NCBI GenBank assembly: GCA_030765145.1
Contig: JAVCDA010000010.1
Span: 119,344-183,343, forward strand
DNA length: 64,000 nucleotides
Direction: 5' to 3'
From: Candidatus Saelkia tenebricola
GTDB lineage: Bacteria > Omnitrophota > Gorgyraeia > Kaelpiales > Kaelpiaceae
In this document: in pieces, positions 1 through 64,000 of the stretch
Numbering within the stretch: the first letter of the stretch is position 1
How the letters are laid out: the number at the start of each line of letters is the position of its first letter
Translations under genes and position numbers: made by a program
Notes under the pieces: generated by a model
What the model was told of the DNA's origin: nothing
The model's database searches: none
What the model saw: only the letters and a program-made list of their open reading frames with translations

Positions 1-11
1 AAAGCTATGAA

Positions 12-2144
12 ATGCGGAAAGAAATCTATGGAATCACCTCCAACTGGATTCTATATTTTTATTTAAGAGGTATGACCTCCTGGGATCAAATACTTTTCTC
101 TCTTAATGAAATATCCGCAATAACAAATCTCTCTTTAAAATATCGCCTTAATTACAGCCAGGACGATCTACGCTACTGGTTTCAGCATAAAAATGAATCC
201 GGATACACCATGAAAGAGCTAGAGCAAATTTTTTATTTAATGTCCCGCACTAAAACAATTCTGATTAAATCTATAGAAGAACTATATAGAATGGATGAAA
301 TATCGCCGCACATATCAAAGTTAAAACCCTATTTAGAGGAAATCAAAAATAAAAAAATGCATCCCGGTGAGATCCAAAGATTAGCAGAAGAGATCCTCTA
401 CCCTCAAAAAGTAAGTATCAAAGACCTAATAGAAGAATATAAAATCGGGGTTTTGATTCAAGCCTTATACCTTGCTGAATTAAACATCGAACTCACCCCT
501 TATGATATTACAGAAATATTCACTTTTTTTAAAAAAGAAGGCCTTAATATAGACGACTTGATTCAATTGATTAAAACAGAACAGCTTGTATATCAAATCT
601 TAGGTAAAAACGAACTTGCTTTTATCTTCAGAGAACCAGAGCTTCGAAAATTCATCTGGCAAAACACATATAACAGAGGATGGGAATCCACCAGCCAATA
701 TTTCAAAAAATGGGCATGGAAATTAACAACCTTCTTAAAAGAATTTAAACAAGAGCATGGTAGCCATCCGCCCAAAAGATTACTATATGTTCTATTAGAC
801 CGCCACATTGTCAATGCCCCCGATTGGCAAATGAGGAGATTAATACACCAAGGGAATCTCTCCCAAGAATCCAAAAACCCTCTTATCGTCAATCTAGGTG
901 AAAACTGGAATATAAAAAGGGAGTTACTTTTCTTCTGCTATGAACATTTGCCTATAGGAATTGACGCTGACAATCTAAACTCTTTAATATACTACTTTCT
1001 CAATCTCAATTTTTATGACTACTCGCACCTATTAGAATTAGAAAAAAAATTCGAAGAAAACATGGCTCAAACTGTTATTGCAAATGGCACACCCTACTTG
1101 GAAGACAGAATGAAGAAAATCATGCCTTTGGCTTTTCCGATGCTTAGATACTTTTATCAAAAGGAAAGTGTTTTCAAAGAAAGAATCAGCGGATTTTCAA
1201 AACGGTCAAAAAACGGTTTTAAAAGTATTGTTCCCAATACGAGTTTTCAGGAGATGTTAAATTCCCCCGAGAAAAGAATCGCAATAATAAAGCGCGTCCA
1301 AGATGCCGCCCGAAAATATTATAATGTCGAACTCTCTCCCGCCAGGACATACAGTATTATCTGGAAAATGCGCGAAGGATACCAACTCGAGGATGCACTT
1401 AGAATATTCATAGGTAATTACAGGCAGCTTAAAAACATTTACAAGACATCTGCGTCTAAAGAAATAACCGGGAATATTAGCAATCTGCTCTTACACCTTT
1501 CTCAGCAGATATATTTAACACCACTTGAGATAAAAGATTGCGAAAAAATATTCCTTATTATGCGTCAGCTTCAAATCATCAAAACAATAGGTAATAATGT
1601 ATTGTTCGAGCCCTCGCAAGATTACCGTAATGCCGAGTCTATTTACTTCACGGGGCTAGAGGCAAAAGATTTAAACAAAATCACAGGATTCTTAAAAAAG
1701 ACAGACCAATACCTGCCTCAAGAACAAAGGGATACTACTCTCTACCTATGTCTGAAAAGCTTTAAATCCCAGCCTTACTACATCCCAGGCATTGCAATGT
1801 ATGATTACAAAGATTATTATGAAACCCTCGGTGAAACCGATACTCCGAATAACAAACTTATATCCTATCTCAACAAAAACAATATATCGCCTCAAGGATA
1901 CTATTATATTTACTCTTCAGCTAAACACCATGCATCGAATTTAGGACTCTCCTCTAAATTTAAAAAATATATACTGGCATTCTTACTTTACGAAAAGACC
2001 AAAGACCCTCAAATAGTAAAAATCGCTTTGGATTTAAAAACAGATGCTGAAGTTTATGCTTGCCTGAATAAAATAGATAAGATTTTGGCTAAAAAGAAAC
2101 GAACCATAATAAAAAGAAACATTTTAGAAGAATGCAGATTTTAA
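12..2144 (+). CDS. hypothetical protein (710 aa), Lys/Tyr/Asn-rich, apparently soluble, no recognisable family
   Basis: Long uninterrupted ORF. Its stop overlaps the next ORF start by 13 nt (ATGCAGATTTTAA). No catalytic or binding motif recognised by eye. Confidence 0.5.
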   Translation: MRKEIYGITSNWILYFYLRGMTSWDQILFSLNEISAITNLSLKYRLNYSQDDLRYWFQHKNESGYTMKELEQIFYLMSRTKTILIKSIEELYRMDEISPHISKLKPYLEEIKNKKMHPGEIQRLAEEILYPQKVSIKDLIEEYKIGVLIQALYLAELNIELTPYDITEIFTFFKKEGLNIDDLIQLIKTEQLVYQILGKNELAFIFREPELRKFIWQNTYNRGWESTSQYFKKWAWKLTTFLKEFKQEHGSHPPKRLLYVLLDRHIVNAPDWQMRRLIHQGNLSQESKNPLIVNLGENWNIKRELLFFCYEHLPIGIDADNLNSLIYYFLNLNFYDYSHLLELEKKFEENMAQTVIANGTPYLEDRMKKIMPLAFPMLRYFYQKESVFKERISGFSKRSKNGFKSIVPNTSFQEMLNSPEKRIAIIKRVQDAARKYYNVELSPARTYSIIWKMREGYQLEDALRIFIGNYRQLKNIYKTSASKEITGNISNLLLHLSQQIYLTPLEIKDCEKIFLIMRQLQIIKTIGNNVLFEPSQDYRNAESIYFTGLEAKDLNKITGFLKKTDQYLPQEQRDTTLYLCLKSFKSQPYYIPGIAMYDYKDYYETLGETDTPNNKLISYLNKNNISPQGYYYIYSSAKHHASNLGLSSKFKKYILAFLLYEKTKDPQIVKIALDLKTDAEVYACLNKIDKILAKKKRTIIKRNILEECRF

Positions 2145-5100
2145 TTACTTCATTTAATTTAGCAGGCTGGTTCATAATTATAGTTCTTATAAAAGAACTT
2201 TTGAATGCTATTTTTGACTGTTTTGAATTCTACAGAAATACTTACATTAAAAACCCAACCGGTTGGACAAAAAGAAAATTGCGCTGGTATCTTTTAATAC
2301 ACCTACCGAATGAGCTCATAGCTTCATTGGTTGTTTTCGGCTATATATTTCTGCTATTTAACCACCGGGCATCCTGGTTATTCTTAATTGCTTTTTCAGG
2401 ATATTTGTTTAAAAAAATAATACAGGACCCAATTTATATTTTACACAGCTATTGTCTAAACTTTATCTGCAGAAAAGAAGAAATTAAACCCAGGAACACT
2501 GCCCTTGCAAATATCTTCCCTAATGCTATTTACATGCCCCACTTAGGATATTCTGAATCAGAAATTGATCAAGCTCTATCAACCTTATGTCTTTCCTACC
2601 TTAATAATAAAAATTGGAATACTTCCTTAATATACCATTCCGATAACAAAAATCCCGATTTTATACTGAAAGCCCTTAGGAAATTAAAATACCTGGCGAA
2701 AAAACTTAAAATCGATAATTTTATATTCTTGCAGCGAGATATTTCATCTCATGAAAAAAACTTCCTGGGTAAACCTGGTGCTTATCTTGCAGATTATCAA
2801 CTTTTGTCTACGGGTATAACACACCCGGTAATATACATAGAAAAAGAGTGGGATGCCAGGGTACAATTTAAATGTCAACTTGATACCGACAGCAGAATAG
2901 TTGTAGAAAAACCCCACTTACCATTTCTATTGCCGGATAAAATAGAATCCGGTTTTACACATTTTATCTATTACCCACACCCTAAACCCGGGTTCTACAT
3001 CAAAGAAAGTTTAAAACTCACTACTTCAAAAGGCAGAACCTTTTTTACAGAAGTAGAAACTAAACTACACCTGATTTCTAAAATAAACCCTAAAACCAGA
3101 TTTCTCCTTCACTTAGGCGGTATTTATACTCACAACGGTGATCTTATCTTGCGCCCAGAAGAATGGACAATACAGGCAACCGGTATAATAACACACAAAA
3201 CCACCCACCCTAAACTTCCCCTAGACCCTTATCAAATTATCATCCAAAAGACTATTTGCTTAGATGGGGTCAAGTGTTTTGTAGATAAAGATTTAAATAT
3301 TCTCAATAAAGAACTTGAAATTATCATACCTCATGGTGAATTTTCCATAAAGCACCATTATCAGCTTTATCAGCGTCAGAATGATTTCCTTTATCTTGTT
3401 GAAGACAATTTTGAACCTTTAAAAGAAAAACTAATCGGTGAGGATTTTAGAAGAGACCCTTTAAACCTACTGCATAAAATACCAACTGAGGTAATGGAAG
3501 AAATAGAAACGAGTGATGATTTCAACTATTTTGAAAAAAAACAACTTCGAAAAACAGGAATTTGGGACTCAAAAAACAGTTTTAAAAATTTTAAATTCGG
3601 CTGGGAGAAAGAATTTTTAATTAAAGATACTCTTATTAAAAACAGGTGTATTTTAAAAGGAGGCTATTATTTAATAGACGCGGATAAGATCCCGCTAGAT
3701 ATCTTCCATACCCCGAATATGGAAATTAAAACAGTACTTGCACAAGATAATATCTATGGACTTGATAAAGATGAAAAAATTCCTCTTTTAACTTTAAAAG
3801 GAGATCCTGTTTTAAACATTGATGGCAAAATACTTGTTAAAGCTCCCTATGTTGAGTTTTTTAAAGAATCCGATACAGGTTTTATCGTCAACGAAAAAGA
3901 CGGTTTTCTATATCGGTTAGGCATGCTTTATTTCTGCGGAGAAAAAAACATCTATCCTGTTTCTAAAAACGTTTGGGAATTAAAAAAACACCTCATTTAT
4001 ATTGAGCCAGCCAGCAACAATTTGATAAAGAAAACACTTATTGCAAGCCCCGGCGGTTATAAGTTAAAAAACAACTCTGTCATTTTGAAGAAAAAACTCT
4101 TGTCTAATCCTTTCTCCGTTTTTATTGAAAATAGAATGTTTAAAATTAAAGACCCCTTGAGTAATAAAATTTTATCTTTAGATAATTGCACTTTGGATGA
4201 ATACGGCATCTGGCTTGATGAAAAAGAAACTGAATTATCTTTATCGGAGCATTTAAAGTTTCAAGCTCATTATATATTCCAGGAAGAGATTATTGCAAAA
4301 CATGGAGAATACACAATTAATGACAATTTCGTAGAAACAGATGGGGTAAAACATCCTCTAGGCATTAATATTTGCCACGAAAATTCTCTTTTAAAACATC
4401 AAGGCCAAACCTTAAGAGCAAGCATATCCTTTATGATTATTAATCAAGTTGATTCTGATGGTGAATTTTTAAAAGACGCCCTCTGCGAAACAAATGCTAT
4501 ATTGACAGAGCAGCTGCTTTTAGATGAATTTGAATACGGCATGATTCAACCTGAAATTTCTTTTGCCAACTCATCAGATTCGTTATTTGCAAGGCTGCTT
4601 TCCTGGGCACATGAAGAATTTAAGTTTGCAGAACGTGCATTTTTTAATACCTATAAAGAGGGTAATTCTTACGGTAAAGTTTCCAAAGCCCTTCCTTTAT
4701 ATATAGGTAATATCCTGTTTAAAGAATCTATCCCTGCAATCGCTAGGACACATGACCACTGGGAGGCAATGCATTTAAGAACCCTTTTCCAATTCTCCGG
4801 AAAACACAAAGGTGCCCGATTAATAGAAAACGTGCCTTCCAACTTTTATAGTTTCTTAAAAAGAAAGCAAGGTTGGTTAACCGGCGATGTACTACTTCTG
4901 GAGTTGGAATCAAAAACAGGCACTCTAATAAGTCTTTTGCGCAGTATAAAATCTTTTTTATCGGGAAGAACAAAAGCTGCAAGATACTGGATTCAATATG
5001 CTCAAATTCACAGAAAGATGCTTAAACAATCTAAGAAAAATTACACTGCATTAGGATTACAAAGAATTTTAACGCTTCGAAGAACTGCTCTCTCAACAAC

Positions 5101-6502
5101 ATATCTTATGCTCTGGCTCATGCTATGCGGTTGGCTGGCATTGATAATACCCGGAAGCCTAAGCATTCAAAGCAGTTTGCTCAGTTGGATTCTATTCTTA
5201 ACATCAGTATTGCTCATTATAGTACTTCCAAAATTCTTTATTCCCTTAACAAATACTATTTTAAAAGAGATAAAAACATTTAGTGGATTCTGTTTTATAG
5301 CATTCACTATATATTCAGTTATCATTACTAATGATATTATTACCCGTCACCCTCAATCTATAGTTTACTCTGCAATTTTAGGCTACAGTTATATCTTAAT
5401 CAGAAGCCTGTTTTTGCCCCTATTCTTTATTATCTTGGGCAGCAGAAGACGTCTTCGAGTAAGGCTAGGAACACTAACGTTATTACTTCTTTGCCTATTG
5501 CTGCTTTTAAACGGCTACGATATCCTGCATTATCTTTCTACAAGTAAAAAATTTTACTGGATCACTTTGCTCTTCTTGAGCCAGCTTCCTTACGTTTGGA
5601 CATATTTAATACCGATTTATGTTATTTCCAGATTCTCTCGTTTGGGCAAAAAACTATTTTCTAACTTAAAAGAAGGCGCAAAAGAACTTTTAGCAACCAC
5701 ATCAACACTTTTGATGCATTTAGTTTACGAGCCCATTCATATCATTAGAGTATTTCTAATGCTTATCAAAAAACCTTTTTCAAAAATAGCTTGGTTTCCT
5801 CAAAGCTACTTTGACAGAATAGCAGCTAACATCACTTCCCTTCCCCGTGCCTATTGTTGTTTTTACCTGCCGCCATTATTTTGTTTGATCTTTATTATCA
5901 TCCCCTTAAAGCTGCATATTTTACCTCCTCAAATCCTTTCTTTGGGCTGGCCAATATTTATCTGGTCCTGGCTTTTAGGACCATTTTGGGCATACTGGAC
6001 ATGCAGGCACAGAAAGAACCTGCATAGAATTATTCCTTCGACTCTAATTATACGCCAAGTACTAAATCAATCTCTTGTCTTTACTGATACAAACCCTACA
6101 AAATTTAATAAAATCTTAGCAGACCTGCCTTACCAAATAGATGAGGAAGAGAAAATCAGGCTATATCTTTACTTCTTTACCGAAAAAACTCGCCTTATGC
6201 TCCCTAAAAAGAACCGAAACATATTAGACCGGATTGCTAACAAAACGGCGCGCATATCTTCTGATGCCAGAGTAACTGACTGGGAAACACTATCTGAATT
6301 CTCACGCGTAAAAATAATCAAGCAATTCCGAAAATATTTAGACAAAGATTTGCTTAAACAGATAAGTTTTTACAGTGATCTTCTTTTTAACATGCTCAAG
6401 AAAGGTTGGGCAGAAGTTGAGTGGCAAAATCTTTCCGAAACAGAGCAGTCCCAAATTATAAATACTCTGAGGCAAAAACACGCATTCAATCCCGAATTTT
6501 AA
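2132..6502 (+). CDS. giant polytopic membrane protein (1456 aa), unknown function
   Basis: N-terminal 3-4 hydrophobic helices, a soluble region of about 900 aa, a C-terminal block of about 8-9 TM helices (roughly aa 1000-1300) and a soluble tail. Translationally coupled to the upstream ORF. Confidence 0.55.
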   Translation: MQILITSFNLAGWFIIIVLIKELLNAIFDCFEFYRNTYIKNPTGWTKRKLRWYLLIHLPNELIASLVVFGYIFLLFNHRASWLFLIAFSGYLFKKIIQDPIYILHSYCLNFICRKEEIKPRNTALANIFPNAIYMPHLGYSESEIDQALSTLCLSYLNNKNWNTSLIYHSDNKNPDFILKALRKLKYLAKKLKIDNFIFLQRDISSHEKNFLGKPGAYLADYQLLSTGITHPVIYIEKEWDARVQFKCQLDTDSRIVVEKPHLPFLLPDKIESGFTHFIYYPHPKPGFYIKESLKLTTSKGRTFFTEVETKLHLISKINPKTRFLLHLGGIYTHNGDLILRPEEWTIQATGIITHKTTHPKLPLDPYQIIIQKTICLDGVKCFVDKDLNILNKELEIIIPHGEFSIKHHYQLYQRQNDFLYLVEDNFEPLKEKLIGEDFRRDPLNLLHKIPTEVMEEIETSDDFNYFEKKQLRKTGIWDSKNSFKNFKFGWEKEFLIKDTLIKNRCILKGGYYLIDADKIPLDIFHTPNMEIKTVLAQDNIYGLDKDEKIPLLTLKGDPVLNIDGKILVKAPYVEFFKESDTGFIVNEKDGFLYRLGMLYFCGEKNIYPVSKNVWELKKHLIYIEPASNNLIKKTLIASPGGYKLKNNSVILKKKLLSNPFSVFIENRMFKIKDPLSNKILSLDNCTLDEYGIWLDEKETELSLSEHLKFQAHYIFQEEIIAKHGEYTINDNFVETDGVKHPLGINICHENSLLKHQGQTLRASISFMIINQVDSDGEFLKDALCETNAILTEQLLLDEFEYGMIQPEISFANSSDSLFARLLSWAHEEFKFAERAFFNTYKEGNSYGKVSKALPLYIGNILFKESIPAIARTHDHWEAMHLRTLFQFSGKHKGARLIENVPSNFYSFLKRKQGWLTGDVLLLELESKTGTLISLLRSIKSFLSGRTKAARYWIQYAQIHRKMLKQSKKNYTALGLQRILTLRRTALSTTYLMLWLMLCGWLALIIPGSLSIQSSLLSWILFLTSVLLIIVLPKFFIPLTNTILKEIKTFSGFCFIAFTIYSVIITNDIITRHPQSIVYSAILGYSYILIRSLFLPLFFIILGSRRRLRVRLGTLTLLLLCLLLLLNGYDILHYLSTSKKFYWITLLFLSQLPYVWTYLIPIYVISRFSRLGKKLFSNLKEGAKELLATTSTLLMHLVYEPIHIIRVFLMLIKKPFSKIAWFPQSYFDRIAANITSLPRAYCCFYLPPLFCLIFIIIPLKLHILPPQILSLGWPIFIWSWLLGPFWAYWTCRHRKNLHRIIPSTLIIRQVLNQSLVFTDTNPTKFNKILADLPYQIDEEEKIRLYLYFFTEKTRLMLPKKNRNILDRIANKTARISSDARVTDWETLSEFSRVKIIKQFRKYLDKDLLKQISFYSDLLFNMLKKGWAEVEWQNLSETEQSQIINTLRQKHAFNPEF

Positions 6503-6505
6503 ACA

Positions 6506-7177
6506 TTAATTTTTGACCTTGTGCAAATATTTCCTTATTATCAAAAATATAGGCAAAAGCAAAATCCCCGTAATAAATCCTCCGATATGGGCAAACCAGG
6601 CAACATTTGCAAAACCAGATTCTACTGATAGAGAAGATACCCCGTGTAAAAATTGTAAAATAAACCATAAACTGATTAATAAATAAGCAGGAAATCTAGC
6701 TGGAATAGCAATGCCTACCAATATTAAAACTACTATTCGGGAGCTCGGATAAAGCACCATATGGGCCGCTAAAATACCCGATATCGCACCTGATGCACCG
6801 ATTGTAGGACTACTTGATGCTGGATTTATAACTAAATAAATAATTCCGGCACCAATACCACACAATAAATAAAAATAAATAAATCCCATGTGCCCTACAA
6901 TATCTTCAACATTCTTGCCGAATACCCAAAGAAAAAGCATATTGAAAAGATAATGAAACCAGCCGGCATGTAAAAACATATACGTTAGGAGTGTAAAATA
7001 AAACTTAAGTTCTCCTGCAAACAACACCTTAACCGGAATACACGCTAAATTGTTTATCAAAAACTCGTGGTGCAAATTATTCTGTTGGTATAAAAAAACA
7101 ACCGTATTTAAAACAAGAATAAAAATCACACTTATTGGAAAAGTTTTATTTTTAGAATCACATCTTAACGGTAACAT
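6506..7177 (-). CDS. rhomboid family intramembrane serine protease
   Basis: Polytopic membrane protein with a GASGAISG (GxSG catalytic Ser) motif and a downstream AHIGG His-containing helix typical of rhomboids. Confidence 0.8.
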   Translation of the reverse strand: MLPLRCDSKNKTFPISVIFILVLNTVVFLYQQNNLHHEFLINNLACIPVKVLFAGELKFYFTLLTYMFLHAGWFHYLFNMLFLWVFGKNVEDIVGHMGFIYFYLLCGIGAGIIYLVINPASSSPTIGASGAISGILAAHMVLYPSSRIVVLILVGIAIPARFPAYLLISLWFILQFLHGVSSLSVESGFANVAWFAHIGGFITGILLLPIFLIIRKYLHKVKN

Positions 7178-7228
7178 TTAATATAGTATATCATCTAATT
7201 ATTATTTGGGAAACTACAGAGAAAACGC

Positions 7229-7675
7229 CTATCTATTTTTGCTATCTAAGATTATGGTAACAGGACCGTAATTAGTAAGCGTAATATCCATATGGGTTTT
7301 AAATATACCTTGGACGACTCTTACATTTTGTGATTTCAAATATTGAAAAAATTTATCAACCATGTCCTTTGCCTTATCCGGAACCATTGCATTATCAAAA
7401 GAAGGACGTCTACCTTTTTTACAATCCGCAAAAAGCGTAAATTGAGAAACTAAAATAACCTCTCCCTTAACATCAAGAAGTGATTCATTGAGCTTCCCTT
7501 CATTGTCTTCAAAAACACGCAGATTTATTATTTTATTTCCCAGCCATATGATATCCTCATCATTATCGCCACATCCAATTCCAAGTAATATCAAAAACCC
7601 ATGGCTAATACTACAAATTATACTCTCATTAACAACAACATTTGCATTTTTTACTCTCTGCAAAACTGCTTTCAT
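7229..7675 (-). CDS. dtd: D-aminoacyl-tRNA deacylase
   Basis: 148 aa with MKAVLQRV N-terminus, SQFTL motif and NYGPVT C-terminal motif characteristic of Dtd. Confidence 0.9.
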   Translation of the reverse strand: MKAVLQRVKNANVVVNESIICSISHGFLILLGIGCGDNDEDIIWLGNKIINLRVFEDNEGKLNESLLDVKGEVILVSQFTLFADCKKGRRPSFDNAMVPDKAKDMVDKFFQYLKSQNVRVVQGIFKTHMDITLTNYGPVTIILDSKNR

Positions 7676-9174
7676 TGTAGGGAGTTTGACTCCATTTTCT
7701 TAAGACATTTTGAATAATACCCACCAGTATAAGCATCCAAAGCAGCGGTTAACTCTTCCAAATACATCATCTGCTTGATATACTCATAGCTATTTTTAGG
7801 AGTTTTGTTTAAAAGTTCATTTTTCACCCTTAATCGTTCGAAATAAAGACGGTTTACTTCATTTAAAATATCTATTCTCAATTGGGTATTAAGCCTGGCG
7901 CGTGTGTCAACATCATCTTGGTACATATTCCAAATCAAATTATCTAAATCCCAAGTTAAATCCAAACTCCAATCCCGAGGACCAATTTGAACTTTGTCAT
8001 AGCTTGCGCCTAAAGCAGTAGTCACGGTTTTATCGTATCCTAATTTAAGTTGAGGCATAAGTGCCCGATATTTCAGAGATATTCTCCAAGCCCTGATTTT
8101 TTCCGGACTCACTTCATTATAAGCCAAAGACTCTTCTTGAATCTCCTGACAACTAGGCTCATCCTTACAAAGCAATTGATACTGCCGTTCTATCAACTCT
8201 TGGGAATCCTCTCCTTCAATAAACACACCTCGCGATGTTGCGAGATAAATCTTACCTTTATTATCCATGCTGATACAATTTATCTTCCCCGTCGGCAGAC
8301 CTTCATAAATTTTCATAGCAGTACGCCTTGAGGGATAAGCTTTGAATAACCCCTCATCAGTTGCGATGTAAACAGTTTCCGGCATTGATTGAAAAATAAA
8401 ATTGATTTTTGTGTTAGGCAACCCTTGTAAATATGTTTTTATAAAACTTTTGCCTTGGTTACTCGATACAAAAAGCCCGTTATTTGTGCCCATGTAAATT
8501 TTTCTTTTATCTTTTACACCTACCTGAATAATAGAAGGGGTATTTCTGTGTTCTTCTCCCTCAGAATCTTTCTCGCCATCAACATCTATAAATACATCTT
8601 CATCCCGTGACGCTACAAAAGTACGTCGGAAATGTAGTAAATCATTACTTTCGTAAACACCCATATTAGTTGCTATGTATAGAAAAGGTTTTGAATAATC
8701 AACCCAGTAAACCTCAATTTTGCTCGACAACGTTTGGATTTTCTGAAAGTTATACACCCCCATATCTGCATGATATAATCCCTCACTTGTTCCCAAATAA
8801 ATTTTAGAGCCGATTCTCTTTACATAAAAACATTTTACATTCTGATTTCTATCTCTAAATATGTACTCGAACCTTTCTTGGTCCCTGGTAAGCAGCAACC
8901 CGGAATCTGCTGCTATAAAAAGCAGACCGTATTCTGTCGGATCAGGATATACAAAATTAATATTGCCCTCTTTTATTTTATAAATCAGCTTCCAGATGTT
9001 CGAAGCTTCTTTTTTATACAATGTATCACCTGAGGCGGCATAGATTATCTCATCATTAAAAGGATGCAACAGAAGAAAAGAAATGTCAGAATCCATTAAT
9101 CCCGAAATTTGTTCAAACTCTGCTTCTGCTGATAAAGGAAGAAACAGAATAAAAACAACCAGAATAAGCAACAT
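7672..9174 (-). CDS. secreted repeat protein, probable beta-propeller (Reg_prop/YVTN-like repeats)
   Basis: Signal peptide MLLILVVFILFLPLSAEA. Repeated (I/V)Y(L/I)(A/G)T..G(L/V)(F/Y) blocks about 45-50 aa apart. Distinct C-terminal 130 aa rich in Trp/Asp/Leu. Confidence 0.5.
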   Translation of the reverse strand: MLLILVVFILFLPLSAEAEFEQISGLMDSDISFLLLHPFNDEIIYAASGDTLYKKEASNIWKLIYKIKEGNINFVYPDPTEYGLLFIAADSGLLLTRDQERFEYIFRDRNQNVKCFYVKRIGSKIYLGTSEGLYHADMGVYNFQKIQTLSSKIEVYWVDYSKPFLYIATNMGVYESNDLLHFRRTFVASRDEDVFIDVDGEKDSEGEEHRNTPSIIQVGVKDKRKIYMGTNNGLFVSSNQGKSFIKTYLQGLPNTKINFIFQSMPETVYIATDEGLFKAYPSRRTAMKIYEGLPTGKINCISMDNKGKIYLATSRGVFIEGEDSQELIERQYQLLCKDEPSCQEIQEESLAYNEVSPEKIRAWRISLKYRALMPQLKLGYDKTVTTALGASYDKVQIGPRDWSLDLTWDLDNLIWNMYQDDVDTRARLNTQLRIDILNEVNRLYFERLRVKNELLNKTPKNSYEYIKQMMYLEELTAALDAYTGGYYSKCLKKMESNSLQ

Positions 9175-9194
9175 TAAGCACCACCTTTTTGCTC

Positions 9195-9947
9195 TTAAGA
9201 TTTGTGTACATGCTCACGATACTTCAACAAACTTAAAAACTGATAAAGGGAAGCAAAATACGCCACAACAAAACCGTAAAAACCATCTCGGAAACCTTTT
9301 TTCTTGATATAGCTTCTAAAAAATCTGTCAATACTGCGCCAAAGAAATTTACCAACCTTTATTCTCTTTCCCTGGGCAATCCATTTTTCAACCTCAAGAG
9401 TTGTTTGACGGTTTTGTTTGTTAAGAAAATCTGATATGTCTTTATAAGAATAATGAATTAAATCCGATTCTAAACGCCCTGCTTCACCATCCGTAAAAGC
9501 CACCGGATGAACGTGAGATTCCTCCCACTTAAATCGATCTTTTCTGAAAAGTTTTAACTGAGCACTGGGATACCAGCCTCCGTATTTAACCCAGTAATCA
9601 GCAATAAAATTCCTTCTGGGAATAGCAAAAGCAACTTTACTATTCGGGTTATTCAGGGTATCTGCAATCTCACTCTTCAGCTCTTCAGTTACCCTTTCGT
9701 CGGCATCAAGACTTAAGACCCAGTTATTTTTTGCCTGTTGATATGCCCAGTTCCTATGGGCTCCTTCTATGTCCATTTTCTTGACTAAAACTTTATTCGC
9801 ATAAAATGATGCAATATCACGAGTTGAATCCGCACTTTCATCGTCTACAATAATTATCTCATCTGCCCATTTATAGACGGACTGAAGACAGTCTTTAATA
9901 TTCTTCTGTTCGTTTTTAGTAAGTATTACAACTGTTAACGGTATCAT
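9195..9947 (-). CDS. family 2 glycosyltransferase (LPS-core WaaE/KdtX-like)
   Basis: N-terminal VVILTKNE...IIVDDES.D.T motif of GT-A/GT2 enzymes; about 250 aa. Confidence 0.8.
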   Translation of the reverse strand: MIPLTVVILTKNEQKNIKDCLQSVYKWADEIIIVDDESADSTRDIASFYANKVLVKKMDIEGAHRNWAYQQAKNNWVLSLDADERVTEELKSEIADTLNNPNSKVAFAIPRRNFIADYWVKYGGWYPSAQLKLFRKDRFKWEESHVHPVAFTDGEAGRLESDLIHYSYKDISDFLNKQNRQTTLEVEKWIAQGKRIKVGKFLWRSIDRFFRSYIKKKGFRDGFYGFVVAYFASLYQFLSLLKYREHVHKS

Positions 9948-10009
9948 TTTTATATTGGTTATAAGAACAACACAATCTTATCAGAAAATATTAAAATTCC
10001 AAGCAGAAA

Positions 10010-11494
10010 CTATTTTTCAATCCCTAAAATAATATCGTGATTTTTTTCTGCCTCCTGTTCTTCGCCTATAGCTATAAGACTGTCAGCCATACCTTGCAAT
10101 GCAACAGTGTTAGAGGAATCTATAAAATGAGCTTTTAAGTATTCTTCTAATGCCATTTTCGGGCGCCCCATAAACAGCAGAACACCTCCATAATTAATAT
10201 GATATTGCATCTGTACATAGTCATTCTGTGGAAAATCCTTTTTCATCTTCGTCCAAAGCATCAAATTATTCTCCCAATATTTAACCTCATATGAACTTTT
10301 GATAAAATAAAAACCTAAAGTAACCACAACTAAAACAACGACTGCTTTATATGCTTTACCATTTAAAATTACCTGTTTTAATAACATTCCTAGAAGAATT
10401 GCAAACCCCACAGAAGGGATGTAGAGATACCGCGCAGCTATTAGTGAAGGCAGATAGCGTATCGCACAAAGCGGCGCAAGATTAATCAGAATCCAGCTAT
10501 TAGCTAATTTAAGTTCAAAACTCCCTTTTAAAATACCTCTAATTGCAAGAAATAGTAATAATATTACTGTGACACAATTAAAAATCACTTCTACACCAAC
10601 TTCCCTAATAGGTGTAAATTGCTCTATTAAATAAAACTTGATTCCTGAAGGCATAAGAAGCCATTCAATATATTGGGCAAAGGTTTTTACAACCGTTAGA
10701 ATTTCACCGTAAAACCCTGCATCTAAAACCCTCTGGTTTACCGCTTCCGGCGGATTACAATAAAACCTTAGAAACCCAAATAGTACGGTAATAAAAACCA
10801 ACCCTAACATTAAAAACAAAATTTCTTTTTTGTCAGCACGAATCGTCTTACTCTTGAATGCAAGATATACATAAAGAGCAATGAGAATGAGAAAAGTTAA
10901 TGCACTCTCCTTAGAAAGAATCGCCAAAACATAAAGAACGCAGCATACCATAGATTTTATAAAAAAAATTTTTCTTTTAGATTTTAGTGCTGAAATAAAA
11001 ACAAAAAAAGCTGTTAAGTAAAAAAATAACGCCATTAAATCATGCCTGTAAGTAGCTATTACAACAGTTTCTACATTAACCGGGTGCATAAGAAATACTA
11101 AAGAAGCTACTAAACTCACTAACCGTTGAGATAGCAAAAAAAGGCAAAACCTATATATTAAAAATGTGTTCAGGATATGGAAAAGGAGATTCGTTAATTT
11201 AAAACCAGCTGGATTTAAACCCCAGAATTTATAATCAAAAAAGAAGGTAAGTGTTTTAAGTGGTCGATAGCTTATTTCACCGCTGGCATAAGAATATTTA
11301 TTAAAGCTTTCTTTAATATTGCCTGGATGCAAAAATAAAGTCTTGATATTACCTAAATCACTCAAAAATGATTCCCGTTGCGCTATTATAGACCAATCGT
11401 CACCTGCAAAATCAAACCCCAGGACCTCTCCATAAAGAGAACAGGCTATAGCAATTATTATAAGATAGGCATATAAATCGGATTTTTTAATCAA
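10010..11494 (-). CDS. GT-C fold glycosyltransferase (PMT/ArnT-like, GT39/GT83) with C-terminal TPR
   Basis: About 11 TM helices. Acidic DD motif in the first periplasmic loop after TM1 (GFDFAGDDWS). C-terminal soluble TPR-like tail. Confidence 0.65.
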   Translation of the reverse strand: MIKKSDLYAYLIIIAIACSLYGEVLGFDFAGDDWSIIAQRESFLSDLGNIKTLFLHPGNIKESFNKYSYASGEISYRPLKTLTFFFDYKFWGLNPAGFKLTNLLFHILNTFLIYRFCLFLLSQRLVSLVASLVFLMHPVNVETVVIATYRHDLMALFFYLTAFFVFISALKSKRKIFFIKSMVCCVLYVLAILSKESALTFLILIALYVYLAFKSKTIRADKKEILFLMLGLVFITVLFGFLRFYCNPPEAVNQRVLDAGFYGEILTVVKTFAQYIEWLLMPSGIKFYLIEQFTPIREVGVEVIFNCVTVILLLFLAIRGILKGSFELKLANSWILINLAPLCAIRYLPSLIAARYLYIPSVGFAILLGMLLKQVILNGKAYKAVVVLVVVTLGFYFIKSSYEVKYWENNLMLWTKMKKDFPQNDYVQMQYHINYGGVLLFMGRPKMALEEYLKAHFIDSSNTVALQGMADSLIAIGEEQEAEKNHDIILGIEK

Positions 11495-14051
11495 TCTGCT
11501 TGCAGTCTTTTGCCAGCTTTAACACCGCTAGTTCAAAACCTGATTGATAGCTATTTTTATAAATAGGGACAAAATGGAGATTGAATTTTGCTTTATCCGT
11601 ATTGTCTTTGCGATCAAAATCGTTAACAGCAATTGAAAAATTGATTTCAGCACCTGTTTGCGGTGTGACATTTAATACTGAAAATGGAATAGTTATTGCA
11701 AGCTCATATCCTTCTTTAGTCAATTTTGAAATTGATTTGACTTCTTCAATATCACGCTCCTGAAACCAGGCATATTTTATAGCTACACTATTCCTGCCCG
11801 GAGCAAATCCAAGCTGAAAATGCTCTTTATTGCCCCAGTAAAGTCTTTCACCGACTGGAGCAATGTACAGCTCAACACAATCATTTTTATAAAGAGTTTT
11901 TGCTTCTTCTTCTGCTATGACATCGTTATCGCTAACCTTTACCCAGAAGTATAAATTTTCTTCATCCCAGCTTGCTTTATATTCGCAACCCAAGTCATAA
12001 GGATATTTTGTAATCGCACCATGTTCCAAGGCCTGCTTGGGGGTTAATTTATACAATTGACCTTCGATTGATGAATCTGCGTATTGAGCAACAATAACAG
12101 GCTTTTTATCCGCCTCCAGTTTAATGGCACCATCCTTAAATCCTGCAATCTGCATAGCTTTTTTTATGTATTCGTTACGCATAAAATATTCCCAGACAAA
12201 TCCTGAAAGATAATTCTCAATCATAAGCATAATCGGGCCCTGGTCAATACCTATTACAACATCGGAATACCAGTTCTTATCTCTGTTAAAACTATCCACA
12301 AACCCGTAATTTCCCCAGATATAATCTTTGTGGTTTTGGTACATCCATCTTAAAGCACTAATACATTCAGCGGGTGCAAACGGAGTACTTCCTCCTACAG
12401 CAGTAAAAGCAACAGTACCATCATAATGCGCATAACCAGGAGGCGCCCCATAAGCACGGTAACCTGCAGGAGATTCACATGCAGTTAGTCCCCAAGAATT
12501 TTTATTAAACGTTAAAGAATTTTCCTTATTATTAATACAAAACTGCCTGTTGGCTAAAGTCGCATTGACCGATGAAGTAAAATAATCTGCGTAATCATCG
12601 TGCTTGTTTCTGAAATCAACCCAAATATGAGAAAATTGATGGGTAAACATAGGCGGCGATGATAAGCAGGTATACCCTTCATAATCCCAAATAGGCCTCC
12701 TTACATCATACCAAACTGATTCAGTTATCGGATGCGTCGGCGACCCCAAGGCCAGTAAATACATAATCAACTGTTCGCCATATTTATTCCAGCGATCAGG
12801 CAAAAACCCTGATTCAGGAGTCCACCCCATACATATATTGTCACCTTTACCCAGCATCCAATCCCACTCCACACGTTGATAAATCTCATCCGCCAATTCT
12901 TTTACTTTGCACCCGAAATATTCTCCGGCAAACAATGCCCCGGCTAAAAAAAGAGCTGTATCTATTGAAGAAAGCTCGCAATTCCAAACCCTATCTCCAT
13001 TATCCATACCCACAAAATGGTAGAAAAACCCATGCACATTTTCCATCCTGTCTCTGAAGAAGAATAAAGTATTTAAAACTCTTTCCATTGCCTCTTCCCG
13101 CCTAATCCACCCTTTCTCAACAGCTACAGGATATGCAGTTAAAGCAAAACCAACCGCTGCAATAGAAGCAACTTTAAAATTGTCTTTTTTAAAATTATTA
13201 GCTTTGTCTTTCGTTAAACCCGTCTCAGGGTTAGTTTCGCGCCAGAAATAACCGAAAGATTTTCTCTGAATTAATTCTAAAAATTCCCTATCGCTTATAG
13301 TAGATATATCGGGCTTAGGAATACATTCTCTTAAAGTCGGATAAACACCACATAAAGGCTGTTTTAAAATTTCTTCTTTGGTAAAGTATGCATCATCTAT
13401 ATAGATAGTTCCTTCCTTATCAGTAACACGCCAATCTTCAAACACAAAAATCAGTTCCTGCATCTTATCAAATTCAGATATCCCCATAAATTTATTTAAT
13501 GGAATAACATACTGTTTCCAGTCATCTTCTAAATCTGTAAGATAATGAATTCCTTTCTCGCCTTGTGTGTTTTTTAATTCCAGCTTAAAATGTTTGGTAA
13601 AACCACGTTTTTTATCCCCCTTTGCCGATAAAACTAGATATCTATAATCATTTAAGTTTTTATTCTCCAGCTTAAACCAAATACCATTAAAAGCCGGATT
13701 GGGAGAATCAACATCGTAGTCAATTCTTAAGGAATACCCTTTCTCGCCTTTTTTAACCAAAGGAGAAAATGAATCAAAACAATTCTGCGTAAAATCATCG
13801 GGGTCTTTATCCCAGGCTCCAAAACTACATCCAGAACCTTGATTTGATTTTTCGTTAAAATGTGCCAGCAAAATAATTCCCGGAAGTTCCACCTGAGGAA
13901 TAGTATCTAAATCAGCAAGAAATTCTTCTCGTGCATTCTGAACCCTGTCTTTTTCTTTTTGAACCTCCAGGTGTTTATAAAACAAGGTACTTATGATTGC
14001 TGCCAGAAAAAATAACACTAAGATTATTTTGAAAAATTTTTCTTTAAACAA
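11487..14051 (-). CDS. membrane-anchored glycoside hydrolase, glucoamylase-like (alpha/alpha)6 catalytic region, with an N-terminal CBM-like domain and a C-terminal CBM9-like domain
   Basis: TTG start with AGAGGTG SD 7 nt upstream. N-terminal TM anchor. A domain at aa about 60-225 is paralogous to ORFs 14120..14698 and 31149..31727. The central region resembles putative glucoamylase / beta-1,2-glucanase-like families. The C-terminal block (ASWDEENLYFWVKVSD...CVELYI) is typical of family 9 CBM-like domains. Confidence 0.55.
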   Translation of the reverse strand: MFKEKFFKIILVLFFLAAIISTLFYKHLEVQKEKDRVQNAREEFLADLDTIPQVELPGIILLAHFNEKSNQGSGCSFGAWDKDPDDFTQNCFDSFSPLVKKGEKGYSLRIDYDVDSPNPAFNGIWFKLENKNLNDYRYLVLSAKGDKKRGFTKHFKLELKNTQGEKGIHYLTDLEDDWKQYVIPLNKFMGISEFDKMQELIFVFEDWRVTDKEGTIYIDDAYFTKEEILKQPLCGVYPTLRECIPKPDISTISDREFLELIQRKSFGYFWRETNPETGLTKDKANNFKKDNFKVASIAAVGFALTAYPVAVEKGWIRREEAMERVLNTLFFFRDRMENVHGFFYHFVGMDNGDRVWNCELSSIDTALFLAGALFAGEYFGCKVKELADEIYQRVEWDWMLGKGDNICMGWTPESGFLPDRWNKYGEQLIMYLLALGSPTHPITESVWYDVRRPIWDYEGYTCLSSPPMFTHQFSHIWVDFRNKHDDYADYFTSSVNATLANRQFCINNKENSLTFNKNSWGLTACESPAGYRAYGAPPGYAHYDGTVAFTAVGGSTPFAPAECISALRWMYQNHKDYIWGNYGFVDSFNRDKNWYSDVVIGIDQGPIMLMIENYLSGFVWEYFMRNEYIKKAMQIAGFKDGAIKLEADKKPVIVAQYADSSIEGQLYKLTPKQALEHGAITKYPYDLGCEYKASWDEENLYFWVKVSDNDVIAEEEAKTLYKNDCVELYIAPVGERLYWGNKEHFQLGFAPGRNSVAIKYAWFQERDIEEVKSISKLTKEGYELAITIPFSVLNVTPQTGAEINFSIAVNDFDRKDNTDKAKFNLHFVPIYKNSYQSGFELAVLKLAKDCKQID

Positions 14052-14071
14052 TTGTAAACACCTCTTTACAG

Positions 14072-14099
14072 AAAGGCGGAGTTAAAATGCTCCGCCTTT
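14072..14099. other. perfect 10-bp stem hairpin (AAAGGCGGAG-loop-CTCCGCCTTT) between two co-oriented genes; no U-tract
   Basis: Inverted repeat read directly; 8-nt loop. Confidence 0.5.
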
Positions 14100-14119
14100 A
14101 AAAACATTGTTTTATAATT

Positions 14120-14698
14120 TTACTTTTCAAACTGAACATCGTCGAAATAAACAGTTCCTTCTTTAACCGGGATACGCCAGTCTTCAAAAACAACAACAAA
14201 CTCATCCATGTTGGTCAAATCGGAAATCCCAGCTATTTTAGCAAGAGAAATTTCAATTTTCTGCCATTTATCAGTAACCCCTGTAACGTAATATTTGCCA
14301 ACTTCGCCAATATTGTTTTTCAATTCAATCTTAAACAACGGGGTAAAACCTCTTTTAACATCCCCTTTTACCCAAAAAGTAAAAGTCTCATATTTTGACA
14401 CATCAGCTCCGTTCAGTTTCATCCAAAAACCGTTGTAAGCAGCATTTGGAGAATCAACATCATAATCAACCCTGAGACAAAATCCTTTACCATCTTTTGT
14501 CTCAACAGTGTTAAAACTTTCAATTGCGGTTTGTGAAAAATCCATAGGATCTCTATCCCAAGCACCAAAATCACCATTAACGTTATTGGGCTTAACACCG
14601 GAATCAAAATCTGCAATCGAAAACACATCTTCTAACGCACAAGCAGAGCCACCCGCTACTAACAAAAAACATCCGACTAACAAGCCAAACATTTTCAT
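14120..14698 (-). CDS. secreted single-domain protein, CBM-like domain paralog
   Basis: Start chosen at MKMFGLLVGCFLL, a signal peptide preceded by a GGAGGTG SD. Shares FGAWD.DP.DF, DYDVDSPN, VKGD.KRGF and VVFEDWR...KEGT.Y.DD motifs with the N-terminal domain of the hydrolase next door. Confidence 0.6.
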   Translation of the reverse strand: MKMFGLLVGCFLLVAGGSACALEDVFSIADFDSGVKPNNVNGDFGAWDRDPMDFSQTAIESFNTVETKDGKGFCLRVDYDVDSPNAAYNGFWMKLNGADVSKYETFTFWVKGDVKRGFTPLFKIELKNNIGEVGKYYVTGVTDKWQKIEISLAKIAGISDLTNMDEFVVVFEDWRIPVKEGTVYFDDVQFEK

Positions 14699-14779
14699 AC
14701 ACCCACCTCCTTTTTTTGAAATTCTATCTTTTTTACTTATGCCACAAAACACATCTTTTGTCAAGTCGATAAGAGACTG

Positions 14780-15985
14780 CTACACCATAGCATGCGTAAA
14801 AATATGTTGAATAACAAGGCTGACGGCACCTAAAGCAACCGCATTCTCTCCCAATTGCGTAGGAACAATGCGTACCTGATGACCGATTTCCTCAAATGTC
14901 TTGTCTCTAACAACCCTTTTGATCTCATCCAATAACACCGAACCTGCTCTTTCTATCCCACCGCCAATTACCACAACCTCGGGATTAAGCATCTGAATAA
15001 GATAGGCAATCCTAATACCCAATTCTTCCCCAGATTTTTTAACAAGTTCTATTGCAAGAGTATCTCCTTCCCTGGCTGCCTCAACTACAGATTTAAAATC
15101 TATTTTTCCCGCATCACCTCCGCAAAGTTCTAATATTTTAGAGTCAACGCCTTCTGTTATCACTGCTTTTTGTGCTTTTTCTTTCAATCCTAAATCTGCC
15201 TGCCAGCGGTCAAGGCCTTTAAAATTTTGTTTTTCCTGATCTGTTAAACCCGGCAAGCCTAACTCACCAGAACATCCTGTTGCACCGGAATAAATCTGAC
15301 CATTAATTATAATACCGCAACCGACTCCGGAGTACATAAAAACAAGGTTTTTCACTTCACTTTCAAGCTCAAACTCCCTCTCTCCAAAAGCTGCAACAGT
15401 AGCATCGTTTTCTACATACACAGGCATATTAAATTTTTGCTCTAACATATTTTTCAAGGTTGAGATGTAAATACTACCCATTTGTTCCGGCCAGCGAATA
15501 GTGCCTCCTTTTCTATCCACAATACCAGGAATACCGATACCAATACCTTTAATTTGACCTTCATCCAATTCTGATTTTTTAATAAGCTCCTCCACAATGT
15601 CTGTCAGAGCATCAATTAAAAACCCTTCCGCCCCTCCTTCTGGTCTGGGTTTTTTAATCTCCACAAGAACATTAGCCTTGAGATCCGTTATAATCCCAAT
15701 AATATTAACTAAGTCCAGCCCAACACCAACAATATAAGCAGCCTTAGGGTTAAGCTCTAAAACCACAGGACGCCTACCACCGGTAGAAACATCCAAACCG
15801 CCCTCTATTACCATACCTTTTTGAATATAATTATTTACATAATTAGAAACAGTAACGATGTTCAGCTCTGTTTCCTTTGAAATCTCAGTCCTGGTAATAG
15901 GTCCTTTTCTGCGAATTAAATCTAAAATTGAAAAATTCTTTCTCTCTCTATCCGCTAATACTTCCCCCATTGCCTCTACCATCAC
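14780..15985 (-). CDS. ROK family transcriptional regulator (N-terminal wHTH plus ROK sugar-kinase-like domain); zinc motif apparently degenerate
   Basis: HTH region ILDLIRRKGPITRTEISKETELNIVTVSNYV. Glycine-rich ROK sugar-kinase-like core. Only GCSGELG is present where CxCGxxGCxE is expected. Confidence 0.8.
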   Translation of the reverse strand: MMVEAMGEVLADRERKNFSILDLIRRKGPITRTEISKETELNIVTVSNYVNNYIQKGMVIEGGLDVSTGGRRPVVLELNPKAAYIVGVGLDLVNIIGIITDLKANVLVEIKKPRPEGGAEGFLIDALTDIVEELIKKSELDEGQIKGIGIGIPGIVDRKGGTIRWPEQMGSIYISTLKNMLEQKFNMPVYVENDATVAAFGEREFELESEVKNLVFMYSGVGCGIIINGQIYSGATGCSGELGLPGLTDQEKQNFKGLDRWQADLGLKEKAQKAVITEGVDSKILELCGGDAGKIDFKSVVEAAREGDTLAIELVKKSGEELGIRIAYLIQMLNPEVVVIGGGIERAGSVLLDEIKRVVRDKTFEEIGHQVRIVPTQLGENAVALGAVSLVIQHIFTHAMV

Positions 15986-15998
15986 TACCTCCTTTAAT

Positions 15999-16100
15999 GA
16001 GTCCGTTACTTATGGAGCAAAGCTAACATAAGCAACATGGGCGAATTACGAGCCTGTTACTTATGGAACAAAATTGACATAAGTAACCTGGGTAAATTAT
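15999..16100. promoter_or_regulatory. two tandem 51-bp repeats (about 78% identical), each containing the palindrome GTTACTTATG-N12-CATAAG(T/C)AAC; candidate operator pair upstream of the ROK regulator gene
   Basis: Direct read: repeat 1 at 15999-16049 and repeat 2 at 16050-16100. Half-sites at 16005-16014/16029-16038 and 16056-16065/16078-16087. Confidence 0.6.
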
Positions 16101-16110
16101 CTGTCAATAA

Positions 16111-17382
16111 CTAATCAGTTAAAAGCTTGTTCCCTTCTTTTGCAATCTTAATCATTATTTCATCTATTGATTTCTGGCCGTTAAACAACAAATCCAGCTT
16201 TGGTTTGATATACAGTTCTTCTATCTCCCTCCAGTTAGAATGAAACGGCGGAAAGATAACGTACTGCACTGCTTCATTGAGCATCCCTTTATTTAGCGGC
16301 TTTTCACTGCTTCCTGCCCAATAAGAACCCTGAGAAACAGATATTCTAGCCGGCTGAGCAAGTCCCATAGCAGCAATTTTCTCCATCACTTTAACAGAAG
16401 TCAAAGCCTTGACAACCTCCCAAGCAAGTTGCGGATTTTTGGCATTTTTTAGAATACAATAAGCCGTACCTCCTGTTGCAAAACGCCTGATACCTTTAGG
16501 GCTCTTAGGAAACATTACAACATCCCAATCAAGATTTTTTGTTTTTCTTAGAACTGGAGTTTCCCAGATCCCAGACCCTAACATTGCAAGCTTACCGGTA
16601 ATAAACATCATCTGAACCCCCATTCCCATATTTATTAAGGCAGACGGTGTTGGAGAAATTTTGTGTTTTAGAATCAAGTCCGTATAAAACTGGAGTCCTT
16701 CTTTAGAAGCTGTGCTATTAAGCATAATGCGCTTGGGACGCTTAATATTATCAACCAATCCACCGCCATTGGAAAGGACAAAATTTTGCCAGGCCCAAGT
16801 ATAAAATCCGTATCTTTTGATTCTTCCGCTCTCATCAACAAGCGTAAATTTCTGAGCTATTTTAAGCAGATCATCCCAGTTCCAATCATCAGTAGGATAA
16901 GGAATCCCTGCTTCGTCAAATAGTTTTTTATTATAGTAAATACAAGCAAAAGGCGCAATATCGCGCGGAATACCGTAAACGTTGTCCTTGATTGTAAAAT
17001 GATTCATTATTTCAGGGAAAAAATCATTGAATGCAAAGTCTCTATCCTGTTCAATCAATTGTGTAAGATCAAGAAAAACACCTTTGGCCCAGAAATTTGT
17101 AAATAAGCTTACCTCGGCAGCAATAACATCCGGGGCATCTCCCCCGGCAATTCTGGTTAAGATTTTACTAGTATATCCTCCGTAAGGAGTATGTTCTAAA
17201 ACCACCCTAACATCAGGATGAGAAATTTCCCATTCTTTAATTACAGAATTGATAATTTTCACTTCTTCCGGAGAACCCCAAAAAGCTAACCTAACCTTAT
17301 CAATATGCTCTTCAGTTTCCTTCCGGCCACAGCCCACAAAAAAAAGAACCCCTAAAAACAAAATAGTTTTTATAATCTTCAT
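16111..17382 (-). CDS. ABC transporter substrate-binding lipoprotein (family 1, carbohydrate type), orphan
   Basis: Lipoprotein signal LFFVGCG. Solute-binding family-1 like sequence. No adjacent permease or ATPase genes. Confidence 0.8.
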   Translation of the reverse strand: MKIIKTILFLGVLFFVGCGRKETEEHIDKVRLAFWGSPEEVKIINSVIKEWEISHPDVRVVLEHTPYGGYTSKILTRIAGGDAPDVIAAEVSLFTNFWAKGVFLDLTQLIEQDRDFAFNDFFPEIMNHFTIKDNVYGIPRDIAPFACIYYNKKLFDEAGIPYPTDDWNWDDLLKIAQKFTLVDESGRIKRYGFYTWAWQNFVLSNGGGLVDNIKRPKRIMLNSTASKEGLQFYTDLILKHKISPTPSALINMGMGVQMMFITGKLAMLGSGIWETPVLRKTKNLDWDVVMFPKSPKGIRRFATGGTAYCILKNAKNPQLAWEVVKALTSVKVMEKIAAMGLAQPARISVSQGSYWAGSSEKPLNKGMLNEAVQYVIFPPFHSNWREIEELYIKPKLDLLFNGQKSIDEIMIKIAKEGNKLLTD

Positions 17383-17448
17383 AATAAGCTTATTAATACC
17401 ATTGTATAAATTTTAGAACAATTTGATCTGTATGTCAAATAGAATTTA

Positions 17449-18655
17449 CTAATCAGATAACATAACTGAATCATTTTCGGCAATCTGCATCTTAGGTAAA
17501 CTAAGTAGAATACTGGCTGCAGAGGTAACCTCTCTGACATCAATGACTTGAAGCTTAGCGATCAATGTGTTGCCTCGGTATATGGAAAATCCCATACCAA
17601 TTTGCACCCCATCTCTTCTGCCAATATCGATGATTATAAAACCTTCCTCTACATTAACAAAGACAACTCTTCCTTTAAGTAGCTCGTCTTTAATTTCTAT
17701 TCTGGGTAATTCTACAGCTTCGCCTTCAGTATCGTAATTTAGTTTTTTTATCTTTTCCAATGCCATCTCAAGATCCTGTTTTAATTTTGTAACCTCTAAC
17801 ACTTCGTCTTCCAAAACTCGATTAATATATCCAATCCTTTGATTGAATATTTCTTTTTCTTTTTTCTCTTTTTCGACATTCTGTTCTAACTGTGTAATTC
17901 TTTCGCTTATTTCCTTTTTTCTGTCCTGCGCCTGTGCAACCTTCATCTGAAGCGTATTTTTATCTCTTTGCATTTCTTCCACCTGCTTTATATATGAAAA
18001 CTTCTCTTTCTTCTCCTGCTCCAAAGATGCGCTTAAGGAAGACACTATCTTTTTAGTATCCTGAAACTTATTTTCTAAATTTTCTTTTTTATCCAATAGA
18101 TCATTTACAATATTATTTAAATTTTCTTTCTCCTTCTCAAACCTTGAAATCTCGCTATCTTTTTTCTCTAAAAGTCTTTCCAAACTACTAAGCCTTAATT
18201 CTAGATTGGATTTCTCCCGCAACAAATTTGACCAGAAACTGTCATCACCTGTGTTATTGTATTTTATATTCTCTTGGCTTGTAAAACTTGCTTTGACATC
18301 ATTCTTCTCCCGTACTAATCTAGCAACACTTTCCCGTAACCGCATATTTTCATCAGCCAGCTCCTTGAAGTTGTTTTCAGAAATAAGTTTTTCCTCCTCC
18401 ACTTTCGACAGATGTGTTTGATACTTATTAAGATTGGCCTGTATTTTTTCAATCTCTGACTTAAACTTGTCGAGATCAAACTCCAAGTCTCTATTTGTTT
18501 GATACCAAAGCACTTTTTCTTCTGTGTATCTGGAATAAATTTTTCTATTCTCTAACCCAAGCCAAACGGCAGAAATAACAGACACGCTTAAGAGCGTACC
18601 GCATAAAGAATAAATTACTGTTTTTACTGAGTCCGACATTTTCATATTGTTCTTG
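17449..18655 (-). CDS. membrane-anchored coiled-coil protein with a C-terminal small beta-rich module; last gene of the RND efflux operon
   Basis: Start taken at MKMSDSV, giving a 14-nt overlap with the upstream RND gene; the ORF-track start at 18792 lies inside that gene. One N-terminal TM helix, then about 280 aa of heptad-rich Glu/Lys sequence. The C-terminal GRVVFVNVEEGFIIIDIGRRDGVQIGMGFSIYRG block resembles the C-terminus of the OMF. Confidence 0.6.
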
Positions 18656-21600
18656 GTTTTGATATCCGCAAAATTTTTGTTACAACATATCGTACGTCTT
18701 CCATTATTATATACACACAGGGAATAACTAAAAGGGTTAAAATTGTTGAAACGCTCATCCCTCCAATAACAGTCTTTGCCAAAGGCGACCATAAATTGGC
18801 AGATTCGCTCCTGTCCACCGCCATGGGGATTAAACTACAAATTGTAGTTAACGATGTCATAAATATCGGTCTTATCCTGCTTTCGGCTCCTAAGAGCACT
18901 GCTTTCCTTAATTCCATCCCTTCTATTCTTAAAAGATTTATGTGATCCACCATAACTATAGCGTTATTAACAACAATACCTCCCAGCATTAACATGCCCA
19001 TCAACGCACCAATATTAATCGATGTACCAGTATAGTAGAGCGTAGGGATTACACCTATCGCCGCCAAGGGAACTGTAGTCATGATGATAAGGGGCTGAAT
19101 ATATGATTCGAAGAGAGACGCTAAAACCAAGAAAATCAGAATTAAAGCTACCCAAACTGCAAAGTTCAATTGCTTGTTATTCTCTTCCATCAATTCATAA
19201 TCTCCGCTAAAGCGATGTGAGTAATCATCCGGCATTTTAAAATCGCGAAGCGCTTCTTTGGATATTTCAATTGCCTTATCTAAAGAAAGAGCACCCCTAT
19301 TAGCGCTAACCTGAACCATTCTGGATTTATTCTTATGCCAAATCTCGCTAGGCGCAATATCAAATTTAAGATCTGCGATTTGCTTGAGAGGAACCTGAAT
19401 TCCGTTGCTGTTTACAAAAGTAAGGTTCTTTAAGTCTTTAAAACTATCTCGGCTTTCTTCTTCCATCCTCACCACTATCTCTACCTCTTTAGTCTTTGTA
19501 TGAAAAAAGGAGGCCCGCAAACCTCTTATTTTTCCATGCAACTGGTAGGAGATATCCTGGATAGTCAGCCCGTAAGTGCTTGCCTTATCTTGATCTATCA
19601 AAACACGAATCTCAGGCCTACCTTCTCTCATCCTTATCTTCTGATCCGTAATGCCTTCAACCGTACTTAATTTCTGCGCTATGCCCATGGCTATCTGCTT
19701 TAAAACATCATAATCATAACCATTTATATCTATAAAAATCTCGCTACTACCTACCTCCTGAGGCAATTCAAAATAAATAAAAGCGTCAAACTGTTTTGCT
19801 ATCTCATCCATCTTAGGGCGTAATTCCGTTATAATATCATCCGTCATCCGATACCTTTGAGAGAGAGGTTTTAGTTTTACATATACTTTCGAAGACCATC
19901 TTTCTATGCGAGAAGAAACAGTTTTAATCTCAGGAACTTCTCTCAAAATGCGCTCTACCATCGCAACAGCCTTATCAGACATCTCAAGGCGAGCACCCGT
20001 AGGCAATTCTACATGAGCGGTAAACTTGTTAAGTTCGGTAATGCCAATAAATTCCTTCCCTATTTGATTCCATAATGGCAACACAATTAAAAACACCGCT
20101 ACCATAAAAAACAAAAACTGATACCTTAATCGTAAAAAGCCACCCAATAGTTTTCTGTAAAATCTTCTGCTTTTTCTCACCTTGTCTTTACGCTTATTGA
20201 TAAATGGAATACCTCGACCAAGCTCCACCATAGATGAGGCTAAAGGCACCAGCGTTAACGCAACAAATAAAGATGCCAGCAAAGAATATACTACAGTCCA
20301 AGCCAAACCGCTATAAAGAATACGCATCTGTTTGCCTACAAACATAATTGGTAAAAATGCAACTACAGATGTAATGGTAGAAGCAACAATTGCAAGACTA
20401 ACTTCCTGCGCTCCATTTAAAGCTGCTAAACGCTTGTTAGCACCTGCCTCCTTTTTTTTAAAAATATTTTCTAATACAACGATTGAAGAATCCACCAACA
20501 TTCCTATCCCAAGTGCAAGCCCTGAGAGAGTCATAATATTTAAAGTCAAACCCTGCATAAACATTATTGTAAACGTTGCCATAACAGAAATTGGAATCGA
20601 AAGTGCAATAATAAAAGTCGGCGGCATATCGTGTAAAAATAACAGCAACACTATTACTGCCAGTGCACTGCCAAACATCAGAGATTTTCGCACAGTATCT
20701 ATGGCTTCTTGAACATACTCCGCCTGCTGGAAAGTAGGCCTGATGATCACGTCTTGAGGGATGATTTTTCTTATTTCCTCAAGTTCTTTGACTATCAACT
20801 TATTAACTTTGATAGTATTAGCCGTGGATTCTTTTTGAATATAAATGGAGACTACCGGACGAGCATCTACCCTTGATAAATCCATCGGGTCCAAAAATGA
20901 ATCCTTTATCTGAGCTACATCTTGAAGGCGTATCACAGAGCCCTGGGGTGTGAAACCCACTCCGATTCCTTTGATATCTTCTATTGTATTGAACTGCCCT
21001 AACAGCCTTATTAAGTACTCAATGCGTTTGCTTTCCAAATCACCGACTAAAATATCCAAATTGTTAGCTCCGACCATATCAATTAACTGCCCCAAAGATA
21101 TGTTGTAGGCTCTTAATGTTGATTCTTCTGTTTCTACTAAAATCTTTCGCTCTCTACCACCTGCAACCTCAATATTTGCTACCCCCTCCAGTCTTTGAAA
21201 CCTTGACTTAACTTTTTCGTCAACAATTCTGCGTAACATCTCCGGAGTATATTTTTCTCCGGTCACAGCAAGTATAACAATCGGAACATCAGTCTGCTGA
21301 TACCGAGCAATAACGGGCTTTTCAATTTCTTTGGGTAATTTATCTTTGACCCTGCCAAATTTTTCTCTCACCTCCAAAGAAGCAAAATCCATATTGGTCC
21401 CCGGCTCAAACTTTAAAATTACCCGCGATTCACCCTCTTCGGATATTGCAATCAATTCTTTCAGATTACTAACATCGCTCACCGCTTCTTCAACCGGCTT
21501 TGTGACCAAGCGTTCAACATCCGGAGATGGTATCCCACCTCTAATCCGTATAATAATACTAATGGTGTCATAGCTGTAATTGGGCATCAACTCTACTGGT

Positions 21601-21695
21601 AATCGAACTAAAGCAATATACCCGATAAGAACAATGCCTAAAAAAATCATTGCCATTGTAATCGGCCGTTTAATCGCAACGCTTGCTAATCCCAT
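18642..21695 (-). CDS. efflux RND transporter permease subunit (AcrB/HAE family), second of a tandem pair
   Basis: 1017 aa, 12-TM RND architecture with large periplasmic loops; conserved RND motifs. Confidence 0.9.
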   Translation of the reverse strand: MGLASVAIKRPITMAMIFLGIVLIGYIALVRLPVELMPNYSYDTISIIIRIRGGIPSPDVERLVTKPVEEAVSDVSNLKELIAISEEGESRVILKFEPGTNMDFASLEVREKFGRVKDKLPKEIEKPVIARYQQTDVPIVILAVTGEKYTPEMLRRIVDEKVKSRFQRLEGVANIEVAGGRERKILVETEESTLRAYNISLGQLIDMVGANNLDILVGDLESKRIEYLIRLLGQFNTIEDIKGIGVGFTPQGSVIRLQDVAQIKDSFLDPMDLSRVDARPVVSIYIQKESTANTIKVNKLIVKELEEIRKIIPQDVIIRPTFQQAEYVQEAIDTVRKSLMFGSALAVIVLLLFLHDMPPTFIIALSIPISVMATFTIMFMQGLTLNIMTLSGLALGIGMLVDSSIVVLENIFKKKEAGANKRLAALNGAQEVSLAIVASTITSVVAFLPIMFVGKQMRILYSGLAWTVVYSLLASLFVALTLVPLASSMVELGRGIPFINKRKDKVRKSRRFYRKLLGGFLRLRYQFLFFMVAVFLIVLPLWNQIGKEFIGITELNKFTAHVELPTGARLEMSDKAVAMVERILREVPEIKTVSSRIERWSSKVYVKLKPLSQRYRMTDDIITELRPKMDEIAKQFDAFIYFELPQEVGSSEIFIDINGYDYDVLKQIAMGIAQKLSTVEGITDQKIRMREGRPEIRVLIDQDKASTYGLTIQDISYQLHGKIRGLRASFFHTKTKEVEIVVRMEEESRDSFKDLKNLTFVNSNGIQVPLKQIADLKFDIAPSEIWHKNKSRMVQVSANRGALSLDKAIEISKEALRDFKMPDDYSHRFSGDYELMEENNKQLNFAVWVALILIFLVLASLFESYIQPLIIMTTVPLAAIGVIPTLYYTGTSINIGALMGMLMLGGIVVNNAIVMVDHINLLRIEGMELRKAVLLGAESRIRPIFMTSLTTICSLIPMAVDRSESANLWSPLAKTVIGGMSVSTILTLLVIPCVYIIMEDVRYVVTKILRISKPRTI

Positions 21696-21698
21696 AAA

Positions 21699-24600
21699 TT
21701 ATCCCTTAAATTCATACCACCTACCCGGACCATTAGGCCCTTTAGCAATTATTATTTCTTTGTCCACCAGGTCTTTAAGGTCTCTCGCCGCGGTGGCAAC
21801 TGAAATTTTAAAAATATCCTGACATTGCCGCCGCATAATTCTACCGTGTTGCTTTATATACAATAAAACTTCTTTTTGTCGTTTGTTTAATTCCGGGAAC
21901 TTCTTGAAAACATCCCTCTCTAACACTTTTTCCTCTATTTCAGGTTCAGATAATATAATTTTTTCTTCCATTATTTCTTGGACAACTTCTATTGTTTTTG
22001 CTTTCTCAAGAGGAGATTCTTTTTCGATCATTTTTACCGCAACTAAATATAGCGCCGGGACAACAAACAATGTAAGAATCGTTGAAGAAGATAACCCTCC
22101 AATAACAGCAATCGCCATAGATGCTCTTAGCTCTGCTCCTTCACTTAAACCTAAAGCTAGAGGGATTAGGCCTAACGTAGTAGTGAGTGCAGTCATTAAT
22201 ATTGGCCTTAGCCTATGTTGGCACGCTTCTATTGCCGCATCATATGGATTAACACCTTCTGCCCTTAGTCCATTAATACGGTCTAGCAATACGATGCCGT
22301 TATTAACAACAATACCTCCTAAAATTATCACACCTAAAAATACCACTATATTTAAAGTGGTGCCTGTAAGTAGAAGGGCTATACTTATTCCGATTAATGA
22401 AAGTGGCACTGAAAACATTATTACGAAAGGCTGCCAAAGAGACTCAAACTGTGCCGCCATAATCATATATACCAAAACAATAGATAGTATAAGAGCAAAC
22501 ATTAAATTCTTGAACGATTCTGCCATTTCTTTTTTCTCTCCGCTCATTTTAACCATATAATCTTTTGGCACTTCAATTGCCTCAATAACATTTTCTATAT
22601 CCTTGATAATTTCACTGAACCTTCTTTTATAAACATTGGCGGAAACCACAACAGTCCTTTCTTGGTCTAAACGTTTAATTTGGCTGGGCCCAATTCCTTT
22701 TGCAAGATAAGCAACATCGGCTAGAGAGACTTCCACCCCTAAGGGAGAATGAATCAAAATATTTCTGACTTTAGCTATATTTTCTTTATCTTCTTCCCGA
22801 AGTCTTGTTCTGATATCATATTCCCTGCCTTCTTCTTTATATTTTGACGCTACATACCCTTTAATTGCAGCCTGAGTAGCCAAAGAAATACTGTTAACCG
22901 AGAGATTATATAGTGCAGCTTTTTTCTTCATTACATTCACTTTTATTTCAGGCTGAGCCGGAGCAAGGTCACTCTTAATATCGTATAAGCCGGAAATATG
23001 TTCAAACCGAGCGATTAAATTCTCAGAAAGAGTTCTTAAGGTGTCTATCTCCTTCCCTTTTAGCTCTATGGTAACAGGCTTACCTCCCTGCATAGCAGCC
23101 TTAAAAATTGTCTCCTGTAAAATATATTCTATTTCCGCCTTTTCTAAATCAGTACCTATTAAATCTGTTTGCAATTGCTGAACCACTCCCTGACTCTTTC
23201 TGTATTCTGCGTCTCTTTTAGACATCTTTTTAAGATTGACGACAATTTGTGCTTGATGTGAGCCCATAGTTGCCACAGCTCCGCCATACGCTTTTTCCTT
23301 ACTAGAACCAATTGTCACACCTACACCTTTTATGTCTGGATAACCGAGTAAAATACGCTCTATTTTTTTAACAACTCCATCTGTAACTTCAATCCTGCTA
23401 CCTGTAGGCATATCTATCTTAATCAAAAATTCACGCTGATCTACTTTGGGCATTAATTCTCTATCAACCGTATTCAGCAAGTAAAAAGCACCCATTGTTA
23501 TCAAGATGATAATTGCAAAATAAAAATATTTGACTTTAAGAAAAGCTTTCAGGCTCCGAGCATATGAAGATTGCAATATCCGCATCCAAGCCCATTCTTT
23601 TCGAACAGTCTTTTCGGTTTTAACTTTAGCTGCAAGTCTTGGGATTAAAGATAACGCTACAGCCAATGATGCTAAAAGCGCAAACGTTACGGTAAAAGCT
23701 AATTCTCTGAAAAGTTGCCCCGCAACTCCTTCTACAAACATAAGCGGCAGGAACACAGCAATGGTTGTAAAGGTAGAAGCTGAAATTGCAGTGGCTACCT
23801 CACTAGCTCCAGAAGATGCCGAAAGAGATGGAGATTCACCCATCTGTCTATGGCGAAAAATATTTTCAATAACAACAATTGCATTATCAACCAACATTCC
23901 TACTCCAAGCGCAAGCCCCCCTAAAGACATTATGTTTACCGAAAGACCTCTGAAATACATCAAGCTAAAAGTAAGCAGAATTGAAATAGGAATTGAAAGC
24001 GCAACTATAACAGAGCTGTAAATGTTCATAAGAAACAAGAACAAGACTATAAATGCCAATACTCCGCCTTGAAAAGCTGCGTCTCTCACCCCATTTATAG
24101 AATCTTCAATAAATTTGGACTGATCATACACAATCTCTATTTCTGCTCTACCTTTAATCCTTTCTCTAATTTCATCCAATTTTTTATTAACATCTTTAAC
24201 GACTTTTATTATATTGGCTCCTGCCTGCCTCTGAATTCTAATTGAAATATTTTCTCTTCCGTTATACCGCGATATGTTAGTTAAATCTTTCAACGAATCA
24301 ACAACTTTTCCTAAATCCTGAACATAAATAATTCTTTTATCAGATGATTCTCCTTTCATCTGCCTAATATATTCTTCATATTGCGTTTTAGGTGGGTCAA
24401 CTTCCTGCACATCAACAACTACATTTCTTATTTCTTCGACAGCCTCAAATTCTCCCATCGTTCTAATCATGTATTCATAGAACGTTTCTTTTATTGTCCC
24501 GGCAGGAAAAGTAAAATTAGTTTGCTTAATTGCTTCGGCAACTTTTAAAATCGGAATTTTATTGGCATATAATTTACCTTGATCCAATTCCACTAAAATT

Positions 24601-25145
24601 TCTCTTTCTCTTCCCCCCACAATACCGGCCGAAGCTATGCCTTCGATTTTTTCAAGCTCATCTTTGATTTCTTTTCTGCACAATTCCCGCAATTGCCTGG
24701 ATGGTATATCACCTTTTACAGAAAGAATCGCAACCGGAATTTCAAAAGGATTAAACTTCATAACAATCGGATCTTCAGAGCCTAAAGGCAATCTCTCTTT
24801 AACGAGATCAATCTTTTCTCTTACACCAAGTGAGGCAAAATCCATATTGGTGCCCCAATCGAAATCTAAGATTATAAGCGATAAACCTTCTTTAGAAAGA
24901 GAGGAAATTTTTTTAAGCCCGTTTACCGTTCCTACCGCTTCTTCCATTATTTTTGTTATTAACGTTTCTACTTCCTCAGGAGAAGCATTCTCATAAGTCG
25001 TAACAATCGTAATTTGCGGATAGGAAATCGAAGGGTACAATTCCTGGGAGAGCTTCATCCAAGAGATAACACCTAAAAGCCCTATTCCTAAATAGAACAT
25101 TGTAATTGTTACTGGTCTCCTAATAGAAAATTCAGGCAGGTGCAT
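21699..25145 (-). CDS. efflux RND transporter permease subunit with about 105-aa C-terminal cytoplasmic extension resembling a winged-helix DNA-binding domain
   Basis: 1148 aa. RND core through about aa 1040. The tail ...KRQKEVLLYIKQHGRIMRRQCQDIFKISVATAARDLKDLVDKEIIIAKGPNGPGRWYEF has an HTH-like pattern seen in Fic/RecG-type wHTH tails. Confidence 0.85.
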   Translation of the reverse strand: MHLPEFSIRRPVTITMFYLGIGLLGVISWMKLSQELYPSISYPQITIVTTYENASPEEVETLITKIMEEAVGTVNGLKKISSLSKEGLSLIILDFDWGTNMDFASLGVREKIDLVKERLPLGSEDPIVMKFNPFEIPVAILSVKGDIPSRQLRELCRKEIKDELEKIEGIASAGIVGGREREILVELDQGKLYANKIPILKVAEAIKQTNFTFPAGTIKETFYEYMIRTMGEFEAVEEIRNVVVDVQEVDPPKTQYEEYIRQMKGESSDKRIIYVQDLGKVVDSLKDLTNISRYNGRENISIRIQRQAGANIIKVVKDVNKKLDEIRERIKGRAEIEIVYDQSKFIEDSINGVRDAAFQGGVLAFIVLFLFLMNIYSSVIVALSIPISILLTFSLMYFRGLSVNIMSLGGLALGVGMLVDNAIVVIENIFRHRQMGESPSLSASSGASEVATAISASTFTTIAVFLPLMFVEGVAGQLFRELAFTVTFALLASLAVALSLIPRLAAKVKTEKTVRKEWAWMRILQSSYARSLKAFLKVKYFYFAIIILITMGAFYLLNTVDRELMPKVDQREFLIKIDMPTGSRIEVTDGVVKKIERILLGYPDIKGVGVTIGSSKEKAYGGAVATMGSHQAQIVVNLKKMSKRDAEYRKSQGVVQQLQTDLIGTDLEKAEIEYILQETIFKAAMQGGKPVTIELKGKEIDTLRTLSENLIARFEHISGLYDIKSDLAPAQPEIKVNVMKKKAALYNLSVNSISLATQAAIKGYVASKYKEEGREYDIRTRLREEDKENIAKVRNILIHSPLGVEVSLADVAYLAKGIGPSQIKRLDQERTVVVSANVYKRRFSEIIKDIENVIEAIEVPKDYMVKMSGEKKEMAESFKNLMFALILSIVLVYMIMAAQFESLWQPFVIMFSVPLSLIGISIALLLTGTTLNIVVFLGVIILGGIVVNNGIVLLDRINGLRAEGVNPYDAAIEACQHRLRPILMTALTTTLGLIPLALGLSEGAELRASMAIAVIGGLSSSTILTLFVVPALYLVAVKMIEKESPLEKAKTIEVVQEIMEEKIILSEPEIEEKVLERDVFKKFPELNKRQKEVLLYIKQHGRIMRRQCQDIFKISVATAARDLKDLVDKEIIIAKGPNGPGRWYEFKG

Positions 25146-25173
25146 TTTTATTTTCCGCGGTTAATTAGCAGTA

Positions 25174-26424
25174 TTAAAATAATTTTTCCTGTGTTTCTAT
25201 GATTTTTATCCCGGTACCGGCTGAAAATCTTTTCATACCCGGAGTCTCTATAACAATCAGAGCGCCTTCTGTAAGCCCCTTTTTAATAACAGCATAATCT
25301 GTCGTAATATACTCTACGGTAACTGGAGCATATTTAATCTTTTCTTCTTCTATCATCGCAGCGTAATAAGCACCTTGTTGAATTGATACAGATGAACTCG
25401 GTACAACCAGAGCGTCTTTCTTTCTGAATACAGCAACATCTACCCGGGCAAACATTCCGGGTTTTAACAGTTTGCCTGGGTCTAAAACTCTGACCCTGAT
25501 GTTTAATGTGCGTGTTCTTTCATCAATTGCAGGGAAAACAGTTTCCACATAACCAAAAAACACTCTTGTGGGATAGGTGTCCACCTTGACTTTTACTTTC
25601 TGCCCGGATTTAATTTTAAACACATCTTTTTCTATGACCCCTATTTCTACAAATGTATTGGCGGCATCTAACAAAGTAAAAATAATGTCATTAGGGGTTA
25701 TAAATTCGCCGACATCTTTCTCTTTTTTGTTGATAATACCTGCTTGAGGGGCTTTCATATCAAGTTTTTCTAATTTGACCTTGCTTAGTTGAAGTTCTTT
25801 TTTGCTTATATCTATTTTTGCCTTGGATACTTCAAGCTCCGCCTGCAATTGATCCAGCCTGGCTTTTATAATCGCCCCAATTTCATAAAGCCTTTTGACT
25901 ACTTGATATCTTTTAAGAGCCGCTTTATATTCAGCCTCTGTAGCATTCAATTTTGCCTGAGCCCATTGAATTTCAAGCTTCACATCTTTTGAATCAAGGG
26001 TTGCTAACAAATCTTGTTTTTTGACTTTATCTCCTTCTTTAATTTTGATATTTTTTATTACCCCATTGACTTCAAATCTAAGCTCTATCTCCGGAATATT
26101 CCTAACAGTCCCTACCGCAGGAAGTTCATCGGTAAAATCCGTGAATGCAAGCTTATAAGCCTTAATGGGGATGCTTTGCTCCGGTTGCTGCGGCAGAAGA
26201 GATATCGGCGCTTTGGGTTCGGATTTTTCCTCTTCTTTTTTAAAAGGAGTTTGCTTTTTATCTGCCACTTTAGATGAAGCAGTCAAATCCGAGGAAGGAG
26301 CAAAAAGCCTACGCACACCGACAAACAGTAAAATTACAATAATAATGTTCACTGCAATGATAACTAAACTACGCAGGGTAAATATTTTTTTAATAACGGA
26401 TAAAATGTTGGTATTTTCTTTCAT
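25174..26424 (-). CDS. efflux RND transporter periplasmic adaptor subunit (HlyD/MFP family)
   Basis: N-terminal TM anchor, coiled-coil hairpin, lipoyl and beta-barrel segments. 4-nt overlap with the OMF gene. Confidence 0.85.
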   Translation of the reverse strand: MKENTNILSVIKKIFTLRSLVIIAVNIIIVILLFVGVRRLFAPSSDLTASSKVADKKQTPFKKEEEKSEPKAPISLLPQQPEQSIPIKAYKLAFTDFTDELPAVGTVRNIPEIELRFEVNGVIKNIKIKEGDKVKKQDLLATLDSKDVKLEIQWAQAKLNATEAEYKAALKRYQVVKRLYEIGAIIKARLDQLQAELEVSKAKIDISKKELQLSKVKLEKLDMKAPQAGIINKKEKDVGEFITPNDIIFTLLDAANTFVEIGVIEKDVFKIKSGQKVKVKVDTYPTRVFFGYVETVFPAIDERTRTLNIRVRVLDPGKLLKPGMFARVDVAVFRKKDALVVPSSSVSIQQGAYYAAMIEEEKIKYAPVTVEYITTDYAVIKKGLTEGALIVIETPGMKRFSAGTGIKIIETQEKLF

Positions 26425-28667
26425 TGTAATATCTCCACGTTATCTCCTATTCTCAATCCTTTAAAATCCCTGTCTATGCCTTTCTCCAGATAACAGGCTG
26501 CTGTGTTATTATCAATTCTAGCAGGAACAAGCAAAGCATATTCTTGGCCATTTCTATAAACCATGACTTTGCTGTTGGAACTTAACCCCTTGCCTTGACC
26601 AATATTGAGTATTGCCATTCCATACTGATTGTTAACTCCAATAATCCTTCCTTGAATACCCGTAGGAATAATTTGGGTTATTTCTTTCTTAAACTCAGGG
26701 AGCTTGAAAGGAGTGTAGCTTACACTCGTTGCAGGATGATTGCTGAAGTTTTCCCAAGCAGCAATAACAGGTTTTTCTGTCACAAGGCTCATATAGCTTT
26801 CCACTCCGCAAGCTTTGGAGATACTGGAAAGAGCAATGTAATAGCCCAGCAAAGCCCTGTTATAATTTACCTCTTCGTTGGCATAGTCTAAATACCCCTG
26901 CAAAAGCTCTGTGATGTTTGCCTCTTCTACTTTCATTCTACCTTCAGTAACTTTTAATCTTCTACTATGGAACTCCAATTTTTGAAGAGATGTTTCAATC
27001 TGAAAAAGAGAGGAGACATAATTTGCATATGATCTCTCAACTTCGGAAATAATAGATTCTTCCGTTTCCACTTCTTCGTTGACTGCTTTCAAAAATTCTA
27101 CGCGTGCTGTTTTTTCATCGGAAGCCATACTCAACCTATCAACAATAGACCATTCCAAAGATTTGGTAAAAGATTTTGTCGTGTCTTCTGTGCTAAACAT
27201 TCCCACAGGTCTATTCTGCTGCACCACCGAAGCATCCAAAGAGCTGTTGCCGATAGGTCTAGACACTTTTAATCCTAGATACCAGCTATCACGGAATTCT
27301 TCAGGTTCTGATTCATAATCTTCAGCTATTTTGCCGACTTTACCGGTCAAACTAAGATGAAATCTGTTTTTTGATTTTGCAATCTGTTCGTTCAAATTGT
27401 TGAATTGTGTTACTAATTGACGTATCTTAAGTTCCGACCTCTGTGTTTTAGCAATTCTTAAGGCCGTCTCTAATCCTATATTAACTTTTCCGAAAGGCAA
27501 CCAATTGACCAATGTAATCTCCTCGTCGCCAGGTAAATTTAACGTCTGCCTGAACGCTAACTCGGATAGAGAAAGTTCTTTCTGAGTCGAAACAAAAAGA
27601 AACTTTATCTGTTGATAAGACGAAGATAGCTGTTTATATTCAACCTCTGTAATCAAACCTTGTTGATATAGCAATTTGCCCATTGCTAATAATTTATTAG
27701 CTTCAGCCAATAGTTTATTAAAAGTGTCCCAGTTCATTCTGTTCAAAACCACATTGTAAAAATTTCTTTTAAGTTCCAGGGTATAATCTGTAGAAAGTTG
27801 CTGACGTTCCATCAAAGCAAGTTCCATATTAATCTTAGCCTGCTCCAGTTTATATTGCAGTTCGCCGCCATATGAAAGAGGTTGTTCAAATTCAATTTCA
27901 GCTGATTTAGATATAATATTTACCTTACCTGTTGTTTCACCTACCGTATCAACTAATCGAACAACTGCTGTGGGGAAAAACTGTCTTCTTGCTTCCTGAG
28001 CTTTCATTTGTGCAAGTTCATATTGTTCGGTTGCAATTTGTAAAGGCCTATAATTTTCAATTCCTATATCAATCCACCGCTGCCATCCCAGTATAGCCTG
28101 TTGCCATTCTTCTTCATCTTGAGGACCTATTTTTTGCTCAGGAGTAAAACTAAATGATTTAGGTAATTCTGTTTCTTCTTCTTTACTATTTTGACTAAAA
28201 ACCACTTCTTTAATTTCGGGAAAAATTATCTTAATAGTATTATCATCAGAGATAATATTATGTTTGAACTCCTTGCTGCCCTTAATAACAATCCCATCAA
28301 CCTTTCCTGCTTCACTATCTCCAGGTTCATAGCCCGGATAAAATTTTACAGTTGCATATTGTAATCCAAACGAGTTCATCTCTAACTTGAATTTTTCCAT
28401 ACAAAGTAAATTACTCCCAATAAGATCCACAAAAAGAGTTTGCTTGTCCTCCATCCAGTAAGTGTGATATAAAGGGCTGCTATTAAATGATATGGTTATT
28501 GCAAACTTTTTATCTAAAAACCCTTTTTGGATATCTTTAAGAATAACCGTATCATTAACATGATACGGTTGGGAATAAGCAAATGATACGGTTACTAAAA
28601 ACCAGATTACGAATGATACGGTTGTTAATTTCTGATTTTTTTTCTCTATCATTCTTAACATAACCAT
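26421..28667 (-). CDS. TolC-like outer membrane efflux factor with N-terminal AMIN-like extension and extra C-terminal beta module
   Basis: The central 430 aa show the two-repeat OEP/TolC pattern. The N-terminal 200 aa include an AMIN-like segment (FAITISFNSSPLYHTYWMEDKQTLFVDL). The C-terminal 110 aa (GRIIGVNNQYGMAILNIGQG...VMVYRNG) are similar to the C-terminus of the coiled-coil protein. Confidence 0.8.
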   Translation of the reverse strand: MVMLRMIEKKNQKLTTVSFVIWFLVTVSFAYSQPYHVNDTVILKDIQKGFLDKKFAITISFNSSPLYHTYWMEDKQTLFVDLIGSNLLCMEKFKLEMNSFGLQYATVKFYPGYEPGDSEAGKVDGIVIKGSKEFKHNIISDDNTIKIIFPEIKEVVFSQNSKEEETELPKSFSFTPEQKIGPQDEEEWQQAILGWQRWIDIGIENYRPLQIATEQYELAQMKAQEARRQFFPTAVVRLVDTVGETTGKVNIISKSAEIEFEQPLSYGGELQYKLEQAKINMELALMERQQLSTDYTLELKRNFYNVVLNRMNWDTFNKLLAEANKLLAMGKLLYQQGLITEVEYKQLSSSYQQIKFLFVSTQKELSLSELAFRQTLNLPGDEEITLVNWLPFGKVNIGLETALRIAKTQRSELKIRQLVTQFNNLNEQIAKSKNRFHLSLTGKVGKIAEDYESEPEEFRDSWYLGLKVSRPIGNSSLDASVVQQNRPVGMFSTEDTTKSFTKSLEWSIVDRLSMASDEKTARVEFLKAVNEEVETEESIISEVERSYANYVSSLFQIETSLQKLEFHSRRLKVTEGRMKVEEANITELLQGYLDYANEEVNYNRALLGYYIALSSISKACGVESYMSLVTEKPVIAAWENFSNHPATSVSYTPFKLPEFKKEITQIIPTGIQGRIIGVNNQYGMAILNIGQGKGLSSNSKVMVYRNGQEYALLVPARIDNNTAACYLEKGIDRDFKGLRIGDNVEILQ

Positions 28668-28683
28668 ATCATAACCGTATCAT
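28545..28683. repeat. cluster of six copies of the 11-bp motif AACCGTATCAT / ATGATACGGTT (both orientations) spanning the OMF start codon and first 40 codons
   Basis: Copies at 28545-55, 28560-70, 28583-93, 28613-23, 28662-72 (variant AACCATATCAT) and 28673-83. The first two form a 26-bp palindrome. Confidence 0.85.
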
Positions 28684-28786
28684 AAAGAATTTCTCAAAAT
28701 TCTGGTCTTATGTCAAGAGAAAAATTCAGTCTTATGCTTATATCATAAACGTTATAAGCACAAGGAAGGGATATTTCGTACGAACC

Positions 28787-29536
28787 CTATTCGGGGATTT
28801 GTTCAATACTTAACAATTCTTCCTGCCTAACCATGATATGCGCTAATCTTTCCAGCTCCCTTATTAATCGTTCCTTTTCTTTAGGGTCTTTTAGAGGCGG
28901 TATTTTTATGATTACTTTATTCTGTCCAAATATCACACTCACTAAAATATCAACTTCATACTCCAATAAAGTATCCTTCTGTTTAATTTCTTGGGGTATT
29001 TTTTCGATAACGCTCTTCGACTTTTGATCGGATACTGCTGATTCCTTGTCTATTTTTACTCTTAAGAGATATTGCTGACTTTGTCCAACATTGTCTTCCT
29101 GTTTTCTTTTGAAAGCAGATTGCATGATAATCGGGATAGATTCCTCTATCTCTTTTATTAAATCCGCAGCTTTAATTGTTCCTAATATTTCTTTATTTCT
29201 ACCCGTTTCTGAAAATTCAATTTCAATAGATTCAACACCAAAAACTTCTTGCGGTAAAATATACGCGTGATAATCTCTGCCCAACGGCGAGTCTACAGTA
29301 AAAGGCTGTTCGGTTCCAGCATAGGGATAATACAAGACTTCGCTTTCTACTTTCTTTAACGGAGAGTATATAGGCTTACTGAATTTGTCTTTGCTGCCCA
29401 AGCTATAATCCCATTCCACAGGTGGTGCGGCATACACCTTGTTACAGATGCATATAGAACTGGATAGAAAAACAGCAACGTGGCAAAAAACTTTCAGATT
29501 TTTCTTATAAGTGAGGCAATGCAATTTTATTACCAT
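28787..29536 (-). CDS. hypothetical secreted protein
   Basis: ORF with an internal signal-peptide-like segment (VFCHVAVFLSSSICICNKVYA), so the real start may be downstream of the track start. No family recognised. Confidence 0.45.
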   Translation of the reverse strand: MVIKLHCLTYKKNLKVFCHVAVFLSSSICICNKVYAAPPVEWDYSLGSKDKFSKPIYSPLKKVESEVLYYPYAGTEQPFTVDSPLGRDYHAYILPQEVFGVESIEIEFSETGRNKEILGTIKAADLIKEIEESIPIIMQSAFKRKQEDNVGQSQQYLLRVKIDKESAVSDQKSKSVIEKIPQEIKQKDTLLEYEVDILVSVIFGQNKVIIKIPPLKDPKEKERLIRELERLAHIMVRQEELLSIEQIPE

Positions 29537-31136
29537 ACTCTTTACGCAATTCTTTTAGAGTTTTTACTAACTCTTCTATCTCTTTTCTGCTACCGTCTGC
29601 ATTTAGGCTTTGCGCAGCTGCTAATAAGATATCCTCGTCTTCTGCGTTGTCGGTACCTACAATTTTCTGCCTGGCTTGCGTCAGCACATTAATCTTGGCA
29701 GCATCATAGTTAAGCCCGTCAATTATCACTTGCGTCGCAACATCCCAGCATGTTTGAACAAAGCCAGTCATATCGACTGCTTGCATAATATCACTTAGAT
29801 CGTCATCGCGCAAGGCTTTCCAGACAATTTCTGCATATTTCTTTGCCAGTGTTACATCCCCGCTAGTCCCAGGCATAATATTGGGTGATGTTTGACTTAT
29901 TGGGCTAAGCCCTGTTAAAGGGTCAAATTCATCCACTTCAACAATCCCTATTCTAAAGAAATCCTGACTACCGTCTTGCTCATGAACAGCTACCAAGGAA
30001 TTAACAACTCTGTCATTTTCATCGTACTCATAGAATTTATAAGAAGTAGTTACTCTATTGGGGGCTTGATCATCATTATAGTGTACTGCTTCAACTACAG
30101 AGGGCAAATATTTTAAACCTCCCTCCTGATCATAAGAAATATGAAAATCCAATACATTTGTGTCTTCCTCATAGCTATATGAGGTTTCACCGCTATCTAT
30201 AGTAACCAAACGGTGATAACTCCTAGCTTCTCTATACGAAAAATCCATATCTAAGACATCTTCAGTGATATATTGGGTGACACCCCATTGATCGCGAAGT
30301 TCCTGATACATCTTAAGTGCATAGCCAAAAGCATTAGATTCTTTATTATTGAAAGCCCACCAGTCTCCTGCACATTCTGAATATTTCATATAAAGGTAGG
30401 AAGGGGCATGATAAACATATGCCGTAGATGCATCATTCGAATCAATCTGTGCATAAGTTGGCGTCAATTGTTTGGAAAAAATCCAATCCGGAAAATGCGT
30501 GCTTTCGTCTCGAAGAGATACATGCAATGGCCTTGTCGTCACATTACCCAGCTTATCTTCGCTAGACATATTAAATGTAAGGGAAAAACCTTTGTAGGCA
30601 TGTTTGCCTGAAGTTTCTTCAATCTTTTTTATTACCTCTTCTAGATCCTCTTTGTTTTGGACAAACTTGTTAGCAAAATATTTCAATATTTTCGTATTAG
30701 TGCCCGAATATGTAATAGAACCGTCTTCTGCAATGCTTTTTCCAGGCGTAGCAGATCTAACAGGTTGATTAAAAAGCTCTGCACGCCTGTTTTCTATAAC
30801 TCTAAAACGCTCCCTGACATAAGTTAAAATCTGTAAAGCGGCACGTAATCCCTGATAGCTTTTTTTGGCATCTTCTCCTGTTTTTCTTTTTATCAGCATT
30901 CCGCGTACCTGCTGCTCTCTGTCAAGATATTCTTCCAAAGACAATTCCGGAGAAAGTGCTTTATAGATTTCTGCAATAGATCCAAATTCTGCTGAATCCA
31001 AGGGCTGCTCATTTGCAGTACTTTCATTAGCATAAGATGCTATATGATATGAAACCCCACCAACAAAAATAGACATAATTATAAAGTGTTTTAAAATGTT
31101 TTTCTTCTTCACATCATATTTATACCATATATACAT
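29505..31136 (-). CDS. hypothetical secreted protein (543 aa)
   Basis: N-terminal signal/anchor (IIMSIFVGGVSYHIASYA). No family recognised. Confidence 0.55.
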   Translation of the reverse strand: MYIWYKYDVKKKNILKHFIIMSIFVGGVSYHIASYANESTANEQPLDSAEFGSIAEIYKALSPELSLEEYLDREQQVRGMLIKRKTGEDAKKSYQGLRAALQILTYVRERFRVIENRRAELFNQPVRSATPGKSIAEDGSITYSGTNTKILKYFANKFVQNKEDLEEVIKKIEETSGKHAYKGFSLTFNMSSEDKLGNVTTRPLHVSLRDESTHFPDWIFSKQLTPTYAQIDSNDASTAYVYHAPSYLYMKYSECAGDWWAFNNKESNAFGYALKMYQELRDQWGVTQYITEDVLDMDFSYREARSYHRLVTIDSGETSYSYEEDTNVLDFHISYDQEGGLKYLPSVVEAVHYNDDQAPNRVTTSYKFYEYDENDRVVNSLVAVHEQDGSQDFFRIGIVEVDEFDPLTGLSPISQTSPNIMPGTSGDVTLAKKYAEIVWKALRDDDLSDIMQAVDMTGFVQTCWDVATQVIIDGLNYDAAKINVLTQARQKIVGTDNAEDEDILLAAAQSLNADGSRKEIEELVKTLKELRKEYGNKIALPHL

Positions 31137-31148
31137 ATAAAAATCAAG

Positions 31149-31727
31149 TTACCTGAGATAAAAATTATCGAAGTATGTCCGACCCCCTGTTTGATCAATA
31201 TACCGTTTGTCTATAAATACATTGATTTCAACGAGTTCGGATAAATTCTCCAACTTGAGGCTTTTCAAGGGGATTTCTACCTTATACCAATCATTCCCTG
31301 TTTTAGCGTTCATTACCGTTACGATTTTACCTTTTTTATCTTCAAAGGTTATCCCGATGATTTTGGAATAGCCTACTGCCGGCTCCCCTTTAACCCAGAA
31401 ACCAAAATATTGATACCCGCTAAAATCATATCCTGAAACATGGAGCCAGATTCCACCCACCAAATCATTGTCAGAGCGAAAATCGTAATCCAATGCGAAT
31501 GAATGACCCTCTTCCCCATATTTTACGAGACTGGACTTCGAGCCTACAAAGGTAGTATGTCTATCCTCCATAAATTCTTCCCATACACCGCCTTCAAATG
31601 TTTCCTGCTCAAAATCCTGTAACAGAAAAATCTTTTCCTTTGTTTCTGTCAATTCCTCTGTATACACTTTATCTGCGCAAAAAAGAAAAACTATTCCGAC
31701 CGTTAAAACAGCTATTCTTATATTCAT
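31149..31727 (-). CDS. secreted single-domain protein, third paralog of the CBM-like domain
   Basis: Signal peptide MNIRIAVLTVGIVFLFCA. Shares DYD(V/F), G.W......DFS.YQ.F.FWVKG and TYFDN motifs with ORFs at 14120 and 11487. Confidence 0.6.
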   Translation of the reverse strand: MNIRIAVLTVGIVFLFCADKVYTEELTETKEKIFLLQDFEQETFEGGVWEEFMEDRHTTFVGSKSSLVKYGEEGHSFALDYDFRSDNDLVGGIWLHVSGYDFSGYQYFGFWVKGEPAVGYSKIIGITFEDKKGKIVTVMNAKTGNDWYKVEIPLKSLKLENLSELVEINVFIDKRYIDQTGGRTYFDNFYLR

Positions 31728-31808
31728 CCTCTCACCTCCTACGCTTACTGTTTCTATCCTTGCATCTAACTCTTTCTATTATACACCGTAAGCAATTTGT
31801 AGACCAAT

Positions 31809-32492
31809 TTATTTTTCCCCTTCAACAATCACAACAAACTCTCCTTTAACAACCAATTGATTCGCTATGATCCGTTCCAGCACTTCGACAACCTCTCCTC
31901 TTACAACCTCTTCGTGTAATTTGGTAAGCTCTCGCACCAAGCAAATATTTCTGTTCCCCAAATAATCCCTTACCTCTTCTAGCATCTGCGTAATTCTATG
32001 GGGAGATTCATAGAAAATAACTGTTCTTTTCTCTGCCTTTAATTGCTGTAACTTATTTTTCCTTTTGCCGGATTTACGAGGTAAGAATCCTTCAAAAATA
32101 AATCGGTCTGTCGGTGCTCCGGATATTGTAAGCGCCATAATAAAAGCACTAGGTCCAGGAAGAGCACTAACCTCTACTTGCTGCCTCAAAGCTTCTCTCA
32201 CTAAATAAAATCCCGGATCAGAAATTCCGGGAGTACCTGAGTCTGATATTAAAGCAATCCGTTGACCATTTTTAAGTTTCTCAATGATTCTGGGAGTCTT
32301 TTTTTCTTTGTTAAAATCATGGAATGATTCTTTGGGAGTGATAATTTTGTATTCGGCTAAAAGTTTGCCTGATTTTCTAGTATCTTCACACAAAATAAGG
32401 TCTACTTCTCCTAGAGTCTCTATCGCCCTGATAGTAATATCTTTTAGATTGCCAATTGGCGTAGCCACAAGAATCAGATTACCCTTATTCAT
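31809..32492 (-). CDS. rsmI: 16S rRNA (cytidine1402-2'-O)-methyltransferase
   Basis: LILVATPIGNLKDIT...LCEDTR tetrapyrrole-methylase-like RsmI N-terminus; 227 aa. Confidence 0.9.
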   Translation of the reverse strand: MNKGNLILVATPIGNLKDITIRAIETLGEVDLILCEDTRKSGKLLAEYKIITPKESFHDFNKEKKTPRIIEKLKNGQRIALISDSGTPGISDPGFYLVREALRQQVEVSALPGPSAFIMALTISGAPTDRFIFEGFLPRKSGKRKNKLQQLKAEKRTVIFYESPHRITQMLEEVRDYLGNRNICLVRELTKLHEEVVRGEVVEVLERIIANQLVVKGEFVVIVEGEK

Positions 32493-32500
32493 ATATCAAG

Positions 32501-34333
32501 TTATTCCACAGTTACGCTTTTAGCAAGATTTCTGGGCATGTCCATATCGTATCCTTTTAGAGCTGCAACGCAATATGCAAAAACCTGTAAAGGCACAATA
32601 GTAAGAAGAGGGGAAAATATGTTGTCGATCTCGGGAATAAAAATTATTTCTTTAACATAATTCTGTATCTGGAAATCTCCTGCTGTTGCAATCGCAATTA
32701 CTTTTCCTCCTCGCGCAAGAACCTCTTGAACATTTGATATTATTTTATTATAAACCGGAGATTGGTTGACGATACAAATAACTCCTCTATATTCATCGAT
32801 TAGTGCAATAGGCCCGTGTTTCATCTCGCCTGCGGCATAACCTTCGGCAGGAATATAAGAAATTTCTTTGAGTTTTAATGCTCCTTCTAATGCGGTAGGA
32901 AAATTGTTATTCCTTCCTAAGTAAAGAAACGCTCCAAAATGAAGAAATTTCATAGCAAGTTTTTCTATATTTTTATAATCGGTTAAAACTTTTTTCTGTG
33001 CTAAGGGAATGTTTTTGAGTTCCGCAATGAATTTCTGCAAATTATTTTTGCTTATTACTCCTTTCATGTTTCCCAGATACAACGCAACCAAGTAAAGAAC
33101 CATTAACTGAGCTGTATATGCTTTTGTCGAAGCTACTCCTATTTCCAGGCCAGCATGTGTGTAAATGGTAGTATCTGATTCTCTTGTGAGAGAAGAGCCT
33201 TGAGTATTACAAATGGTAAGTACTTTAACCCTGTTTTTCTTAGCCTCTCTCACTGCAGCCAAAGTATCGGCTGTCTCTCCAGATTGACTAATCGTAATAA
33301 TTAATGTTTTGGCTTTAATTACCGGTGTACGATATCTAAATTCGCTGGAAAAATCAACTGTGACCGGAATCCGCACCAGAGATTCAATTGCATATTTCCC
33401 AATCAGTCCAGCATGATATGCGGTGCCACAAGCAATAATGGTTATATTACTCAATTCCTTGAAAAATTTTTTATCTATCTTAAGGTGGTCGAATTTGATA
33501 TTTCCTGAAGAAGAAACATATCGTGTAACTAAACCAGATAAAATCTGCGGCTGTTCAAAAATCTCTTTGAGCATAAAATGTTTGAAATTGCCCTTCGATG
33601 CAGTGTCTATGTCATACGATATGTTTTCTATTTTCGGGATAACCCTGCAACCCTGAAAATTAAAAACATCTATTGTATTTCTTGTGATAGCAGCAATTTG
33701 CTTATCCCTTAAAGAAATAATCTGTCTAGTGTGTCCCAATATAGCCGGGATATCAGAAGAGATAAGATTCTCACCCTCGCCTACACCGATAATTAGAGAA
33801 GAATCATTACGCGCAACAAAGATCTTATCCGGCTCATATATACTTATGATACCTAGGGCATAGGAGCCCTTGAGTTTCTGTAAAGCTTTGATAAACGCCG
33901 CCTTAAAATCTCCCTTGTAAAACCTGCTGATTAAATGAGCAATTACTTCTGTATCTGTTTCGGATTTAAAATGACAACCGTTTTCTTTTAAACTCTTTTT
34001 TAAATCTGCGGAATTTTCAATGATTCCGTTATGAACTACCGTAATATTTCCGGAACAATCGTTATGGGGATGAGCATTTTTTTTAGACGGTGCCCCATGT
34101 GTAGCCCATCGAGTATGACCCAACCCGACATGAGTACGTATGGGGGCCTTGCGATGTTTTAGTAGTTCTTCTAAATGAGCAATCTTGCCTTTACATTTTA
34201 GAACCGTAATCTTTTTCTCATCCATAACTGCAATACCGGCAGAATCATATCCTCTATATTCGAGCTTTTTCAAGCCTTGTAAAATAATATTTTTTGCCTG
34301 TTTGTTTCCTATATATCCAATGATACCGCACAT
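32501..34333 (-). CDS. glmS: glutamine--fructose-6-phosphate aminotransferase (isomerising)
   Basis: MCGIIGYIG N-terminal nucleophile start, two SIS domains, 610 aa. Confidence 0.95.
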   Translation of the reverse strand: MCGIIGYIGNKQAKNIILQGLKKLEYRGYDSAGIAVMDEKKITVLKCKGKIAHLEELLKHRKAPIRTHVGLGHTRWATHGAPSKKNAHPHNDCSGNITVVHNGIIENSADLKKSLKENGCHFKSETDTEVIAHLISRFYKGDFKAAFIKALQKLKGSYALGIISIYEPDKIFVARNDSSLIIGVGEGENLISSDIPAILGHTRQIISLRDKQIAAITRNTIDVFNFQGCRVIPKIENISYDIDTASKGNFKHFMLKEIFEQPQILSGLVTRYVSSSGNIKFDHLKIDKKFFKELSNITIIACGTAYHAGLIGKYAIESLVRIPVTVDFSSEFRYRTPVIKAKTLIITISQSGETADTLAAVREAKKNRVKVLTICNTQGSSLTRESDTTIYTHAGLEIGVASTKAYTAQLMVLYLVALYLGNMKGVISKNNLQKFIAELKNIPLAQKKVLTDYKNIEKLAMKFLHFGAFLYLGRNNNFPTALEGALKLKEISYIPAEGYAAGEMKHGPIALIDEYRGVICIVNQSPVYNKIISNVQEVLARGGKVIAIATAGDFQIQNYVKEIIFIPEIDNIFSPLLTIVPLQVFAYCVAALKGYDMDMPRNLAKSVTVE

Positions 34334-34401
34334 GGTTAGAGTAGTAGCCTATTTATAGGGTTAATAAAAATACTGTTATCACTCGCCAAACTTGCCCCAA
34401 G

Positions 34402-35157
34402 CTATAAAATTGCCGCAGCGTCTTTGTCCACGATAAAAACGCAATCCGGATGGTAACGCAGAAAAGAAGCAGGAACATCTGGGGTAATGGGCCCATTAAT
34501 CGCATCGTTGATTGCTTCGGCCTTGTTTTCTCCTGTTGCCAAGAGAACAATCTTACGCGCTTCTAAAATGGTTCCTATGCCCATAGTAAGCGCCTGCGTA
34601 GGAACATCCTCCTGTTTTTGAAAAAACCGGGCATTATCTTTTTTCGTCTGTTGGTTTAAATCTACAATACGCGTTCTGGAATCCAAAGTAGATCCCGGTT
34701 CATTAAAAGCAATATGTCCGTTGGAGCCAATCCCCAGAAGCTGCAAATCCACTCCTCCATATTGTTCAAATAAAATTTCTTCAAACTGCTGACATTCACT
34801 TTGGGGTGTTTTGCAAACACCATTTAAAACATGCGTTCGAGTTTTATCAATATTAATGTGGTTAAACAAAACATCATTCATAAAATATCGGTAGCTCTGG
34901 GGATGATCCGATGCGAGCATAAAATACTCATCCAGATTAAAGCTAGCTGTTTTAGAAAAATTAAACCCTTTTTCTTTGTGCAACGCAATAAGCTGCTTAT
35001 ACATCTCTACCGGGGTGCTTCCTGTGGCCAGGCCTAATACTGTTTCGGGATTTGAATAAATTGCATCTGAAAAAATACGGAAGGCTTTAAATCCGACATC
35101 CTTTTTGTCCTCACAGACAATAACCTGGATAGTTTTCTCGTCCATACCCTTAAACAC
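34402..35157 (-). CDS. nagB: glucosamine-6-phosphate deaminase
   Basis: LGLATGSTP, FNLDEY and IGSNGHIAFNEPGS motifs. Confidence 0.9.
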   Translation of the reverse strand: MFKGMDEKTIQVIVCEDKKDVGFKAFRIFSDAIYSNPETVLGLATGSTPVEMYKQLIALHKEKGFNFSKTASFNLDEYFMLASDHPQSYRYFMNDVLFNHINIDKTRTHVLNGVCKTPQSECQQFEEILFEQYGGVDLQLLGIGSNGHIAFNEPGSTLDSRTRIVDLNQQTKKDNARFFQKQEDVPTQALTMGIGTILEARKIVLLATGENKAEAINDAINGPITPDVPASFLRYHPDCVFIVDKDAAAIL

Positions 35158-35171
35158 TTGATGCTAACAAA

Positions 35172-35244
35172 CGTCCCCAGCCGGGTTTGAACCGGCGCCG
35201 ACGGCTCGAAAGGCCGTTGTCCTAGGCCCCTAGACGATGGGGAC
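35172..35244 (-). tRNA. tRNA-Glu (anticodon TTC)
   Basis: Cloverleaf folded by hand: acceptor GTCCCCA/TGGGGAC, D-arm GTCT..GGAC, anticodon stem ACGGC/GCCGT with loop CTTTCGA, T-arm GCCGG-TTCAAAC-CCGGC. Close to E. coli tRNA-Glu. Confidence 0.85.
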
Positions 35245-35387
35245 GAACATTAATTATCAACAAAATTTACCACAATCAATCATACAAACCGCCTTTTGGG
35301 CAGTTTATAATTATTATTGCATAAAAGCTAATTTGTCAATGCAAAACTTGCCTTATGTAAATCGCAAACCCCTTGTAATAGTTATCT

Positions 35388-37814
35388 TTATTCCTCTTTC
35401 ACAACCTTTGCAAACGAAACCACTTTATCTTTTGGGGCTGTCTTAACAACTCTTACCCCTGAAGTGCTTCTTCCTATGGTTCTTATGTCTTTAAGGGAAG
35501 TTCTTATAATCTGCCCACTCTGTGTCATTAAGACAATGTCATCATCATCATTAACGACCTCCGCTGCTACTACATTGCCTGTTTTATCTGCACGTTTCAT
35601 ATTAATAACACCCTTGCCCGCACGGGATTGAATTCTGTATTGCTCAACCGCCGTCCGTTTTCCAAACCCCTGCTCACTAATGGTCAATATGCTCTCTTCC
35701 CTGGCAACACAACACATGCTTACCACCTGATCTCCTTTGCCAAGGTTAATACCCTTGACTCCCTGAGCTCCTCGGCCCATTGATCTAAGCTGTTTTTCTG
35801 CAAAACATATAGATTGGCCTTTTCGCGTAGCTAAAAAAACATAATGATGGCCATCGCTAACTTCTGCTGCAATCAAGCGATCCTGCTTTTTTAAAGATAT
35901 CGCTATAATCCCTCCTTTACGAGGGTTTTTGAATTCCTCCAGTTTCATGTTTTTCACAACACCGTTCGCTGTCGCAAGTATTAAATACCTTGTGGCTGGA
36001 AAATCACGCACTGGAATAGATGCCGTTACTACCTCTTCTTTGGCAAGTTGTAAAATATTAACTATGGCTTTACCACGTGCCGTTTTCTGCGCTATGGGAA
36101 TCTCATGAACTTTTAACCAGCAAGCTCTCCCTTGATTAGTAAAGAAGAGCATATAATCATGGGTGGAAGCTATAAAAAGATGTTTTACAAAATCGCCTTC
36201 TTTCAGATTCATACCAATAACTCCTTTGCCACCTCTATTCTGTCTTCTATAGGAGGAAATGGGTTGCCTTTTTATGTATCCCGAACTTGAAATTGTCACC
36301 ACCATATCCTCTTCTGTAATCATGTCTTCGATTCTTATTTCTTTAACCTCTTCTACTATCGTTGTAAGCCTCTGGTCTCCATAGCGTTCCTTTATCTCAA
36401 TAAGTTCTTCCTTGATTACTTGAACAACTTTTTTCTCACTTTGGAGAATACTGTTGTAATATGCGATTTTTTTGATTAATTCCAAATATTCTTTATCCAG
36501 TTTTTCTGTTTCCAGTCGCGTTAAGCGCTGAAGCTGCATTTCTAAAATTGCCTGAGCCTGTATCTCTGTTAATTTTAACTGTTGCATCAATCGTTCTTTT
36601 GCCTCGGGTGTACTTTGAGATTTTTTAATTAATGCGATTACCTTATCTATGTTGTCCAACGCTATTTTTAAGCCTTCTACAATATGTGCCCGCTTTTCAG
36701 CTCTTGCTAGTTCAAACCGGGTCCTTCTTAAAACAATTTCTTTCCTATGGCTAATGAATTCTACCAGCATCTGTTTTAAGCTCAACACCTTTGGTCGCCC
36801 ATGTACTAATGCCAGCAAAATAATACCAAAAGAAACCTCCATCTGAGTATGTTTATACAACTGATTTAATATTACTTCTGCATTTTGATCTCTTTTCAAT
36901 TCAACTAAAATACGTATTCCCTCTTTATCGGATTCATCTCTTAAGTCTGAAATTCCTTCTACCTTTTTATCTTTTATGAGAATTGCAATTTGTTCAATAA
37001 GATTAGATTTGTTAACCTGATAGGGAATTTCTTTTATTATGATTGCAGCCTTCCCGCCTTTAAGCTGTTCTGTATAGGCTTTTGCCCGAATTTTGATAAT
37101 ACCTTTACCTTGGGCATAAGCTTCTTTCAGTCCTTTGCTTCCGTAAAGGATACCTCCCGTCGGAAAATCCGGCCCCGGGATATACTGCATTAACTCTGTA
37201 CATGAGATGTCAGAATTATCCACATAAGCAATAGCTCCTTCTATCGTTTCTTTAATATTGTGGGGAGGAATGTTGGTTGCCATACCAACCGCTATCCCGG
37301 AAGATCCGTTAATAAGAAGGTTGGGAGTTCTACTTGGCAACAATATCGGCTCTCGTAAGCTTTCATCAAAATTAGGCCTGAAATCCACTGTATCCTTATC
37401 TATGTCTTCCAGCAACTCTTGAGAAATAGCAGCAAGACGAGCTTCCGTATAGCGCATAGCTGCAGCAGAATCTCCATCTATAGAGCCAAAATTGCCCTGG
37501 CCATCTATTAAAGGGTATCTCATTGAAAAATCTTGTGCCATGCGCACTGCAGCATCATAAACAGCTGTATCGCCATGAGGATGATATTTTCCCAGTACTT
37601 CACCTACAATTCGAGCACATTTTTTATACGGCTTGCGAGCATCTAACCCCAGTTCTTTCATAGCATAAAGAATTCTTCGATGCACCGGTTTTAATCCGTC
37701 TCTCACATCTGGTAAAGCCCTGCCAACAATAACGCTCATAGCATAGCTGATATAAGAATCCTTCATTTCATCTTTGATGTCTATGTGTCGTATTTTCTGA
37801 TCTCTGCTATACAT
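35388..37814 (-). CDS. gyrA: DNA gyrase subunit A
   Basis: GyrA N-terminus with AAMRYTE active-site Tyr region and C-terminal beta-pinwheel repeats. Confidence 0.95.
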
Positions 37815-37837
37815 CTTCTTCCCTCGTTTTTATTTGC

Positions 37838-40668
<2,831 letters not shown>

Positions 40669-40669
40669 T

Positions 40670-41776
40670 CTAAACCAATTGCATTGGTAAAACAAGATAG
40701 ATATATTTTGAGTCCAATCTAATAATTCCCGGCTTATCCGCTCCATTCAACTCAAAACAAACTTCTTGAGTTTCAATGTTTTTCAAAACATCCAACAAAT
40801 ACTGAGGATTAAAGCCAACCACCATTTCATCTCCATCGTAACTAGCCTCTATTTCTTCTCTCCCTTCCCCTAAATCCGGGGTTATTTTAGAAATAACAAT
40901 TTTATTTTTGTAGAACTCCAATTTGATGGCTATTGAATCACTTGTTGTCATTAAGCTTGCTCTTTTTATTGCTCTGGAGAAATCTTCTGTTTGTATTCTT
41001 AATTTATTCTCGCTTTCTTTAGGGATAACTTCTTCATAATTGGGAAAATCTCCTTCTATCAAACGAGTGATCAATTCAGTGTTGTTGCAATGAAAAGAAA
41101 TTTGATTGTTTTTTTGAGAAATATTTATCGTCACTACCTCATCTGCTCCATCCATTATTTTTAAGAGCTCCATAACAGCTTTTTGAGGAATGATATATTT
41201 CCCATCCCAACCAACTTCTATATCTTCCTGGTACATTGCTAACCTTCTTCCATCGCTTGCAACTAATCTTAACCTCTTCTCTTGAAAATCAAACAATATC
41301 CCATTCAATACGTATCTTGTTTCTTCTTTAGAACATGCAAAACATGTTTTTGATATCATTTTTTTTAGAATGTTTATCTTTACTTTAAATCCTTTACCTT
41401 CTATCTTTGGAATTTCAGGATATTCTTCTGCAGAAAAACCCAGCAATTTAAAATAACATTTTTCACCACGAATGATAACACCTGCATTCTTTGTTTCTTC
41501 TATTAAAATCTCTTGATCTGGAATTTCTTTTAAAATATCATAAATTTTTTTACCAGGTGTAGTAATTTTTCCTATCTGAATTGCTTTAGTGGGGATTTTT
41601 TTTCTAATACATATCTCTAAATCTGTGGCTGTTATGCTTAAATGATCTTTCTCCGCCTTTATTAATAAGTTAGACAAAATTGGTAATGTTGAACGCGAAG
41701 GAACAACTGATATTATGTCTCCTAAGGCTTTAACAATACATTCTTTTTCTACAGTAAATTTCATTTTTTCCTCCAT
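40670..41776 (-). CDS. dnaN: DNA polymerase III beta sliding clamp
   Basis: 368 aa, three-domain clamp pattern, position between dnaA and gyrB. Confidence 0.9.
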   Translation of the reverse strand: MEEKMKFTVEKECIVKALGDIISVVPSRSTLPILSNLLIKAEKDHLSITATDLEICIRKKIPTKAIQIGKITTPGKKIYDILKEIPDQEILIEETKNAGVIIRGEKCYFKLLGFSAEEYPEIPKIEGKGFKVKINILKKMISKTCFACSKEETRYVLNGILFDFQEKRLRLVASDGRRLAMYQEDIEVGWDGKYIIPQKAVMELLKIMDGADEVVTINISQKNNQISFHCNNTELITRLIEGDFPNYEEVIPKESENKLRIQTEDFSRAIKRASLMTTSDSIAIKLEFYKNKIVISKITPDLGEGREEIEASYDGDEMVVGFNPQYLLDVLKNIETQEVCFELNGADKPGIIRLDSKYIYLVLPMQLV

Positions 41777-42014
41777 TAGTTGTGTTGTTTTCTAATAAGT
41801 ATTTGTTTTATAGTATGTATTAGTAGTGTTTGTGTAAAAGTGGATAATAATATAAACATATATGTATCAATGGTTTATTGATAAAAGTGTATCTGTGTAA
41901 AATGTTGTTAAAAAGGTGGTTCTTTTTTTTATTGATGTATTTATCCACATATCCACATTTTATCCACAAGCAATCTATGTGTTTTTAAGGATCTTTTCCT
42001 CAAGTTTATCCACA
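41777..42014. other. candidate oriC: AT-rich unwinding region plus DnaA-box cluster
   Basis: Perfect TTATCCACA at 41941-49, 41960-68 and 42006-14. ATATCCACA at 41949-57. Inverted TTATCCACT at 41839-47. An AT-rich stretch at 41777-41940. Confidence 0.7.
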
Positions 42015-43324
42015 ATCTGTTTTAATTTATTTTCTTTTTCCCTTTCTATTTTTTGAACAGCATGTATGACCGTGGTATGATCTTTACCGCCAAAAGCACT
42101 TCCAATATCATTTAAGGAAGAATCCGTGTGTTTACGTATCAAATATATAGCCAATTGTCTGGGTAAAGTAACCGACTGTTTGCGAGATTTACTTTTAAGA
42201 TCTGCAAGTGAAATATTAAATAATTTTGCTACTTTTTCTTGGATATAAGGGATACTTACCCTACTGCTTTCTTCCTGCACCATATCACGTAAAACTTTTT
42301 CAACTAAAGGCAAGTCAATGCGCTCTTCAATTAAGGTTGCATGTGCGACAACTCTCAAGAGAGCACCTTCTAGCTCACGGATATTGGAAGAAATTTTTTC
42401 CGCAATATAGGAAAGCACGTCATTAGCAACTATAAGCTTAAATTTAAAAACTTTTTTTTGAAGAATAGCCAAGCGGGTTTCATAATCAGGTTTTTGCACA
42501 TCAACAACTAATCCCCAATGAAACCGAGAAACCAGACGTTCTTCTAAATCTGGGATTTCCTTAGGTGATCGGTCGCTGGAAATCACAATTTGTTTGTGAA
42601 AATCATAAAGAGCGTTAAAAGTATGGAAAAACTCTTCTTGCATACCTGCTTTCCCTGCTAGAAATTGTATATCATCGATTAATAAAAGATCGACGTTGCG
42701 ATATCGTTCCCTAAAACGAGCAGTACTGCGTGTTTGAATAGAGTGGACTAGTTGATTGGTAAACTCTTCGCTGGAAATATAATGCACTTTAAAGCGAGGA
42801 AAACGGTTAATAATCTCATGTCCGATGGCATGCAAAAGATGGGTTTTACCCAAACCAACCCCGCCGTATATAAAAAGCGGGTTATATGCTTTTGCCGGCG
42901 AAATAGTAATGGCAAAAGTTGCGGCATGGGCTAATTTATTGCACTCTCCCACAATAAATTCTTCAAAAGTATTTTGCGGATTTAACCGCTCTAAAACATG
43001 TTTAGAAATGACCTGTGTTTCTTTGTGTGTTGTCTTTATTTGTGGTGCAGTAATTTCAGAAGGGATTTTTGCTACGGTTAGTTTTATTTGGAATTCTTCC
43101 CCTGTCACGTCTTTTAAAAACAGCAAGATTTTATCCATATAACGTTCGCGAATCCAATTGCTGAAGAAAATATTAGGCACTGTAAATTCTAAAGTGTTAC
43201 CGGAGACTTCATGAACCTCAAGGGGTTCGATCCAGAATTTATATGTATGACTACCGAACTCGGTAATTAAACGTTCTTTGATTTCTTCCCAACAACTAAG
43301 CGTTTTTTTCTGCATAGGCGTCAA
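41975..43324 (-). CDS. dnaA: chromosomal replication initiator protein
   Basis: AAA+ Walker A GLGKTHLLHAIG and a C-terminal DnaA-box-binding HTH. Confidence 0.95.
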   Translation of the reverse strand: MTPMQKKTLSCWEEIKERLITEFGSHTYKFWIEPLEVHEVSGNTLEFTVPNIFFSNWIRERYMDKILLFLKDVTGEEFQIKLTVAKIPSEITAPQIKTTHKETQVISKHVLERLNPQNTFEEFIVGECNKLAHAATFAITISPAKAYNPLFIYGGVGLGKTHLLHAIGHEIINRFPRFKVHYISSEEFTNQLVHSIQTRSTARFRERYRNVDLLLIDDIQFLAGKAGMQEEFFHTFNALYDFHKQIVISSDRSPKEIPDLEERLVSRFHWGLVVDVQKPDYETRLAILQKKVFKFKLIVANDVLSYIAEKISSNIRELEGALLRVVAHATLIEERIDLPLVEKVLRDMVQEESSRVSIPYIQEKVAKLFNISLADLKSKSRKQSVTLPRQLAIYLIRKHTDSSLNDIGSAFGGKDHTTVIHAVQKIEREKENKLKQIVDKLEEKILKNT

Positions 43325-43360
43325 TTATAACAATCTACATATATAGTTTCAACATTTAAG

Positions 43361-43389
43361 TTGATTTAATACTGAATATTCACTATAAT
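43361..43389 (+). promoter_or_regulatory. sigma70-type promoter for rpmH (TTGATT-17 nt-TATAAT)
   Basis: -35 TTGATT at 43361-66 and -10 TATAAT at 43384-89, about 28 nt upstream of the rpmH GTG, followed by a GGAGGTG SD. Confidence 0.6.
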
Positions 43390-43416
43390 GGCCCGAATAA
43401 TAGGAGGTGATTACAG

Positions 43417-43554
43417 GTGAAAAAGAATTTAAAGCCGGTATCAAATTTAAAAAGGAAACGAAAACATGGTTTTTTAAAAAGGAATGATACCAAAGCAGGT
43501 CAACAGATTTTGACTCAGAGGAGAAAAAAAGGAAGACATAAAATTGCAGTCTGA
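43417..43554 (+). CDS. rpmH: 50S ribosomal protein L34
   Basis: GTG start. 45 aa, [23 protein letters not shown]..., matching the L34 consensus. Missed by the ORF track because it is under 60 aa. Confidence 0.85.
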
Positions 43555-43897
43555 GGACAATGTCAAGATTTCCTCACTCAAGCTAGAAAAAGATATCAAC
43601 AATGTTTTCTCAAAAGGTAGTAAAATCGGGAACCGGTTCTGCGTGCTGTACTATCAGGCGGGCACACAGCCTAATTTAAGGCTTGGTGTATTCGTGCCCA
43701 AAAAAGTTTTTAAAAAAGCTGTTGACAGAAATCGCGCTAAGAGGATAATCAGAGAAGTTTTTAGACAAGAAAAAAGTGATTTAGGAGGTTTGGATATAAT
43801 ATGTCTTTTAACAAAATGTCAAAAGGGGGAAGTTTCTTTAAAATTATTCTCCCAACACATATCTGCTTTGTTGCAAAAGGTGCCAAGCGTATTGTAA
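43544..43897 (+). CDS. rnpA: ribonuclease P protein component
   Basis: TTG start with a [34 protein letters not shown] motif. Overlaps the rpmH stop by 11 nt. Confidence 0.85.
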
Positions 43898-44091
43898 TTA
43901 TACTGGTAAAGCTATATCAAAAATGTTTTGCTCCTTATATGCCTTATCAGTGTAAATATTCTCCATCTTGTTCCGAATATTGTATTGCTGCAGTGCAGAA
44001 GAAGGGTGTATGGTGGGGAGGAATATCAACTGCTGTTAGAATAATGAGATGCAATCCTTTTTCCCCGGGAGGATATGATCCTGTGAGGTAA
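43801..44091 (+). CDS. yidD: membrane protein insertion efficiency factor
   Basis: YQKCFAPYMPYQCKYSPSCSEYCIAAVQKKG...CNPFSPGGYDPV matches YidD. Start uncertain (43801 or 43816); it overlaps the rnpA 3' end. Confidence 0.8.
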   Translation: MSFNKMSKGGSFFKIILPTHICFVAKGAKRIVIILVKLYQKCFAPYMPYQCKYSPSCSEYCIAAVQKKGVWWGGISTAVRIMRCNPFSPGGYDPVR

Positions 44092-45570
44092 ATGATGGAG
44101 AAAAGAATTCTTATTGCAACGGGTCTTGCTTTTTTAGTTTTGTTAATGTATCAGCCGTATTTAAAAAAGTTGGGTGTGCAGCCACAAAGAAAAACAGTTG
44201 TAACGCAAGCCAGTAAAAAGCCCAATGATACGGTTGTGCCGTATGATACGGTTGATATTGAGACTGTTCAGACAGATGATACGGTTGCTGATACGGTTTT
44301 AGAGAATGATTTACTCAAGTTAACTGTTAATGAAAGAACAGGCACAGTAAAAGAAATCTATTTTTGGGATCATGGCACAAGCGCCATTCTTTACTCATTG
44401 CAAAATAAAGGCTTAGGATTATTTGCGCCAACCGTATCAACCGTATCATTTCAAAGTCGATTAGGTTTCAGTGCAAATGATATGGTTCTGGAAGGCCAGA
44501 GAGTAAAACGGTCGTATAAACTGGAGGAACATATCCTAACTACTGTTTTTGAAGGAGAAAAAGAAATTAGTATTTTTATTCCGACTAAATACGATGTTTC
44601 TCCCAGGGAAGCACGGTATGTAAGAATGGTGATTAAAAACACAGATGGTCTAAGCTATGATAAACCTTCCAAACTTATGAAGAATGGAGGAACATTACAG
44701 AACGTGGACTGGTTTGCACTGTCCTTTAGGTATCATTCTTTACTGTTTGATCCAGACAATATTGTAGACTTAGGAATAATTCCATCTTTAAGTAGAGATG
44801 GTTTTATTATCAAAATCAAGTTAGATGAGGCGCGTTTTAGCATAGCAACTTATTTAGGTCCCAATTCTGCCAATATTTTGGAATCCTATAATCAGAGTTG
44901 GCTTGGCGTGTTAAATTACGGGACATTGAACAATGTGGTTAAAACACTCCTAGTATTCTTCCATAAAATAACTCACAACTATGGCAGTGCTATTTTACTA
45001 CTGGCGATGCTGTTAAATTTGATTTTCTCTCCACTTACGCTTAAGTCTCAACGTAGTATGAAAGGCATGCAGAAGCTGCAACCGGAGATACAAGCTTTAA
45101 AAGAGCAATATAAAGATAATCCACAAGCTGTTAACAAGGAAATGCTACAGCTTTATAAAAAGCATAAAGTTAATCCGATGGGAGGATGCTTGCCGATGCT
45201 ATTACAAATCCCGGTATTTATCGCCCTCTATAACACGCTGATGAGAAGCTATGAGCTCAAAAATGCTACTTTTTTGTGGATTAAAGATCTTTCAGCACCA
45301 GACAGACTTGTTATGCTTGGCAAGGCCTTGCCGTTGATAGGCAATGAAATTAACCTTTTACCTTTGTTGATGGCGGGACTCATGTTTGCACAGCAAAAGC
45401 TTTCTCCCGCAGCCAAGATGCCGGGAGCAGGAGCGCAGAATCCCAATATGATGCTTTGGCTTATGCCGATATTTATGGGAGCAATATTTTATAAGTTTCC
45501 AGCAGGGCTTGTTCTTTACTGGTTTACTAATTCTCTGTTTATGCTGGTGCTGCAAATGGCTCGAAAGTAA
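44092..45570 (+). CDS. yidC: membrane protein insertase YidC
   Basis: N-terminal TM anchor, periplasmic P1 domain, conserved C-terminal 5-TM insertase core (GGCLPMLLQIPVFIALY...). Confidence 0.95.
   Translation: MMEKRILIATGLAFLVLLMYQPYLKKLGVQPQRKTVVTQASKKPNDTVVPYDTVDIETVQTDDTVADTVLENDLLKLTVNERTGTVKEIYFWDHGTSAILYSLQNKGLGLFAPTVSTVSFQSRLGFSANDMVLEGQRVKRSYKLEEHILTTVFEGEKEISIFIPTKYDVSPREARYVRMVIKNTDGLSYDKPSKLMKNGGTLQNVDWFALSFRYHSLLFDPDNIVDLGIIPSLSRDGFIIKIKLDEARFSIATYLGPNSANILESYNQSWLGVLNYGTLNNVVKTLLVFFHKITHNYGSAILLLAMLLNLIFSPLTLKSQRSMKGMQKLQPEIQALKEQYKDNPQAVNKEMLQLYKKHKVNPMGGCLPMLLQIPVFIALYNTLMRSYELKNATFLWIKDLSAPDRLVMLGKALPLIGNEINLLPLLMAGLMFAQQKLSPAAKMPGAGAQNPNMMLWLMPIFMGAIFYKFPAGLVLYWFTNSLFMLVLQMARK
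44225..44487. repeat. second cluster of seven copies of the ATGATACGGTT / AACCGTATCAT motif inside the yidC 5' coding region
   Basis: Copies at 44225-35, 44243-53, 44276-86, 44289-98 (10/11), 44430-40 (10/11), 44439-49 and 44477-87 (variant ATGATATGGTT). Confidence 0.85.
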
Positions 45571-45588
45571 CTTTTCACGTGAAAAGTC

Positions 45589-46401
45589 ATGATAATATCA
45601 ATTTGTAATCAGAAAGGCGGGGTGGGGAAGACCACCACAGCCGTTAACCTAAGCACAGATTTGGCGTTAAAGCATCATAAAAAGGTGCTTTTAGTGGATT
45701 TTGACCCCCAGGCAAATGCCACCAGCGGACTAGGCATTCACAAGGGCGACATAGAGTTTTCTGTGTATGACTTCCTGCATGCAGAGATTGATAAAGAAGC
45801 TATTGTTAAAACCAAGGTTAATAATCTATATATCCTACCTTCCTCGATTTCTTTATGCGGAGCTGAAATAGAGCTTATAGAAAGTGCTGACAGGGAATAC
45901 AGATTTAAAAAAAGGGCTCAGGAGATTCTTTCAGGGTTTGATGTGATTATAGTTGATACACCCCCATCTTTGGGGATTTTAACAATCAATGCTTTAGTTG
46001 CCAGCAACAGGGTTATTGTGCCTATTCAATGCGAATATTATGCATTGGAAGGGCTGGTTGATTTTTTAAATACTTTGAATTTGATAAAAGAACGGCTTAA
46101 TCCGGAGCTTGACATTTTAGGTATTTTACTTACAATGGCTGATTATAGAACAAAAATTGCTCATGATGTGGAAAAAGAGATACGGCAGAAATTTGAAAAA
46201 AAAGTTTTCCACACAGTTATCCACAGAAATGTTCGTTTAGCCGAGGCGCCTAGTTACGGGCTTCCCATAGAGATATATGACGCTGCTTCTGCCGGAGCGT
46301 GTTGTTACAGAAGCTTGGTGGATGAGGTTGCCTTGATATTAGGAGATGTTTATGGAAAAGAAGACGGGATTGGGCAAGGGGCTATCAGCACTGATTCCTG
46401 A
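45589..46401 (+). CDS. parA: ParA/Soj chromosome partitioning ATPase
   Basis: Deviant Walker A ICNQKGGVGKTTTAVNL. About a 20-aa C-terminal tail overlaps the parB start. Confidence 0.9.
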   Translation: MIISICNQKGGVGKTTTAVNLSTDLALKHHKKVLLVDFDPQANATSGLGIHKGDIEFSVYDFLHAEIDKEAIVKTKVNNLYILPSSISLCGAEIELIESADREYRFKKRAQEILSGFDVIIVDTPPSLGILTINALVASNRVIVPIQCEYYALEGLVDFLNTLNLIKERLNPELDILGILLTMADYRTKIAHDVEKEIRQKFEKKVFHTVIHRNVRLAEAPSYGLPIEIYDAASAGACCYRSLVDEVALILGDVYGKEDGIGQGAISTDS

Positions 46402-47173
46402 AAAAACGGGAGTTGATTTTAAAAAATACAAAGAGATTAATGTTTCAAGAATAGCCTTAAATCCTTTTCAGCCTAGAAAAGTGTTTGTTGAGCAGGAAGT
46501 AATCAATTTAAAAGCATCAATATTAAAAGATGGACTATTACAGCCAATATTAGTTGTGGTAGAAGGGGATGCGTACAAGCTGATTGCCGGCGAAAGAAGG
46601 TTTAGGGCGATTAAAATGCTAGGTTGGGATAAAGTACCGGCATTAGTGCTGAATGCTGTGGAAGAAGTGGAGCTGTTGCGAAAATCCTTGGTTGAAAATA
46701 TCCAGCGGACAAATCTTAATCCGATAGAAGAAGCTCAGGCTTATAAAAAGCTGATTGAAGAATATGGGTATTCTTTAGAAAATGTAGCTGTTGAAGTTGG
46801 CAAAGATTTTTCGACCATTTCGAACACGTTAAGGCTTTTAAATTTGCCTCTCGATGTTCAGGAAGACTTACAGCAAGGCTTTATATCTTCAGGTCATGCA
46901 CGGGCTTTACTCATGCTTCAAAATGAAGCAGCGTTAAGAAAATTACTTAAAGCCATAAAAACAGGCAATATAAGTGTTAGAGAGGCAGAAAAAAGGGTGC
47001 GGATACAGAAGAACAGAGATATAGACCCCAATATCTCGAGCATATTAGAGGAACTACAGAGAAAGCTTGGAACCAAGATAGAGATTATGCCCAAAAAGAA
47101 AGGGGGCAAGATCGAAATTTCTTATTTCAGCAACGAAGACTTAGAAAAAGTTTTAAATGTGTTATTAAAATGA
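46346..47173 (+). CDS. parB: ParB/Spo0J partitioning protein
   Basis: GLGKGLSALI N-terminal motif. ParB box LIAGERRFRA. HTH. The start may instead be 46352. Confidence 0.9.
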   Translation: MFMEKKTGLGKGLSALIPEKTGVDFKKYKEINVSRIALNPFQPRKVFVEQEVINLKASILKDGLLQPILVVVEGDAYKLIAGERRFRAIKMLGWDKVPALVLNAVEEVELLRKSLVENIQRTNLNPIEEAQAYKKLIEEYGYSLENVAVEVGKDFSTISNTLRLLNLPLDVQEDLQQGFISSGHARALLMLQNEAALRKLLKAIKTGNISVREAEKRVRIQKNRDIDPNISSILEELQRKLGTKIEIMPKKKGGKIEISYFSNEDLEKVLNVLLK

Positions 47174-47183
47174 GGAGGCATAG

Positions 47184-47687
47184 GTGTTAAACCAAACCTT
47201 GATACTGATTAAACCTGATGGGTTGAAAAAGTCTCTCACGGGAAATATCTTAACCAGGCTTTCTGAAACCAAGCTGGAGATTGTTGCAGCTAAAATTATT
47301 CGGGTAACTCCAGAGATGGCAGAAGCGCATTATTGTCATTTAAAGGAAAAGACGTTTTTTAAAGAATTAATCAGCTATCTTACTGGGGAGCTGCACCAGC
47401 GCAAAAAGGTTATGGCTATGGTGTACTGGGGGGAAGATGCAATTCAGAAAATACGGGAAATTGCCGGGGCAACTAATCCGGAAGAAGCAAGCCCCACATC
47501 TATCAGAGGGCAATTCGGGCGTATTACAACAAAAGGATTATATGAAAACGTTGTTCATGCATCTGCCATTGAAAGTGACGCTGAGAGAGAAATAAAACTA
47601 TGGTTTGATCCTGATGAAATAATTTTTGACCTTTACCCCACGCGTATTGTAACAACAGGGGGAAGGAAAGTGAGGGTATGGATATGA
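47184..47687 (+). CDS. ndk: nucleoside diphosphate kinase
   Basis: LILIKPDG start and the NVVHASAIESDAEREIKLWF active-site His region. Confidence 0.85.
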   Translation: MLNQTLILIKPDGLKKSLTGNILTRLSETKLEIVAAKIIRVTPEMAEAHYCHLKEKTFFKELISYLTGELHQRKKVMAMVYWGEDAIQKIREIAGATNPEEASPTSIRGQFGRITTKGLYENVVHASAIESDAEREIKLWFDPDEIIFDLYPTRIVTTGGRKVRVWI

Positions 47688-48547
47688 GCGAAAAACAGGG
47701 GAAGCGCATAAACAGCATGACCGGGTTTGGTAAAGCCAGCGCTAAGAGCATTAACTGTGCCTGCTATGCGGAGATCAAGAGTGTTAACCATAGATATTTA
47801 GAGATTAACACAAAGATTCCTGACGAATTTTTAAAGCTGGACTTGGAGATAAAAAAGATTGCTAAAAGTTATATCAAAAGAGGGGCGGCGTATTTAAGTT
47901 TAAATTTTATTTACGAAGCAGGTGTTGATTTGAAAGTAGATGACAAATTGTTTCAAAAACTTCTCAAGCTTGAAAAAGATATTGAAAGCAGGCACGGTAT
48001 TAATCAGTCGCTAAACATTCATTACATTTTAAGTTATCCCGGAGTTGTAAAGCAAGTTCGCCCTCAGATACCCTTTAAAGAAAAAAGAGAACTTATCTTA
48101 GGTGCTTTAAAATCTGCATTGGAATCTTTATCGGCAAGCAGAAATCAAGAGGGAAAAGTTTTGCAAAAAGATTTACAGGTCCATTTAAATATAATTGAGA
48201 AAAATCTACATGTTATTGAGAGAATAGAAAAAAATAGAGAAAATATTTTGCTGAAAAGAATGCAAGATCAAGCGGTTAAGCGCCAACAGACTCAGGGTGG
48301 GGCTCAAATGCCTCTACCTTCAATCGCCGAAGAAGTTGTCCGTTTAAGAAGCCATATTAGGGCTGCAAAAGGACTTTTGGCAAGAGGCGGGGTAATAGGC
48401 AGAGAGCTGGATTTTTTGGCTCAAGAGATGAACAGGGAAACTAATACTGTTTCTGCTAAAGCTCTTTCTTCTACAACAGCCAGGTCTGTGGTAAAAGTTA
48501 AAGCAGAGATAGAAAAGATTAGAGAACAAGCGCTAAATATCGAATAG
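47684..48547 (+). CDS. yicC: YicC family stress-induced protein
   Basis: INSMTGFGKA... N-domain and C-terminal RELDFLAQEMNRETNT (DUF1732). Start chosen at the ATGA overlap with the ndk stop; 47678 or 47717 are alternatives. Confidence 0.8.
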   Translation: MSEKQGKRINSMTGFGKASAKSINCACYAEIKSVNHRYLEINTKIPDEFLKLDLEIKKIAKSYIKRGAAYLSLNFIYEAGVDLKVDDKLFQKLLKLEKDIESRHGINQSLNIHYILSYPGVVKQVRPQIPFKEKRELILGALKSALESLSASRNQEGKVLQKDLQVHLNIIEKNLHVIERIEKNRENILLKRMQDQAVKRQQTQGGAQMPLPSIAEEVVRLRSHIRAAKGLLARGGVIGRELDFLAQEMNRETNTVSAKALSSTTARSVVKVKAEIEKIREQALNIE

Positions 48548-48564
48548 ATAATAGGTTAGGAATA

Positions 48565-48807
48565 ATGGAAATATTAAATATTGGCTATGATAATATAGTT
48601 TTAAAAGAAAAGATTGTTGCAATTGTAAACGCTGATTCTAAACCAGCTCGGCGAATTAAAGAGCAAGCAGCGCAAACGGGTCGATTAATCGATGCAACCT
48701 GTGGAAGAAAAACAAGGGCTTTGATATTAACGCATAGTAATCATATCGTTCTTTCTGCAATTAATGTTCAAACCTTAACCCAGCGAATACGTGGAAAAAA
48801 AGGGTAA
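48565..48807 (+). CDS. DUF370 family protein (RemA/YlzA-like)
   Basis: LIDATCGRKTRALILTHSNHIVLSAI is near-identical in pattern to B. subtilis RemA. Conserved position upstream of gmk. Confidence 0.85.
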   Translation: MEILNIGYDNIVLKEKIVAIVNADSKPARRIKEQAAQTGRLIDATCGRKTRALILTHSNHIVLSAINVQTLTQRIRGKKG

Positions 48808-49378
48808 AGTTTTTATTATCTCAGGACCTTCCGGGGTAGGGAAGACTACTATCACCCAAAATATTTTGGCAGAAATCTCGGGTATCAAGCGAAGTATTTC
48901 TTGCACAACTCGCAAGCCGCGTCAAGGAGAGCATGATAACATAGACTATAGATTTATAACTAAGAAACGATTTAAAGAACTGGTAAAACAAAAAGCTTTT
49001 TTGGAATGGGCGTGTGTGTTAAATAATTACTATGGGACTTTGAAAAAAGATGTTGAAAATTTTCTGCAAGAAGGTGCGGATGTACTACTCTGTATAGATG
49101 TGCAAGGGGCACAGCAAATTTCTGCGAAAATACCCGAGGCGATTAGCATTTTTGTTCTCCCTCCCGATTTAACGGAACTAAAAAAAAGGCTTGCAAATCG
49201 TGGAGAAGACTTAAAAGAAACGAATAAAAGAATGATGCTTGCTAAACAAGAGTTGCAAAAAGCACACAAATACGATTATACTGTAACAAATGACTGCTTG
49301 CAAAAAGCAACGAAAACGGTAAAGCATATTATACGCACCGGGAAAAGCAGTAAAAAACAAACCAAAAGGAGAACTTAA
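48791..49378 (+). CDS. gmk: guanylate kinase
   Basis: P-loop ISGPSGVGKTT and the guanylate kinase fold pattern. Confidence 0.9.
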   Translation: MEKKGKVFIISGPSGVGKTTITQNILAEISGIKRSISCTTRKPRQGEHDNIDYRFITKKRFKELVKQKAFLEWACVLNNYYGTLKKDVENFLQEGADVLLCIDVQGAQQISAKIPEAISIFVLPPDLTELKKRLANRGEDLKETNKRMMLAKQELQKAHKYDYTVTNDCLQKATKTVKHIIRTGKSSKKQTKRRT

Positions 49379-49573
49379 ATGTCTTATGTAAAAGTAGATG
49401 AGATAAGATCTAGTGTGGAAAGTATTTTTAAGGCAACTATTATTGCTGTACAAAGAGCGGTTGAAGTGGCAGAAGAAGCATCTAAACAACAAATTATTTT
49501 AACGGAAAAGCCTACCAGTTTTGCAATTCATGAAATGGAAACAGGGAAACTGTCGTATAAGGTCATAAAATGA
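49379..49573 (+). CDS. rpoZ: DNA-directed RNA polymerase subunit omega (probable)
   Basis: 64 aa. SIFKATIIAVQRAVEV resembles the RpoZ core helix (NRFELVLLAAKRARQL). Canonical gmk-rpoZ-coaBC order. Confidence 0.6.
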   Translation: MSYVKVDEIRSSVESIFKATIIAVQRAVEVAEEASKQQIILTEKPTSFAIHEMETGKLSYKVIK

Positions 49574-50091
49574 AGACAATTGTGTTAGGCCTTAGCGGTA
49601 GCATTGCTTGTTATAAAGGAGCTGAGGCTGCATCTTTGTTAACACAGAAAGGTTATCAAGTTTATACCGTTATGACAGCAGCAGCAGAAGAATTTATAAC
49701 CCCCTTGACTCTAAGGTCTCTCACAGGTAATCCGGTGTTCAATGATATGTTTGAAGATAAAACAACTCATATTTCTCTGGCCAAAGAAGCTGATTTAATT
49801 CTTGTTGCTCCGGCAACAGCATGTTGTATATCTAAGCTGGCAGGAGGTATTGTATCTGATCTTTTAACTTTGACGATTATATCATCAAATGCAGCGGTAT
49901 TAATATGTCCAGCTATGAATGAACAGATGTATAAAAACAAAATTATACAGGATAATATCGAAAAGCTAAAAAAGTATGGGTATCACTTTTTAGGTCCTTA
50001 CGAAGGATGGCTTAGTTGCGGTTACCGGGGGAAGGGAAGGCTTGCAGATGTTATGGATATTGTAGTTGAAGCAGAAAAGCTTATACAATGA
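49570..50091 (+). CDS. coaC: phosphopantothenoylcysteine decarboxylase (flavoprotein), stand-alone
   Basis: IVLGLSGSIACYKGAE...PAMN flavoprotein motifs; 173 aa only. Confidence 0.85.
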   Translation: MKTIVLGLSGSIACYKGAEAASLLTQKGYQVYTVMTAAAEEFITPLTLRSLTGNPVFNDMFEDKTTHISLAKEADLILVAPATACCISKLAGGIVSDLLTLTIISSNAAVLICPAMNEQMYKNKIIQDNIEKLKKYGYHFLGPYEGWLSCGYRGKGRLADVMDIVVEAEKLIQ

Positions 50092-50741
50092 ATCTTCTTA
50101 TCTCGTTTGGTCCTCTCAAAGCATATATCGATGAAGTCAGGTTTATAACCAACCGCTCTACAGGTACTTTTGGCTATAAGTTATTGCAAGAGGCTTTGTT
50201 GCGTAAATATAATGTCAGAGCAGTTGTAGGGTGTATGAAATTTCCCGCGCCTAAAAAAGTAGACAGATGGATTAAAGTCGAGGAATATAAAGACTTAAAA
50301 AACGCATTATATAAAAATTTCTCCTGGGCGGATGTTTTAATAATGGCTGCAGCTGTACCTGATTTTGTTCCTCAGAGTAAATCTCCGGGTAAAATTCCCA
50401 GAAGCAAGGGTAAATTGCACTTGAAGCTTGAAGCTACAGAAAGTATAATAGGGGCTCTTTCTAAGGAAAATGGTAGAAATAAAAAAGTGTTGATTGGGTT
50501 TTCTTTGGAGAAAGACGCACCGATTGAGAAAGCTTATCAAAAAGTAATAGATAATGATTTGGATTTCACGGTAGCAGTATCATTGAGTAGTGAGCAAAAT
50601 CCTTACGGATTAAAAGCGTGTTCAGTTGCGTTGGCATCAAAAAGCAAAGTGGAAAAACTTCCGTTGTGGAGCAAACAAAGAATTGCAAGACATGTTTTTG
50701 ACAACATAGCTCAATATAAAGATGGCTTGCGAAAGAGATAA
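50088..50741 (+). CDS. coaB: phosphopantothenate--cysteine ligase, stand-alone
   Basis: DFP-domain motif VRFITNRSTGTFGYKL. 4-nt overlap with coaC. Confidence 0.8.
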   Translation: MNLLISFGPLKAYIDEVRFITNRSTGTFGYKLLQEALLRKYNVRAVVGCMKFPAPKKVDRWIKVEEYKDLKNALYKNFSWADVLIMAAAVPDFVPQSKSPGKIPRSKGKLHLKLEATESIIGALSKENGRNKKVLIGFSLEKDAPIEKAYQKVIDNDLDFTVAVSLSSEQNPYGLKACSVALASKSKVEKLPLWSKQRIARHVFDNIAQYKDGLRKR

Positions 50742-50785
50742 TATTTAGAGATAATTATTGAACGCTCTTTAGATAAATAACATAC

Positions 50786-50857
50786 GGCGGCGTAGCCAAG
50801 TGGGAAGGCAGTGGTCTGCAAAACCACCATTCAGCGGTTCAAATCCGCTCGCCGCCT
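50786..50857 (+). tRNA. tRNA-Cys (anticodon GCA)
   Basis: Hand-folded cloverleaf: acceptor GGCGGCG/CGCCGCC, anticodon loop CTGCAAA. Confidence 0.85.
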
Positions 50858-50881
50858 GGAAACGGATTAAAAGGAATATAT

Positions 50882-50967
50882 GCCGGGATGGCGGAATTGG
50901 CAGACGCATCGGACTTAAAATCCGATGTTCCGTAAGGGACGTGCCGGTTCAAGTCCGGCTCTCGGCA
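50882..50967 (+). tRNA. tRNA-Leu (anticodon TAA), long variable arm
   Basis: Acceptor GCCGGGA/TCTCGGC, anticodon stem TCGGA/TCCGA with loop CTTAAAA; 86 nt. Confidence 0.85.
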
Positions 50968-50977
50968 TTAATAAAAT

Positions 50978-51051
50978 GGGCGGTTAGCTCAGTTGGCTAG
51001 AGCGCCACGTTGACATCGTGGAGGTCACAGGTTCAAGTCCTGTACCGCCCA
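50978..51051 (+). tRNA. tRNA-Val (anticodon GAC), CCA encoded
   Basis: Acceptor GGGCGGT/ACCGCCC, anticodon loop TTGACAT, TTCAAGT T-loop, followed by CCA. Confidence 0.85.
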
Positions 51052-51077
51052 CCATGAAATAGGCAGGTGAAATAGAA

Positions 51078-52799
51078 ATGACAGATAAACTATTAGCATT
51101 AAGACACTCTGCGGCTCACGTTATGGCGGATGCCGTTAAATCGTTATTTCCGGATGTCAAACTCGGAATAGGTCCTGCCATTGAAAATGGTTTTTATTAT
51201 GATTTTGATTTAGAGCATAGATTTACACCTCAGGATTTGGAAAAAATTGAAAAGAAAATGCAAAATATTATAAATAAAAACTGTGCTTTTGAAAAAAAAG
51301 AGCTGTCTAAAAAAGAAGCAGGCGCGCTTTTTAAAGAAAAAGGCGAACACTACAAGTTGGAGCTTTTGGATGAAATTCCACAAAGCACAGTAAATATTTA
51401 TGGGCATGGAGATTTTATAGATTTATGTAAAGGTCCTCATGTTCAAAAAACAGGAGAGATTAAAGCTTTTAAACTTCTTTCAATAGCAGGTGCTTACTGG
51501 AGGGGGAATGAGTCTAATAAAATGCTGCAGAGGATTTACGGCACGGCATTTTTAGAGAGAGATATATTAGATGCTTATCTTGAAAAATTAAAAGAAGCAG
51601 AAAAACGGGATCATAGAAAATTAGGCAAAGAGCTGGGTCTGTTTTCTTTTTTTGAAGAAGCTGGGGCAGGGCTAGTGTTTTATTTGCCTAAAGGGGCGAT
51701 TTTAAGAAAAATAATCGAGGATTATATTTTCCAAAAGCATAGCAAGAAAAATTATCAGACTGTAATTACGCCCCATATTTTAAAATCAGATTTATGGAAA
51801 CGTTCTGGACATTACGATTATTACAAAGAAAATATGTACATATTTCAATCTGATAATACGGAATATGCAATAAAGCCTATGAATTGTCCGGGTCATATTC
51901 TGATTTATAAATCACAACGTCATAGCTATAGAGAACTTCCGATAAAAATGTTTGAAGCAGGAACAGTTTACAGAAATGAAAAAACCGGAGTTTTGCACGG
52001 CTTGTTAAGAGTTCGAGGATTTACACAAGATGATGCACATATATTTTGCCGTGAAGATCAACTGCAGCAGGAAATCATTGATGTTATTCTTTTTACTAAA
52101 GAAATAATGGATGATTTTGGATTTAAAGAATTTGAAATAGAGCTAAGTACGCGTCCTGAAGAGTCTATTGGTAGTAATGAGGAATGGGGAAAAGCAACAG
52201 CAGCTTTGATTAACGCATTAAGCGAGCTGAGCTTAGAATATACAACACATCCAGGTGAAGGGGCTTTTTACGGGCCGAAAATAGACATCAAACTTAAAGA
52301 CGCTTTAGGCCGTCTTTGGCAATGTGCGACAATACAATGTGATTTTGCCGGGCCTGAAAGATTTGATATCACATATATCGGAGAGGATGGGAAGTCCTAT
52401 CGTACTATAATGCTTCACAGAGCGATTTTGGGAAGCTTAGAACGTTTCATAGGAACTTTAATCGAACATTACGGTGGTGCTTTTCCTCTTTGGCTAGCAC
52501 CTGAACAAGTGCGGATAATTGCTATTTCAGAAAAATTCCTTGCATATAGCGAAAATTTAAAGACAATGTTAGATAAGGAAAACATTCGTGTTACTGTTGA
52601 TAGGCGAGATGAAACCTTGGGTTACAAAATAAGGCAGGCAGAGCTGGAAAAAATACCCTACCTGTTAATTTGCGGGAAGAAAGAGGAGGAGGCTAAAACA
52701 GCCTCGGTTCGTTCCAGGAAAAACGGAGACGAAGGTAGTGTTGAACTGGAACGGTTAATTAAGAGATTAAAGGAAGAAGCCTATGGTAAGACCGTATAA
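51078..52799 (+). CDS. thrS: threonine--tRNA ligase (short form lacking N-terminal TGS domain)
   Basis: Begins in the second additional domain (HSAAHVMADAV). Class II catalytic core and C-terminal anticodon-binding domain. 573 aa. Confidence 0.9.
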   Translation: MTDKLLALRHSAAHVMADAVKSLFPDVKLGIGPAIENGFYYDFDLEHRFTPQDLEKIEKKMQNIINKNCAFEKKELSKKEAGALFKEKGEHYKLELLDEIPQSTVNIYGHGDFIDLCKGPHVQKTGEIKAFKLLSIAGAYWRGNESNKMLQRIYGTAFLERDILDAYLEKLKEAEKRDHRKLGKELGLFSFFEEAGAGLVFYLPKGAILRKIIEDYIFQKHSKKNYQTVITPHILKSDLWKRSGHYDYYKENMYIFQSDNTEYAIKPMNCPGHILIYKSQRHSYRELPIKMFEAGTVYRNEKTGVLHGLLRVRGFTQDDAHIFCREDQLQQEIIDVILFTKEIMDDFGFKEFEIELSTRPEESIGSNEEWGKATAALINALSELSLEYTTHPGEGAFYGPKIDIKLKDALGRLWQCATIQCDFAGPERFDITYIGEDGKSYRTIMLHRAILGSLERFIGTLIEHYGGAFPLWLAPEQVRIIAISEKFLAYSENLKTMLDKENIRVTVDRRDETLGYKIRQAELEKIPYLLICGKKEEEAKTASVRSRKNGDEGSVELERLIKRLKEEAYGKTV

Positions 52800-53328
52800 T
52801 CGGTATAATAGAGGGAAACCTCAGAGAAGAACTAATATTAATCATTGGATTAAGGCAGAAAGAATAAGATTAATTGATGCAGATGGAACTCAAATTGGGA
52901 TTGTACCGCTGGAGGAAGGGTTAAAACTTGCAGAGCAGCAAAGCTTGGATTTAGTTGAGATTGCTGGTCAAACAAATCCTCCGGTTTGCAGAGTTTTAGA
53001 TTTTAGCAAATTTAAATATCAGCAGGATAAAAGAGAAAAAGAAGCCAAAAAGAAACAAAAGCACGTACATTTTAAAGAGGTACGCCTGAAACCGAGGATA
53101 GAAGAGCATGATTACCAGGTTAAGCTTAAAGGAATCAAGAAATTTTTAGAAAAAGGAGATCGTGTTAAAATAAGACTTTTTTTCAGGGGGCGGGAAATGG
53201 CTCATCCTGAATTAGGAGATAAGGTGATTAAAAAATTATTAGAAGATGTTGAAGAGATAGCAAGCGTTGAAAAACCTCCTACTAGGGAGGGTAGAAATAT
53301 CATCTGCGTTTTATTTCCGAAGCATTAG
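52783..53328 (+). CDS. infC: translation initiation factor IF-3
   Basis: INHWIKAERIRLIDADGTQIGIV and VCRVLDFSKFKYQ motifs. Overlaps the thrS end by 17 nt; exact start uncertain. Confidence 0.85.
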   Translation: MVRPYNRYNRGKPQRRTNINHWIKAERIRLIDADGTQIGIVPLEEGLKLAEQQSLDLVEIAGQTNPPVCRVLDFSKFKYQQDKREKEAKKKQKHVHFKEVRLKPRIEEHDYQVKLKGIKKFLEKGDRVKIRLFFRGREMAHPELGDKVIKKLLEDVEEIASVEKPPTREGRNIICVLFPKH

Positions 53329-53337
53329 GAGGAGAAT

Positions 53338-53535
53338 ATGCCTAAGTTAAAGACAAGAAAAGCTGTGAAAAAACGGGTTAAAGTTACAGGCACGGGTAAA
53401 GTTAAAAGAGCCAAAGCAGGGAAAAAACATCTTATGAGGAAAAAGAATTCCAAAAGAAGACTTTCTCTAAAAAAAGGAGCATATGTGAGTAAGGTTGAAG
53501 AGAAAAAAATTAAATCAATGCTTCCATATGGATAA
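53338..53535 (+). CDS. rpmI: 50S ribosomal protein L35
   Basis: MPKLKTRKAVKKRVKVTGTGK... Confidence 0.9.
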   Translation: MPKLKTRKAVKKRVKVTGTGKVKRAKAGKKHLMRKKNSKRRLSLKKGAYVSKVEEKKIKSMLPYG

Positions 53536-53559
53536 AAGCAAAACAGGAGGGAATATATA

Positions 53560-53919
53560 ATGGCAAGGGTTACATGTGCACCGACAAGGCGAAAAAGACA
53601 TAATAAGATTTTAAAAATGGCAAAAGGTTATCGTGGAGGGCGAGGGAAGCTCTTTCGTACGGCGATTGAAACTGTACACAGAGCGTTAGTGTACAGCTAT
53701 AGAGACAGAAAGGTGAAAAAAAGATTGTTCCGCAGGCTATGGATAACCAGGATTTCCAGTTCCTGTAAGAATGAGGGAATATCTTACAGCAAGCTTATTT
53801 ATGGATTAAATAAGGCAGATATTCAAATAGATAGAAAAAATTTAGCCGAAATGGCTATTAACGATTTGAATGGATTTAAAAAGCTTGTTGCTGTTGCTAA
53901 AGAGCAAATTGCCAATTAA
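53560..53919 (+). CDS. rplT: 50S ribosomal protein L20
   Basis: MARVTCAPTRRKRHNKILKMAKGYRG... Confidence 0.95.
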   Translation: MARVTCAPTRRKRHNKILKMAKGYRGGRGKLFRTAIETVHRALVYSYRDRKVKKRLFRRLWITRISSSCKNEGISYSKLIYGLNKADIQIDRKNLAEMAINDLNGFKKLVAVAKEQIAN

Positions 53920-55217
53920 TGCAAATAAAGCCTGCACGAATAATAGCCCTAAGCTTTCTTATCGCAATCTTTTTTGGGGTGTTATTTCTTCTTCTACCTG
54001 TTTCGACAGAAGGAGAAATAGCGTTTATTGATGCACTCTTTACAGCAACATCTGCTGTTTGTGTAACAGGGCTGGTTGTTCAAAATACAGGTGCATTTTT
54101 TACCTCATTTGGCCAGGGGGTAATTTTGGTGCTGTTTCAACTGGGGGGGTTAGGAATAATGGCCTTCTCTACGATTTTTGCTTTAATGTTAGGCAAGCGG
54201 ATTACTATTAGAGGTAGACGGGCCTTAAGCGTTGTTTTTGAAAATGTAGAGATAGATGTCAAAGTTCTTTTGAAATGGATTTTTGTTTGCACCGTTCTTA
54301 TGGAAGCACTGGGCGCTGTGATCCTAAATTTTTATTGGCGCGATTTAGGTTTTTTTAATGCACTTTTTCATTCGGTTTCTGCATTCTGCAACGCAGGGTT
54401 TTCTTTGTTCCCAATGAGCCTGCAGGATGCGCGTTCAAGTATTCTGATAAACGCTGTATTTATATTACTGATTGTTAGCGGGGGTATAGGGTTTTTAGTT
54501 TTATACGATCTTGGAAGATTATTAAAACATAAAATAATAAAAAAAGATATGCGATTGACTTTGCATTCAAAAATGGTTTTGATTATAACTATTGCGTTGT
54601 TTATATTGGGAGCAGTTTTTCTGTTTATCTCAGAAAATCAAGGAGTATTAGAAGGGACTACTTTAAATAGTAAAGTATTGGCTGCATGTTTTCAATCCGT
54701 AACAGCACGGACTGCTGGTTTCAATACTGTTGAGATTGCAAAGTTGAATCCCGGGTCTAAAATGTTGCTTTCAATGCTTATGTTTGTTGGAGCGTCTCCA
54801 GGATCTACCGGTGGAGGTGTAAAAACAGTAACATTCGGGTTGATTATTTTAGGGATTGTGGCAATCTTACGAGGCAAAAATCAAATCAGGTTTTTTAACA
54901 GAGCAATACCGCTTAAGCTTTTTGAAAAAGCGGTTGTTATTTTCACTTTAAGCATACTATGGATATTCTTTGCTGTATTGGTACTGTTTTTTACGGAGCA
55001 GCAGAATGCCTTGCATATAATTTTTGAAGTTATTTCTGCTTTTGGTACTGTTGGATTATCTTGCGGGATAACTGCTCAATTGACCATTATAGGAAAGTTG
55101 ATTATAATTCTAACTATGTTTTTTGGAAGAATTGGCCCTATGACTCTTGCTATTGCTCTTGCGAGACGAGAGACAGGTGATTTTAAATTACCCGAAGAAA
55201 ATGTAATGGTGGGCTAA
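53919..55217 (+). CDS. TrkH/KtrB family potassium uptake membrane protein
   Basis: Repeated pore-loop architecture with GASPGSTGGGVKT and FGTVGLS selectivity-filter-like motifs. Its start abuts the rplT stop. Confidence 0.85.
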   Translation: MQIKPARIIALSFLIAIFFGVLFLLLPVSTEGEIAFIDALFTATSAVCVTGLVVQNTGAFFTSFGQGVILVLFQLGGLGIMAFSTIFALMLGKRITIRGRRALSVVFENVEIDVKVLLKWIFVCTVLMEALGAVILNFYWRDLGFFNALFHSVSAFCNAGFSLFPMSLQDARSSILINAVFILLIVSGGIGFLVLYDLGRLLKHKIIKKDMRLTLHSKMVLIITIALFILGAVFLFISENQGVLEGTTLNSKVLAACFQSVTARTAGFNTVEIAKLNPGSKMLLSMLMFVGASPGSTGGGVKTVTFGLIILGIVAILRGKNQIRFFNRAIPLKLFEKAVVIFTLSILWIFFAVLVLFFTEQQNALHIIFEVISAFGTVGLSCGITAQLTIIGKLIIILTMFFGRIGPMTLAIALARRETGDFKLPEENVMVG

Positions 55218-55262
55218 ATAGTTTTTAACAAAAGTTTAGTTAGAAGCTGATAGGAGGCAACT

Positions 55263-55916
55263 ATGAGACAGTATGCTGTAATAGGTCTTGGCAAATTTGG
55301 TCAGAGCGTAGCATTTACATTAGCAGAAAATGAAGAACAGGTTATAGGTATTGATTCTGCAGAAGAGGTGATTAAGGATCTTGCCGATAAACTTACTAAT
55401 GTTGTTCAGGCAGATGCCAGAAACGAAAAGACGTTAAAAACATTAGGCATTACTGATGTTGATGCGGCAATTGTTTCTGTAGGAGGGGATTTTGAGGCCA
55501 GCGTTTTAATTACTTTGGCGCTTAAGGGGCTGGGTGTTAAAGAAATTGTTGTTAAGGCCAACTCAGAAAGCCAGGTTCAAGTGCTTGAAAAAATAGGTGC
55601 AACTCGGGTAATTCAACCTGAGAGAGATATTGGCGTAAGACTTGCTAAATCTTTAGTATCCCCGCGGATTATAGACCATATAGAATTGTCCAGTGACTAT
55701 AGCCTGCTGGAAATGGCGCCACCTAAGGATTTTATTGGCAAATCTTTAAAAGCATTGGATGTCAGGGCACAGTACGGGATTAATGTTATTGCCGTGAAAC
55801 ATGAGCATGGAGAAATAGATATTGCTCCTGCTGCAGGGCATGTGATTAAAGAAGGAGATCTTTTGATTGTTATAGGCAAAAATAAAGATATAGACAAAGT
55901 AAAGAAAAAAGCGTGA
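55263..55916 (+). CDS. TrkA/KtrA NAD-binding potassium uptake regulatory subunit
   Basis: Rossmann GLGKFG motif plus a C-terminal TrkA_C domain. Confidence 0.85.
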   Translation: MRQYAVIGLGKFGQSVAFTLAENEEQVIGIDSAEEVIKDLADKLTNVVQADARNEKTLKTLGITDVDAAIVSVGGDFEASVLITLALKGLGVKEIVVKANSESQVQVLEKIGATRVIQPERDIGVRLAKSLVSPRIIDHIELSSDYSLLEMAPPKDFIGKSLKALDVRAQYGINVIAVKHEHGEIDIAPAAGHVIKEGDLLIVIGKNKDIDKVKKKA

Positions 55917-56929
55917 ACATCACAGATATCCAAAATATATTTACAGAAGCTGAGGAAAAAATTAGTCAGGCAAGTGATTCTAATGAGCTTGATGAGATAA
56001 AACATTTTTATTTGGGCAGGAAAGGTAAAATGGCCCAAGTTATTAAACAGATTCCGGAATTACCCGAAGAAAAGCGTCCTTTAGCAGGTAAAGAGTCTAA
56101 TATCATAAAAGGGAAGATACAATCATTGCTTTCAGACAGAACTCAGCAGCTGAAAACAGGCCAAGAAAAAACTCAAAAAATAGATACTTCTTTACCCGCT
56201 GTTAAACGAACTCTTGGCGGGAGACATCCTATCACAATAGTAATAGACGATATTTGTAAGATTTTTGAGCATATCGGATTTACTCTTGTAGAAGGCCCTG
56301 AGATAGAGACGGATTACTATAATTTCAAAGCTCTAAACATCCCCGAAGGACATCCTGCCAGGGACAATTTCGCTACTTTTTATCTGCCCAAAGACAACAT
56401 GCTTTTACGTTCCCAGACCTCACCTGTGCAGATAAGAATTATGAAAGATGTAGAACCTCCGTTAAGAATTTTATCTCCGGGTAAGGTTTTCAGGCCTGAT
56501 AATTTGGATGCCAGCCATTCTTTTATGTTTCATCAAATAGAAGGATTAGTGGTTGATAAAAAAACTAATTTTACGCATCTTAAGGCGTCATTATCGTACT
56601 TTGTAAAGAATTTTTTTGGAAGAGATGTTACTATGAGGTTTCGGCCGCATTATTTCCCTTTCACAGAACCGTCTGCAGAGGTTGATATTGCCTGTATTAT
56701 ATGCGGTGGAGAGGGGTGTTCTGTGTGCAGCAGAACAGGATGGCTTGAGATTCTTGGCGCAGGCATGGTGCATCCAAATGTTTTAAAAGAAGTAGGGATT
56801 GAAGAATCCATATTTCAGGGGTATGCTTTCGGGCTGGGTATTGAGCGGATTGCTATGCTTAAGTACGGTATTACTGATATCAGAATGTTTTTTAATAATG
56901 ACATGAGGTTTTTAAAACAGTTTTCATGA
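55913..56929 (+). CDS. pheS: phenylalanine--tRNA ligase alpha subunit
   Basis: Class II aaRS motifs (FRPHYFPFTEPS, GAGMVHP). Confidence 0.95.
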   Translation: MNITDIQNIFTEAEEKISQASDSNELDEIKHFYLGRKGKMAQVIKQIPELPEEKRPLAGKESNIIKGKIQSLLSDRTQQLKTGQEKTQKIDTSLPAVKRTLGGRHPITIVIDDICKIFEHIGFTLVEGPEIETDYYNFKALNIPEGHPARDNFATFYLPKDNMLLRSQTSPVQIRIMKDVEPPLRILSPGKVFRPDNLDASHSFMFHQIEGLVVDKKTNFTHLKASLSYFVKNFFGRDVTMRFRPHYFPFTEPSAEVDIACIICGGEGCSVCSRTGWLEILGAGMVHPNVLKEVGIEESIFQGYAFGLGIERIAMLKYGITDIRMFFNNDMRFLKQFS

Positions 56930-59004
56930 AAGTTTTATTATCTTGGCTAAAAGATTTTGTTGATATCGATGTTTCTGTTGAGCAATTAGCAGATACTCTT
57001 ACAAAAAATGGTTTGGAAGTAGGAGAAATTCAATCTGTCGGGGAAGACTTTGTTTTAGATATTGAGATTACTCCTAATAGGCCGGATTGTCTTTCTATCG
57101 TAGGCGTAGCCCGCGAGTGTGCTATTGGGCTAAGTAAAAGATTTACTCCGCCCAGGCTAATATTTTTACCCAAAATATCATCGGCTTATCTAAAAGAAAC
57201 GAAGTTTGGGGTTACAATAGGTGCTCAGGAGGCATGCCTTAGATATATTGGCAGAGTTTTGCTCGATGTAGAAATAGCGCCGTCTCCGGATTTTATCAAA
57301 GAGAGACTGGAAAAAATCGGTTTGCGTTCTATAAATAATGTTGTTGATATAACAAATTATATTCTAATCGAGACCGGACAGCCTATGCATGCTTTTGATT
57401 ATGATAAAATTGAAGGAAAACAAATAATTGTAAGATTTGCCAAAGAAGGAGAGCAAATAATTTCTCTCGATGAGACCCAAAGACAGCTATCGAAACAAGA
57501 CCTCGTTATTGCAGATATCAAGCGACCGATAGCTTTAGCAGGCATTATGGGAGGCTATGATACAGAGGTTACATCTAAAACAAGAAATGTTGTTTTAGAA
57601 AGTGCTTTTTTTCATCCCCAGACCATTAGAAAAGCTGCCCAAAGACATGCTTTGACTACAGAGGCATCGTACAGATTTGAAAGAGGTGTTGATTTTCCAA
57701 CAGTAGATACAGCTTCTGTATATGCGGTGGACTTAATATCCAAATATGCATCAAGAAGTAGCAATAAGACCACAGTGATTATTGATAAAACCGTAGATGT
57801 TATAATAAAACAAGTTGCACTTTCTTCCAAAGTTGTTTTGAAGTATGAAGACGTAGAAAAGGTTCTTGGTATTATGCCTTCTGTGTTTTGGATTCGTAAA
57901 CTGATCAAAAATTTAGGATGCGAAATAATGTCGGTTTCCAAAGAAAGTCTCAAAATCCAAGCCCCAAGCACAAGGAGTGATCTTAAAATAAACATCGACT
58001 ATATAGAAGAAATAGCGCGGTTTTATGGTTATGACAAAATTCCCTCGCAGGGATTACCCGAGCTAATGGTTGAAAAAGAGCCGGTTCTTAAAAATTTTAG
58101 CGAAAAAGATTTTGAGAACCAAGCTAAGGATGTTTTTATTAAAACAGGTTTGAGAGAAGTGATTACCTATGCCTTGCTTTCCGAAGATGAAATAGAAGAA
58201 CTTAAGATCAAGAACACCTTACCTTTAAAAAACCCTCTGGCAAAAAGTTATTCTGTTTTACGGCCGGTGATTTTTCCTTCTCTCTTGAAAGTTGCAAAAT
58301 ATAATTTTAATCGTGGAGTTTATGACCTTGCTATCTTTGAACTGGGTAAAGTTTATTCCAGCATAAACAGTGAGCCTTGTGAACGCAAGGTGGCGGGAAT
58401 TTTATTGTCCGGGAAGAAATACCAGGATTGTTTCGGTAATGAAATAGAATATAACTTTTATGATTTAAAATTTGCTGTGGAAACTTTATTGAGTTATTTT
58501 AAAATAAGTGATTACAGCATTAAAGAAGCAAAGCAAATGTTTTTTTCTAACTCTTGTTCGGCTGAGATATCGGTGTCTAATGAAAAATCTGCATTGATAG
58601 GCAAGGTCTCAGGTAAAATAAAGACTTACTATGATTTGAAACGGGATATTTATATTGGCGAAATTTATCTCGACACAATTAAGAAAGGAATGAAAAATGT
58701 AATTCGACATCAGAAAATTACCCAATATCCGTTTATTGATAGGGATTTTTCTTTGCTTTTGCCTAAAGCTGTTTCTGCCGGAGAAATTATAGAGCATATC
58801 CAAGGCAAAAATGATTTAATTTGTGCGGTAGATATAATAGATGTTTATGAGGGTAAACAAATTCCTCTTGACATGAAAAGTATCACTATAAGAATAAGAT
58901 TCCAATCTGACGAGAAAACCCTTAAAGATGTAGAGGTTGATAGGATTTGTGAAGGGGTTAAAGAAACTCTGGTAAAAGAATTGCCTTGTCAAATCAGAAA
59001 GTAA
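56926..59004 (+). CDS. pheT: phenylalanine--tRNA ligase beta subunit (short form without N-terminal tRNA-binding OB domain)
   Basis: Starts directly with the MKVLLSWLKDFVD B3/B4 region. 692 aa, against about 800 for the canonical form. Confidence 0.9.
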   Translation: MKVLLSWLKDFVDIDVSVEQLADTLTKNGLEVGEIQSVGEDFVLDIEITPNRPDCLSIVGVARECAIGLSKRFTPPRLIFLPKISSAYLKETKFGVTIGAQEACLRYIGRVLLDVEIAPSPDFIKERLEKIGLRSINNVVDITNYILIETGQPMHAFDYDKIEGKQIIVRFAKEGEQIISLDETQRQLSKQDLVIADIKRPIALAGIMGGYDTEVTSKTRNVVLESAFFHPQTIRKAAQRHALTTEASYRFERGVDFPTVDTASVYAVDLISKYASRSSNKTTVIIDKTVDVIIKQVALSSKVVLKYEDVEKVLGIMPSVFWIRKLIKNLGCEIMSVSKESLKIQAPSTRSDLKINIDYIEEIARFYGYDKIPSQGLPELMVEKEPVLKNFSEKDFENQAKDVFIKTGLREVITYALLSEDEIEELKIKNTLPLKNPLAKSYSVLRPVIFPSLLKVAKYNFNRGVYDLAIFELGKVYSSINSEPCERKVAGILLSGKKYQDCFGNEIEYNFYDLKFAVETLLSYFKISDYSIKEAKQMFFSNSCSAEISVSNEKSALIGKVSGKIKTYYDLKRDIYIGEIYLDTIKKGMKNVIRHQKITQYPFIDRDFSLLLPKAVSAGEIIEHIQGKNDLICAVDIIDVYEGKQIPLDMKSITIRIRFQSDEKTLKDVEVDRICEGVKETLVKELPCQIRK

Positions 59005-59030
59005 ATCAAATAGAGGTAGAGAAACATTTC

Positions 59031-60338
59031 ATGCAAAGTTTATTCCATTCTTCTCAAAGCGATAGTGTTACTTTAGCGGTTCGAATGAGGCCTGGGAAGA
59101 TTGAGGAATTTGTTGGCCAAGAACACCTGTTGGGGGAAAATAAAATACTTAAAAGAGCTATTGATGCAGATAAAATAGTTTCCCTCATTATTTACGGACC
59201 TCCGGGTACAGGGAAAACTGCGTTAGCAACAATTATTCAGCATAAGACGAAAGCTCATTTTGTCAGGGTTAATGCCGTTGCTTCTAACGTATCCGAGTTG
59301 CGGGAAATATTAAAACAGGCAAATCACAGGTTGCATCAGGGGTTAGGGCGCACGCTTTTGTTTATAGATGAAATACATAGATTTAACAAAGCTCAGCAGG
59401 ATATCCTGCTGCCGGATATAGAGGGAGGCAATCCAATCTTAATCGCAGCAACTACTCATAATCCGTTTTTCGTATTAACTCCGCCGTTAATTTCTCGTTC
59501 TTTGGTCTGTGAATTCAAATCTTTAAGCGAAGAAGATATTTTAAAAATTTTGAAACGTGCTTTAGAAGATAAAAAGAAGGGGTTAGGAAAGTCTAATATT
59601 ATAGTCGATAAAGAAGTTTTATGTTTTTTTGCAAAGGTTTCAGATGGTGATGCACGCAGGGCACTCAATGCTTTAGAAATTGCCTGCTTAACGACTAAAA
59701 AGAACAAACAAGGTTTTGTAAAAATTGATTTAAACATTGCTCAGGATTCAATCCAGAAAAAAGCTGTGCTATATGACAAAGACGAGGATGGGCATTATAA
59801 TACAATTTCAGCATTTATTAAATCAATGCGCGGTACAGATCCTGACGCAACGCTTTACTGGCTTGCCAAAATGATCTATGCCGGGGAGGATCCAAGGTTT
59901 ATTGCAAGAAGGATTTTAATAGCAGCCTCAGAAGATGTTGGTAATGCCGATCCTCGAGCGTTGCAGGTTGCACAAGCTGCTTGTTATGCGGTTGAGTACT
60001 TAGGTATGCCTGAGGCACGTATTCCGCTTGCACAGGCTGCAGTATATATAGCCTCTGCGCCTAAATCTAATGCGGCTTATGAAGGTATTGAGAAGGCACT
60101 TGAAGATATTAAGGAAGGGAAAACACTTGAGGTACCAAAACACCTCAAGGATACTCATTACCAGGGAGCTAAAAAATTAGGCCATGGAGAAGGTTATAAA
60201 TATCCACATTCATATCAAGGCGGATGGGTAAAACAAAATTATCTCTCTAAAGATGTGAAGTATTATTTTCCTAAAAACATAGGCTATGAGAAAAAGATTC
60301 AAGAGTTTTTAAAACAGCTTGAGGAATTAGCAAAATAG
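59031..60338 (+). CDS. rarA: replication-associated recombination protein A (AAA+ ATPase)
   Basis: Start at MQSLF with a GAGGTAGAG SD. Walker A GPPGTGKTA, and a MgsA C-terminal domain. Confidence 0.85.
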   Translation: MQSLFHSSQSDSVTLAVRMRPGKIEEFVGQEHLLGENKILKRAIDADKIVSLIIYGPPGTGKTALATIIQHKTKAHFVRVNAVASNVSELREILKQANHRLHQGLGRTLLFIDEIHRFNKAQQDILLPDIEGGNPILIAATTHNPFFVLTPPLISRSLVCEFKSLSEEDILKILKRALEDKKKGLGKSNIIVDKEVLCFFAKVSDGDARRALNALEIACLTTKKNKQGFVKIDLNIAQDSIQKKAVLYDKDEDGHYNTISAFIKSMRGTDPDATLYWLAKMIYAGEDPRFIARRILIAASEDVGNADPRALQVAQAACYAVEYLGMPEARIPLAQAAVYIASAPKSNAAYEGIEKALEDIKEGKTLEVPKHLKDTHYQGAKKLGHGEGYKYPHSYQGGWVKQNYLSKDVKYYFPKNIGYEKKIQEFLKQLEELAK

Positions 60339-60456
60339 AATAGGTAATTATATGCGGGGAAGATTGTTTTTGTCTTCTGCAATATCTTCAGAGAATTTTT
60401 TAAGGATAATGCTTGAAAATAATTAAGGGAAAAGTAGAATATTAGAGGGCAAAACA

Positions 60457-63024
60457 ATGAAAGAACAACATACTCCTATGCTTAATCAGTATTTGAAAAT
60501 CAAAAAAGATTTTCCGGATATTATATTGTTTTTCCGACTGGGGGATTTTTATGAGATGTTTTTCGAAGATGCAAAGCTAGCATCTTCAGTCTTACATATT
60601 ACTCTTACCTCACGGGGAAAAATTAAAGGCACCCGTATTCCTATGTGCGGGGTGCCTCATCATGCCGCGGAAAATTATATCAGGCGTCTTTTAAAAGCAG
60701 GATATAAAGTTGCGGTATGTGAGCAGGTTGAAGACCCGAAAACAGTAAAAGGTATTGTCAAAAGAGAAGTTGTAAAAGTTATTACCCCTGGGACTTTGGT
60801 TGCAGAATCTTTGGTCGAAGAAAATAATAATTATATTATAGCAGTTAATGAAGAAAATAATAAATTTGGATTATCATTATGTGATATTTCAACAGGAGAA
60901 TTTAAGACAACAGAGCTGGATTCTAAAGAGGAGCTTTTTTCTGAAATTATGCGCTTAAATCCTTCAGAATATCTTTTGCCTGAAGATAGGCAGGATTTAA
61001 AAAAGTTGGTAGGAGTCAATGCCGTTACAGAATATCCGGATTTTCACTTCATCCTGTCCACAGCAGGAGAGATGGTGTTAAACCATTTTAATGTTGCTAC
61101 ATTATCGGGTTTTGGGTTAGACGGAAGAATCCTGGCGATATCAACTGCCGGAGCATTATTAAAATATCTTCAAGGAACTCAAAAAAAAGCGGTTGAGCAT
61201 ATAAAGAAAATAGAAGTTTATTCGGTCAAAAATTATATGGTGCTAGATTCATTCACCCAACGGAATTTAGAGCTTGTAAAAAATTGTGAAACAGGCACAA
61301 AAGAAGGAGCGTTATTATCTGTTCTTGATAAGACGTATACCTCAATGGGTAAAAGAAGGATTGAGCAATGGGTATTACAGCCTCTGATTGAAAAAGAAAA
61401 AATCTGTAACAGGCACGATGGTGTGAGCTGCTTTTATGAAGACCAAAACAAAAGACATAAAGTCCAGGAGATTTTAAAAGGCATACAGGACTTAGAGAGA
61501 ATTGCCGCTCGAATCGGACTTTCTACAGCAGGGCCAAGAGACTTAATTTCATTAAAAAACTCCTTGGAAAAAGCGAAAGAGTTAAAAGAAAATATTTCCG
61601 GTTTTGACGCTGCAATTATTAGAGATTGTTTCTCCAGGCTTGATCCTTTAAAAGAAATAGTTCGAAAAATATCTGAGGCTATTGTCGAAGAGCCTCCTGT
61701 TGTCATAAATGAAGGTGGAATTATTAAAAAAGGTTATCGGAAAGATTTGGATGAGTTGCAAGAAGTGTTAAAATCCGGTAAAGACTGGATTGCGCAATTG
61801 CAGGAGAAAGAAATACGTCGCACAGGGATCAGCTCTTTAAAAATAGGATATAATAAAGTTTTCGGCTACTATATCGTAATTACCAATTCGAATCTAAAAT
61901 CAGTTCCGCCGGATTATATCAGAAAGCAAACGCTTGTTAATGCTGAGAGATTTATAACCCCTGAGTTAAAAGAATATGAAGAAAAAATTTTGGGAGCCGA
62001 AGAAAAAAGCAAAGAATTGGAAAAAGAGATTTTCATTAACATAAGAGATGACATTAAGCAGTATATTGTTGAAATTCAAGAAAATGCCAGAGCAATGAGC
62101 GTTATCGATATTTTACAGTCGTTTGCTCAGATTGCAGAAGACAATAAATATATACGGCCTAAAATTAACTCAGGCCTCGCTTTAAATATAAAAGACAGCA
62201 GACATCCGGTATTAGAAAAAGTAATCTCAGAAAACACCTTTATTCCTAATGATATTTTTTTAGGCGATGAGAGAATACTGATTATTACAGGTCCTAATAT
62301 GGCAGGCAAGTCTACATATATACGGCAAGTTGCCCTTCTTGTAATTATGTCTCAAATCGGCTGTTTTATTCCTGCAGCATATGCTGAGATAGGAATTGTT
62401 GATAAAGTTTTCACGAGGATAGGCGCGCACGATGCTTTAATATCGGGCATGAGTACTTTTATGGTAGAAATGGTTGAGGTTGCATGGATCCTGAATAATG
62501 CTACTGCAAATAGTTTGATAATTTTGGATGAAGTCGGCCGTGGCACTTCTACATATGATGGGCTTTCTATCGCTTGGTCAGTTGTTGAATTTATTCATAA
62601 GTATATTAAGGCAAAAACTCTTTTTGCGACTCATTATCATGAACTTACCCAGATTGCAAAATATTTTTCAGAAGTAGGTAATCTTAATACAGCTGTCAGG
62701 GAGTATAAGAATGAGGTAGTATTTCTATATAGAATCGAAGCAGGTATTTGCGATAAAAGCTTTGGAATTCATGTTGCCAAACTTGCAGGTGTTCCGAACG
62801 ATGTTATAGAAAGAGCAAAGAAGGTGCTTAAAGATTTGGAGTTTAATAGAAATCACGTGCCCTCTGAAGTTAAAGAATTACAAGCAGAGCTGTTCACAAC
62901 GGCTGTCCATCCTTTGATAGAAGAGCTCAAGATGGTAGATGTAGAAAAAACAACTCCTTTAGAAGCGCTGGATATTCTTAACCGGTTTATTAGGAGATTA
63001 GATTCCGAAGAAAAAAATGACTAA
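60457..63024 (+). CDS. mutS: DNA mismatch repair protein MutS
   Basis: Mismatch-binding N-terminus (FYEMF), Walker A GPNMAGKST, HTH dimerisation C-terminus. Confidence 0.95.
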   Translation: MKEQHTPMLNQYLKIKKDFPDIILFFRLGDFYEMFFEDAKLASSVLHITLTSRGKIKGTRIPMCGVPHHAAENYIRRLLKAGYKVAVCEQVEDPKTVKGIVKREVVKVITPGTLVAESLVEENNNYIIAVNEENNKFGLSLCDISTGEFKTTELDSKEELFSEIMRLNPSEYLLPEDRQDLKKLVGVNAVTEYPDFHFILSTAGEMVLNHFNVATLSGFGLDGRILAISTAGALLKYLQGTQKKAVEHIKKIEVYSVKNYMVLDSFTQRNLELVKNCETGTKEGALLSVLDKTYTSMGKRRIEQWVLQPLIEKEKICNRHDGVSCFYEDQNKRHKVQEILKGIQDLERIAARIGLSTAGPRDLISLKNSLEKAKELKENISGFDAAIIRDCFSRLDPLKEIVRKISEAIVEEPPVVINEGGIIKKGYRKDLDELQEVLKSGKDWIAQLQEKEIRRTGISSLKIGYNKVFGYYIVITNSNLKSVPPDYIRKQTLVNAERFITPELKEYEEKILGAEEKSKELEKEIFINIRDDIKQYIVEIQENARAMSVIDILQSFAQIAEDNKYIRPKINSGLALNIKDSRHPVLEKVISENTFIPNDIFLGDERILIITGPNMAGKSTYIRQVALLVIMSQIGCFIPAAYAEIGIVDKVFTRIGAHDALISGMSTFMVEMVEVAWILNNATANSLIILDEVGRGTSTYDGLSIAWSVVEFIHKYIKAKTLFATHYHELTQIAKYFSEVGNLNTAVREYKNEVVFLYRIEAGICDKSFGIHVAKLAGVPNDVIERAKKVLKDLEFNRNHVPSEVKELQAELFTTAVHPLIEELKMVDVEKTTPLEALDILNRFIRRLDSEEKND

Positions 63025-64000
63025 GATACGTGTTCTATCAGAAGAGTTAAGAAGCCGGATTGCAGCAGGGGAAGTGGTTGAAAGGCCTGCATCTGTTGTC
63101 AAAGAGTTGGTTGAGAATGCTATTGATGCCTGTGCGGATTGTATTTCTATTGAAATCAAACAAGCAGGCCGGGACTTAATAAGGGTAAATGATAACGGAG
63201 AAGGTATGGATGAAGCAGATTTAAGCCTTGCAATCCAAAGCTATGCAACAAGCAAAATTATCTCGATGGATGATCTATTCAATATTTATACACTTGGATT
63301 CAGAGGGGAAGCACTTTCTTCGATTGCAAGTGTGTCAAATTTTAGAATAATTTCCAAAAATTCTACGGATGAGACGGCATCTTTTATTGATATTGAAGGC
63401 GGAAAGATAAAAAAAGAAGGTAAGATTAATCGTTCATGCGGGACTACAATAGAGGTTAAGAATCTGTTTTTTAATACGTTGCCCCGGCGTAAATTTTTAA
63501 AGCATGACAATACGGAATTTGCACATATTGTTGATGTCGTGACCAAGCTTGCGATATCACATCCTGAGATTGAATTTACTTTGATTCGTGACGAAAAGCG
63601 TGTGTTGGATTTAAAAAAATCCGGTTTTAAAGAAAGAATAGAGGAGTTATTTCCTCAGACAAAAGGTCAGTTGATTTATGCAGAATCCAAAAACAGTCTA
63701 TTTAAATTGCGGGTGTTTTTATCTAAGCCTCAGCTTAATTATCCTCGGCGAATAAAGCAATATTTTTTCATTAACAACCGCTCGGTTGTAAGCCCGCTGG
63801 TTTACCATGCTATTGATGGGGCCTACAGGGGGCTTATTGAAGGACGGAATTATCCGGCAGTTTTTTTGTTCATGGGAATCTCTTCGGCATGTATTGATGT
63901 TAATGTGCATCCAACAAAAAAAGAAATAAGATTTAAAAATGAAAACGAAATCCATGATCTTTTGCGGGGAATATTAAAAGATGAATTACAGGGTGAAGAA
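63017..64000 (+). CDS. mutL: DNA mismatch repair protein MutL (5' part, continues past window end)
   Basis: GHKL N-terminus AAGEVVERPASVVKELVENAIDA. 8-nt overlap with the mutS stop. Open to the window edge. Confidence 0.85.
   Translation, partial: MTKIRVLSEELRSRIAAGEVVERPASVVKELVENAIDACADCISIEIKQAGRDLIRVNDNGEGMDEADLSLAIQSYATSKIISMDDLFNIYTLGFRGEALSSIASVSNFRIISKNSTDETASFIDIEGGKIKKEGKINRSCGTTIEVKNLFFNTLPRRKFLKHDNTEFAHIVDVVTKLAISHPEIEFTLIRDEKRVLDLKKSGFKERIEELFPQTKGQLIYAESKNSLFKLRVFLSKPQLNYPRRIKQYFFINNRSVVSPLVYHAIDGAYRGLIEGRNYPAVFLFMGISSACIDVNVHPTKKEIRFKNENEIHDLLRGILKDELQGEE

Follow-up and report, generated by a model that had tools for sequence, protein, structure and literature searches.

Results

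Genes and features of the locus

The window, meaning the whole stretch of 64,000 nucleotides analysed here, carries on its minus strand five consecutive genes in the order OMF (outer-membrane channel), MFP, RND1, RND2 and, as the fifth gene, a coiled-coil protein. The features are as follows.

26421..28667, minus strand: OMF gene, 748 aa, with signal peptide, AMIN-like domain, TolC-like body, linker and module (Pfam OEP)
28218..28556, minus strand: N-terminal AMIN-like domain of the OMF, residues ~38–150
26664..26790, minus strand: linker of ~40 aa from the TolC-like body to the module, boundaries approximate
26424..26663, minus strand: C-terminal FlgT_C-like six-stranded β-barrel module of the OMF, residues ~669–748
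25174..26424, minus strand: MFP (periplasmic adaptor), 416 aa (Pfam HlyD_D23 E 2e-32, HlyD_3 E 8e-19)
21699..25145, minus strand: RND transporter 1, 1148 aa (Pfam ACR_tran E 1e-239)
21747..21881, minus strand: C-terminal cytoplasmic HTH_DeoR of RND1, residues 1089–1133 (21.6 bits against a cutoff of 21)
18642..21695, minus strand: RND transporter 2, 1017 aa (Pfam ACR_tran E 6e-229)
17449..18645, minus strand: coiled-coil gene with corrected start, 398 aa, its ATG overlapping the RND2 stop
18556..18621, minus strand: TM anchor of the coiled-coil protein, residues ~9–30 (Kyte-Doolittle 1.85)
17452..17685, minus strand: C-terminal FlgT_C-like β-barrel module of the coiled-coil protein, residues ~321–398

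The presence of OEP, HlyD_D23 and two ACR_tran proteins, encoded by genes that overlap by 4 nt or are separated by short gaps, identifies a tripartite RND system. ATGA overlaps join the OMF stop to the MFP start and the RND2 stop to the start of the coiled-coil gene. The latter gene had been read from sequence as an ORF of 447 aa at 17449–18792, which is too long. The start was moved to the ATG at 18645–18643, overlapping the RND2 stop TGA at 18644–18642, and the coiled-coil orthologue of locus L001 starts at the equivalent Met.

The earlier description of this product as a long coiled coil anchored at its N-terminus holds. The protein is bitopic, its TM anchor being followed by ~290 aa of coiled coil, a VELPxI linker and the module. 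The coiled-coil region matches coiled-coil families, for instance SMC (E 1.4e-9), and in the family alignment the coil is interrupted near residue 180 by a conserved motif, FWSNLLREK. We infer a periplasmic orientation and an extended geometry for the protein. The break near residue 180 could form a hairpin, and the barrel would then be placed near the inner membrane.

Assignment of the OMF to the TolC family, likewise made earlier, agrees with the match to Pfam OEP (PF02321) in two stretches, at 85.2 bits (cutoff 22) and E 6.5e-24; orthologues of the OMF occur in L001–L016 and L024. The linker, which extends from where conservation with P0066 stops to the module, aligns poorly and with gaps, and yields no match in Pfam. 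The N-terminal domain of the window OMF does not match AMIN (PF11741) at E <= 1, whereas N-terminal domains aligned with it do (P0066/L005, 21.9 bits against a cutoff of 20.5; L012, E 2.7e-6). When the profile of this domain was searched against the PDB, the best match, a weak one at E 0.068, was the PilQ AMIN region of 3jc8_Qa.

Conservation of the operon

Both modules and the five-gene order are found together in all six operons that are long enough to show them (the window, L001, L007, L012, L016 and L024); P0066 was left out of this count, its contig ending inside an RND gene. In L012 the arrangement is kept although identity has fallen to 32% for the OMF and 27% for the coiled-coil protein, and in L024 it is kept with wholly different genes downstream. 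The fusion of RND1 to the HTH is also shared by L001, L012, L016 and L024. Pump-linked coiled-coil proteins make up one clade of an NJ tree.

Homology of the two tails

The sequence-only reading had aligned the last ~70 aa of the OMF with those of the coiled-coil protein and had named profile comparison as the test of their relationship. The peptides it quoted are the true C-termini of both proteins, and the similarity is greater than expected by chance. The shared segment exists as claimed, but the length of ~70 aa is an underestimate, the module being ~77 aa (OMF ~669–747, coiled-coil protein ~321–396). By BLASTP the two tails match each other over 55 aa, with 27% identity and E 4e-5. Compared with 520 six-frame segments of the window, each tail finds the other as its best non-self match (E ~0.01), followed by segments at E 0.14 to 2. 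Alignment of two 2-sequence profiles by hhalign gave a probability of 89% and E 2e-6 over 59 columns. An HMM made exclusively from domains that the coiled-coil tail had recruited, after removal of those resembling the OMF type, detects the window OMF tail with 47.4 bits and E 2.4e-14 over model positions 3–77, and the reverse test, from OMF-recruited domains to the coiled-coil tail, gives 75.8 bits and E 3.4e-23. The next ORF in these cross-family tests appears at E ~1. A third copy of the module was found neither among the six-frame segments of the window nor with the HMM.

Identity between the two window tails is only ~21–27%, and within the module family each has closer relatives than the other. 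The modules of the unrelated proteins P0024, P0035, P0057 and P0123 share 40% identity or more with OMF-type tails, so that a recent duplication of the neighbouring coiled-coil tail is an unlikely origin of the OMF tail.

Fold and family of the module

AF2 models of the tails (pLDDT 92 and 95) have a matching strand layout, with strands at E6–13, 18–21, 34–39 and 42–52 in both; the last strands are 57–61 and 77–81 in the OMF tail, 57–64 and 75–78 in the coiled-coil tail. Both models superpose on the FlgT C-domain, a β-roll or six-stranded barrel. F1/V1 crowns, HerA barrels and MFP β-barrels, all of which sit in ring assemblies, are the next-best structural neighbours. That two short, β-rich tails match by chance or by composition could be suspected from the low raw identity (27% over 55 aa), yet this is effectively refuted, with a negligible probability, by cross-family HMM matches of E 2e-14 and 3e-23 across the full domain above a background of E ~1, and by the same predicted fold and the same top structural neighbour for both tails.

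Direct scans of the tails against Pfam and NCBIfam returned nothing at curated level. The coiled-coil tail reaches Pfam FlgT_C (PF16538) with 18.1 bits and E 0.0039 over model positions 4–38 only, below the gathering score of 27, and the OMF tail has no match to PF16538 at E <= 10. The link to FlgT_C is transitive: 82 of the 149 top representatives match PF16538 at E <= 0.01 (best 6.3e-12), for example P0060 with 39.6 bits and P0038 with 32.1 bits, and relatives that match FlgT_C are recognised by each tail family separately. Among solved structures, the family profile matches TsaP in 3jc8 (E 4e-7) and 6ve2 (E 0.026), and FlgT at E 0.8. The TsaP match is split between model positions 42 and 43 by an insertion of ~23 residues, and where this insertion falls the AF2 models have a tight turn (E34–39/E42–52) and no finger. 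The two tails are almost certainly homologous copies of a ~77-aa six-stranded β-barrel of the FlgT C-domain family that lacks the TsaP 'finger'.

Distribution of the module

The family comprises 3,254 cluster representatives at E <= 1e-3. Its carriers also include VIT-VWA proteins, BlaR1-type M56 sensors, ECF sigma fusions and TPR proteins. Word-index homology searches had found one relative per tail, and only five with a profile of 83 sequences; because so few relatives were found, these searches supplied hardly any names and no annotation from Pfam. Within 276 kb of loci plus L024–L026, the module is carried only by the OMF and coiled-coil protein types, and about 150 kb of flanking DNA holds no additional copy.

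Paralogues that combine the coiled coil with the module are 386–413 aa long. In other Omnitrophota, proteins of the same length and build adjoin ROK-family genes, and no pump is encoded within 10 kb of them. This type of protein consequently needs no pump encoded in cis.

Discussion

Tripartite RND pumps are usually described as an OMF, an adaptor and a transporter, and debate continues over how the OMF channel is placed and secured with respect to peptidoglycan and the inner membrane. The operon studied here resembles that of heteromeric pumps of the MdtABC-TolC type in that it contains two distinct RND genes together with those of an OMF and an MFP. It differs from them by the additional domain at each end of the OMF, the DeoR-type HTH at the C-terminus of RND1 and the fifth, coiled-coil component. 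In the literature searched, the coverage of which was incomplete, we found no description of these three features in tripartite RND pumps.

The module has precedents in two machines. The FlgT C-domain of the Vibrio H-ring protein (PF16538; PDB 3W1E, 8Z5N) scaffolds the T ring through contacts to MotY and FlgI. It measures ~86 aa against ~77 aa in the window; the window tails fall below the Pfam cutoff (18.1 bits and no match, respectively) and occur without the N and M domains of FlgT, and the genes annotated in the window include none for a flagellum. TsaP (PDB 3JC8/3JC9, 6VE2) is the best profile match among solved structures. Its FlgT-like domains CI and CII touch each other both inside one subunit and across neighbouring ones, building a heptameric belt that encircles PilQ, so that paired domains in mutual contact surround an outer-membrane channel in a peptidoglycan-anchored system. 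TsaP, however, has an N-terminal LysM and two tandem copies per chain, each with a ~20-aa finger for ring contacts, whereas the window has single finger-less copies on two proteins, neither of which matches LysM in Pfam. The channel of the window operon is a TolC-like trimer instead of a secretin, and the candidate for peptidoglycan binding is the AMIN-like domain on the channel itself instead of a LysM. From FlgT_C and TsaP we infer that the module may form a periplasmic ring around the outer-membrane machine.

Docking of the two barrels on each other is plausible, and the barrel shared by two proteins of one operon suggests that the coiled-coil protein may be a fifth component of the pump, so far undescribed, which would dock onto the channel. 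The suggestion of the sequence-only reading, that the two proteins bind each other or the same partner, is supported indirectly by the co-inheritance of both modules in every operon counted, down to 27–32% identity, by the tight gene junctions including the ATGA overlap in the window, and by the TsaP precedent. In the proposed mechanism, the periplasmic barrels would act as protein-protein assembly modules. The coiled coil, anchored in the inner membrane, would extend upward, and its barrel would pack beside the three barrels at the equatorial region of the OMF trimer. The barrels would jointly form a collar or strut that tethers the outer-membrane channel and positions it above the heteromeric RND pump, while the AMIN-like domain may fix the channel to peptidoglycan. 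Such an arrangement would be analogous to the tandem FlgT-like domains of TsaP belting PilQ and to the way in which FlgT-C scaffolds the T ring beneath the flagellar LP/H rings. The collar or strut as such is held tentatively, as a possibility that falls short of an even chance. Homologous barrels on both proteins together with a docking collar are the leading explanation overall, at a probability only slightly below one half.

Several observations weaken the docking argument. The module is promiscuous, with its thousands of representatives spread over many kinds of protein, and coiled-coil paralogues with the module exist without a pump nearby. The finger subdomain that mediates the TsaP ring contacts is absent. 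The low identity of the window tails and their lack of mutual closest kinship point the same way, as does the possible hairpin at the coiled-coil break.

Alternatively, the barrels may not be in contact at all, each binding a common periplasmic ligand, so that either protein would join the assembled pump on its own. The ligand would most plausibly be the hexameric β-barrel ring of the MFP, or else peptidoglycan. The literature searched on TsaP and FlgT-C reports no peptidoglycan-binding role for FlgT-like domains, such a role in TsaP is assigned to the LysM domain, and the AMIN-like domain of the OMF could already serve it. A shared third partner is unlikely, at roughly a one-in-four chance.

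A somewhat more doubtful view is that no specific link exists: the module would be a generic periplasmic adaptor domain common in the phylum, and the coiled-coil protein a general envelope protein, co-transcribed by chance in one clade. The nearly constant length of the paralogues at only 22–29% identity suggests a spacer, and a periplasmic spacer or ruler would fit this view, as would the many architectures of the family and the frequent position of the paralogues after ROK genes, away from pumps. Yet the pump-linked clade keeps its linkage to 27% identity despite complete change downstream, and always with a tail-bearing OMF; the junctions are tight, and the flanking DNA offers no further copies, all of which argue against chance co-transcription.

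That the coiled-coil protein is a divergent MreC (TM anchor, coiled coil, β-barrel) unrelated to the pump is highly improbable and was rejected, since its single ~77-aa barrel contrasts with the 147 positions, about twice as many, of the Pfam MreC barrel-core model (PF04085), Pfam and NCBIfam scans of the window protein gave no MreC match, FlgT ranks above MreC in every structural search, and the gene belongs to a pump operon whose annotated neighbours include neither mreB nor mreD.

The docking collar can be extended to a five-component Omnitrophota pump whose channel would be held in a secretin-like manner, by an AMIN-like pin to peptidoglycan, a mixed collar in which the three OMF barrels alternate with those of the coiled-coil protein, and a coiled-coil strut of fixed length anchored in the inner membrane. 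A ring in the style of TsaP or the H ring would here have been recruited to a TolC-family pump, and the coiled coil would set the distance between the membranes. We regard this extension as speculative and improbable in its full form. An N-terminal AMIN-type domain on an outer-membrane channel is also present in PilQ and in cyanobacterial TonB-dependent transporters (10.64898/2026.07.30.741596); in the window the carrier is instead a TolC-family OMF, with a copy too divergent for Pfam AMIN. The architecture seen here was not described in the literature searched, of which coverage was incomplete.

In this conserved operon the channel gains two accessory domains, one of which recurs on a dedicated fifth protein, and the added parts are built from modules known in ring-forming components of the flagellum and of pilus machines. 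Should the barrels dock, an efflux channel would be braced across the envelope in a new way, and the FlgT/TsaP module would be reused outside motility systems. Besides the corrected start of the coiled-coil gene, the analysis makes a family name available for thousands of 'hypothetical' proteins that combine a coiled coil with the barrel.

Two proteins of one operon and their ends

Five genes on the minus strand form a tight operon:

26421–28667, minus strand: OMF, TolC-like outer-membrane factor, 748 aa; its stop overlaps the MFP start as ATGA (26421–26424)
25174–26424, minus strand: MFP, periplasmic adaptor
21699–25145, minus strand: RND1, with a C-terminal HTH_DeoR domain
18642–21695, minus strand: RND2; its stop overlaps the start of the coiled-coil gene as ATGA
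17449–18645, minus strand: coiled-coil protein, 398 aa

The OMF has two Pfam OEP (TolC-family) stretches (E 6.5e-24), and the peptides quoted in the sequence-only reading are the true C-termini of the OMF and the coiled-coil protein. The mechanical reading of the coiled-coil ORF (17449–18792, minus strand, 447 aa; many coiled-coil-type matches, e.g. SMC at E 1.4e-9) is too long. It is ruled out by a 150-nt overlap with the upstream RND2 gene and by the orthologue at L001 (L001–L026 are loci with relatives of the window genes), which starts at a Met just ahead of the hydrophobic segment. The equivalent Met in the window is the ATG at 18645–18643, in ATGA overlap with the RND2 stop TGA at 18644–18642. 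The protein therefore starts at ATG 18645 and has 398 aa, made up of a short N-terminus, a hydrophobic anchor of ~22 residues, ~290 aa of coiled coil and the tail. The precomputed annotation of the L016 orthologue (10001–11191, protein P0016) lists a weak match to PF27870 'T1-F', which is absent from the local Pfam scan.

Homology of the two tails

The two C-terminal tails had been proposed to be related, and this was borne out by evidence given here from the weakest to the strongest: BLASTP, six-frame comparison, hhalign and HMMER profile search. BLASTP aligns the OMF tail with the coiled-coil tail over 55 aa at 27% identity (E 4e-5). In a comparison with the 520 six-frame segments of the window, the best non-self match of each tail is the other tail, at E ~0.01; in hhalign, two 2-sequence profiles, tail against tail, give 89% probability and E 2e-6. 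A four-tail HMMER profile run against 1.84 billion cluster representatives recovers 3,254 proteins at E ≤ 1e-3, of which 147 reach E ≤ 1e-10; the best 150 of the 3,254 were taken for closer examination. Because this pool came from a mixed profile, separate tail profiles were cross-tested. A profile of OMF tails only and one of coiled-coil tails only each recover nearly all of the 150 best matches. An HMM of coiled-coil-recruited domains only, with anything near OMF tails taken out, gives the window OMF tail 47.4 bits (E 2.4e-14), the match spanning the full model; with the roles swapped, the coiled-coil tail reaches 75.8 bits (E 3.4e-23), against a background where the next ORF stands at E ~1. 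The 64-kb window holds no third copy of the module.

A FlgT-type barrel without a finger

Pfam FlgT_C (PF16538) is matched by 82 of the 149 top module proteins (best E 6.3e-12); of the window tails, the coiled-coil one stays below the cutoff of 27 bits with a score of 18.1, and the OMF one gives no match. Against PDB sequences, a profile of 83 family sequences matches TsaP of M. xanthus (3jc8/3jc9) at E 4e-7, TsaP of P. aeruginosa (6ve2_O) at E 0.026 and FlgT (3w1e, 8z5n) at E 0.8. The AF2 models of the OMF tail (pLDDT 91.9, pTM 0.81) and the coiled-coil tail (pLDDT 94.8, pTM 0.82) have a common six-strand layout, and Foldseek on the excised OMF tail, a check proposed with the original claim, returns only two matches at E < 1e-3, both FlgT (8z5n, 3w1e; TMq 0.73). 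From the Pfam links, the profile matches and the structural comparisons, the module is therefore, with near certainty, a homologous FlgT-type barrel of the FlgT C-domain family or superfamily; the OB/SAF/NfeD likeness first suggested for it did not hold up.

In published descriptions, FlgT-C and the CI and CII domains of TsaP are beta-rolls from which a finger extrudes, and the ring contacts of TsaP are made by the fingers. The window module, in contrast, has no finger: the TsaP match of the family profile is split around an insertion of ~23 residues, and the AF2 models of both tails have a tight turn at the insertion point. The missing finger is the difference that matters for mechanism. The domain family is already known, and therefore at the domain level the window module is a new finger-less member.

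Conservation of the pairing

A set of 26 loci was assembled from scans of genomes and metagenomes and from contig look-ups. The five-gene order with both modules is found in every locus long enough (the window, L001, L007, L012, L016 and L024), including L012, where the OMF is 32% and the coiled-coil protein 27% identical to those of the window, and L024, where the genes downstream of the operon are wholly different. Every OMF of the clade with its C-terminus on its contig has the tail; the one OMF without it is that of L015 (26% identity, short contig). Throughout 276 kb of scanned DNA, plus L024–L026, the module occurs only in the OMF and coiled-coil protein types. The OMF and coiled-coil genes are co-transcribed and co-inherited.

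Other Omnitrophota have coiled-coil proteins with the module (L020–L022, L025, L026; 386–413 aa, 22–29% identity, an N-terminal anchor in all) whose genes directly follow a ROK or PilZ-ROK gene and often precede a LacI-type regulator or TPR genes, with no pump genes within 10 kb. These paralogues tell against a simple one-to-one story of the two modules. The pump-linked proteins, L012 included, group in one clade of an NJ tree, apart from the ROK-linked ones; the simplest reading would be that pump linkage arose once and was then kept. Since the coiled-coil proteins with the module keep a constant length, the sequences suggest a spacer or ruler role. In the window, a ROK regulator (14780–15985, minus strand) lies two genes downstream of the coiled-coil gene.

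A possible link between strut and channel

One FlgT-type barrel ends a TolC-family protein and a homologous one ends a bitopic coiled-coil protein. The TolC fold places its C-terminus in the equatorial region, within the periplasm. The coiled-coil segment and the barrel at its end would be periplasmic as well, given the N-in signal-anchor pattern seen throughout the family and the periplasmic location of FlgT and TsaP. TsaP builds a belt around PilQ through CI-CII contacts and FlgT-C scaffolds the T ring; on these precedents, the barrels may be assembly modules that connect the coiled-coil strut with the channel, perhaps in a mixed collar. Direct docking of the two barrels is proposed only tentatively, by analogy.

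Alternatively, there may be no specific link, and a promiscuous periplasmic domain would happen to sit on the OMF and on a general envelope spacer protein. The ROK-linked paralogues would fit such a view, as would the occurrence of the module elsewhere. Among the four-tail profile matches it usually stands at the C-terminus and often occurs as 2–4 copies in tandem; one protein of 3,344 aa has as many as 12 matched stretches. The barrel is also found in two copies on VIT-VWA proteins, and on a BlaR1-type M56 sensor protease, a fusion with an ECF sigma factor and TPR proteins (relatives P0017, P0038, P0103, P0125, P0134). It is a widely reused domain, largely missed by current annotation. Co-inheritance and the single pump-linked clade favor the strut-to-channel link, and its absence appears unlikely. 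That the coiled-coil protein is a divergent MreC is highly improbable. Faint MreC matches occur in 13 of the 149 top module proteins, beside the 82 that match FlgT_C. Chance similarity of the tails, given the cross-test, can practically be discarded.

By the public names of members of both protein clusters, the clade falls in Candidatus Omnitrophota; all these members are named 'hypothetical protein'. The taxonomic labels clash: three of the four MAG records L001–L004 read 'uncultured Planctomycetia bacterium', against NCBI 'Candidatus Omnitrophota/Omnitrophica bacterium' for members of the P0006/P0016 clusters.

Other domains and neighboring genes

Further features of the system and its surroundings are as follows:

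28218–28556, minus strand: extra N-terminal beta-rich domain of the OMF, residues ~38–150
21747–21881, minus strand: cytoplasmic C-terminal DeoR-type HTH of RND1 (Pfam HTH_DeoR, 21.6 bits against a cutoff of 21)
28787–29536, minus strand: gene upstream of the OMF, no Pfam match
29505–31136, minus strand: gene upstream of the OMF, no Pfam match
31149–31727, minus strand: gene upstream of the OMF, no Pfam match
35388–43324, minus strand: dnaA, dnaN, gyrB and gyrA in a row
12–2144, plus strand: large ORF, 710 aa, no Pfam match at E ≤ 1e-4
2132–6502, plus strand: adjoining large ORF, 1456 aa, no Pfam match at E ≤ 1e-4

The N-terminal domain of the window OMF is too divergent to reach the Pfam AMIN threshold, which the aligned domains of P0066 (an OMF, 37% identical) and of L012 exceed; through these homologues it appears AMIN-like. 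The best PDB match of its profile is, weakly, the AMIN region of PilQ (E 0.068). With PilQ matched by the N-terminal domain and TsaP by the C-terminal one, both accessory domains of the OMF thus have their best PDB sequence matches in a single entry, 3jc8, which is the type IV pilus machine. Searchable literature yielded no TolC-family protein with AMIN. The HTH of RND1 follows a low-complexity linker, and the fusion is kept in L001, L012, L016 and L024; it might serve as a DNA-binding domain tethered to the membrane through a pump subunit, perhaps so that the system regulates itself. Four features of the system were not found described in searchable literature: an OMF of the TolC family that has both an AMIN-like head and a FlgT-type tail, a dedicated fifth subunit whose coiled coil carries the same barrel as the OMF, a heteromeric RND pair within this system, and the fusion of an HTH to one of the RND subunits.

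The three genes directly upstream of the OMF (28787–31727) keep their order next to it in L001, L003, L007, L008, L009, L011, L013 and L014, and the distant L012 gave no homologues of them; these three genes are possible further components of the system. The region belongs to the core chromosome (glmS, gyrA, gyrB, dnaN and dnaA at 32.5–43.3 kb). The dnaA row is on the minus strand and plus-strand genes begin at 44092, which makes the 43.3–44.1 kb gap the probable site of the replication origin.

By eye, a 214-aa protein (14120–14764, minus strand) and the N-terminal part of an 854-aa glycoamylase/CBM9 protein (11487–14051, minus strand) have a similar domain of ~150 aa, with the motifs GAWD.DP.DF.Q and Y.L.V.YDVDSPN.A.NG.W.KL in common. 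The L016 orthologue of the 214-aa protein is recorded as CBM_11, and a 192-aa protein upstream may be related.

What the first reader, a model, noticed from the sequence alone, without database searches (positions are those of the whole stretch)
28545..28683. Clustered 11-bp motif ATGATACGGTT/AACCGTATCAT straddling the start of the TolC-like efflux gene
Six copies of one 11-mer, in both orientations, lie within 140 bp covering the 5' UTR, the start codon and the first 40 codons of the outer-membrane factor that heads the RND operon. Two of them form a 26-bp palindrome, AACCGTATCAT-TAAC-ATGATACGGTT. The 11-mer is expected far less than once by chance in 64 kb, yet it occurs about 13 times and only here and in yidC. 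Copies sit in different reading frames and in noncoding DNA, so the conservation is at the DNA level (protein-binding array, recombination or uptake-type signal, or a miniature repeat) rather than a peptide repeat.
Basis: seen in the sequence. Interest (0 to 1): 0.7.

Follow-up and report, generated by a model that had tools for sequence, protein, structure and literature searches.

The report
DNA-box arrays at envelope gene starts
An 11-base DNA word repeated at the start of an efflux-pump operon and inside the nearby yidC gene is real, is kept as DNA rather than as peptide in related uncultured Omnitrophota-type bacteria, and is most likely the docking site of a still unidentified regulator of cell-envelope genes.

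Summary
ATGATACGGTT occurs 9 times exactly (0.01 expected) and 15 times with one mismatch or fewer. Fourteen of those lie in two clusters: 28487-28683, at the promoter, 5'UTR and first ~55 codons of an OEP-MFP-AcrB-AcrB operon, and 44225-44487, codons 45-132 of yidC.

It is a DNA-level signal. It is read in three frames, always with the same rare codons, and stays invariant where flanks diverge.

It is not parS, a DnaA box, an uptake signal or a peptide repeat. A separate variant parS sits at 45570-45587, and canonical DnaA boxes lie at 41839-42014.

In Omnitrophota-type MAGs the same box recurs at envelope genes: the orthologous OEP promoter (8 of 8 genomes, three fetched without reference to the motif), yidC 5' ends, directly before parA, upstream of giant ORFs, and next to M48/M50 protease genes. 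At OEP promoters the layout is stereotyped: reverse boxes, TTGACA, 17 nt, -10, forward boxes, start codon.

Best reading (~0.55): an operator array of a sequence-specific regulator of an envelope regulon. The binder is unknown. Candidates are a winged-helix domain fused to the C-terminus of the operon's first AcrB pump (present in the window) and a small zinc-ribbon protein (absent from the window).

This is a new member of a known kind, of moderate interest.

The parts
28673..28683 (-). Box copy, exact. First of the tandem pair (11-bp period) in the 5'UTR of the OEP gene.
28662..28672 (-). Box copy, 1 mismatch (ATGATATGGTT). Second of the tandem pair; it abuts the ATG at 28661.
28711..28716 (-). 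-35-like TTGACA. A -10-like GAAATT follows at 28688-28693 after 17 nt. The block is conserved with L086, and TTGACA holds the same place in L124, L120, L016 and L206.
   Evidence: consensus match only; no transcription start data
28613..28623 (+). Box copy, exact. Antisense to the gene, encoding TVS in the signal-peptide region.
28583..28593 (+). Box copy, exact. Antisense to the gene, encoding TVS.
28545..28570 (.). 26-bp palindrome made of two exact copies (28545-, 28560+). Read as PYH and DTV.
28487..28497 (+). Box copy, 1 mismatch; the outermost copy of cluster 1.
26421..28667 (-). OEP/TolC-family gene (748 aa, with extra N- and C-terminal regions); first gene of the operon.
25174..26424 (-). 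Membrane-fusion protein (HlyD_D23).
21699..25145 (-). AcrB1: a full RND pump, then a ~55-aa acidic linker, then a C-terminal winged helix (tail about 21699-22043). Candidate binder of the box.
18642..21695 (-). AcrB2, a second RND pump without the tail.
44225..44298 (+). Four forward box copies in yidC (44225, 44243 and 44276 exact; 44288 with 1 mismatch), all read as DTV. A decayed copy lies at about 44258.
44430..44449 (-). Two overlapping reverse copies in yidC (44430 with 1 mismatch, 44439 exact), read as TVS-TVS. The 24-nt island is invariant in window, L084 and L082.
44477..44487 (+). Box copy, 1 mismatch (ATGATATGGTT).
44092..45570 (+). yidC (60KD_IMP). It carries cluster 2 in codons 45-132.

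Best explanation
ATGATACGGTT (core TGATACGGTT) is the recognition box of a sequence-specific DNA-binding regulator found in a subset of Omnitrophota-type bacteria. Several boxes are packed around the sigma-70-like promoter, the 5'UTR and the first codons of the OEP-MFP-AcrB1-AcrB2 operon. A second array sits in the 5' part of yidC.

Proposed mechanism: protein bound to the boxes just downstream of the -10, and to the intragenic boxes behind them, blocks or modulates transcription initiation and early elongation. That is a repressor or roadblock type of operator array. The same factor would co-ordinate a small envelope regulon: the efflux/secretion operon and yidC, and in relatives also parA, giant-ORF operons and M48/M50 proteases.

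Shown: the boxes are real, selected as DNA, promoter-proximal, and conserved at orthologous promoters.

Inferred: that a protein binds them, the sign of regulation, and the identity of the factor. Two candidates are encoded in the operon type. One is the winged-helix domain fused to the cytoplasmic C-terminus of AcrB1 (present in the window). The other is a small basic zinc-ribbon protein encoded just upstream of OEP in some relatives (absent from the window).
For: 1. Enrichment and clustering in the window.

2. DNA-level selection. The box is read in three frames; it always uses the same, otherwise rare, codons; motif columns are 83% and 91% invariant against 42% and 67% for other columns.

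3. The OEP 5' region carries the box in 8 of 8 genomes where that region is visible: window, L086, L016, L055, L120, plus L124, L205 and L206. The last three were fetched through proteins, not through the motif. In L124 there are 3 exact copies in 17 kb (0.03 expected), all within 80 bp at the OEP promoter. In L206 there are 6 copies within 285 bp upstream of OEP.

4. Stereotyped promoter layout: AACCGTATCA (one or two copies), 8-18 bp, TTGACA, 17 nt, -10, TGATACGGTT (two copies), start codon.

5. Position. Across 43 loci only 45% of copies are in coding DNA against 89% for random positions. 70% lie within -150 to +400 of an ORF start against 41% for random positions.

6. Recurrent neighbours are envelope genes: yidC 5' ends, giant ORFs, a TPS exoprotein, M48 and M50 proteases, and OEP/RND. 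Several box loci occur per MAG.

7. DNA-binding candidates in the operon.
- The AcrB1 tail scores as HTH_DeoR at 25.9 bits, above the gathering score of 21.
- Its AF2 model is a winged helix with pLDDT 93.6, closest to MarR-type folds.
- The fusion recurs: 7 of 7 full-length representatives tested are complete ACR_tran plus the tail. It also occurs split into a separate small gene in L205 and L206.
- The zinc-ribbon gene lies within 20-350 bp of boxes in 5 of 5 loci.
Against: - No binding data exist, and the factor is unidentified.
- The yidC array lies entirely inside coding DNA, 130-400 bp from the yidC start and about 1.1-1.4 kb upstream of parA. No convincing promoter is nearby. That is unusual for an operator.
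- Copies occur in both orientations at irregular spacing, which does not match a simple dimeric operator.
- The box is lineage-restricted. Only 2 of about 11 unselected Omnitrophota-type yidC loci carry it.
- One wHTH-bearing RND lineage (L211/L212, with no OEP gene in front) has no box.
- The zinc-ribbon gene is absent from the 64-kb window.
- The promoter hexamers are consensus matches only.
Confidence: 0.55

Rival explanations
1. Membrane tether rather than transcription switch. The winged helix on the cytoplasmic tail of the AcrB1 trimer binds the boxes and holds box-bearing genes at the inner membrane. This would favour co-translational insertion or export of their products (OEP operon, yidC, giant multi-TM ORFs), or anchor the origin-proximal region.
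For: - The AcrB::wHTH fusion is real and recurrent.
- Box arrays sit at the 5' ends of genes for membrane or secreted proteins and extend into coding DNA, where an operator is not needed.
- Both window clusters lie within 15 kb of oriC.
Against: - The link between this wHTH and the box rests on co-occurrence only: 4 of 5 lineages, with L211/L212 lacking boxes.
- The domain also exists as a free small protein (L205, L206).
- parA, which follows a box pair in many relatives, is not a membrane protein.
- The stereotyped placement around -35/-10 points to promoter control.
Confidence: 0.1
2. Centromere-like or chromosome-organising sites near the origin: a non-canonical parS, or sites for another origin-region protein.
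For: - The window straddles oriC. GC skew flips at about 42-43 kb, and DnaA boxes cluster at 41839-42014.
- parAB lie directly downstream of yidC.
- No canonical parS with 3 mismatches or fewer exists in 64 kb.
- In about 20 relatives the box lies in the dnaA-yidC-parAB locus, at variable positions.
Against: - A perfect variant parS, ACTTTTCACGTGAAAAGT, sits at 45570-45587 and is conserved in L084 and L082.
- Relatives with the box also have a canonical parS.
- The ParB specificity residue co-varies with the parS variant, not with the box.
- Most unselected Omnitrophota-type origin loci lack the box.
- The box is tied to promoters of OEP and giant-ORF operons on other contigs.
Confidence: 0.08
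3. mRNA-level element. Forward and reverse copies pair in the transcript and hide the start codon or RBS of the OEP gene (and fold the yidC mRNA), giving translational control.
For: Predicted folds are much more stable than shuffles: z = -4.35 for 28480-28700 on the minus strand, where the 5'UTR tandem pairs with the two reverse copies in the coding region, and z = -3.85 for 44215-44495.
Against: - In most relatives only direct tandem pairs exist, with no partner to pair with.
- Orientation relative to the downstream gene differs between loci: forward before parA and OEP, reverse before the giant-ORF operon.
- Copies are invariant rather than co-varying.
- No Rfam family matches.
- The same word in unlinked loci needs a trans-acting reader.
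Confidence: 0.07
4. Sites of a site-specific recombinase: an invertible promoter switch, or integrase arm-type sites.
For: - Reverse and forward copies flank the OEP promoter.
- In Terriglobia/Bryobacterales the same word, TTTGATACGG in three copies, lies between a tyrosine-integrase gene and a tRNA, like arm-type sites.
- Several Omnitrophota pairs abut a tRNA 3' end.
Against: - There is no recombinase gene in the window or in the Omnitrophota loci: tblastn with the Terriglobia integrase finds none, and Pfam finds none in the ORFs scanned; the right-hand ORFs (48.8-63 kb) were judged only from their N-termini.
- The segment between the inverted copies at the promoter is only 28-50 bp.
- Window, L084, L082 and L086 all show the same orientation.
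- The arrays lie inside essential genes.
Confidence: 0.06
5. Iterons of a replication origin, or remnants of a mobile replicon.
For: Two IMG/VR phage contigs (L209, L210) carry 12 copies of GATACGGTT in about 400 bp. The copies flank an AT-rich stretch directly downstream of a large ORF that I judge by eye, from its translation, to be a primase-helicase; it was not scanned against any library. This is an origin-like architecture using the same 9-mer.
Against: - The window clusters have no AT-rich unwinding element or initiator gene.
- The chromosomal origin has ordinary DnaA boxes elsewhere.
- No similarity exists between the phage proteins and the wHTH tail or the zinc-ribbon protein.
- With about 10^5-10^6 iteron families in public data, sharing one 10-mer can be coincidence.
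Confidence: 0.03
6. Coding or compositional artefact: a DTV/TVSF peptide repeat, or biased composition.
For: Forward copies in yidC are spaced by multiples of 3 and all encode DTV.
Against: - The box is read in three frames.
- Codon choice is fixed and rare.
- Copies occur in non-coding DNA.
- Shuffles give 0.01 expected copies.
- In L095 and L150 yidC the box is read as PYH, TVS or NRI at other positions.
Confidence: 0.01

Closest known systems
Operators of local winged-helix repressors of efflux operons (MarR at marO, MexR at mexR-mexA)
   Same: - Winged-helix protein encoded with the pump operon.
- Binding sites overlap the -35/-10 and the early transcribed region of the pump operon.
- The predicted fold of the AcrB1 tail is closest to MarR-type winged helices.
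   Different: - MarR-type operators are one or two pseudo-palindromes bound by a dimer. Here there are 6-7 copies of a 10/11-bp box in both orientations, reaching ~55 codons into the gene, plus a second array in yidC.
- The candidate domain lacks the MarR dimerisation helices and is fused to the pump itself.
Membrane-tethered one-component regulators (ToxR, CadC, TcpP)
   Same: - A winged-helix DNA-binding domain is held at the inner membrane by the same polypeptide that senses or transports.
- They bind direct repeats at about one helical turn (my own knowledge).
   Different: - In those proteins an OmpR-type domain is N-terminal and followed by a single TM segment.
- Here a DeoR/MarR-like winged helix is C-terminal to a 12-TM RND pump.
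- Binding of this domain to the box has not been shown.
Envelope-stress regulons of OmpR-family regulators (CpxR, BaeR)
   Same: - Tandem direct repeats with a 10-11 bp period in front of genes for RND pumps/TolC, membrane proteases (HtpX-type) and membrane-protein biogenesis factors (my own knowledge).
- The neighbours found here are of these kinds.
   Different: - No response regulator with a DNA-binding output is encoded next to the boxes; the nearby regulator has a GGDEF output.
- All ten positions are conserved, rather than a hexamer plus spacer.
- Copies are also functional-looking when isolated or inverted.
DnaA-box clusters and plasmid/phage iterons
   Same: - 9-11 bp boxes, read one by one, in arrays of either orientation and irregular spacing.
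- Winged-helix initiators read about 10 bp per domain (my own knowledge).
- A phage array uses the same 9-mer.
   Different: - The window arrays are not at oriC.
- The sequence is unrelated to TTATCCACA.
- No unwinding element or initiator gene is present.
ParB-parS
   Same: - Origin-proximal sites next to parAB.
- Tolerated inside genes.
   Different: - parS is a 16-bp palindrome.
- The locus has its own (variant) parS.
- The box is not palindromic and occurs far from parAB.
Lambda-type integrase arm sites
   Same: - A 10-bp word in tandem at about 11-bp spacing, with further inverted copies 100-200 bp away.
- The Terriglobia loci with an integrase and a tRNA use the same word.
   Different: - No integrase or core site accompanies the Omnitrophota arrays.
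- The arrays are stable inside essential genes.

Membership tests
parS (ParB centromere) | 16-bp palindrome close to TGTTNCACGTGAAACA | tested here: not met
   The box has no resemblance to parS. A separate palindrome, cTTTTCACGTGAAAAg, at 45570-45587 fills that role.
parS (ParB centromere) | Co-variation with, or recognition by, the ParB HTH | tested here: not met
   The residue at the R173 position co-varies with the parS variant: R goes with G, and F/V/K go with T (PMC7383237). Boxes coexist with canonical ParB and parS.
DnaA box / oriC | TTATCCACA-like 9-mers clustered in the dnaA-dnaN or rpmH-dnaA gap | tested here: not met
   Canonical DnaA boxes cluster at 41839-42014. The 11-mer is absent there.
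DNA uptake sequence | High, dispersed genome-wide density | tested here: not met
   In 64 kb, 14 of 15 copies lie in two clusters. In the roughly 90 kb of loci fetched through a protein (L124, L205-L208, L211, L214), box clusters occur only in the three loci that include an OEP 5' region; elsewhere there are four scattered 1-mismatch words and no cluster. Contigs of more than 100 kb from relatives gave one locus each. No whole genome was available.
Peptide (coding) repeat | One reading frame, synonymous variation, absence from non-coding DNA | tested here: not met
   Three frames, fixed rare codons, and non-coding copies.
Transcription-factor operator array | Fixed placement relative to promoter elements | tested here: met
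   Reverse boxes, TTGACA, 17 nt, -10, forward boxes, start codon in window, L124, L120, L016 and L206. The hexamers are consensus matches only.
Transcription-factor operator array | Conservation at orthologous promoters across diverged genomes, including motif-independent samples | tested here: met
   8 of 8 OEP 5' regions carry the box. Three of these were fetched by protein.
Transcription-factor operator array | Cognate DNA-binding protein identified | tested here: inconclusive
   There are two candidates. The wHTH accompanies the box in 4 of 5 lineages, and the zinc-ribbon gene is adjacent in 5 of 5 loci. Neither is proven, and the zinc-ribbon gene is not in the window.
Transcription-factor operator array | Box-dependent protein binding and change of transcription | not testable with these tools
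   Needs EMSA or footprinting and reporter assays.
Invertible promoter / site-specific recombination site | Recombinase gene nearby, and both orientations observed | tested here: not met
   No recombinase was found in the ORFs scanned; the right-hand ORFs (48.8-63 kb) were not scanned against Pfam, only read at their N-termini. The orientation is the same in window, L084, L082 and L086. The inter-repeat promoter segment is only 28-50 bp.
Replication-origin iterons | AT-rich unwinding element and an adjacent initiator gene | tested here: not met
   Absent in the window. Apparently present in the phage contigs L209/L210: the AT-rich stretch is seen directly, but the initiator is my reading of the ORF translation and was not scanned against any library.
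Known RNA family | Rfam covariance-model match | tested here: not met
   Only 4 tRNAs were found in the window at gathering score.

The most novel reading that the evidence does not exclude
The box is read by the winged-helix domain that this lineage has welded to the cytoplasmic C-terminus of an RND pump (AcrB1). The pump would then act as a membrane-anchored, transporter-coupled DNA-binding protein. It would hold its own operon, yidC and, in relatives, the giant-ORF and parA loci at the membrane, and tune them according to pump state. That would be a 'trigger transporter' governing the envelope programme of Omnitrophota, including their giant coat-protein genes.
Probability: 0.2. Interest if true: 0.75.

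Novelty: new member of a known kind. Interest (0 to 1): 0.5.

Why it matters
Omnitrophota are uncultured, and nothing is known about how they regulate genes.

A 10/11-bp box links several things in these genomes:
- a TolC-like/RND operon
- the YidC insertase
- M48 and M50 membrane proteases
- parA
- the hallmark giant ORFs. These were proposed to act in predation or adhesion (PMC10066038).

This gives a concrete, testable regulon and two candidate regulators.

The side observation on parS is separate from the box. A variant parS pairs with loss of the otherwise invariant ParB R173. This is a natural example of ParB-parS specificity drift, and it is directly testable with existing assays.

Tried and rejected
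1. Non-canonical parS. This was my first hypothesis. I rejected it after finding canonical parS next to the box in relatives and a variant parS at 45570-45587, with the ParB residue co-varying with it.

2. DnaA box. Rejected: canonical boxes lie at 41839-42014.

3. Peptide repeat. Rejected.

4. Rfam. No match.

5. Literature search for the word itself returned only primers. A search for Omnitrophota plus parS found nothing relevant.

6. There is no homologue in the window or the Omnitrophota loci.

7. Hypothetical genes upstream of OEP (28787-31727). By eye, from their hydrophobic N-termini, these look like secreted proteins, and none gives a Pfam hit, so they are not regulators; no signal-peptide predictor was run.

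8. Zinc-ribbon protein.
- It is not encoded in the window.
- It has no Pfam family.
- Its AF2 model has no significant PDB match.

9. Alternative repeat array in the box-less wHTH operon L211. None found.

10. ECF-type promoter reading of the box. The spacing between box copies does not fit a -35/-10 arrangement. This is my own inspection.

About 34 chance hits are expected in 596 Gb, so single hits in unrelated phyla (mostly in-frame peptide repeats) were treated as noise.

12. The source genome itself was not recovered, so no genome-wide count was possible.
Full report
THE OBSERVATION

The 11-mer ATGATACGGTT is present as described.
- There are 9 exact copies on both strands against 0.01 expected.
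- There are 15 copies with one mismatch or fewer against 0.96 expected.
- Fourteen of the 15 fall in two clusters.

Cluster 1 (28487-28683) holds five exact and two 1-mismatch copies. It includes the 26-bp palindrome at 28545-28570 and a head-to-tail pair with an 11-bp period at 28662-28683.

Cluster 2 (44225-44487) holds four exact and three 1-mismatch copies inside yidC.

A logo from 133 exact cores in the window and related loci gives A (73%) followed by TGATACGGTT. The tolerated variants are C6>T and G7>A.

CONTEXT

The window is a chromosomal origin region. The gene order is gyrA, gyrB, dciA, dnaN and dnaA on the minus strand, then rnpA, yidD, yidC, parA, parB, ndk and yicC on the plus strand.
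- GC skew changes sign at about 42-43 kb.
- Canonical DnaA boxes cluster at 41839-42014.

Cluster 1 lies about 13-15 kb from there, at the head of an operon with four genes:
- an OEP gene (748 aa)
- a membrane-fusion protein
- AcrB1 (1148 aa)
- AcrB2 (1017 aa)

DNA, NOT PEPTIDE

In the two genes the word is read as DTV, TVS and PYH.
- DTV is GAT-ACG-GTT in 5 of 5 cluster copies and in 0 of 3 DTV tripeptides elsewhere in the window; codon usage predicts 0.054.
- TVS is ACC-GTA-TCA in 4 of 4 cluster copies against 0 of 3 elsewhere; codon usage predicts 0.008.

In alignments with the closest relatives the motif columns are far more conserved than the rest.
- yidC 5' region (74% and 58% protein identity to the window): 83% of motif columns are invariant against 42% of other columns.
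- OEP 5' region: 91% against 67%.

In more distant relatives the word sits at other positions of yidC, in other frames (PYH/TVS in L095; NRI/TVS in L150), or in non-coding DNA.

NOT parS

I first suspected a non-canonical centromere. No canonical parS (3 mismatches or fewer) exists in 64 kb, and parAB follow yidC. This idea failed on three counts.
- Relatives that carry the box just upstream of parA also carry a canonical parS, mostly inside parB.
- The window has a perfect palindrome, ACTTTTCACGTGAAAAGT, exactly between the yidC stop and the parA start (45570-45587). It is conserved in L084 and L082.
- ParB of the window has F, not R, at the position of Caulobacter R173. In the published structure that arginine hydrogen-bonds parS guanine 1, and it is invariant in parS binders (PMC7383237).

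Across 25 loci the pattern is consistent:
- R goes with xGTTxCACGTGxAACx.
- F, V or K go with xTTTTCACGTGAAAAx.

So ParB has its own site, and the 11-mer belongs to something else.

DISTRIBUTION ELSEWHERE

A scan of 185,579 species genomes for two cores within 30 bp gave at least 120 loci. About 34 chance hits are expected, and many hits in unrelated phyla are in-frame peptide repeats.

A coherent group of about 45 loci comes from MAGs titled Candidatus Omnitrophota or 'uncultured Planctomycetia'. There the box is usually a tandem pair, TGATACGGTT-n-TGATACGGTT.

tblastn and clustering of flanking ORFs show these recurrent homes:
- The yidD/yidC 5' end, or the gap between a small Jag-like gene and parA (about 20 loci). 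The pair sometimes lies 2-3 nt before the parA ATG.
- The 5' end of the orthologous OEP gene (L016, L055, L086, L120).
- The promoter region of an operon made of an 85-aa membrane protein and a giant ORF (more than 2000 codons, running off the locus), often just after a tRNA (11 loci). Giant ORFs are a hallmark of this phylum (PMC10066038).
- Next to a TPS-domain exoprotein, an M48 protease and an M50 protease.

Several MAGs contribute two or three such loci. Copies are in coding DNA in 45% of cases against 89% for random positions. They lie within -150 to +400 of an ORF start in 70% of cases against 41%. The copies within a cluster are not independent, and most of these loci were selected by the motif.

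MOTIF-INDEPENDENT TESTS

Test a: 80 yidC loci fetched from metagenomes by protein similarity. Only 2 of about 11 loci with the Omnitrophota-type synteny carry the box: L125 has a pair in the Jag-parA gap, and L150 has two copies inside yidC. Five of the box-less loci whose yidC/Jag-parA gap was read (L127, L129, L131, L133, L181) show a TTGACA promoter plus parS there; L135 and L146 show parS only, and L126 and L130 carry an extra inserted gene with neither. The association with yidC/parA is therefore restricted to some lineages.

Test b: loci fetched through a zinc-ribbon protein or through the AcrB1 tail.
- L124: 3 exact copies in 17 kb (0.03 expected), all at the OEP promoter.
- L206: 6 copies within 285 bp upstream of OEP.
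- L205: an exact copy in the first codons of OEP, at the edge of the locus.

Together with the motif-selected loci, the OEP 5' region carries the box in 8 of 8 genomes.

The layout at these promoters is stereotyped: one or two reverse boxes, 8-18 bp, TTGACA, 17 nt, a -10-like hexamer, two forward boxes, then the start codon. In the window these elements map as follows:
- TTGACA at 28711-28716
- GAAATT at 28688-28693
- the tandem pair at 28662-28683
- the likely start codon at 28661

The hexamers are consensus matches only.

CANDIDATE READERS

AcrB1 carries a C-terminal extension of about 100 aa: an acidic linker followed by a winged helix.
- The tail alone scores as HTH_DeoR at 25.9 bits against a gathering score of 21.
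- Its AF2 model has pLDDT 93.6.
- Its closest folds are MarR-type and Fic-associated winged helices.

The C-terminus of RND pumps is cytoplasmic (established AcrB topology; my own knowledge), so the domain can reach DNA.

The fusion is not an assembly artefact.
- It recurs in L124 and in independent fragments.
- All seven full-length representatives tested from an exhaustive HMMER search are complete ACR_tran plus this tail.
- In L205 and L206 the same domain is a separate small gene between the two AcrB genes.

Among lineages where the 5' end of a wHTH-bearing operon is visible, 4 of 5 have boxes. L211/L212, which have no OEP gene in front, have none and show no alternative repeat.

The second candidate is a small basic zinc-ribbon protein (CxxC..EFTPxKYRP..C..C..YMREYMRRYR).
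- It is encoded within 20-350 bp of boxes in 5 of 5 loci: L016, L039, L055, L120 and L124.
- It has no Pfam family and no structural match.
- It is not encoded in the window.

INTERPRETATION

The best-supported reading is an array of binding sites for a sequence-specific regulator. The sites are placed to occlude the transcription start, 5'UTR and early coding region of the OEP-RND operon. The same factor would be shared with a small set of envelope genes (confidence about 0.55).

Shown:
- the boxes are real
- they are selected as DNA
- they are promoter-proximal
- they are conserved at orthologous promoters
- DNA-binding domains are encoded in the operon

Inferred:
- that a protein binds the boxes
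- that it represses
- which protein it is

The intragenic yidC array is the weakest fit. It has no convincing promoter nearby. It could act as a roadblock, or as a reservoir or tether for the factor.

RIVALS

- RNA pairing of inverted copies is predicted (z = -3.9 and -4.4). It cannot explain direct-only pairs, inconsistent orientation, or the same word recurring in unlinked loci.
- Recombination is suggested by Terriglobia loci where the same word forms three arm-like repeats between an integrase gene and a tRNA. No recombinase accompanies the Omnitrophota arrays, and their orientation is fixed.
- Two phage contigs use the same 9-mer as origin-like iterons. I treat both this and the Terriglobia case as probable coincidences of a 10-mer among very many repeat families.

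VERDICT

This is a genuine, previously undescribed cis-element of an uncultured lineage. Its kind, an operator or binding-site array, is known. The pump-fused winged helix makes one reading unusual enough to be worth a bench test.

Noticed in passing
window 45570-45587 (site); 46346-47173 (parB): A variant parS, ACTTTTCACGTGAAAAGT, lies exactly between the yidC stop and the parA start. The outer G of each half-site is replaced by T. ParB has F where parS-binding ParBs have the invariant R173, which contacts that guanine. L084 is the same (F), L082 has V, and L077 has K with GTTTTCACGTGAAAAC twice. Thirteen loci with R have the canonical G.
   Followed up: partly
window 21699-25145 (-), tail about 21699-22043: An RND pump (AcrB) fused through an acidic linker to a C-terminal winged-helix domain. 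This is a recurrent family: 7 of 7 full-length representatives tested are ACR_tran plus the tail. The domain is a separate small gene in L205 and L206.
   Followed up: yes
L016 3170-3487; L039 7349-7786; L055 about 1146-1385; L120 4033-4449; L124 6662-7045: A small basic zinc-ribbon protein family with no Pfam or PDB match, always encoded next to box copies. Its stop codon is often supplied by the box itself (..ETVS*).
   Followed up: partly
L209 3620-4015; L210 10678-11075: Phage contigs with 12 copies of GATACGGTT flanking an AT-rich stretch, just downstream of a large ORF that by eye looks like a primase-helicase (not scanned against any library). This is an origin-like iteron array using the same 9-mer.
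   Followed up: partly
L020 5700-5900; L053 4330-4520; L069 1850-2010 and other Terriglobia/Bryobacterales loci: A tyrosine-integrase gene, then three TTTGATACGG repeats, then a tRNA 3' end. These look like arm-type sites of an integrative element that use the same word.
   Followed up: partly
L207, L208, L214; L023, L068, L078, L093: A conserved neighbourhood in Omnitrophota-type contigs: the RND operon, then FIST, histidine kinase and a response regulator with GGDEF output, then a tRNA, the 85-aa membrane protein and the giant ORF. This suggests that the box-bearing loci form one larger envelope island.
   Followed up: no
window 26421-28667 (-): The OEP protein is 748 aa, with about 190 N-terminal and about 110 C-terminal residues outside the OEP domains. 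These regions give no Pfam hit.
   Followed up: no
window 12-2144 and 2132-6502 (+): Two large adjacent ORFs (710 and 1456 aa) without any significant Pfam match.
   Followed up: no
window 41839-42014: A cluster of canonical DnaA boxes (three exact TTATCCACA, with a fourth at 42006 inside the dnaA start) in the dnaN-dnaA gap. It coincides with the GC-skew minimum and is the likely oriC.
   Followed up: partly
L045 about 740-950; L114 about 2700-2760; L002 about 890-990: Downstream of the tandem box pair, several relatives carry short hairpins flanked by CTTCGC repeats. Their nature is unknown.
   Followed up: no

Follow-up and report, generated by a model that had tools for sequence, protein, structure and literature searches.

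The window, by which we mean the whole 64-kb stretch of Candidatus Saelkia tenebricola DNA that was analyzed, contains the replication origin, the membrane insertase gene yidC, and an efflux operon. Canonical DnaA boxes of the form TTATCCACA (four exact and two with one mismatch, 41839-42014) lie in the dnaN-dnaA spacer, at the switch of the GC skew. An initial search allowing up to three mismatches found no canonical parS; a parS-like palindrome, CTTTTCACGTGAAAAG, is located at the yidC-parA junction (45571-45586), and its position was kept in six relatives. In L028 the palindrome is TGTTCCACGTGAAACA. The gene order of the efflux operon is identical in L250, L251, L252, L257, and L258, and one of its two permeases ends in a winged-helix domain. 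The genes under study are the following.

44092-45570, plus strand: yidC, 492 aa, host of cluster B (Pfam 60KD_IMP, E=3.9e-58; product 100% identical to Candidatus Saelkia tenebricola YidC)
18642-28667, minus strand: operon OMF-MFP-AcrB(winged helix)-AcrB (Pfam OEP, HlyD_D23, and ACR_tran twice)
26421-28667, minus strand: OMF gene (Pfam OEP)
25174-26424, minus strand: MFP gene (Pfam HlyD_D23)
21699-25145, minus strand: AcrB with winged helix (Pfam ACR_tran)
18642-21695, minus strand: second AcrB (Pfam ACR_tran)
21702-21899, minus strand: C-terminal winged-helix domain of the RND permease, last 66 residues, candidate binder of the motif (HTH_DeoR match)

We found that a nonpalindromic 11-mer, ATGATACGGTT, was concentrated in two places of the window. 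With at most one mismatch allowed, there were 15 matches against 0.96 expected, and its 9-mer core occurred 11 times against 0.18 expected. Fourteen of the 15 matches formed two clusters of seven, each within no more than 263 bp; such windows held at most 6 sites in 20,000 random placements, compared with the 14 observed, and the single copy outside both clusters is the number expected by chance. Chance is excluded as the source of the clusters. Cluster A occupies the promoter and 5' end of the efflux operon, cluster B occupies codons 45-132 of yidC, and both lie within 13.2 kb of oriC. The sequence common to the two clusters is a core of about 13 nt and nothing beyond it, and no helical phasing was evident from the offsets of the sites. 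An earlier note on this DNA had described seven copies in yidC and a second array at the OMF gene. All seven were found where it placed them; the fourth, given as starting at 44289, is present as CTGATACGGTT at 44288, with the exact 9-mer core at 44290. The OMF array was confirmed, likewise with seven copies, and the two clusters represent the same element, with the arrangement of direct and inverted copies common to both. The earlier note had also named a uniform genome-wide distribution as an outcome that would speak against its proposal; across the 64-kb window the distribution was uneven. The following sites make up cluster B; oriC is 2.2 kb away from it, and parS and parAB lie 1.1 kb downstream.

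44225-44235, plus strand: B1, exact ATGATACGGTT, codons N45-D-T-V; same place in L001, L003, L007, and L008
44243-44253, plus strand: B2, exact ATGATACGGTT, YDTV; kept in every relative's locus examined
44276-44286, plus strand: B3, exact ATGATACGGTT, DDTV (motif scan, orthologue comparison)
44288-44298, plus strand: B4, CTGATACGGTT, ADTV, 9-mer core exact (motif scan, orthologue comparison)
44430-44440, minus strand: B5, inverted, plus strand reading AACCGTATCAA, PTVS (motif scan, orthologue comparison)
44439-44449, minus strand: B6, inverted, plus strand reading AACCGTATCAT, TVSF; identical in 7/7 orthologues
44477-44487, plus strand: B7, variant ATGATATGGTT, NDMV; same variant here in L003

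Sites B5 and B6 overlap by 2 nt and form the inverted pair AACCGTATCAACCGTATCAT at 44430-44449; the B5 codons ACC GTA TCA were identical in six of the seven orthologues, L001 having ACA. The counterpart of B7 in L005, L007, and L008 is an exact copy slightly upstream. Among the seven yidC orthologues, whose proteins are 50-72% identical, six to seven copies were kept at matching positions (offsets 0, 18, 51, 63, 205, 214, and ~240-252), and no presence/absence polymorphism was found at these fixed positions. When degenerate columns with an invariant amino acid were compared, all seven genes shared the codon in 7 of 10 motif columns versus 13 of 144 elsewhere (Fisher p=2e-5), and pairwise identity at third positions was 0.90 in the motif versus 0.49 elsewhere. 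ACG accounts for only 15% of the Thr codons in the window, and only N, Y, H, or D precedes DTV, each encoded by a codon with AT as its last two letters. Neighboring codons drift, while the synonymous positions of the word stay frozen. The constraint on nucleotides and the conservation of position are thus observed directly, and the 11-mer is a DNA-level element, neither a peptide repeat nor a chance expansion. Close and distant relatives keep the same codons, the opposite of what the earlier note had named as counting against it, namely loss of the motif in relatives that encode the same residues with other codons.

The recurrence of DTV and TVSF in both proteins was correctly described in that note (NDTV, YDTV, DDTV, ADTV, and PTVSTVSF in YidC; TTVSF, VTVSF, QPYH, and NDTV in the OMF), where it served as an argument against a purely DNA-level element. 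This argument does not hold. In coding sequence the word uses three reading frames (DTV, TVS, and PYH), copies lie upstream of the OMF start and in intergenic DNA elsewhere, and the synonymous sites are frozen; the peptides are therefore a by-product, and a protein tandem repeat is rejected. For annotation and for estimates of evolutionary rate, the conserved "DTV" and "TVSF" here should be read as reflecting DNA constraint and not protein constraint. It is scarcely credible that the word is a DNA uptake sequence or a restriction-modification or methylation target, that it was left behind by a mobile element, or that it arose as a peptide repeat or by chance expansion. Uptake sequences are of similar length, occur in both orientations, and prefer certain frames inside genes, and the Neisseria DUS and Pasteurellaceae USS are indeed clade-conserved words of 10-12 bp that are tolerated in particular frames within weakly constrained protein segments. 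The likeness ends at this tolerance of a short clade-conserved word inside genes: those words are dispersed at about one per kilobase, whereas all excess copies in the 64 kb of genome examined here belong to two 5'-end clusters. A mobile insertion of the MITE or RPE type is contradicted by the short shared core and by positions that are kept down to 50% protein identity, peptide selection is excluded by the three frames together with the intergenic copies, and 2.9 million viral contigs yielded only four matches. The suggestion in the earlier note of a restriction-modification or methyltransferase target gained no support, the word being clustered at promoters and 5' ends and neither dispersed nor avoided.

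Cluster A runs across the promoter and start codon of the OMF gene and over its signal-peptide codons, and extends 190 bp into the coding sequence. One copy lies entirely and another partly upstream of the start codon. Its sites, all from the motif scan, and the adjacent promoter-like element are as follows.

28673-28683, minus strand: A1, ATGATACGGTT, first half of a tandem 22-mer, at about +1 of the OMF promoter
28662-28672, minus strand: A2, variant ATGATATGGTT, second half of the 22-mer
28613-28623, plus strand: A3, inverted relative to the OMF gene, TTVSF, signal peptide
28583-28593, plus strand: A4, inverted relative to the OMF gene, VTVSF
28560-28570, plus strand: A5, inverted relative to the OMF gene, third frame, QPYH
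28545-28555, minus strand: A6, direct relative to the OMF gene, NDTV
28487-28497, plus strand: A7, variant ATGATATGGTT, inverted relative to the OMF gene, ITISF
28688-28716, minus strand: promoter-like TTGACA-17 nt-(TGa)GAAATT, read from the sequence as a consensus match only

The promoter-like element is directly upstream of A1 and is kept in L250, L251, and L200; the 22-mer begins about 5 nt past it, and the annotated OMF start codon (ATG at 28667) lies inside A2. The same variant 22-mer, ATGATACGGTTATGATATGGTT, followed by ATG, was found at the OMF start of L250 and L251. In L252, L257, and L258, the sites are 0-13 bp upstream of TTGACA-17-TATACT. Placement at the promoter or 5' end of the operon is likewise a direct observation. 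A promoter scan offered a different element, TTGAGA-18-TATGAT, with the -10 at the junction of the 22-mer, and it could be argued from this that the tandem 22-mer is itself a promoter and translation-start module, with TATGAT as -10 element and a leaderless mRNA starting at the following ATG. The 11-nt period does give chained AUGA mini-ORFs, and an ATG comes 0-3 nt after 10 of the 34 distinct 22-mers, including the real starts of ndk (L160), OMF (L200, and with the corresponding variant 22-mer the window, L250, and L251), and parA (L202, L224, and L242). We nevertheless regard this as improbable: it leaves unexplained the single yidC copies at 9-36 bp spacing, the inverted copies, the sites upstream of the -35 element in L252, L257, and L258, and the arrays of 17-20 copies described below, and the distance from the site to the parA start varies from 3 to 243 bp. 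An ECF-sigma promoter reading (AAC...CGTAT) had the wrong spacing.

The occurrence of the element in other genomes was investigated. The pattern used to scan the genome collection, GATACGGTT-N1-30-GATACGGTT, was too weak, so that most of its 120 matches were due to chance and about 8 loci were informative. From the metagenome scan, RTX GNDTV repeats, an ABC-transporter motif, a Bacteroidetes protein of 1,120 aa, and a giant-virus-like contig were set aside as peptide-level or chance matches. The word also occurs between genes in many Omnitrophota MAGs and in MAGs labeled Planctomycetia (L028, L040, and L126), and exact tandem 22-mers were found in the intergenic DNA of many genomes with flanks that are not conserved; the orientation relative to the downstream gene varied, and the spacing ranged from 9 to 36 bp. 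Two contexts recurred, the origin-proximal yidD-yidC-parA-parB-ndk block (~27 loci) and RND operons (at least 11 loci), and since both recur in many genomes, the link to membrane-biogenesis and export genes that the earlier note had pointed out is not accidental. Within the origin-proximal block, the position of the array shifts between lineages. It lies inside the 5' coding sequence of yidC in Saelkia and Kaelpia, in the yidD-yidC spacer in L028, L182, and L230, directly upstream of parA and beside parS in 11 loci, and between parB and ndk in L160. A further recurrent context is a tRNA followed by a conserved gene for a small membrane protein (82 aa, two TM segments), where the 22-mer stops 4-7 bp short of a TATAAC-like -10 element; other sites were found in the leaders of giant or secreted-protein genes and at two-partner-secretion genes. 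Related metagenome loci carry arrays of 17-20 copies with a 12-13-bp period, beside a different HTH-domain gene. The literature search returned only primers as matches to the word, and found no paper on the motif or on RND-winged-helix fusions.

Since direct and inverted copies could pair within one transcript into a long-range helix controlling translation or stability, or a small RNA or an RNA-binding protein could recognize the word, a function at the RNA level was considered. Both gene-internal clusters have both orientations, and the predicted fold of the yidC 5' region pairs B3 and B4 with B5 and B6 (-77.6 kcal/mol, z=-3.85). Such a fold, however, arises automatically from direct and inverted copies of one word. 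Selection on structure alone would permit compensatory changes, whereas the sequence is invariant across unrelated genes and genera and shows no covariation of the kind expected from a structured cis-regulatory RNA; many instances are direct-only tandem pairs that cannot pair, and some of these lie upstream of the -10 element and so are not transcribed. Orientation relative to transcription is not fixed, and the sites had no Rfam match. An RNA-level element is therefore very improbable.

The variable orientation and spacing fit recognition of double-stranded DNA by single domains, and the 11-mers are probably sites for a sequence-specific DNA-binding protein. This protein would be conserved across Omnitrophota and closely allied MAGs, its sites would be kept by purifying selection on the nucleotides themselves, and the intragenic copies may be accommodated in tolerant, poorly conserved parts of proteins, in any frame that gives acceptable residues. 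Known binding words near origins do not account for the element. DnaA-box clusters and parS resemble it as short protein-binding words within a few kilobases of the origin, some of them intragenic; the difference is that their canonical versions are separate in the window and the 11-mer matches neither. In its best register, it agrees with TTATCCACA at 5 of 9 positions, and it is not a 16-bp palindrome of the TGTTNCACGTGNAACA type, a separate parS-like palindrome being present. OmpR/PhoB-type boxes, in which two direct repeats phased at 10-11 bp abut or replace the -35 element, were also compared: exact 22-mers with an 11-bp period are common, often at -35 or +1, yet conservation is just as strong for inverted copies and for spacings of 9-36 bp, and no OmpR-type protein was linked to the sites.

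As to the identity of the binder, the winged helix of the permease is our tentative candidate. Its AlphaFold2 model (pLDDT 93) has a three-helix-plus-wing fold, with MarR-like proteins (MarR and MepR) and Fic-associated winged helices as the best structural matches, although all Foldseek E-values exceeded 1e-3 and the fold match is generic. A profile search with the domain returned short Omnitrophota fragments only, and a sequence search of the PDB gave no informative match. Throughout Omnitrophota its recognition region, ..S(V/I)(A/P)TAARD.., does not vary, and as an invariant recognition region matches an invariant target word, this was counted for the permease. Sites were found at the 5' end of all six operons for which the DNA examined includes the winged-helix end of the permease (the window, L250, L251, L252, L257, and L258; three of these are close relatives of one another). 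In these six, the word lies at the promoter or 5' end of the operon that encodes the DNA-binding domain, as it would in an autoregulated operator of a one-component regulator. The only negative case, a single one, is L259: its permease (56% identical) lacks the winged helix, and no site with at most one mismatch occurs in 21 kb. In this small sample, partly made up of close relatives, the sites and the fused domain co-occurred.

The same data bear on a soluble transcription factor whose gene lies elsewhere and which would regulate envelope genes globally, with the 11-mers as its operators and the permease domain irrelevant or binding something else. The loci with the motif form a coherent set (yidC, the RND operon, the 2-TM membrane protein, two-partner-secretion and large secreted proteins, and parA/ndk), and many of them, with sites upstream of parA, ndk, the small membrane-protein gene, and giant or secreted-protein genes, show no RND operon in the DNA examined, which was counted against the permease. 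Considering these sites and the arrays beside another HTH gene, the data would fit a soluble regulator from another locus just as well. On the other side, no small DNA-binding-protein gene recurs beside the sites among 61 genes with sites upstream, and the permease fusion is the sole DNA-binding domain that tracks them. ROK regulators often neighbor RND operons, yet two ROK genes also adjoin the motif-free operon of L259, which weakens ROK as the binder. We consider a soluble factor rather unlikely.

Taken as a whole, the statement that the 11-mers are operator arrays for a conserved binder, most likely the permease winged helix, is in our judgment slightly favored. We infer protein binding, the identity of the protein, and the direction of regulation. 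A flexible linker of ~45-130 residues joins the candidate domain to the RND permease at its cytoplasmic C-terminus, and one tethered domain would bind one site; with one domain per site, the spacing and orientation could be loose while the word is invariant. At cluster A, which takes in the transcription start and the first 60 codons with the start codon, the bound protein would control the efflux operon. Sites at and downstream of +1, as in Saelkia and Kaelpia, would suit a repressor or roadblock, while in more distant lineages the sites lie just upstream of the -35 element. Cluster B may be a second, equally conserved platform, for control of yidC-parAB transcription, for a nucleoprotein complex, or for both. 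Seven strictly conserved intragenic sites exceed the needs of a simple operator, and this was counted against the explanation.

A primary role in structure or position, in which the arrays mark origin-proximal DNA for organization or anchoring (e.g., membrane tethering, like ram/RacA), might be proposed instead. Both clusters of the window are close to oriC, and the array shifts from lineage to lineage yet stays in the conserved origin-proximal block. The tRNA/small-membrane-protein, giant-gene leader, and other RND contexts (L252, L257, and L258), however, are not known to be near an origin, and sites located at -35, at +1, and at the start codon look like regulatory ones; as a primary role this is unlikely. 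A combination with the permease is speculative and less likely than not: the RND permease may double as a membrane-anchored DNA-binding protein whose C-terminal winged helices grip ATGATACGGTT arrays at its own operon and inside or beside yidC-parS-parAB, tethering origin-proximal DNA and envelope-biogenesis genes to the inner membrane. If so, transcription of yidC, parAB, and the pump operon would be linked to the abundance or state of the pump or to the capacity for membrane insertion, and origin positioning might be linked to them too.

Several known systems resemble this arrangement in part. ToxR, CadC, and TcpP carry a winged helix permanently on an inner-membrane protein, bind repeated promoter sites, and couple a membrane event to transcription. 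A membrane-attached winged helix and repeated promoter sites are found here as well, with binding as the putative element of the likeness; their domain is OmpR-like and N-terminal on a single-pass sensor with a periplasmic domain, whereas the present one is MarR/DeoR-like and C-terminal on a 12-TM, presumably trimeric, RND permease of the ACR_tran family. The permease winged helix may thus work like ToxR/CadC-type regulators without belonging to their family. The efflux repressors MarR, MepR, AcrR, and TetR similarly have an operator over the promoter or start of an efflux operon linked to the regulator, but they are soluble dimers on one or two palindromes, in contrast to seven nonpalindromic, loosely spaced sites and a second conserved array in an unrelated essential gene. 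The omega repressor heptads of pSM19035, parC/ParR, and tubC/TubR combine promoter control with a higher-order complex on direct and inverted words of 7-12 bp, which are asymmetric and are bound cooperatively. Many copies of a short word in both orientations, up to the 17-20-copy arrays of related loci, are shared with them; theirs are contiguous, of plasmid or phage origin, and bound by ribbon-helix-helix proteins or TubR, while the present arrays are chromosomal, irregularly spaced, and in coding sequence.

The bacteria of the uncultured phylum Omnitrophota are tiny and possibly host-dependent, and we know of no regulatory system characterized in them. The motif provides a concrete cis-element for this phylum, and the evidence that selection acts on its DNA within an essential gene is unusually clean. 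Its contexts are definable and recurrent: genes for the membrane insertase, for chromosome partition, and for secreted giant proteins, and an efflux operon. Should the winged helix fused to the permease prove to be the binder, the transporter itself would be a membrane-tethered DNA-binding regulator, and this would also be a natural case of origin-proximal DNA held at the membrane.

We found that the 11-mer ATGATACGGTT is concentrated at two places in the window. Cluster B, at 44225-44487 inside yidC, has seven copies (one mismatch at most), exactly as the earlier note had described them; cluster A, at 28487-28683, has seven more and covers the promoter, the start codon and 60 initial codons of a gene for a TolC-like OMF, the first gene of an OMF-MFP-AcrB-AcrB operon. 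Two copies of cluster A extend 5' of the annotated OMF start; one is entirely upstream and the other overlaps the start codon. The 9-mer core was seen 11 times in the window against 0.18 expected, and 14 of 15 sites fell in two windows of at most 263 bp, compared with a maximum of 6 in 20,000 random placements. A dispersed uptake-type word was rejected, because a single copy in the window lies outside the two clusters. A single-base variant, ATGATATGGTT (CG to TG), occurs at 28662-28672 and 44477-44487 and recurs at the same slot of the orthologous arrays of three compared loci (L250, L251 and L003); it looks less like decay than like a second class of site that is maintained and may be bound more weakly.

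When YidC proteins of relatives were aligned, a check that had been proposed, DTV and PTVSTVSF were seen to be kept inside an otherwise variable N-terminal segment; every DTV was preceded by N, Y, H or D, in each case a residue with a codon ending in AT. The comparison of yidC DNA covered six orthologues whose proteins are 50-72% identical: two from Saelkia-like relatives, two from Kaelpia species and two from more distant lineages. Each of the six had the 11-mer 6-7 times, with the offsets unchanged, and the DTV/TVSF segments were conserved with the same codons: GAT ACG GTT and ACC GTA TCA ACC GTA TCA were kept letter for letter, while synonymous sites of neighbouring conserved residues, e.g., G-L-G-L, varied freely. 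When only degenerate codon columns with an invariant amino acid were considered, all seven genes shared one codon in 7 of 10 columns within the motif versus 13 of 144 elsewhere (p=2e-5), and third-position identity was 0.90 in the motif versus 0.49 elsewhere. ACG makes up only 15% of the Thr codons in the window. The 11-mer is read in three frames, as DTV, as TVS (opposite strand) and as PYH. The codon comparison thus indicates that the constraint on the 11-mer acts on DNA, not on the peptide. The earlier note had called the recurrence of the peptides in both proteins odd for a purely DNA-level element, an objection that falls away with synonymous sites frozen and three frames in use. Frozen codons, the use of three frames, copies that reach upstream of a start codon and two clusters with nothing in common outside the core together exclude that the arrays are a peptide repeat, a mobile insertion or a local expansion by chance.

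Relatives whose YidC is 68% and 56% identical have an OMF gene that starts in the same manner. The order at these genes is a conserved TTGACA-17-(TG)aGAAATT, a gap of about 5 nt, and ATGATACGGTTATGATATGGTT followed by ATG, a stretch that includes the OMF start codon. Downstream of ATGATACGGTTATGATATGGTT there are inverted copies in the signal-peptide codons and one direct copy, and the site offsets common to the relatives are 0, 11, 60/73, 90, 111/113 and 128. In three more distant lineages, a strong TTGACA-17-TATACT follows the sites after 0-13 bp, and more copies occupy the first codons; all promoters were assigned by consensus matches only. Directly after the second AcrB gene lies a gene (17449-18792, minus strand) whose 447-aa coiled-coil product has weak SMC-like matches; the gene appears to belong to the RND operon because its position is kept in L250, L251 and L252.

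The GC skew changes sign near 42-43 kb of the window, coinciding with six DnaA boxes, four of which match TTATCCACA exactly. The boxes lie within or beside the AT-rich spacer between dnaN and dnaA, one of them just within the dnaA 3' end. Because canonical boxes cluster in this spacer, the window likely holds oriC.

41839-42014: DnaA-box cluster, likely oriC
left of oriC: dnaA, dnaN, gyrB, gyrA
right of oriC: rnpA, yidD, yidC, parA, parB, ndk

In relatives, dnaN and gyrB are separated by a DciA gene. A parS-like perfect palindrome, CTTTTCACGTGAAAAG, occupies 45571-45586 in the 18-bp yidC-parA spacer, a position kept in six of six relatives. It departs from canonical parS, TGTTTCACGTGAAACA, at the outer positions; in other Omnitrophota loci the parS-like sequence is TGTTCCACGTGGAACA. 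Distances from the yidC array are 2.2 kb to oriC and 1.1 kb to parS and parAB, which lie downstream of it. Both DnaA box and parS were rejected as identities of the 11-mer, the boxes and the palindrome being separate from it. The 11-mer sites matched no family in an Rfam search, and the word is rare in viral contigs.

The scan of species-representative genomes gave mostly noise because the search pattern was too weak; it still found exact copies in Omnitrophota MAGs, and also in three MAGs that their submitters had labelled Planctomycetia or Planctomycetales, one of which (L028) has Omnitrophota gene order. A stricter metagenome scan gave 120 loci, whose contexts were sorted after obvious peptide-level or chance matches had been set aside. 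The 22-mer below is two tandem copies of the 11-mer.

Context 1: origin-proximal dnaA-yidD-yidC-parA-parB-ndk block, about 27 loci
Context 2: 5' end of RND operons, at least 11 loci
Context 3: 22-mer 5' of the gene for a conserved two-TM protein of about 82 aa
Context 4: upstream regions of giant or secreted-protein genes
Context 5: long arrays, 17-20 copies at a period of 12-13 bp (L189 6298-6516; L199 760-1003; L212 1727-1982)

In context 1 the array lies in the yidC 5' coding sequence, in the yidD-yidC spacer and first yidC codons, upstream of parA (an exact 22-mer 3-243 bp away, often adjoining parS) or in the parB-ndk gap, and this drift between lineages within the block hints at a positional role. 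The two-TM protein (81-89 aa) is conserved in Omnitrophota and contains ..GGGTPEAPR.TGFIGLLLG..; it has no Pfam or NCBIfam match and no homologue in the window. The 22-mer always precedes its gene (L023, L136, L143, L147, L152, L171, L179, L235, L240, L244), ending 4-7 bp before a TATAAC-like -10 element, with a tRNA gene on the far side at L023, L171, L235 and L240. Context 4 includes a two-partner-secretion (TPS-domain) exoprotein of 2,047 aa, and three of its genes, that of the exoprotein among them, have long leaders with c-di-GMP-I riboswitches, each about 240-680 bp downstream of a 22-mer:

L023 1565-1640: c-di-GMP-I riboswitch
L040 7510-7597: c-di-GMP-I riboswitch
L126 3623-3715: c-di-GMP-I riboswitch (plus two weaker matches in L126)

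The 17-20-copy arrays, with the unit (GAT|GCAT)GATAC(G/A)GTT, start at the stop codon of a gene for a 507-aa SLFN_AlbA_2 + HATPase_c_4 + HTH_11 protein; shorter arrays occur in L154, L229, L245, L167 and L186. The neighbours of the long arrays are McrB-like AAA_5, DUF4268 and IrrE/HTH_3 genes, and their setting therefore looks like a defence island. At L130 (2332-2462), an IS200/RAYT-like transposase gene contains five in-frame 30-bp tandem repeats (VAPIVAQNDT) with the motif in each.

The 22-mer flanks are not conserved, its orientation relative to the neighbouring gene is variable, and copies are spaced 9-36 bp apart. Pairing of direct with inverted copies in RNA was considered for the yidC segment, whose fold does join them (z=-3.85), but this fold follows automatically from the sequence itself, and such pairing leaves the direct-only pairs, the variable orientation and the copies upstream of promoters elsewhere unaccounted for. 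It is probable, from the comparisons made here, that the 11-mers are places where a conserved sequence-specific protein docks on double-stranded DNA. The leading candidate, put forward tentatively, is a winged helix tethered to the permease.

21699..25145, minus strand: first AcrB-type RND permease, whose C-terminal extension ends in an HTH_DeoR-like domain
21702-21899, minus strand: winged-helix domain of this permease (HTH_DeoR-like), also in the RND operons L250-L252, L257 and L258

The C-terminus of AcrB-type permeases is cytoplasmic. The 120 closest homologues, virtually all of them from Omnitrophota, carry this fusion as a rule. The linker measures 45-130 residues and has a high content of E, K and P, and there is little or no variation in the recognition region ..S(V/I)(A/P)TAARD.. 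or in the wing GP.GPGRWY. AlphaFold2 gave a confident winged helix (pLDDT 93), whose best structural neighbours (MarR, AdcR, MepR, the Z-alpha domain, and winged helices on Fic and AlbA_2/HATPase_c_4 proteins) were all at a generic level. A profile search with the domain retrieved only short Omnitrophota fragments or split ORFs; in some genomes the winged helix is split off as its own ORF of about 67 aa. Motif sites were present at the 5' end in all six operons whose winged-helix end was available. In the one homologous operon with a permease that stops directly after TM12 (L259, 56% identical), no motif site was found over 21 kb. ROK regulator genes, other frequent neighbours of RND operons, are present there despite the motif-free DNA, and no recurring small regulator gene was found beside motif sites. 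Binding of each site by one flexible tethered domain would explain why the word is invariant although its spacing and orientation are loose, and sites at -35, +1 and the start codon would allow autoregulation of the pump operon. The yidC array would be a second platform, which may regulate yidC-parAB, hold this DNA in a complex, or both.

Operator-like site arrays are an already known kind of element; what is new is the word, the strictness with which it is conserved inside the coding region of an essential gene, and its link to a DNA-binding domain fused to a transporter. Neither the word nor RND-winged-helix fusions were described in the searchable literature, which is incomplete, so that this is absence of evidence only. 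The window belongs to the Candidatus Saelkia tenebricola MAG (Omnitrophota), and the YidC it encodes shows 100% identity to the protein deposited for that organism. The description of the genus Saelkia was based on Ace Lake MAGs (PMC8542988). Several sizeable ORFs lack a Pfam match: two at the left end of the window (710 and 1,456 aa; 12-6502, plus strand) and three on the 5' side of the OMF operon (249, 543 and 192 aa; 28787-31727, minus strand), these three being syntenic in L250, L251 and L200.
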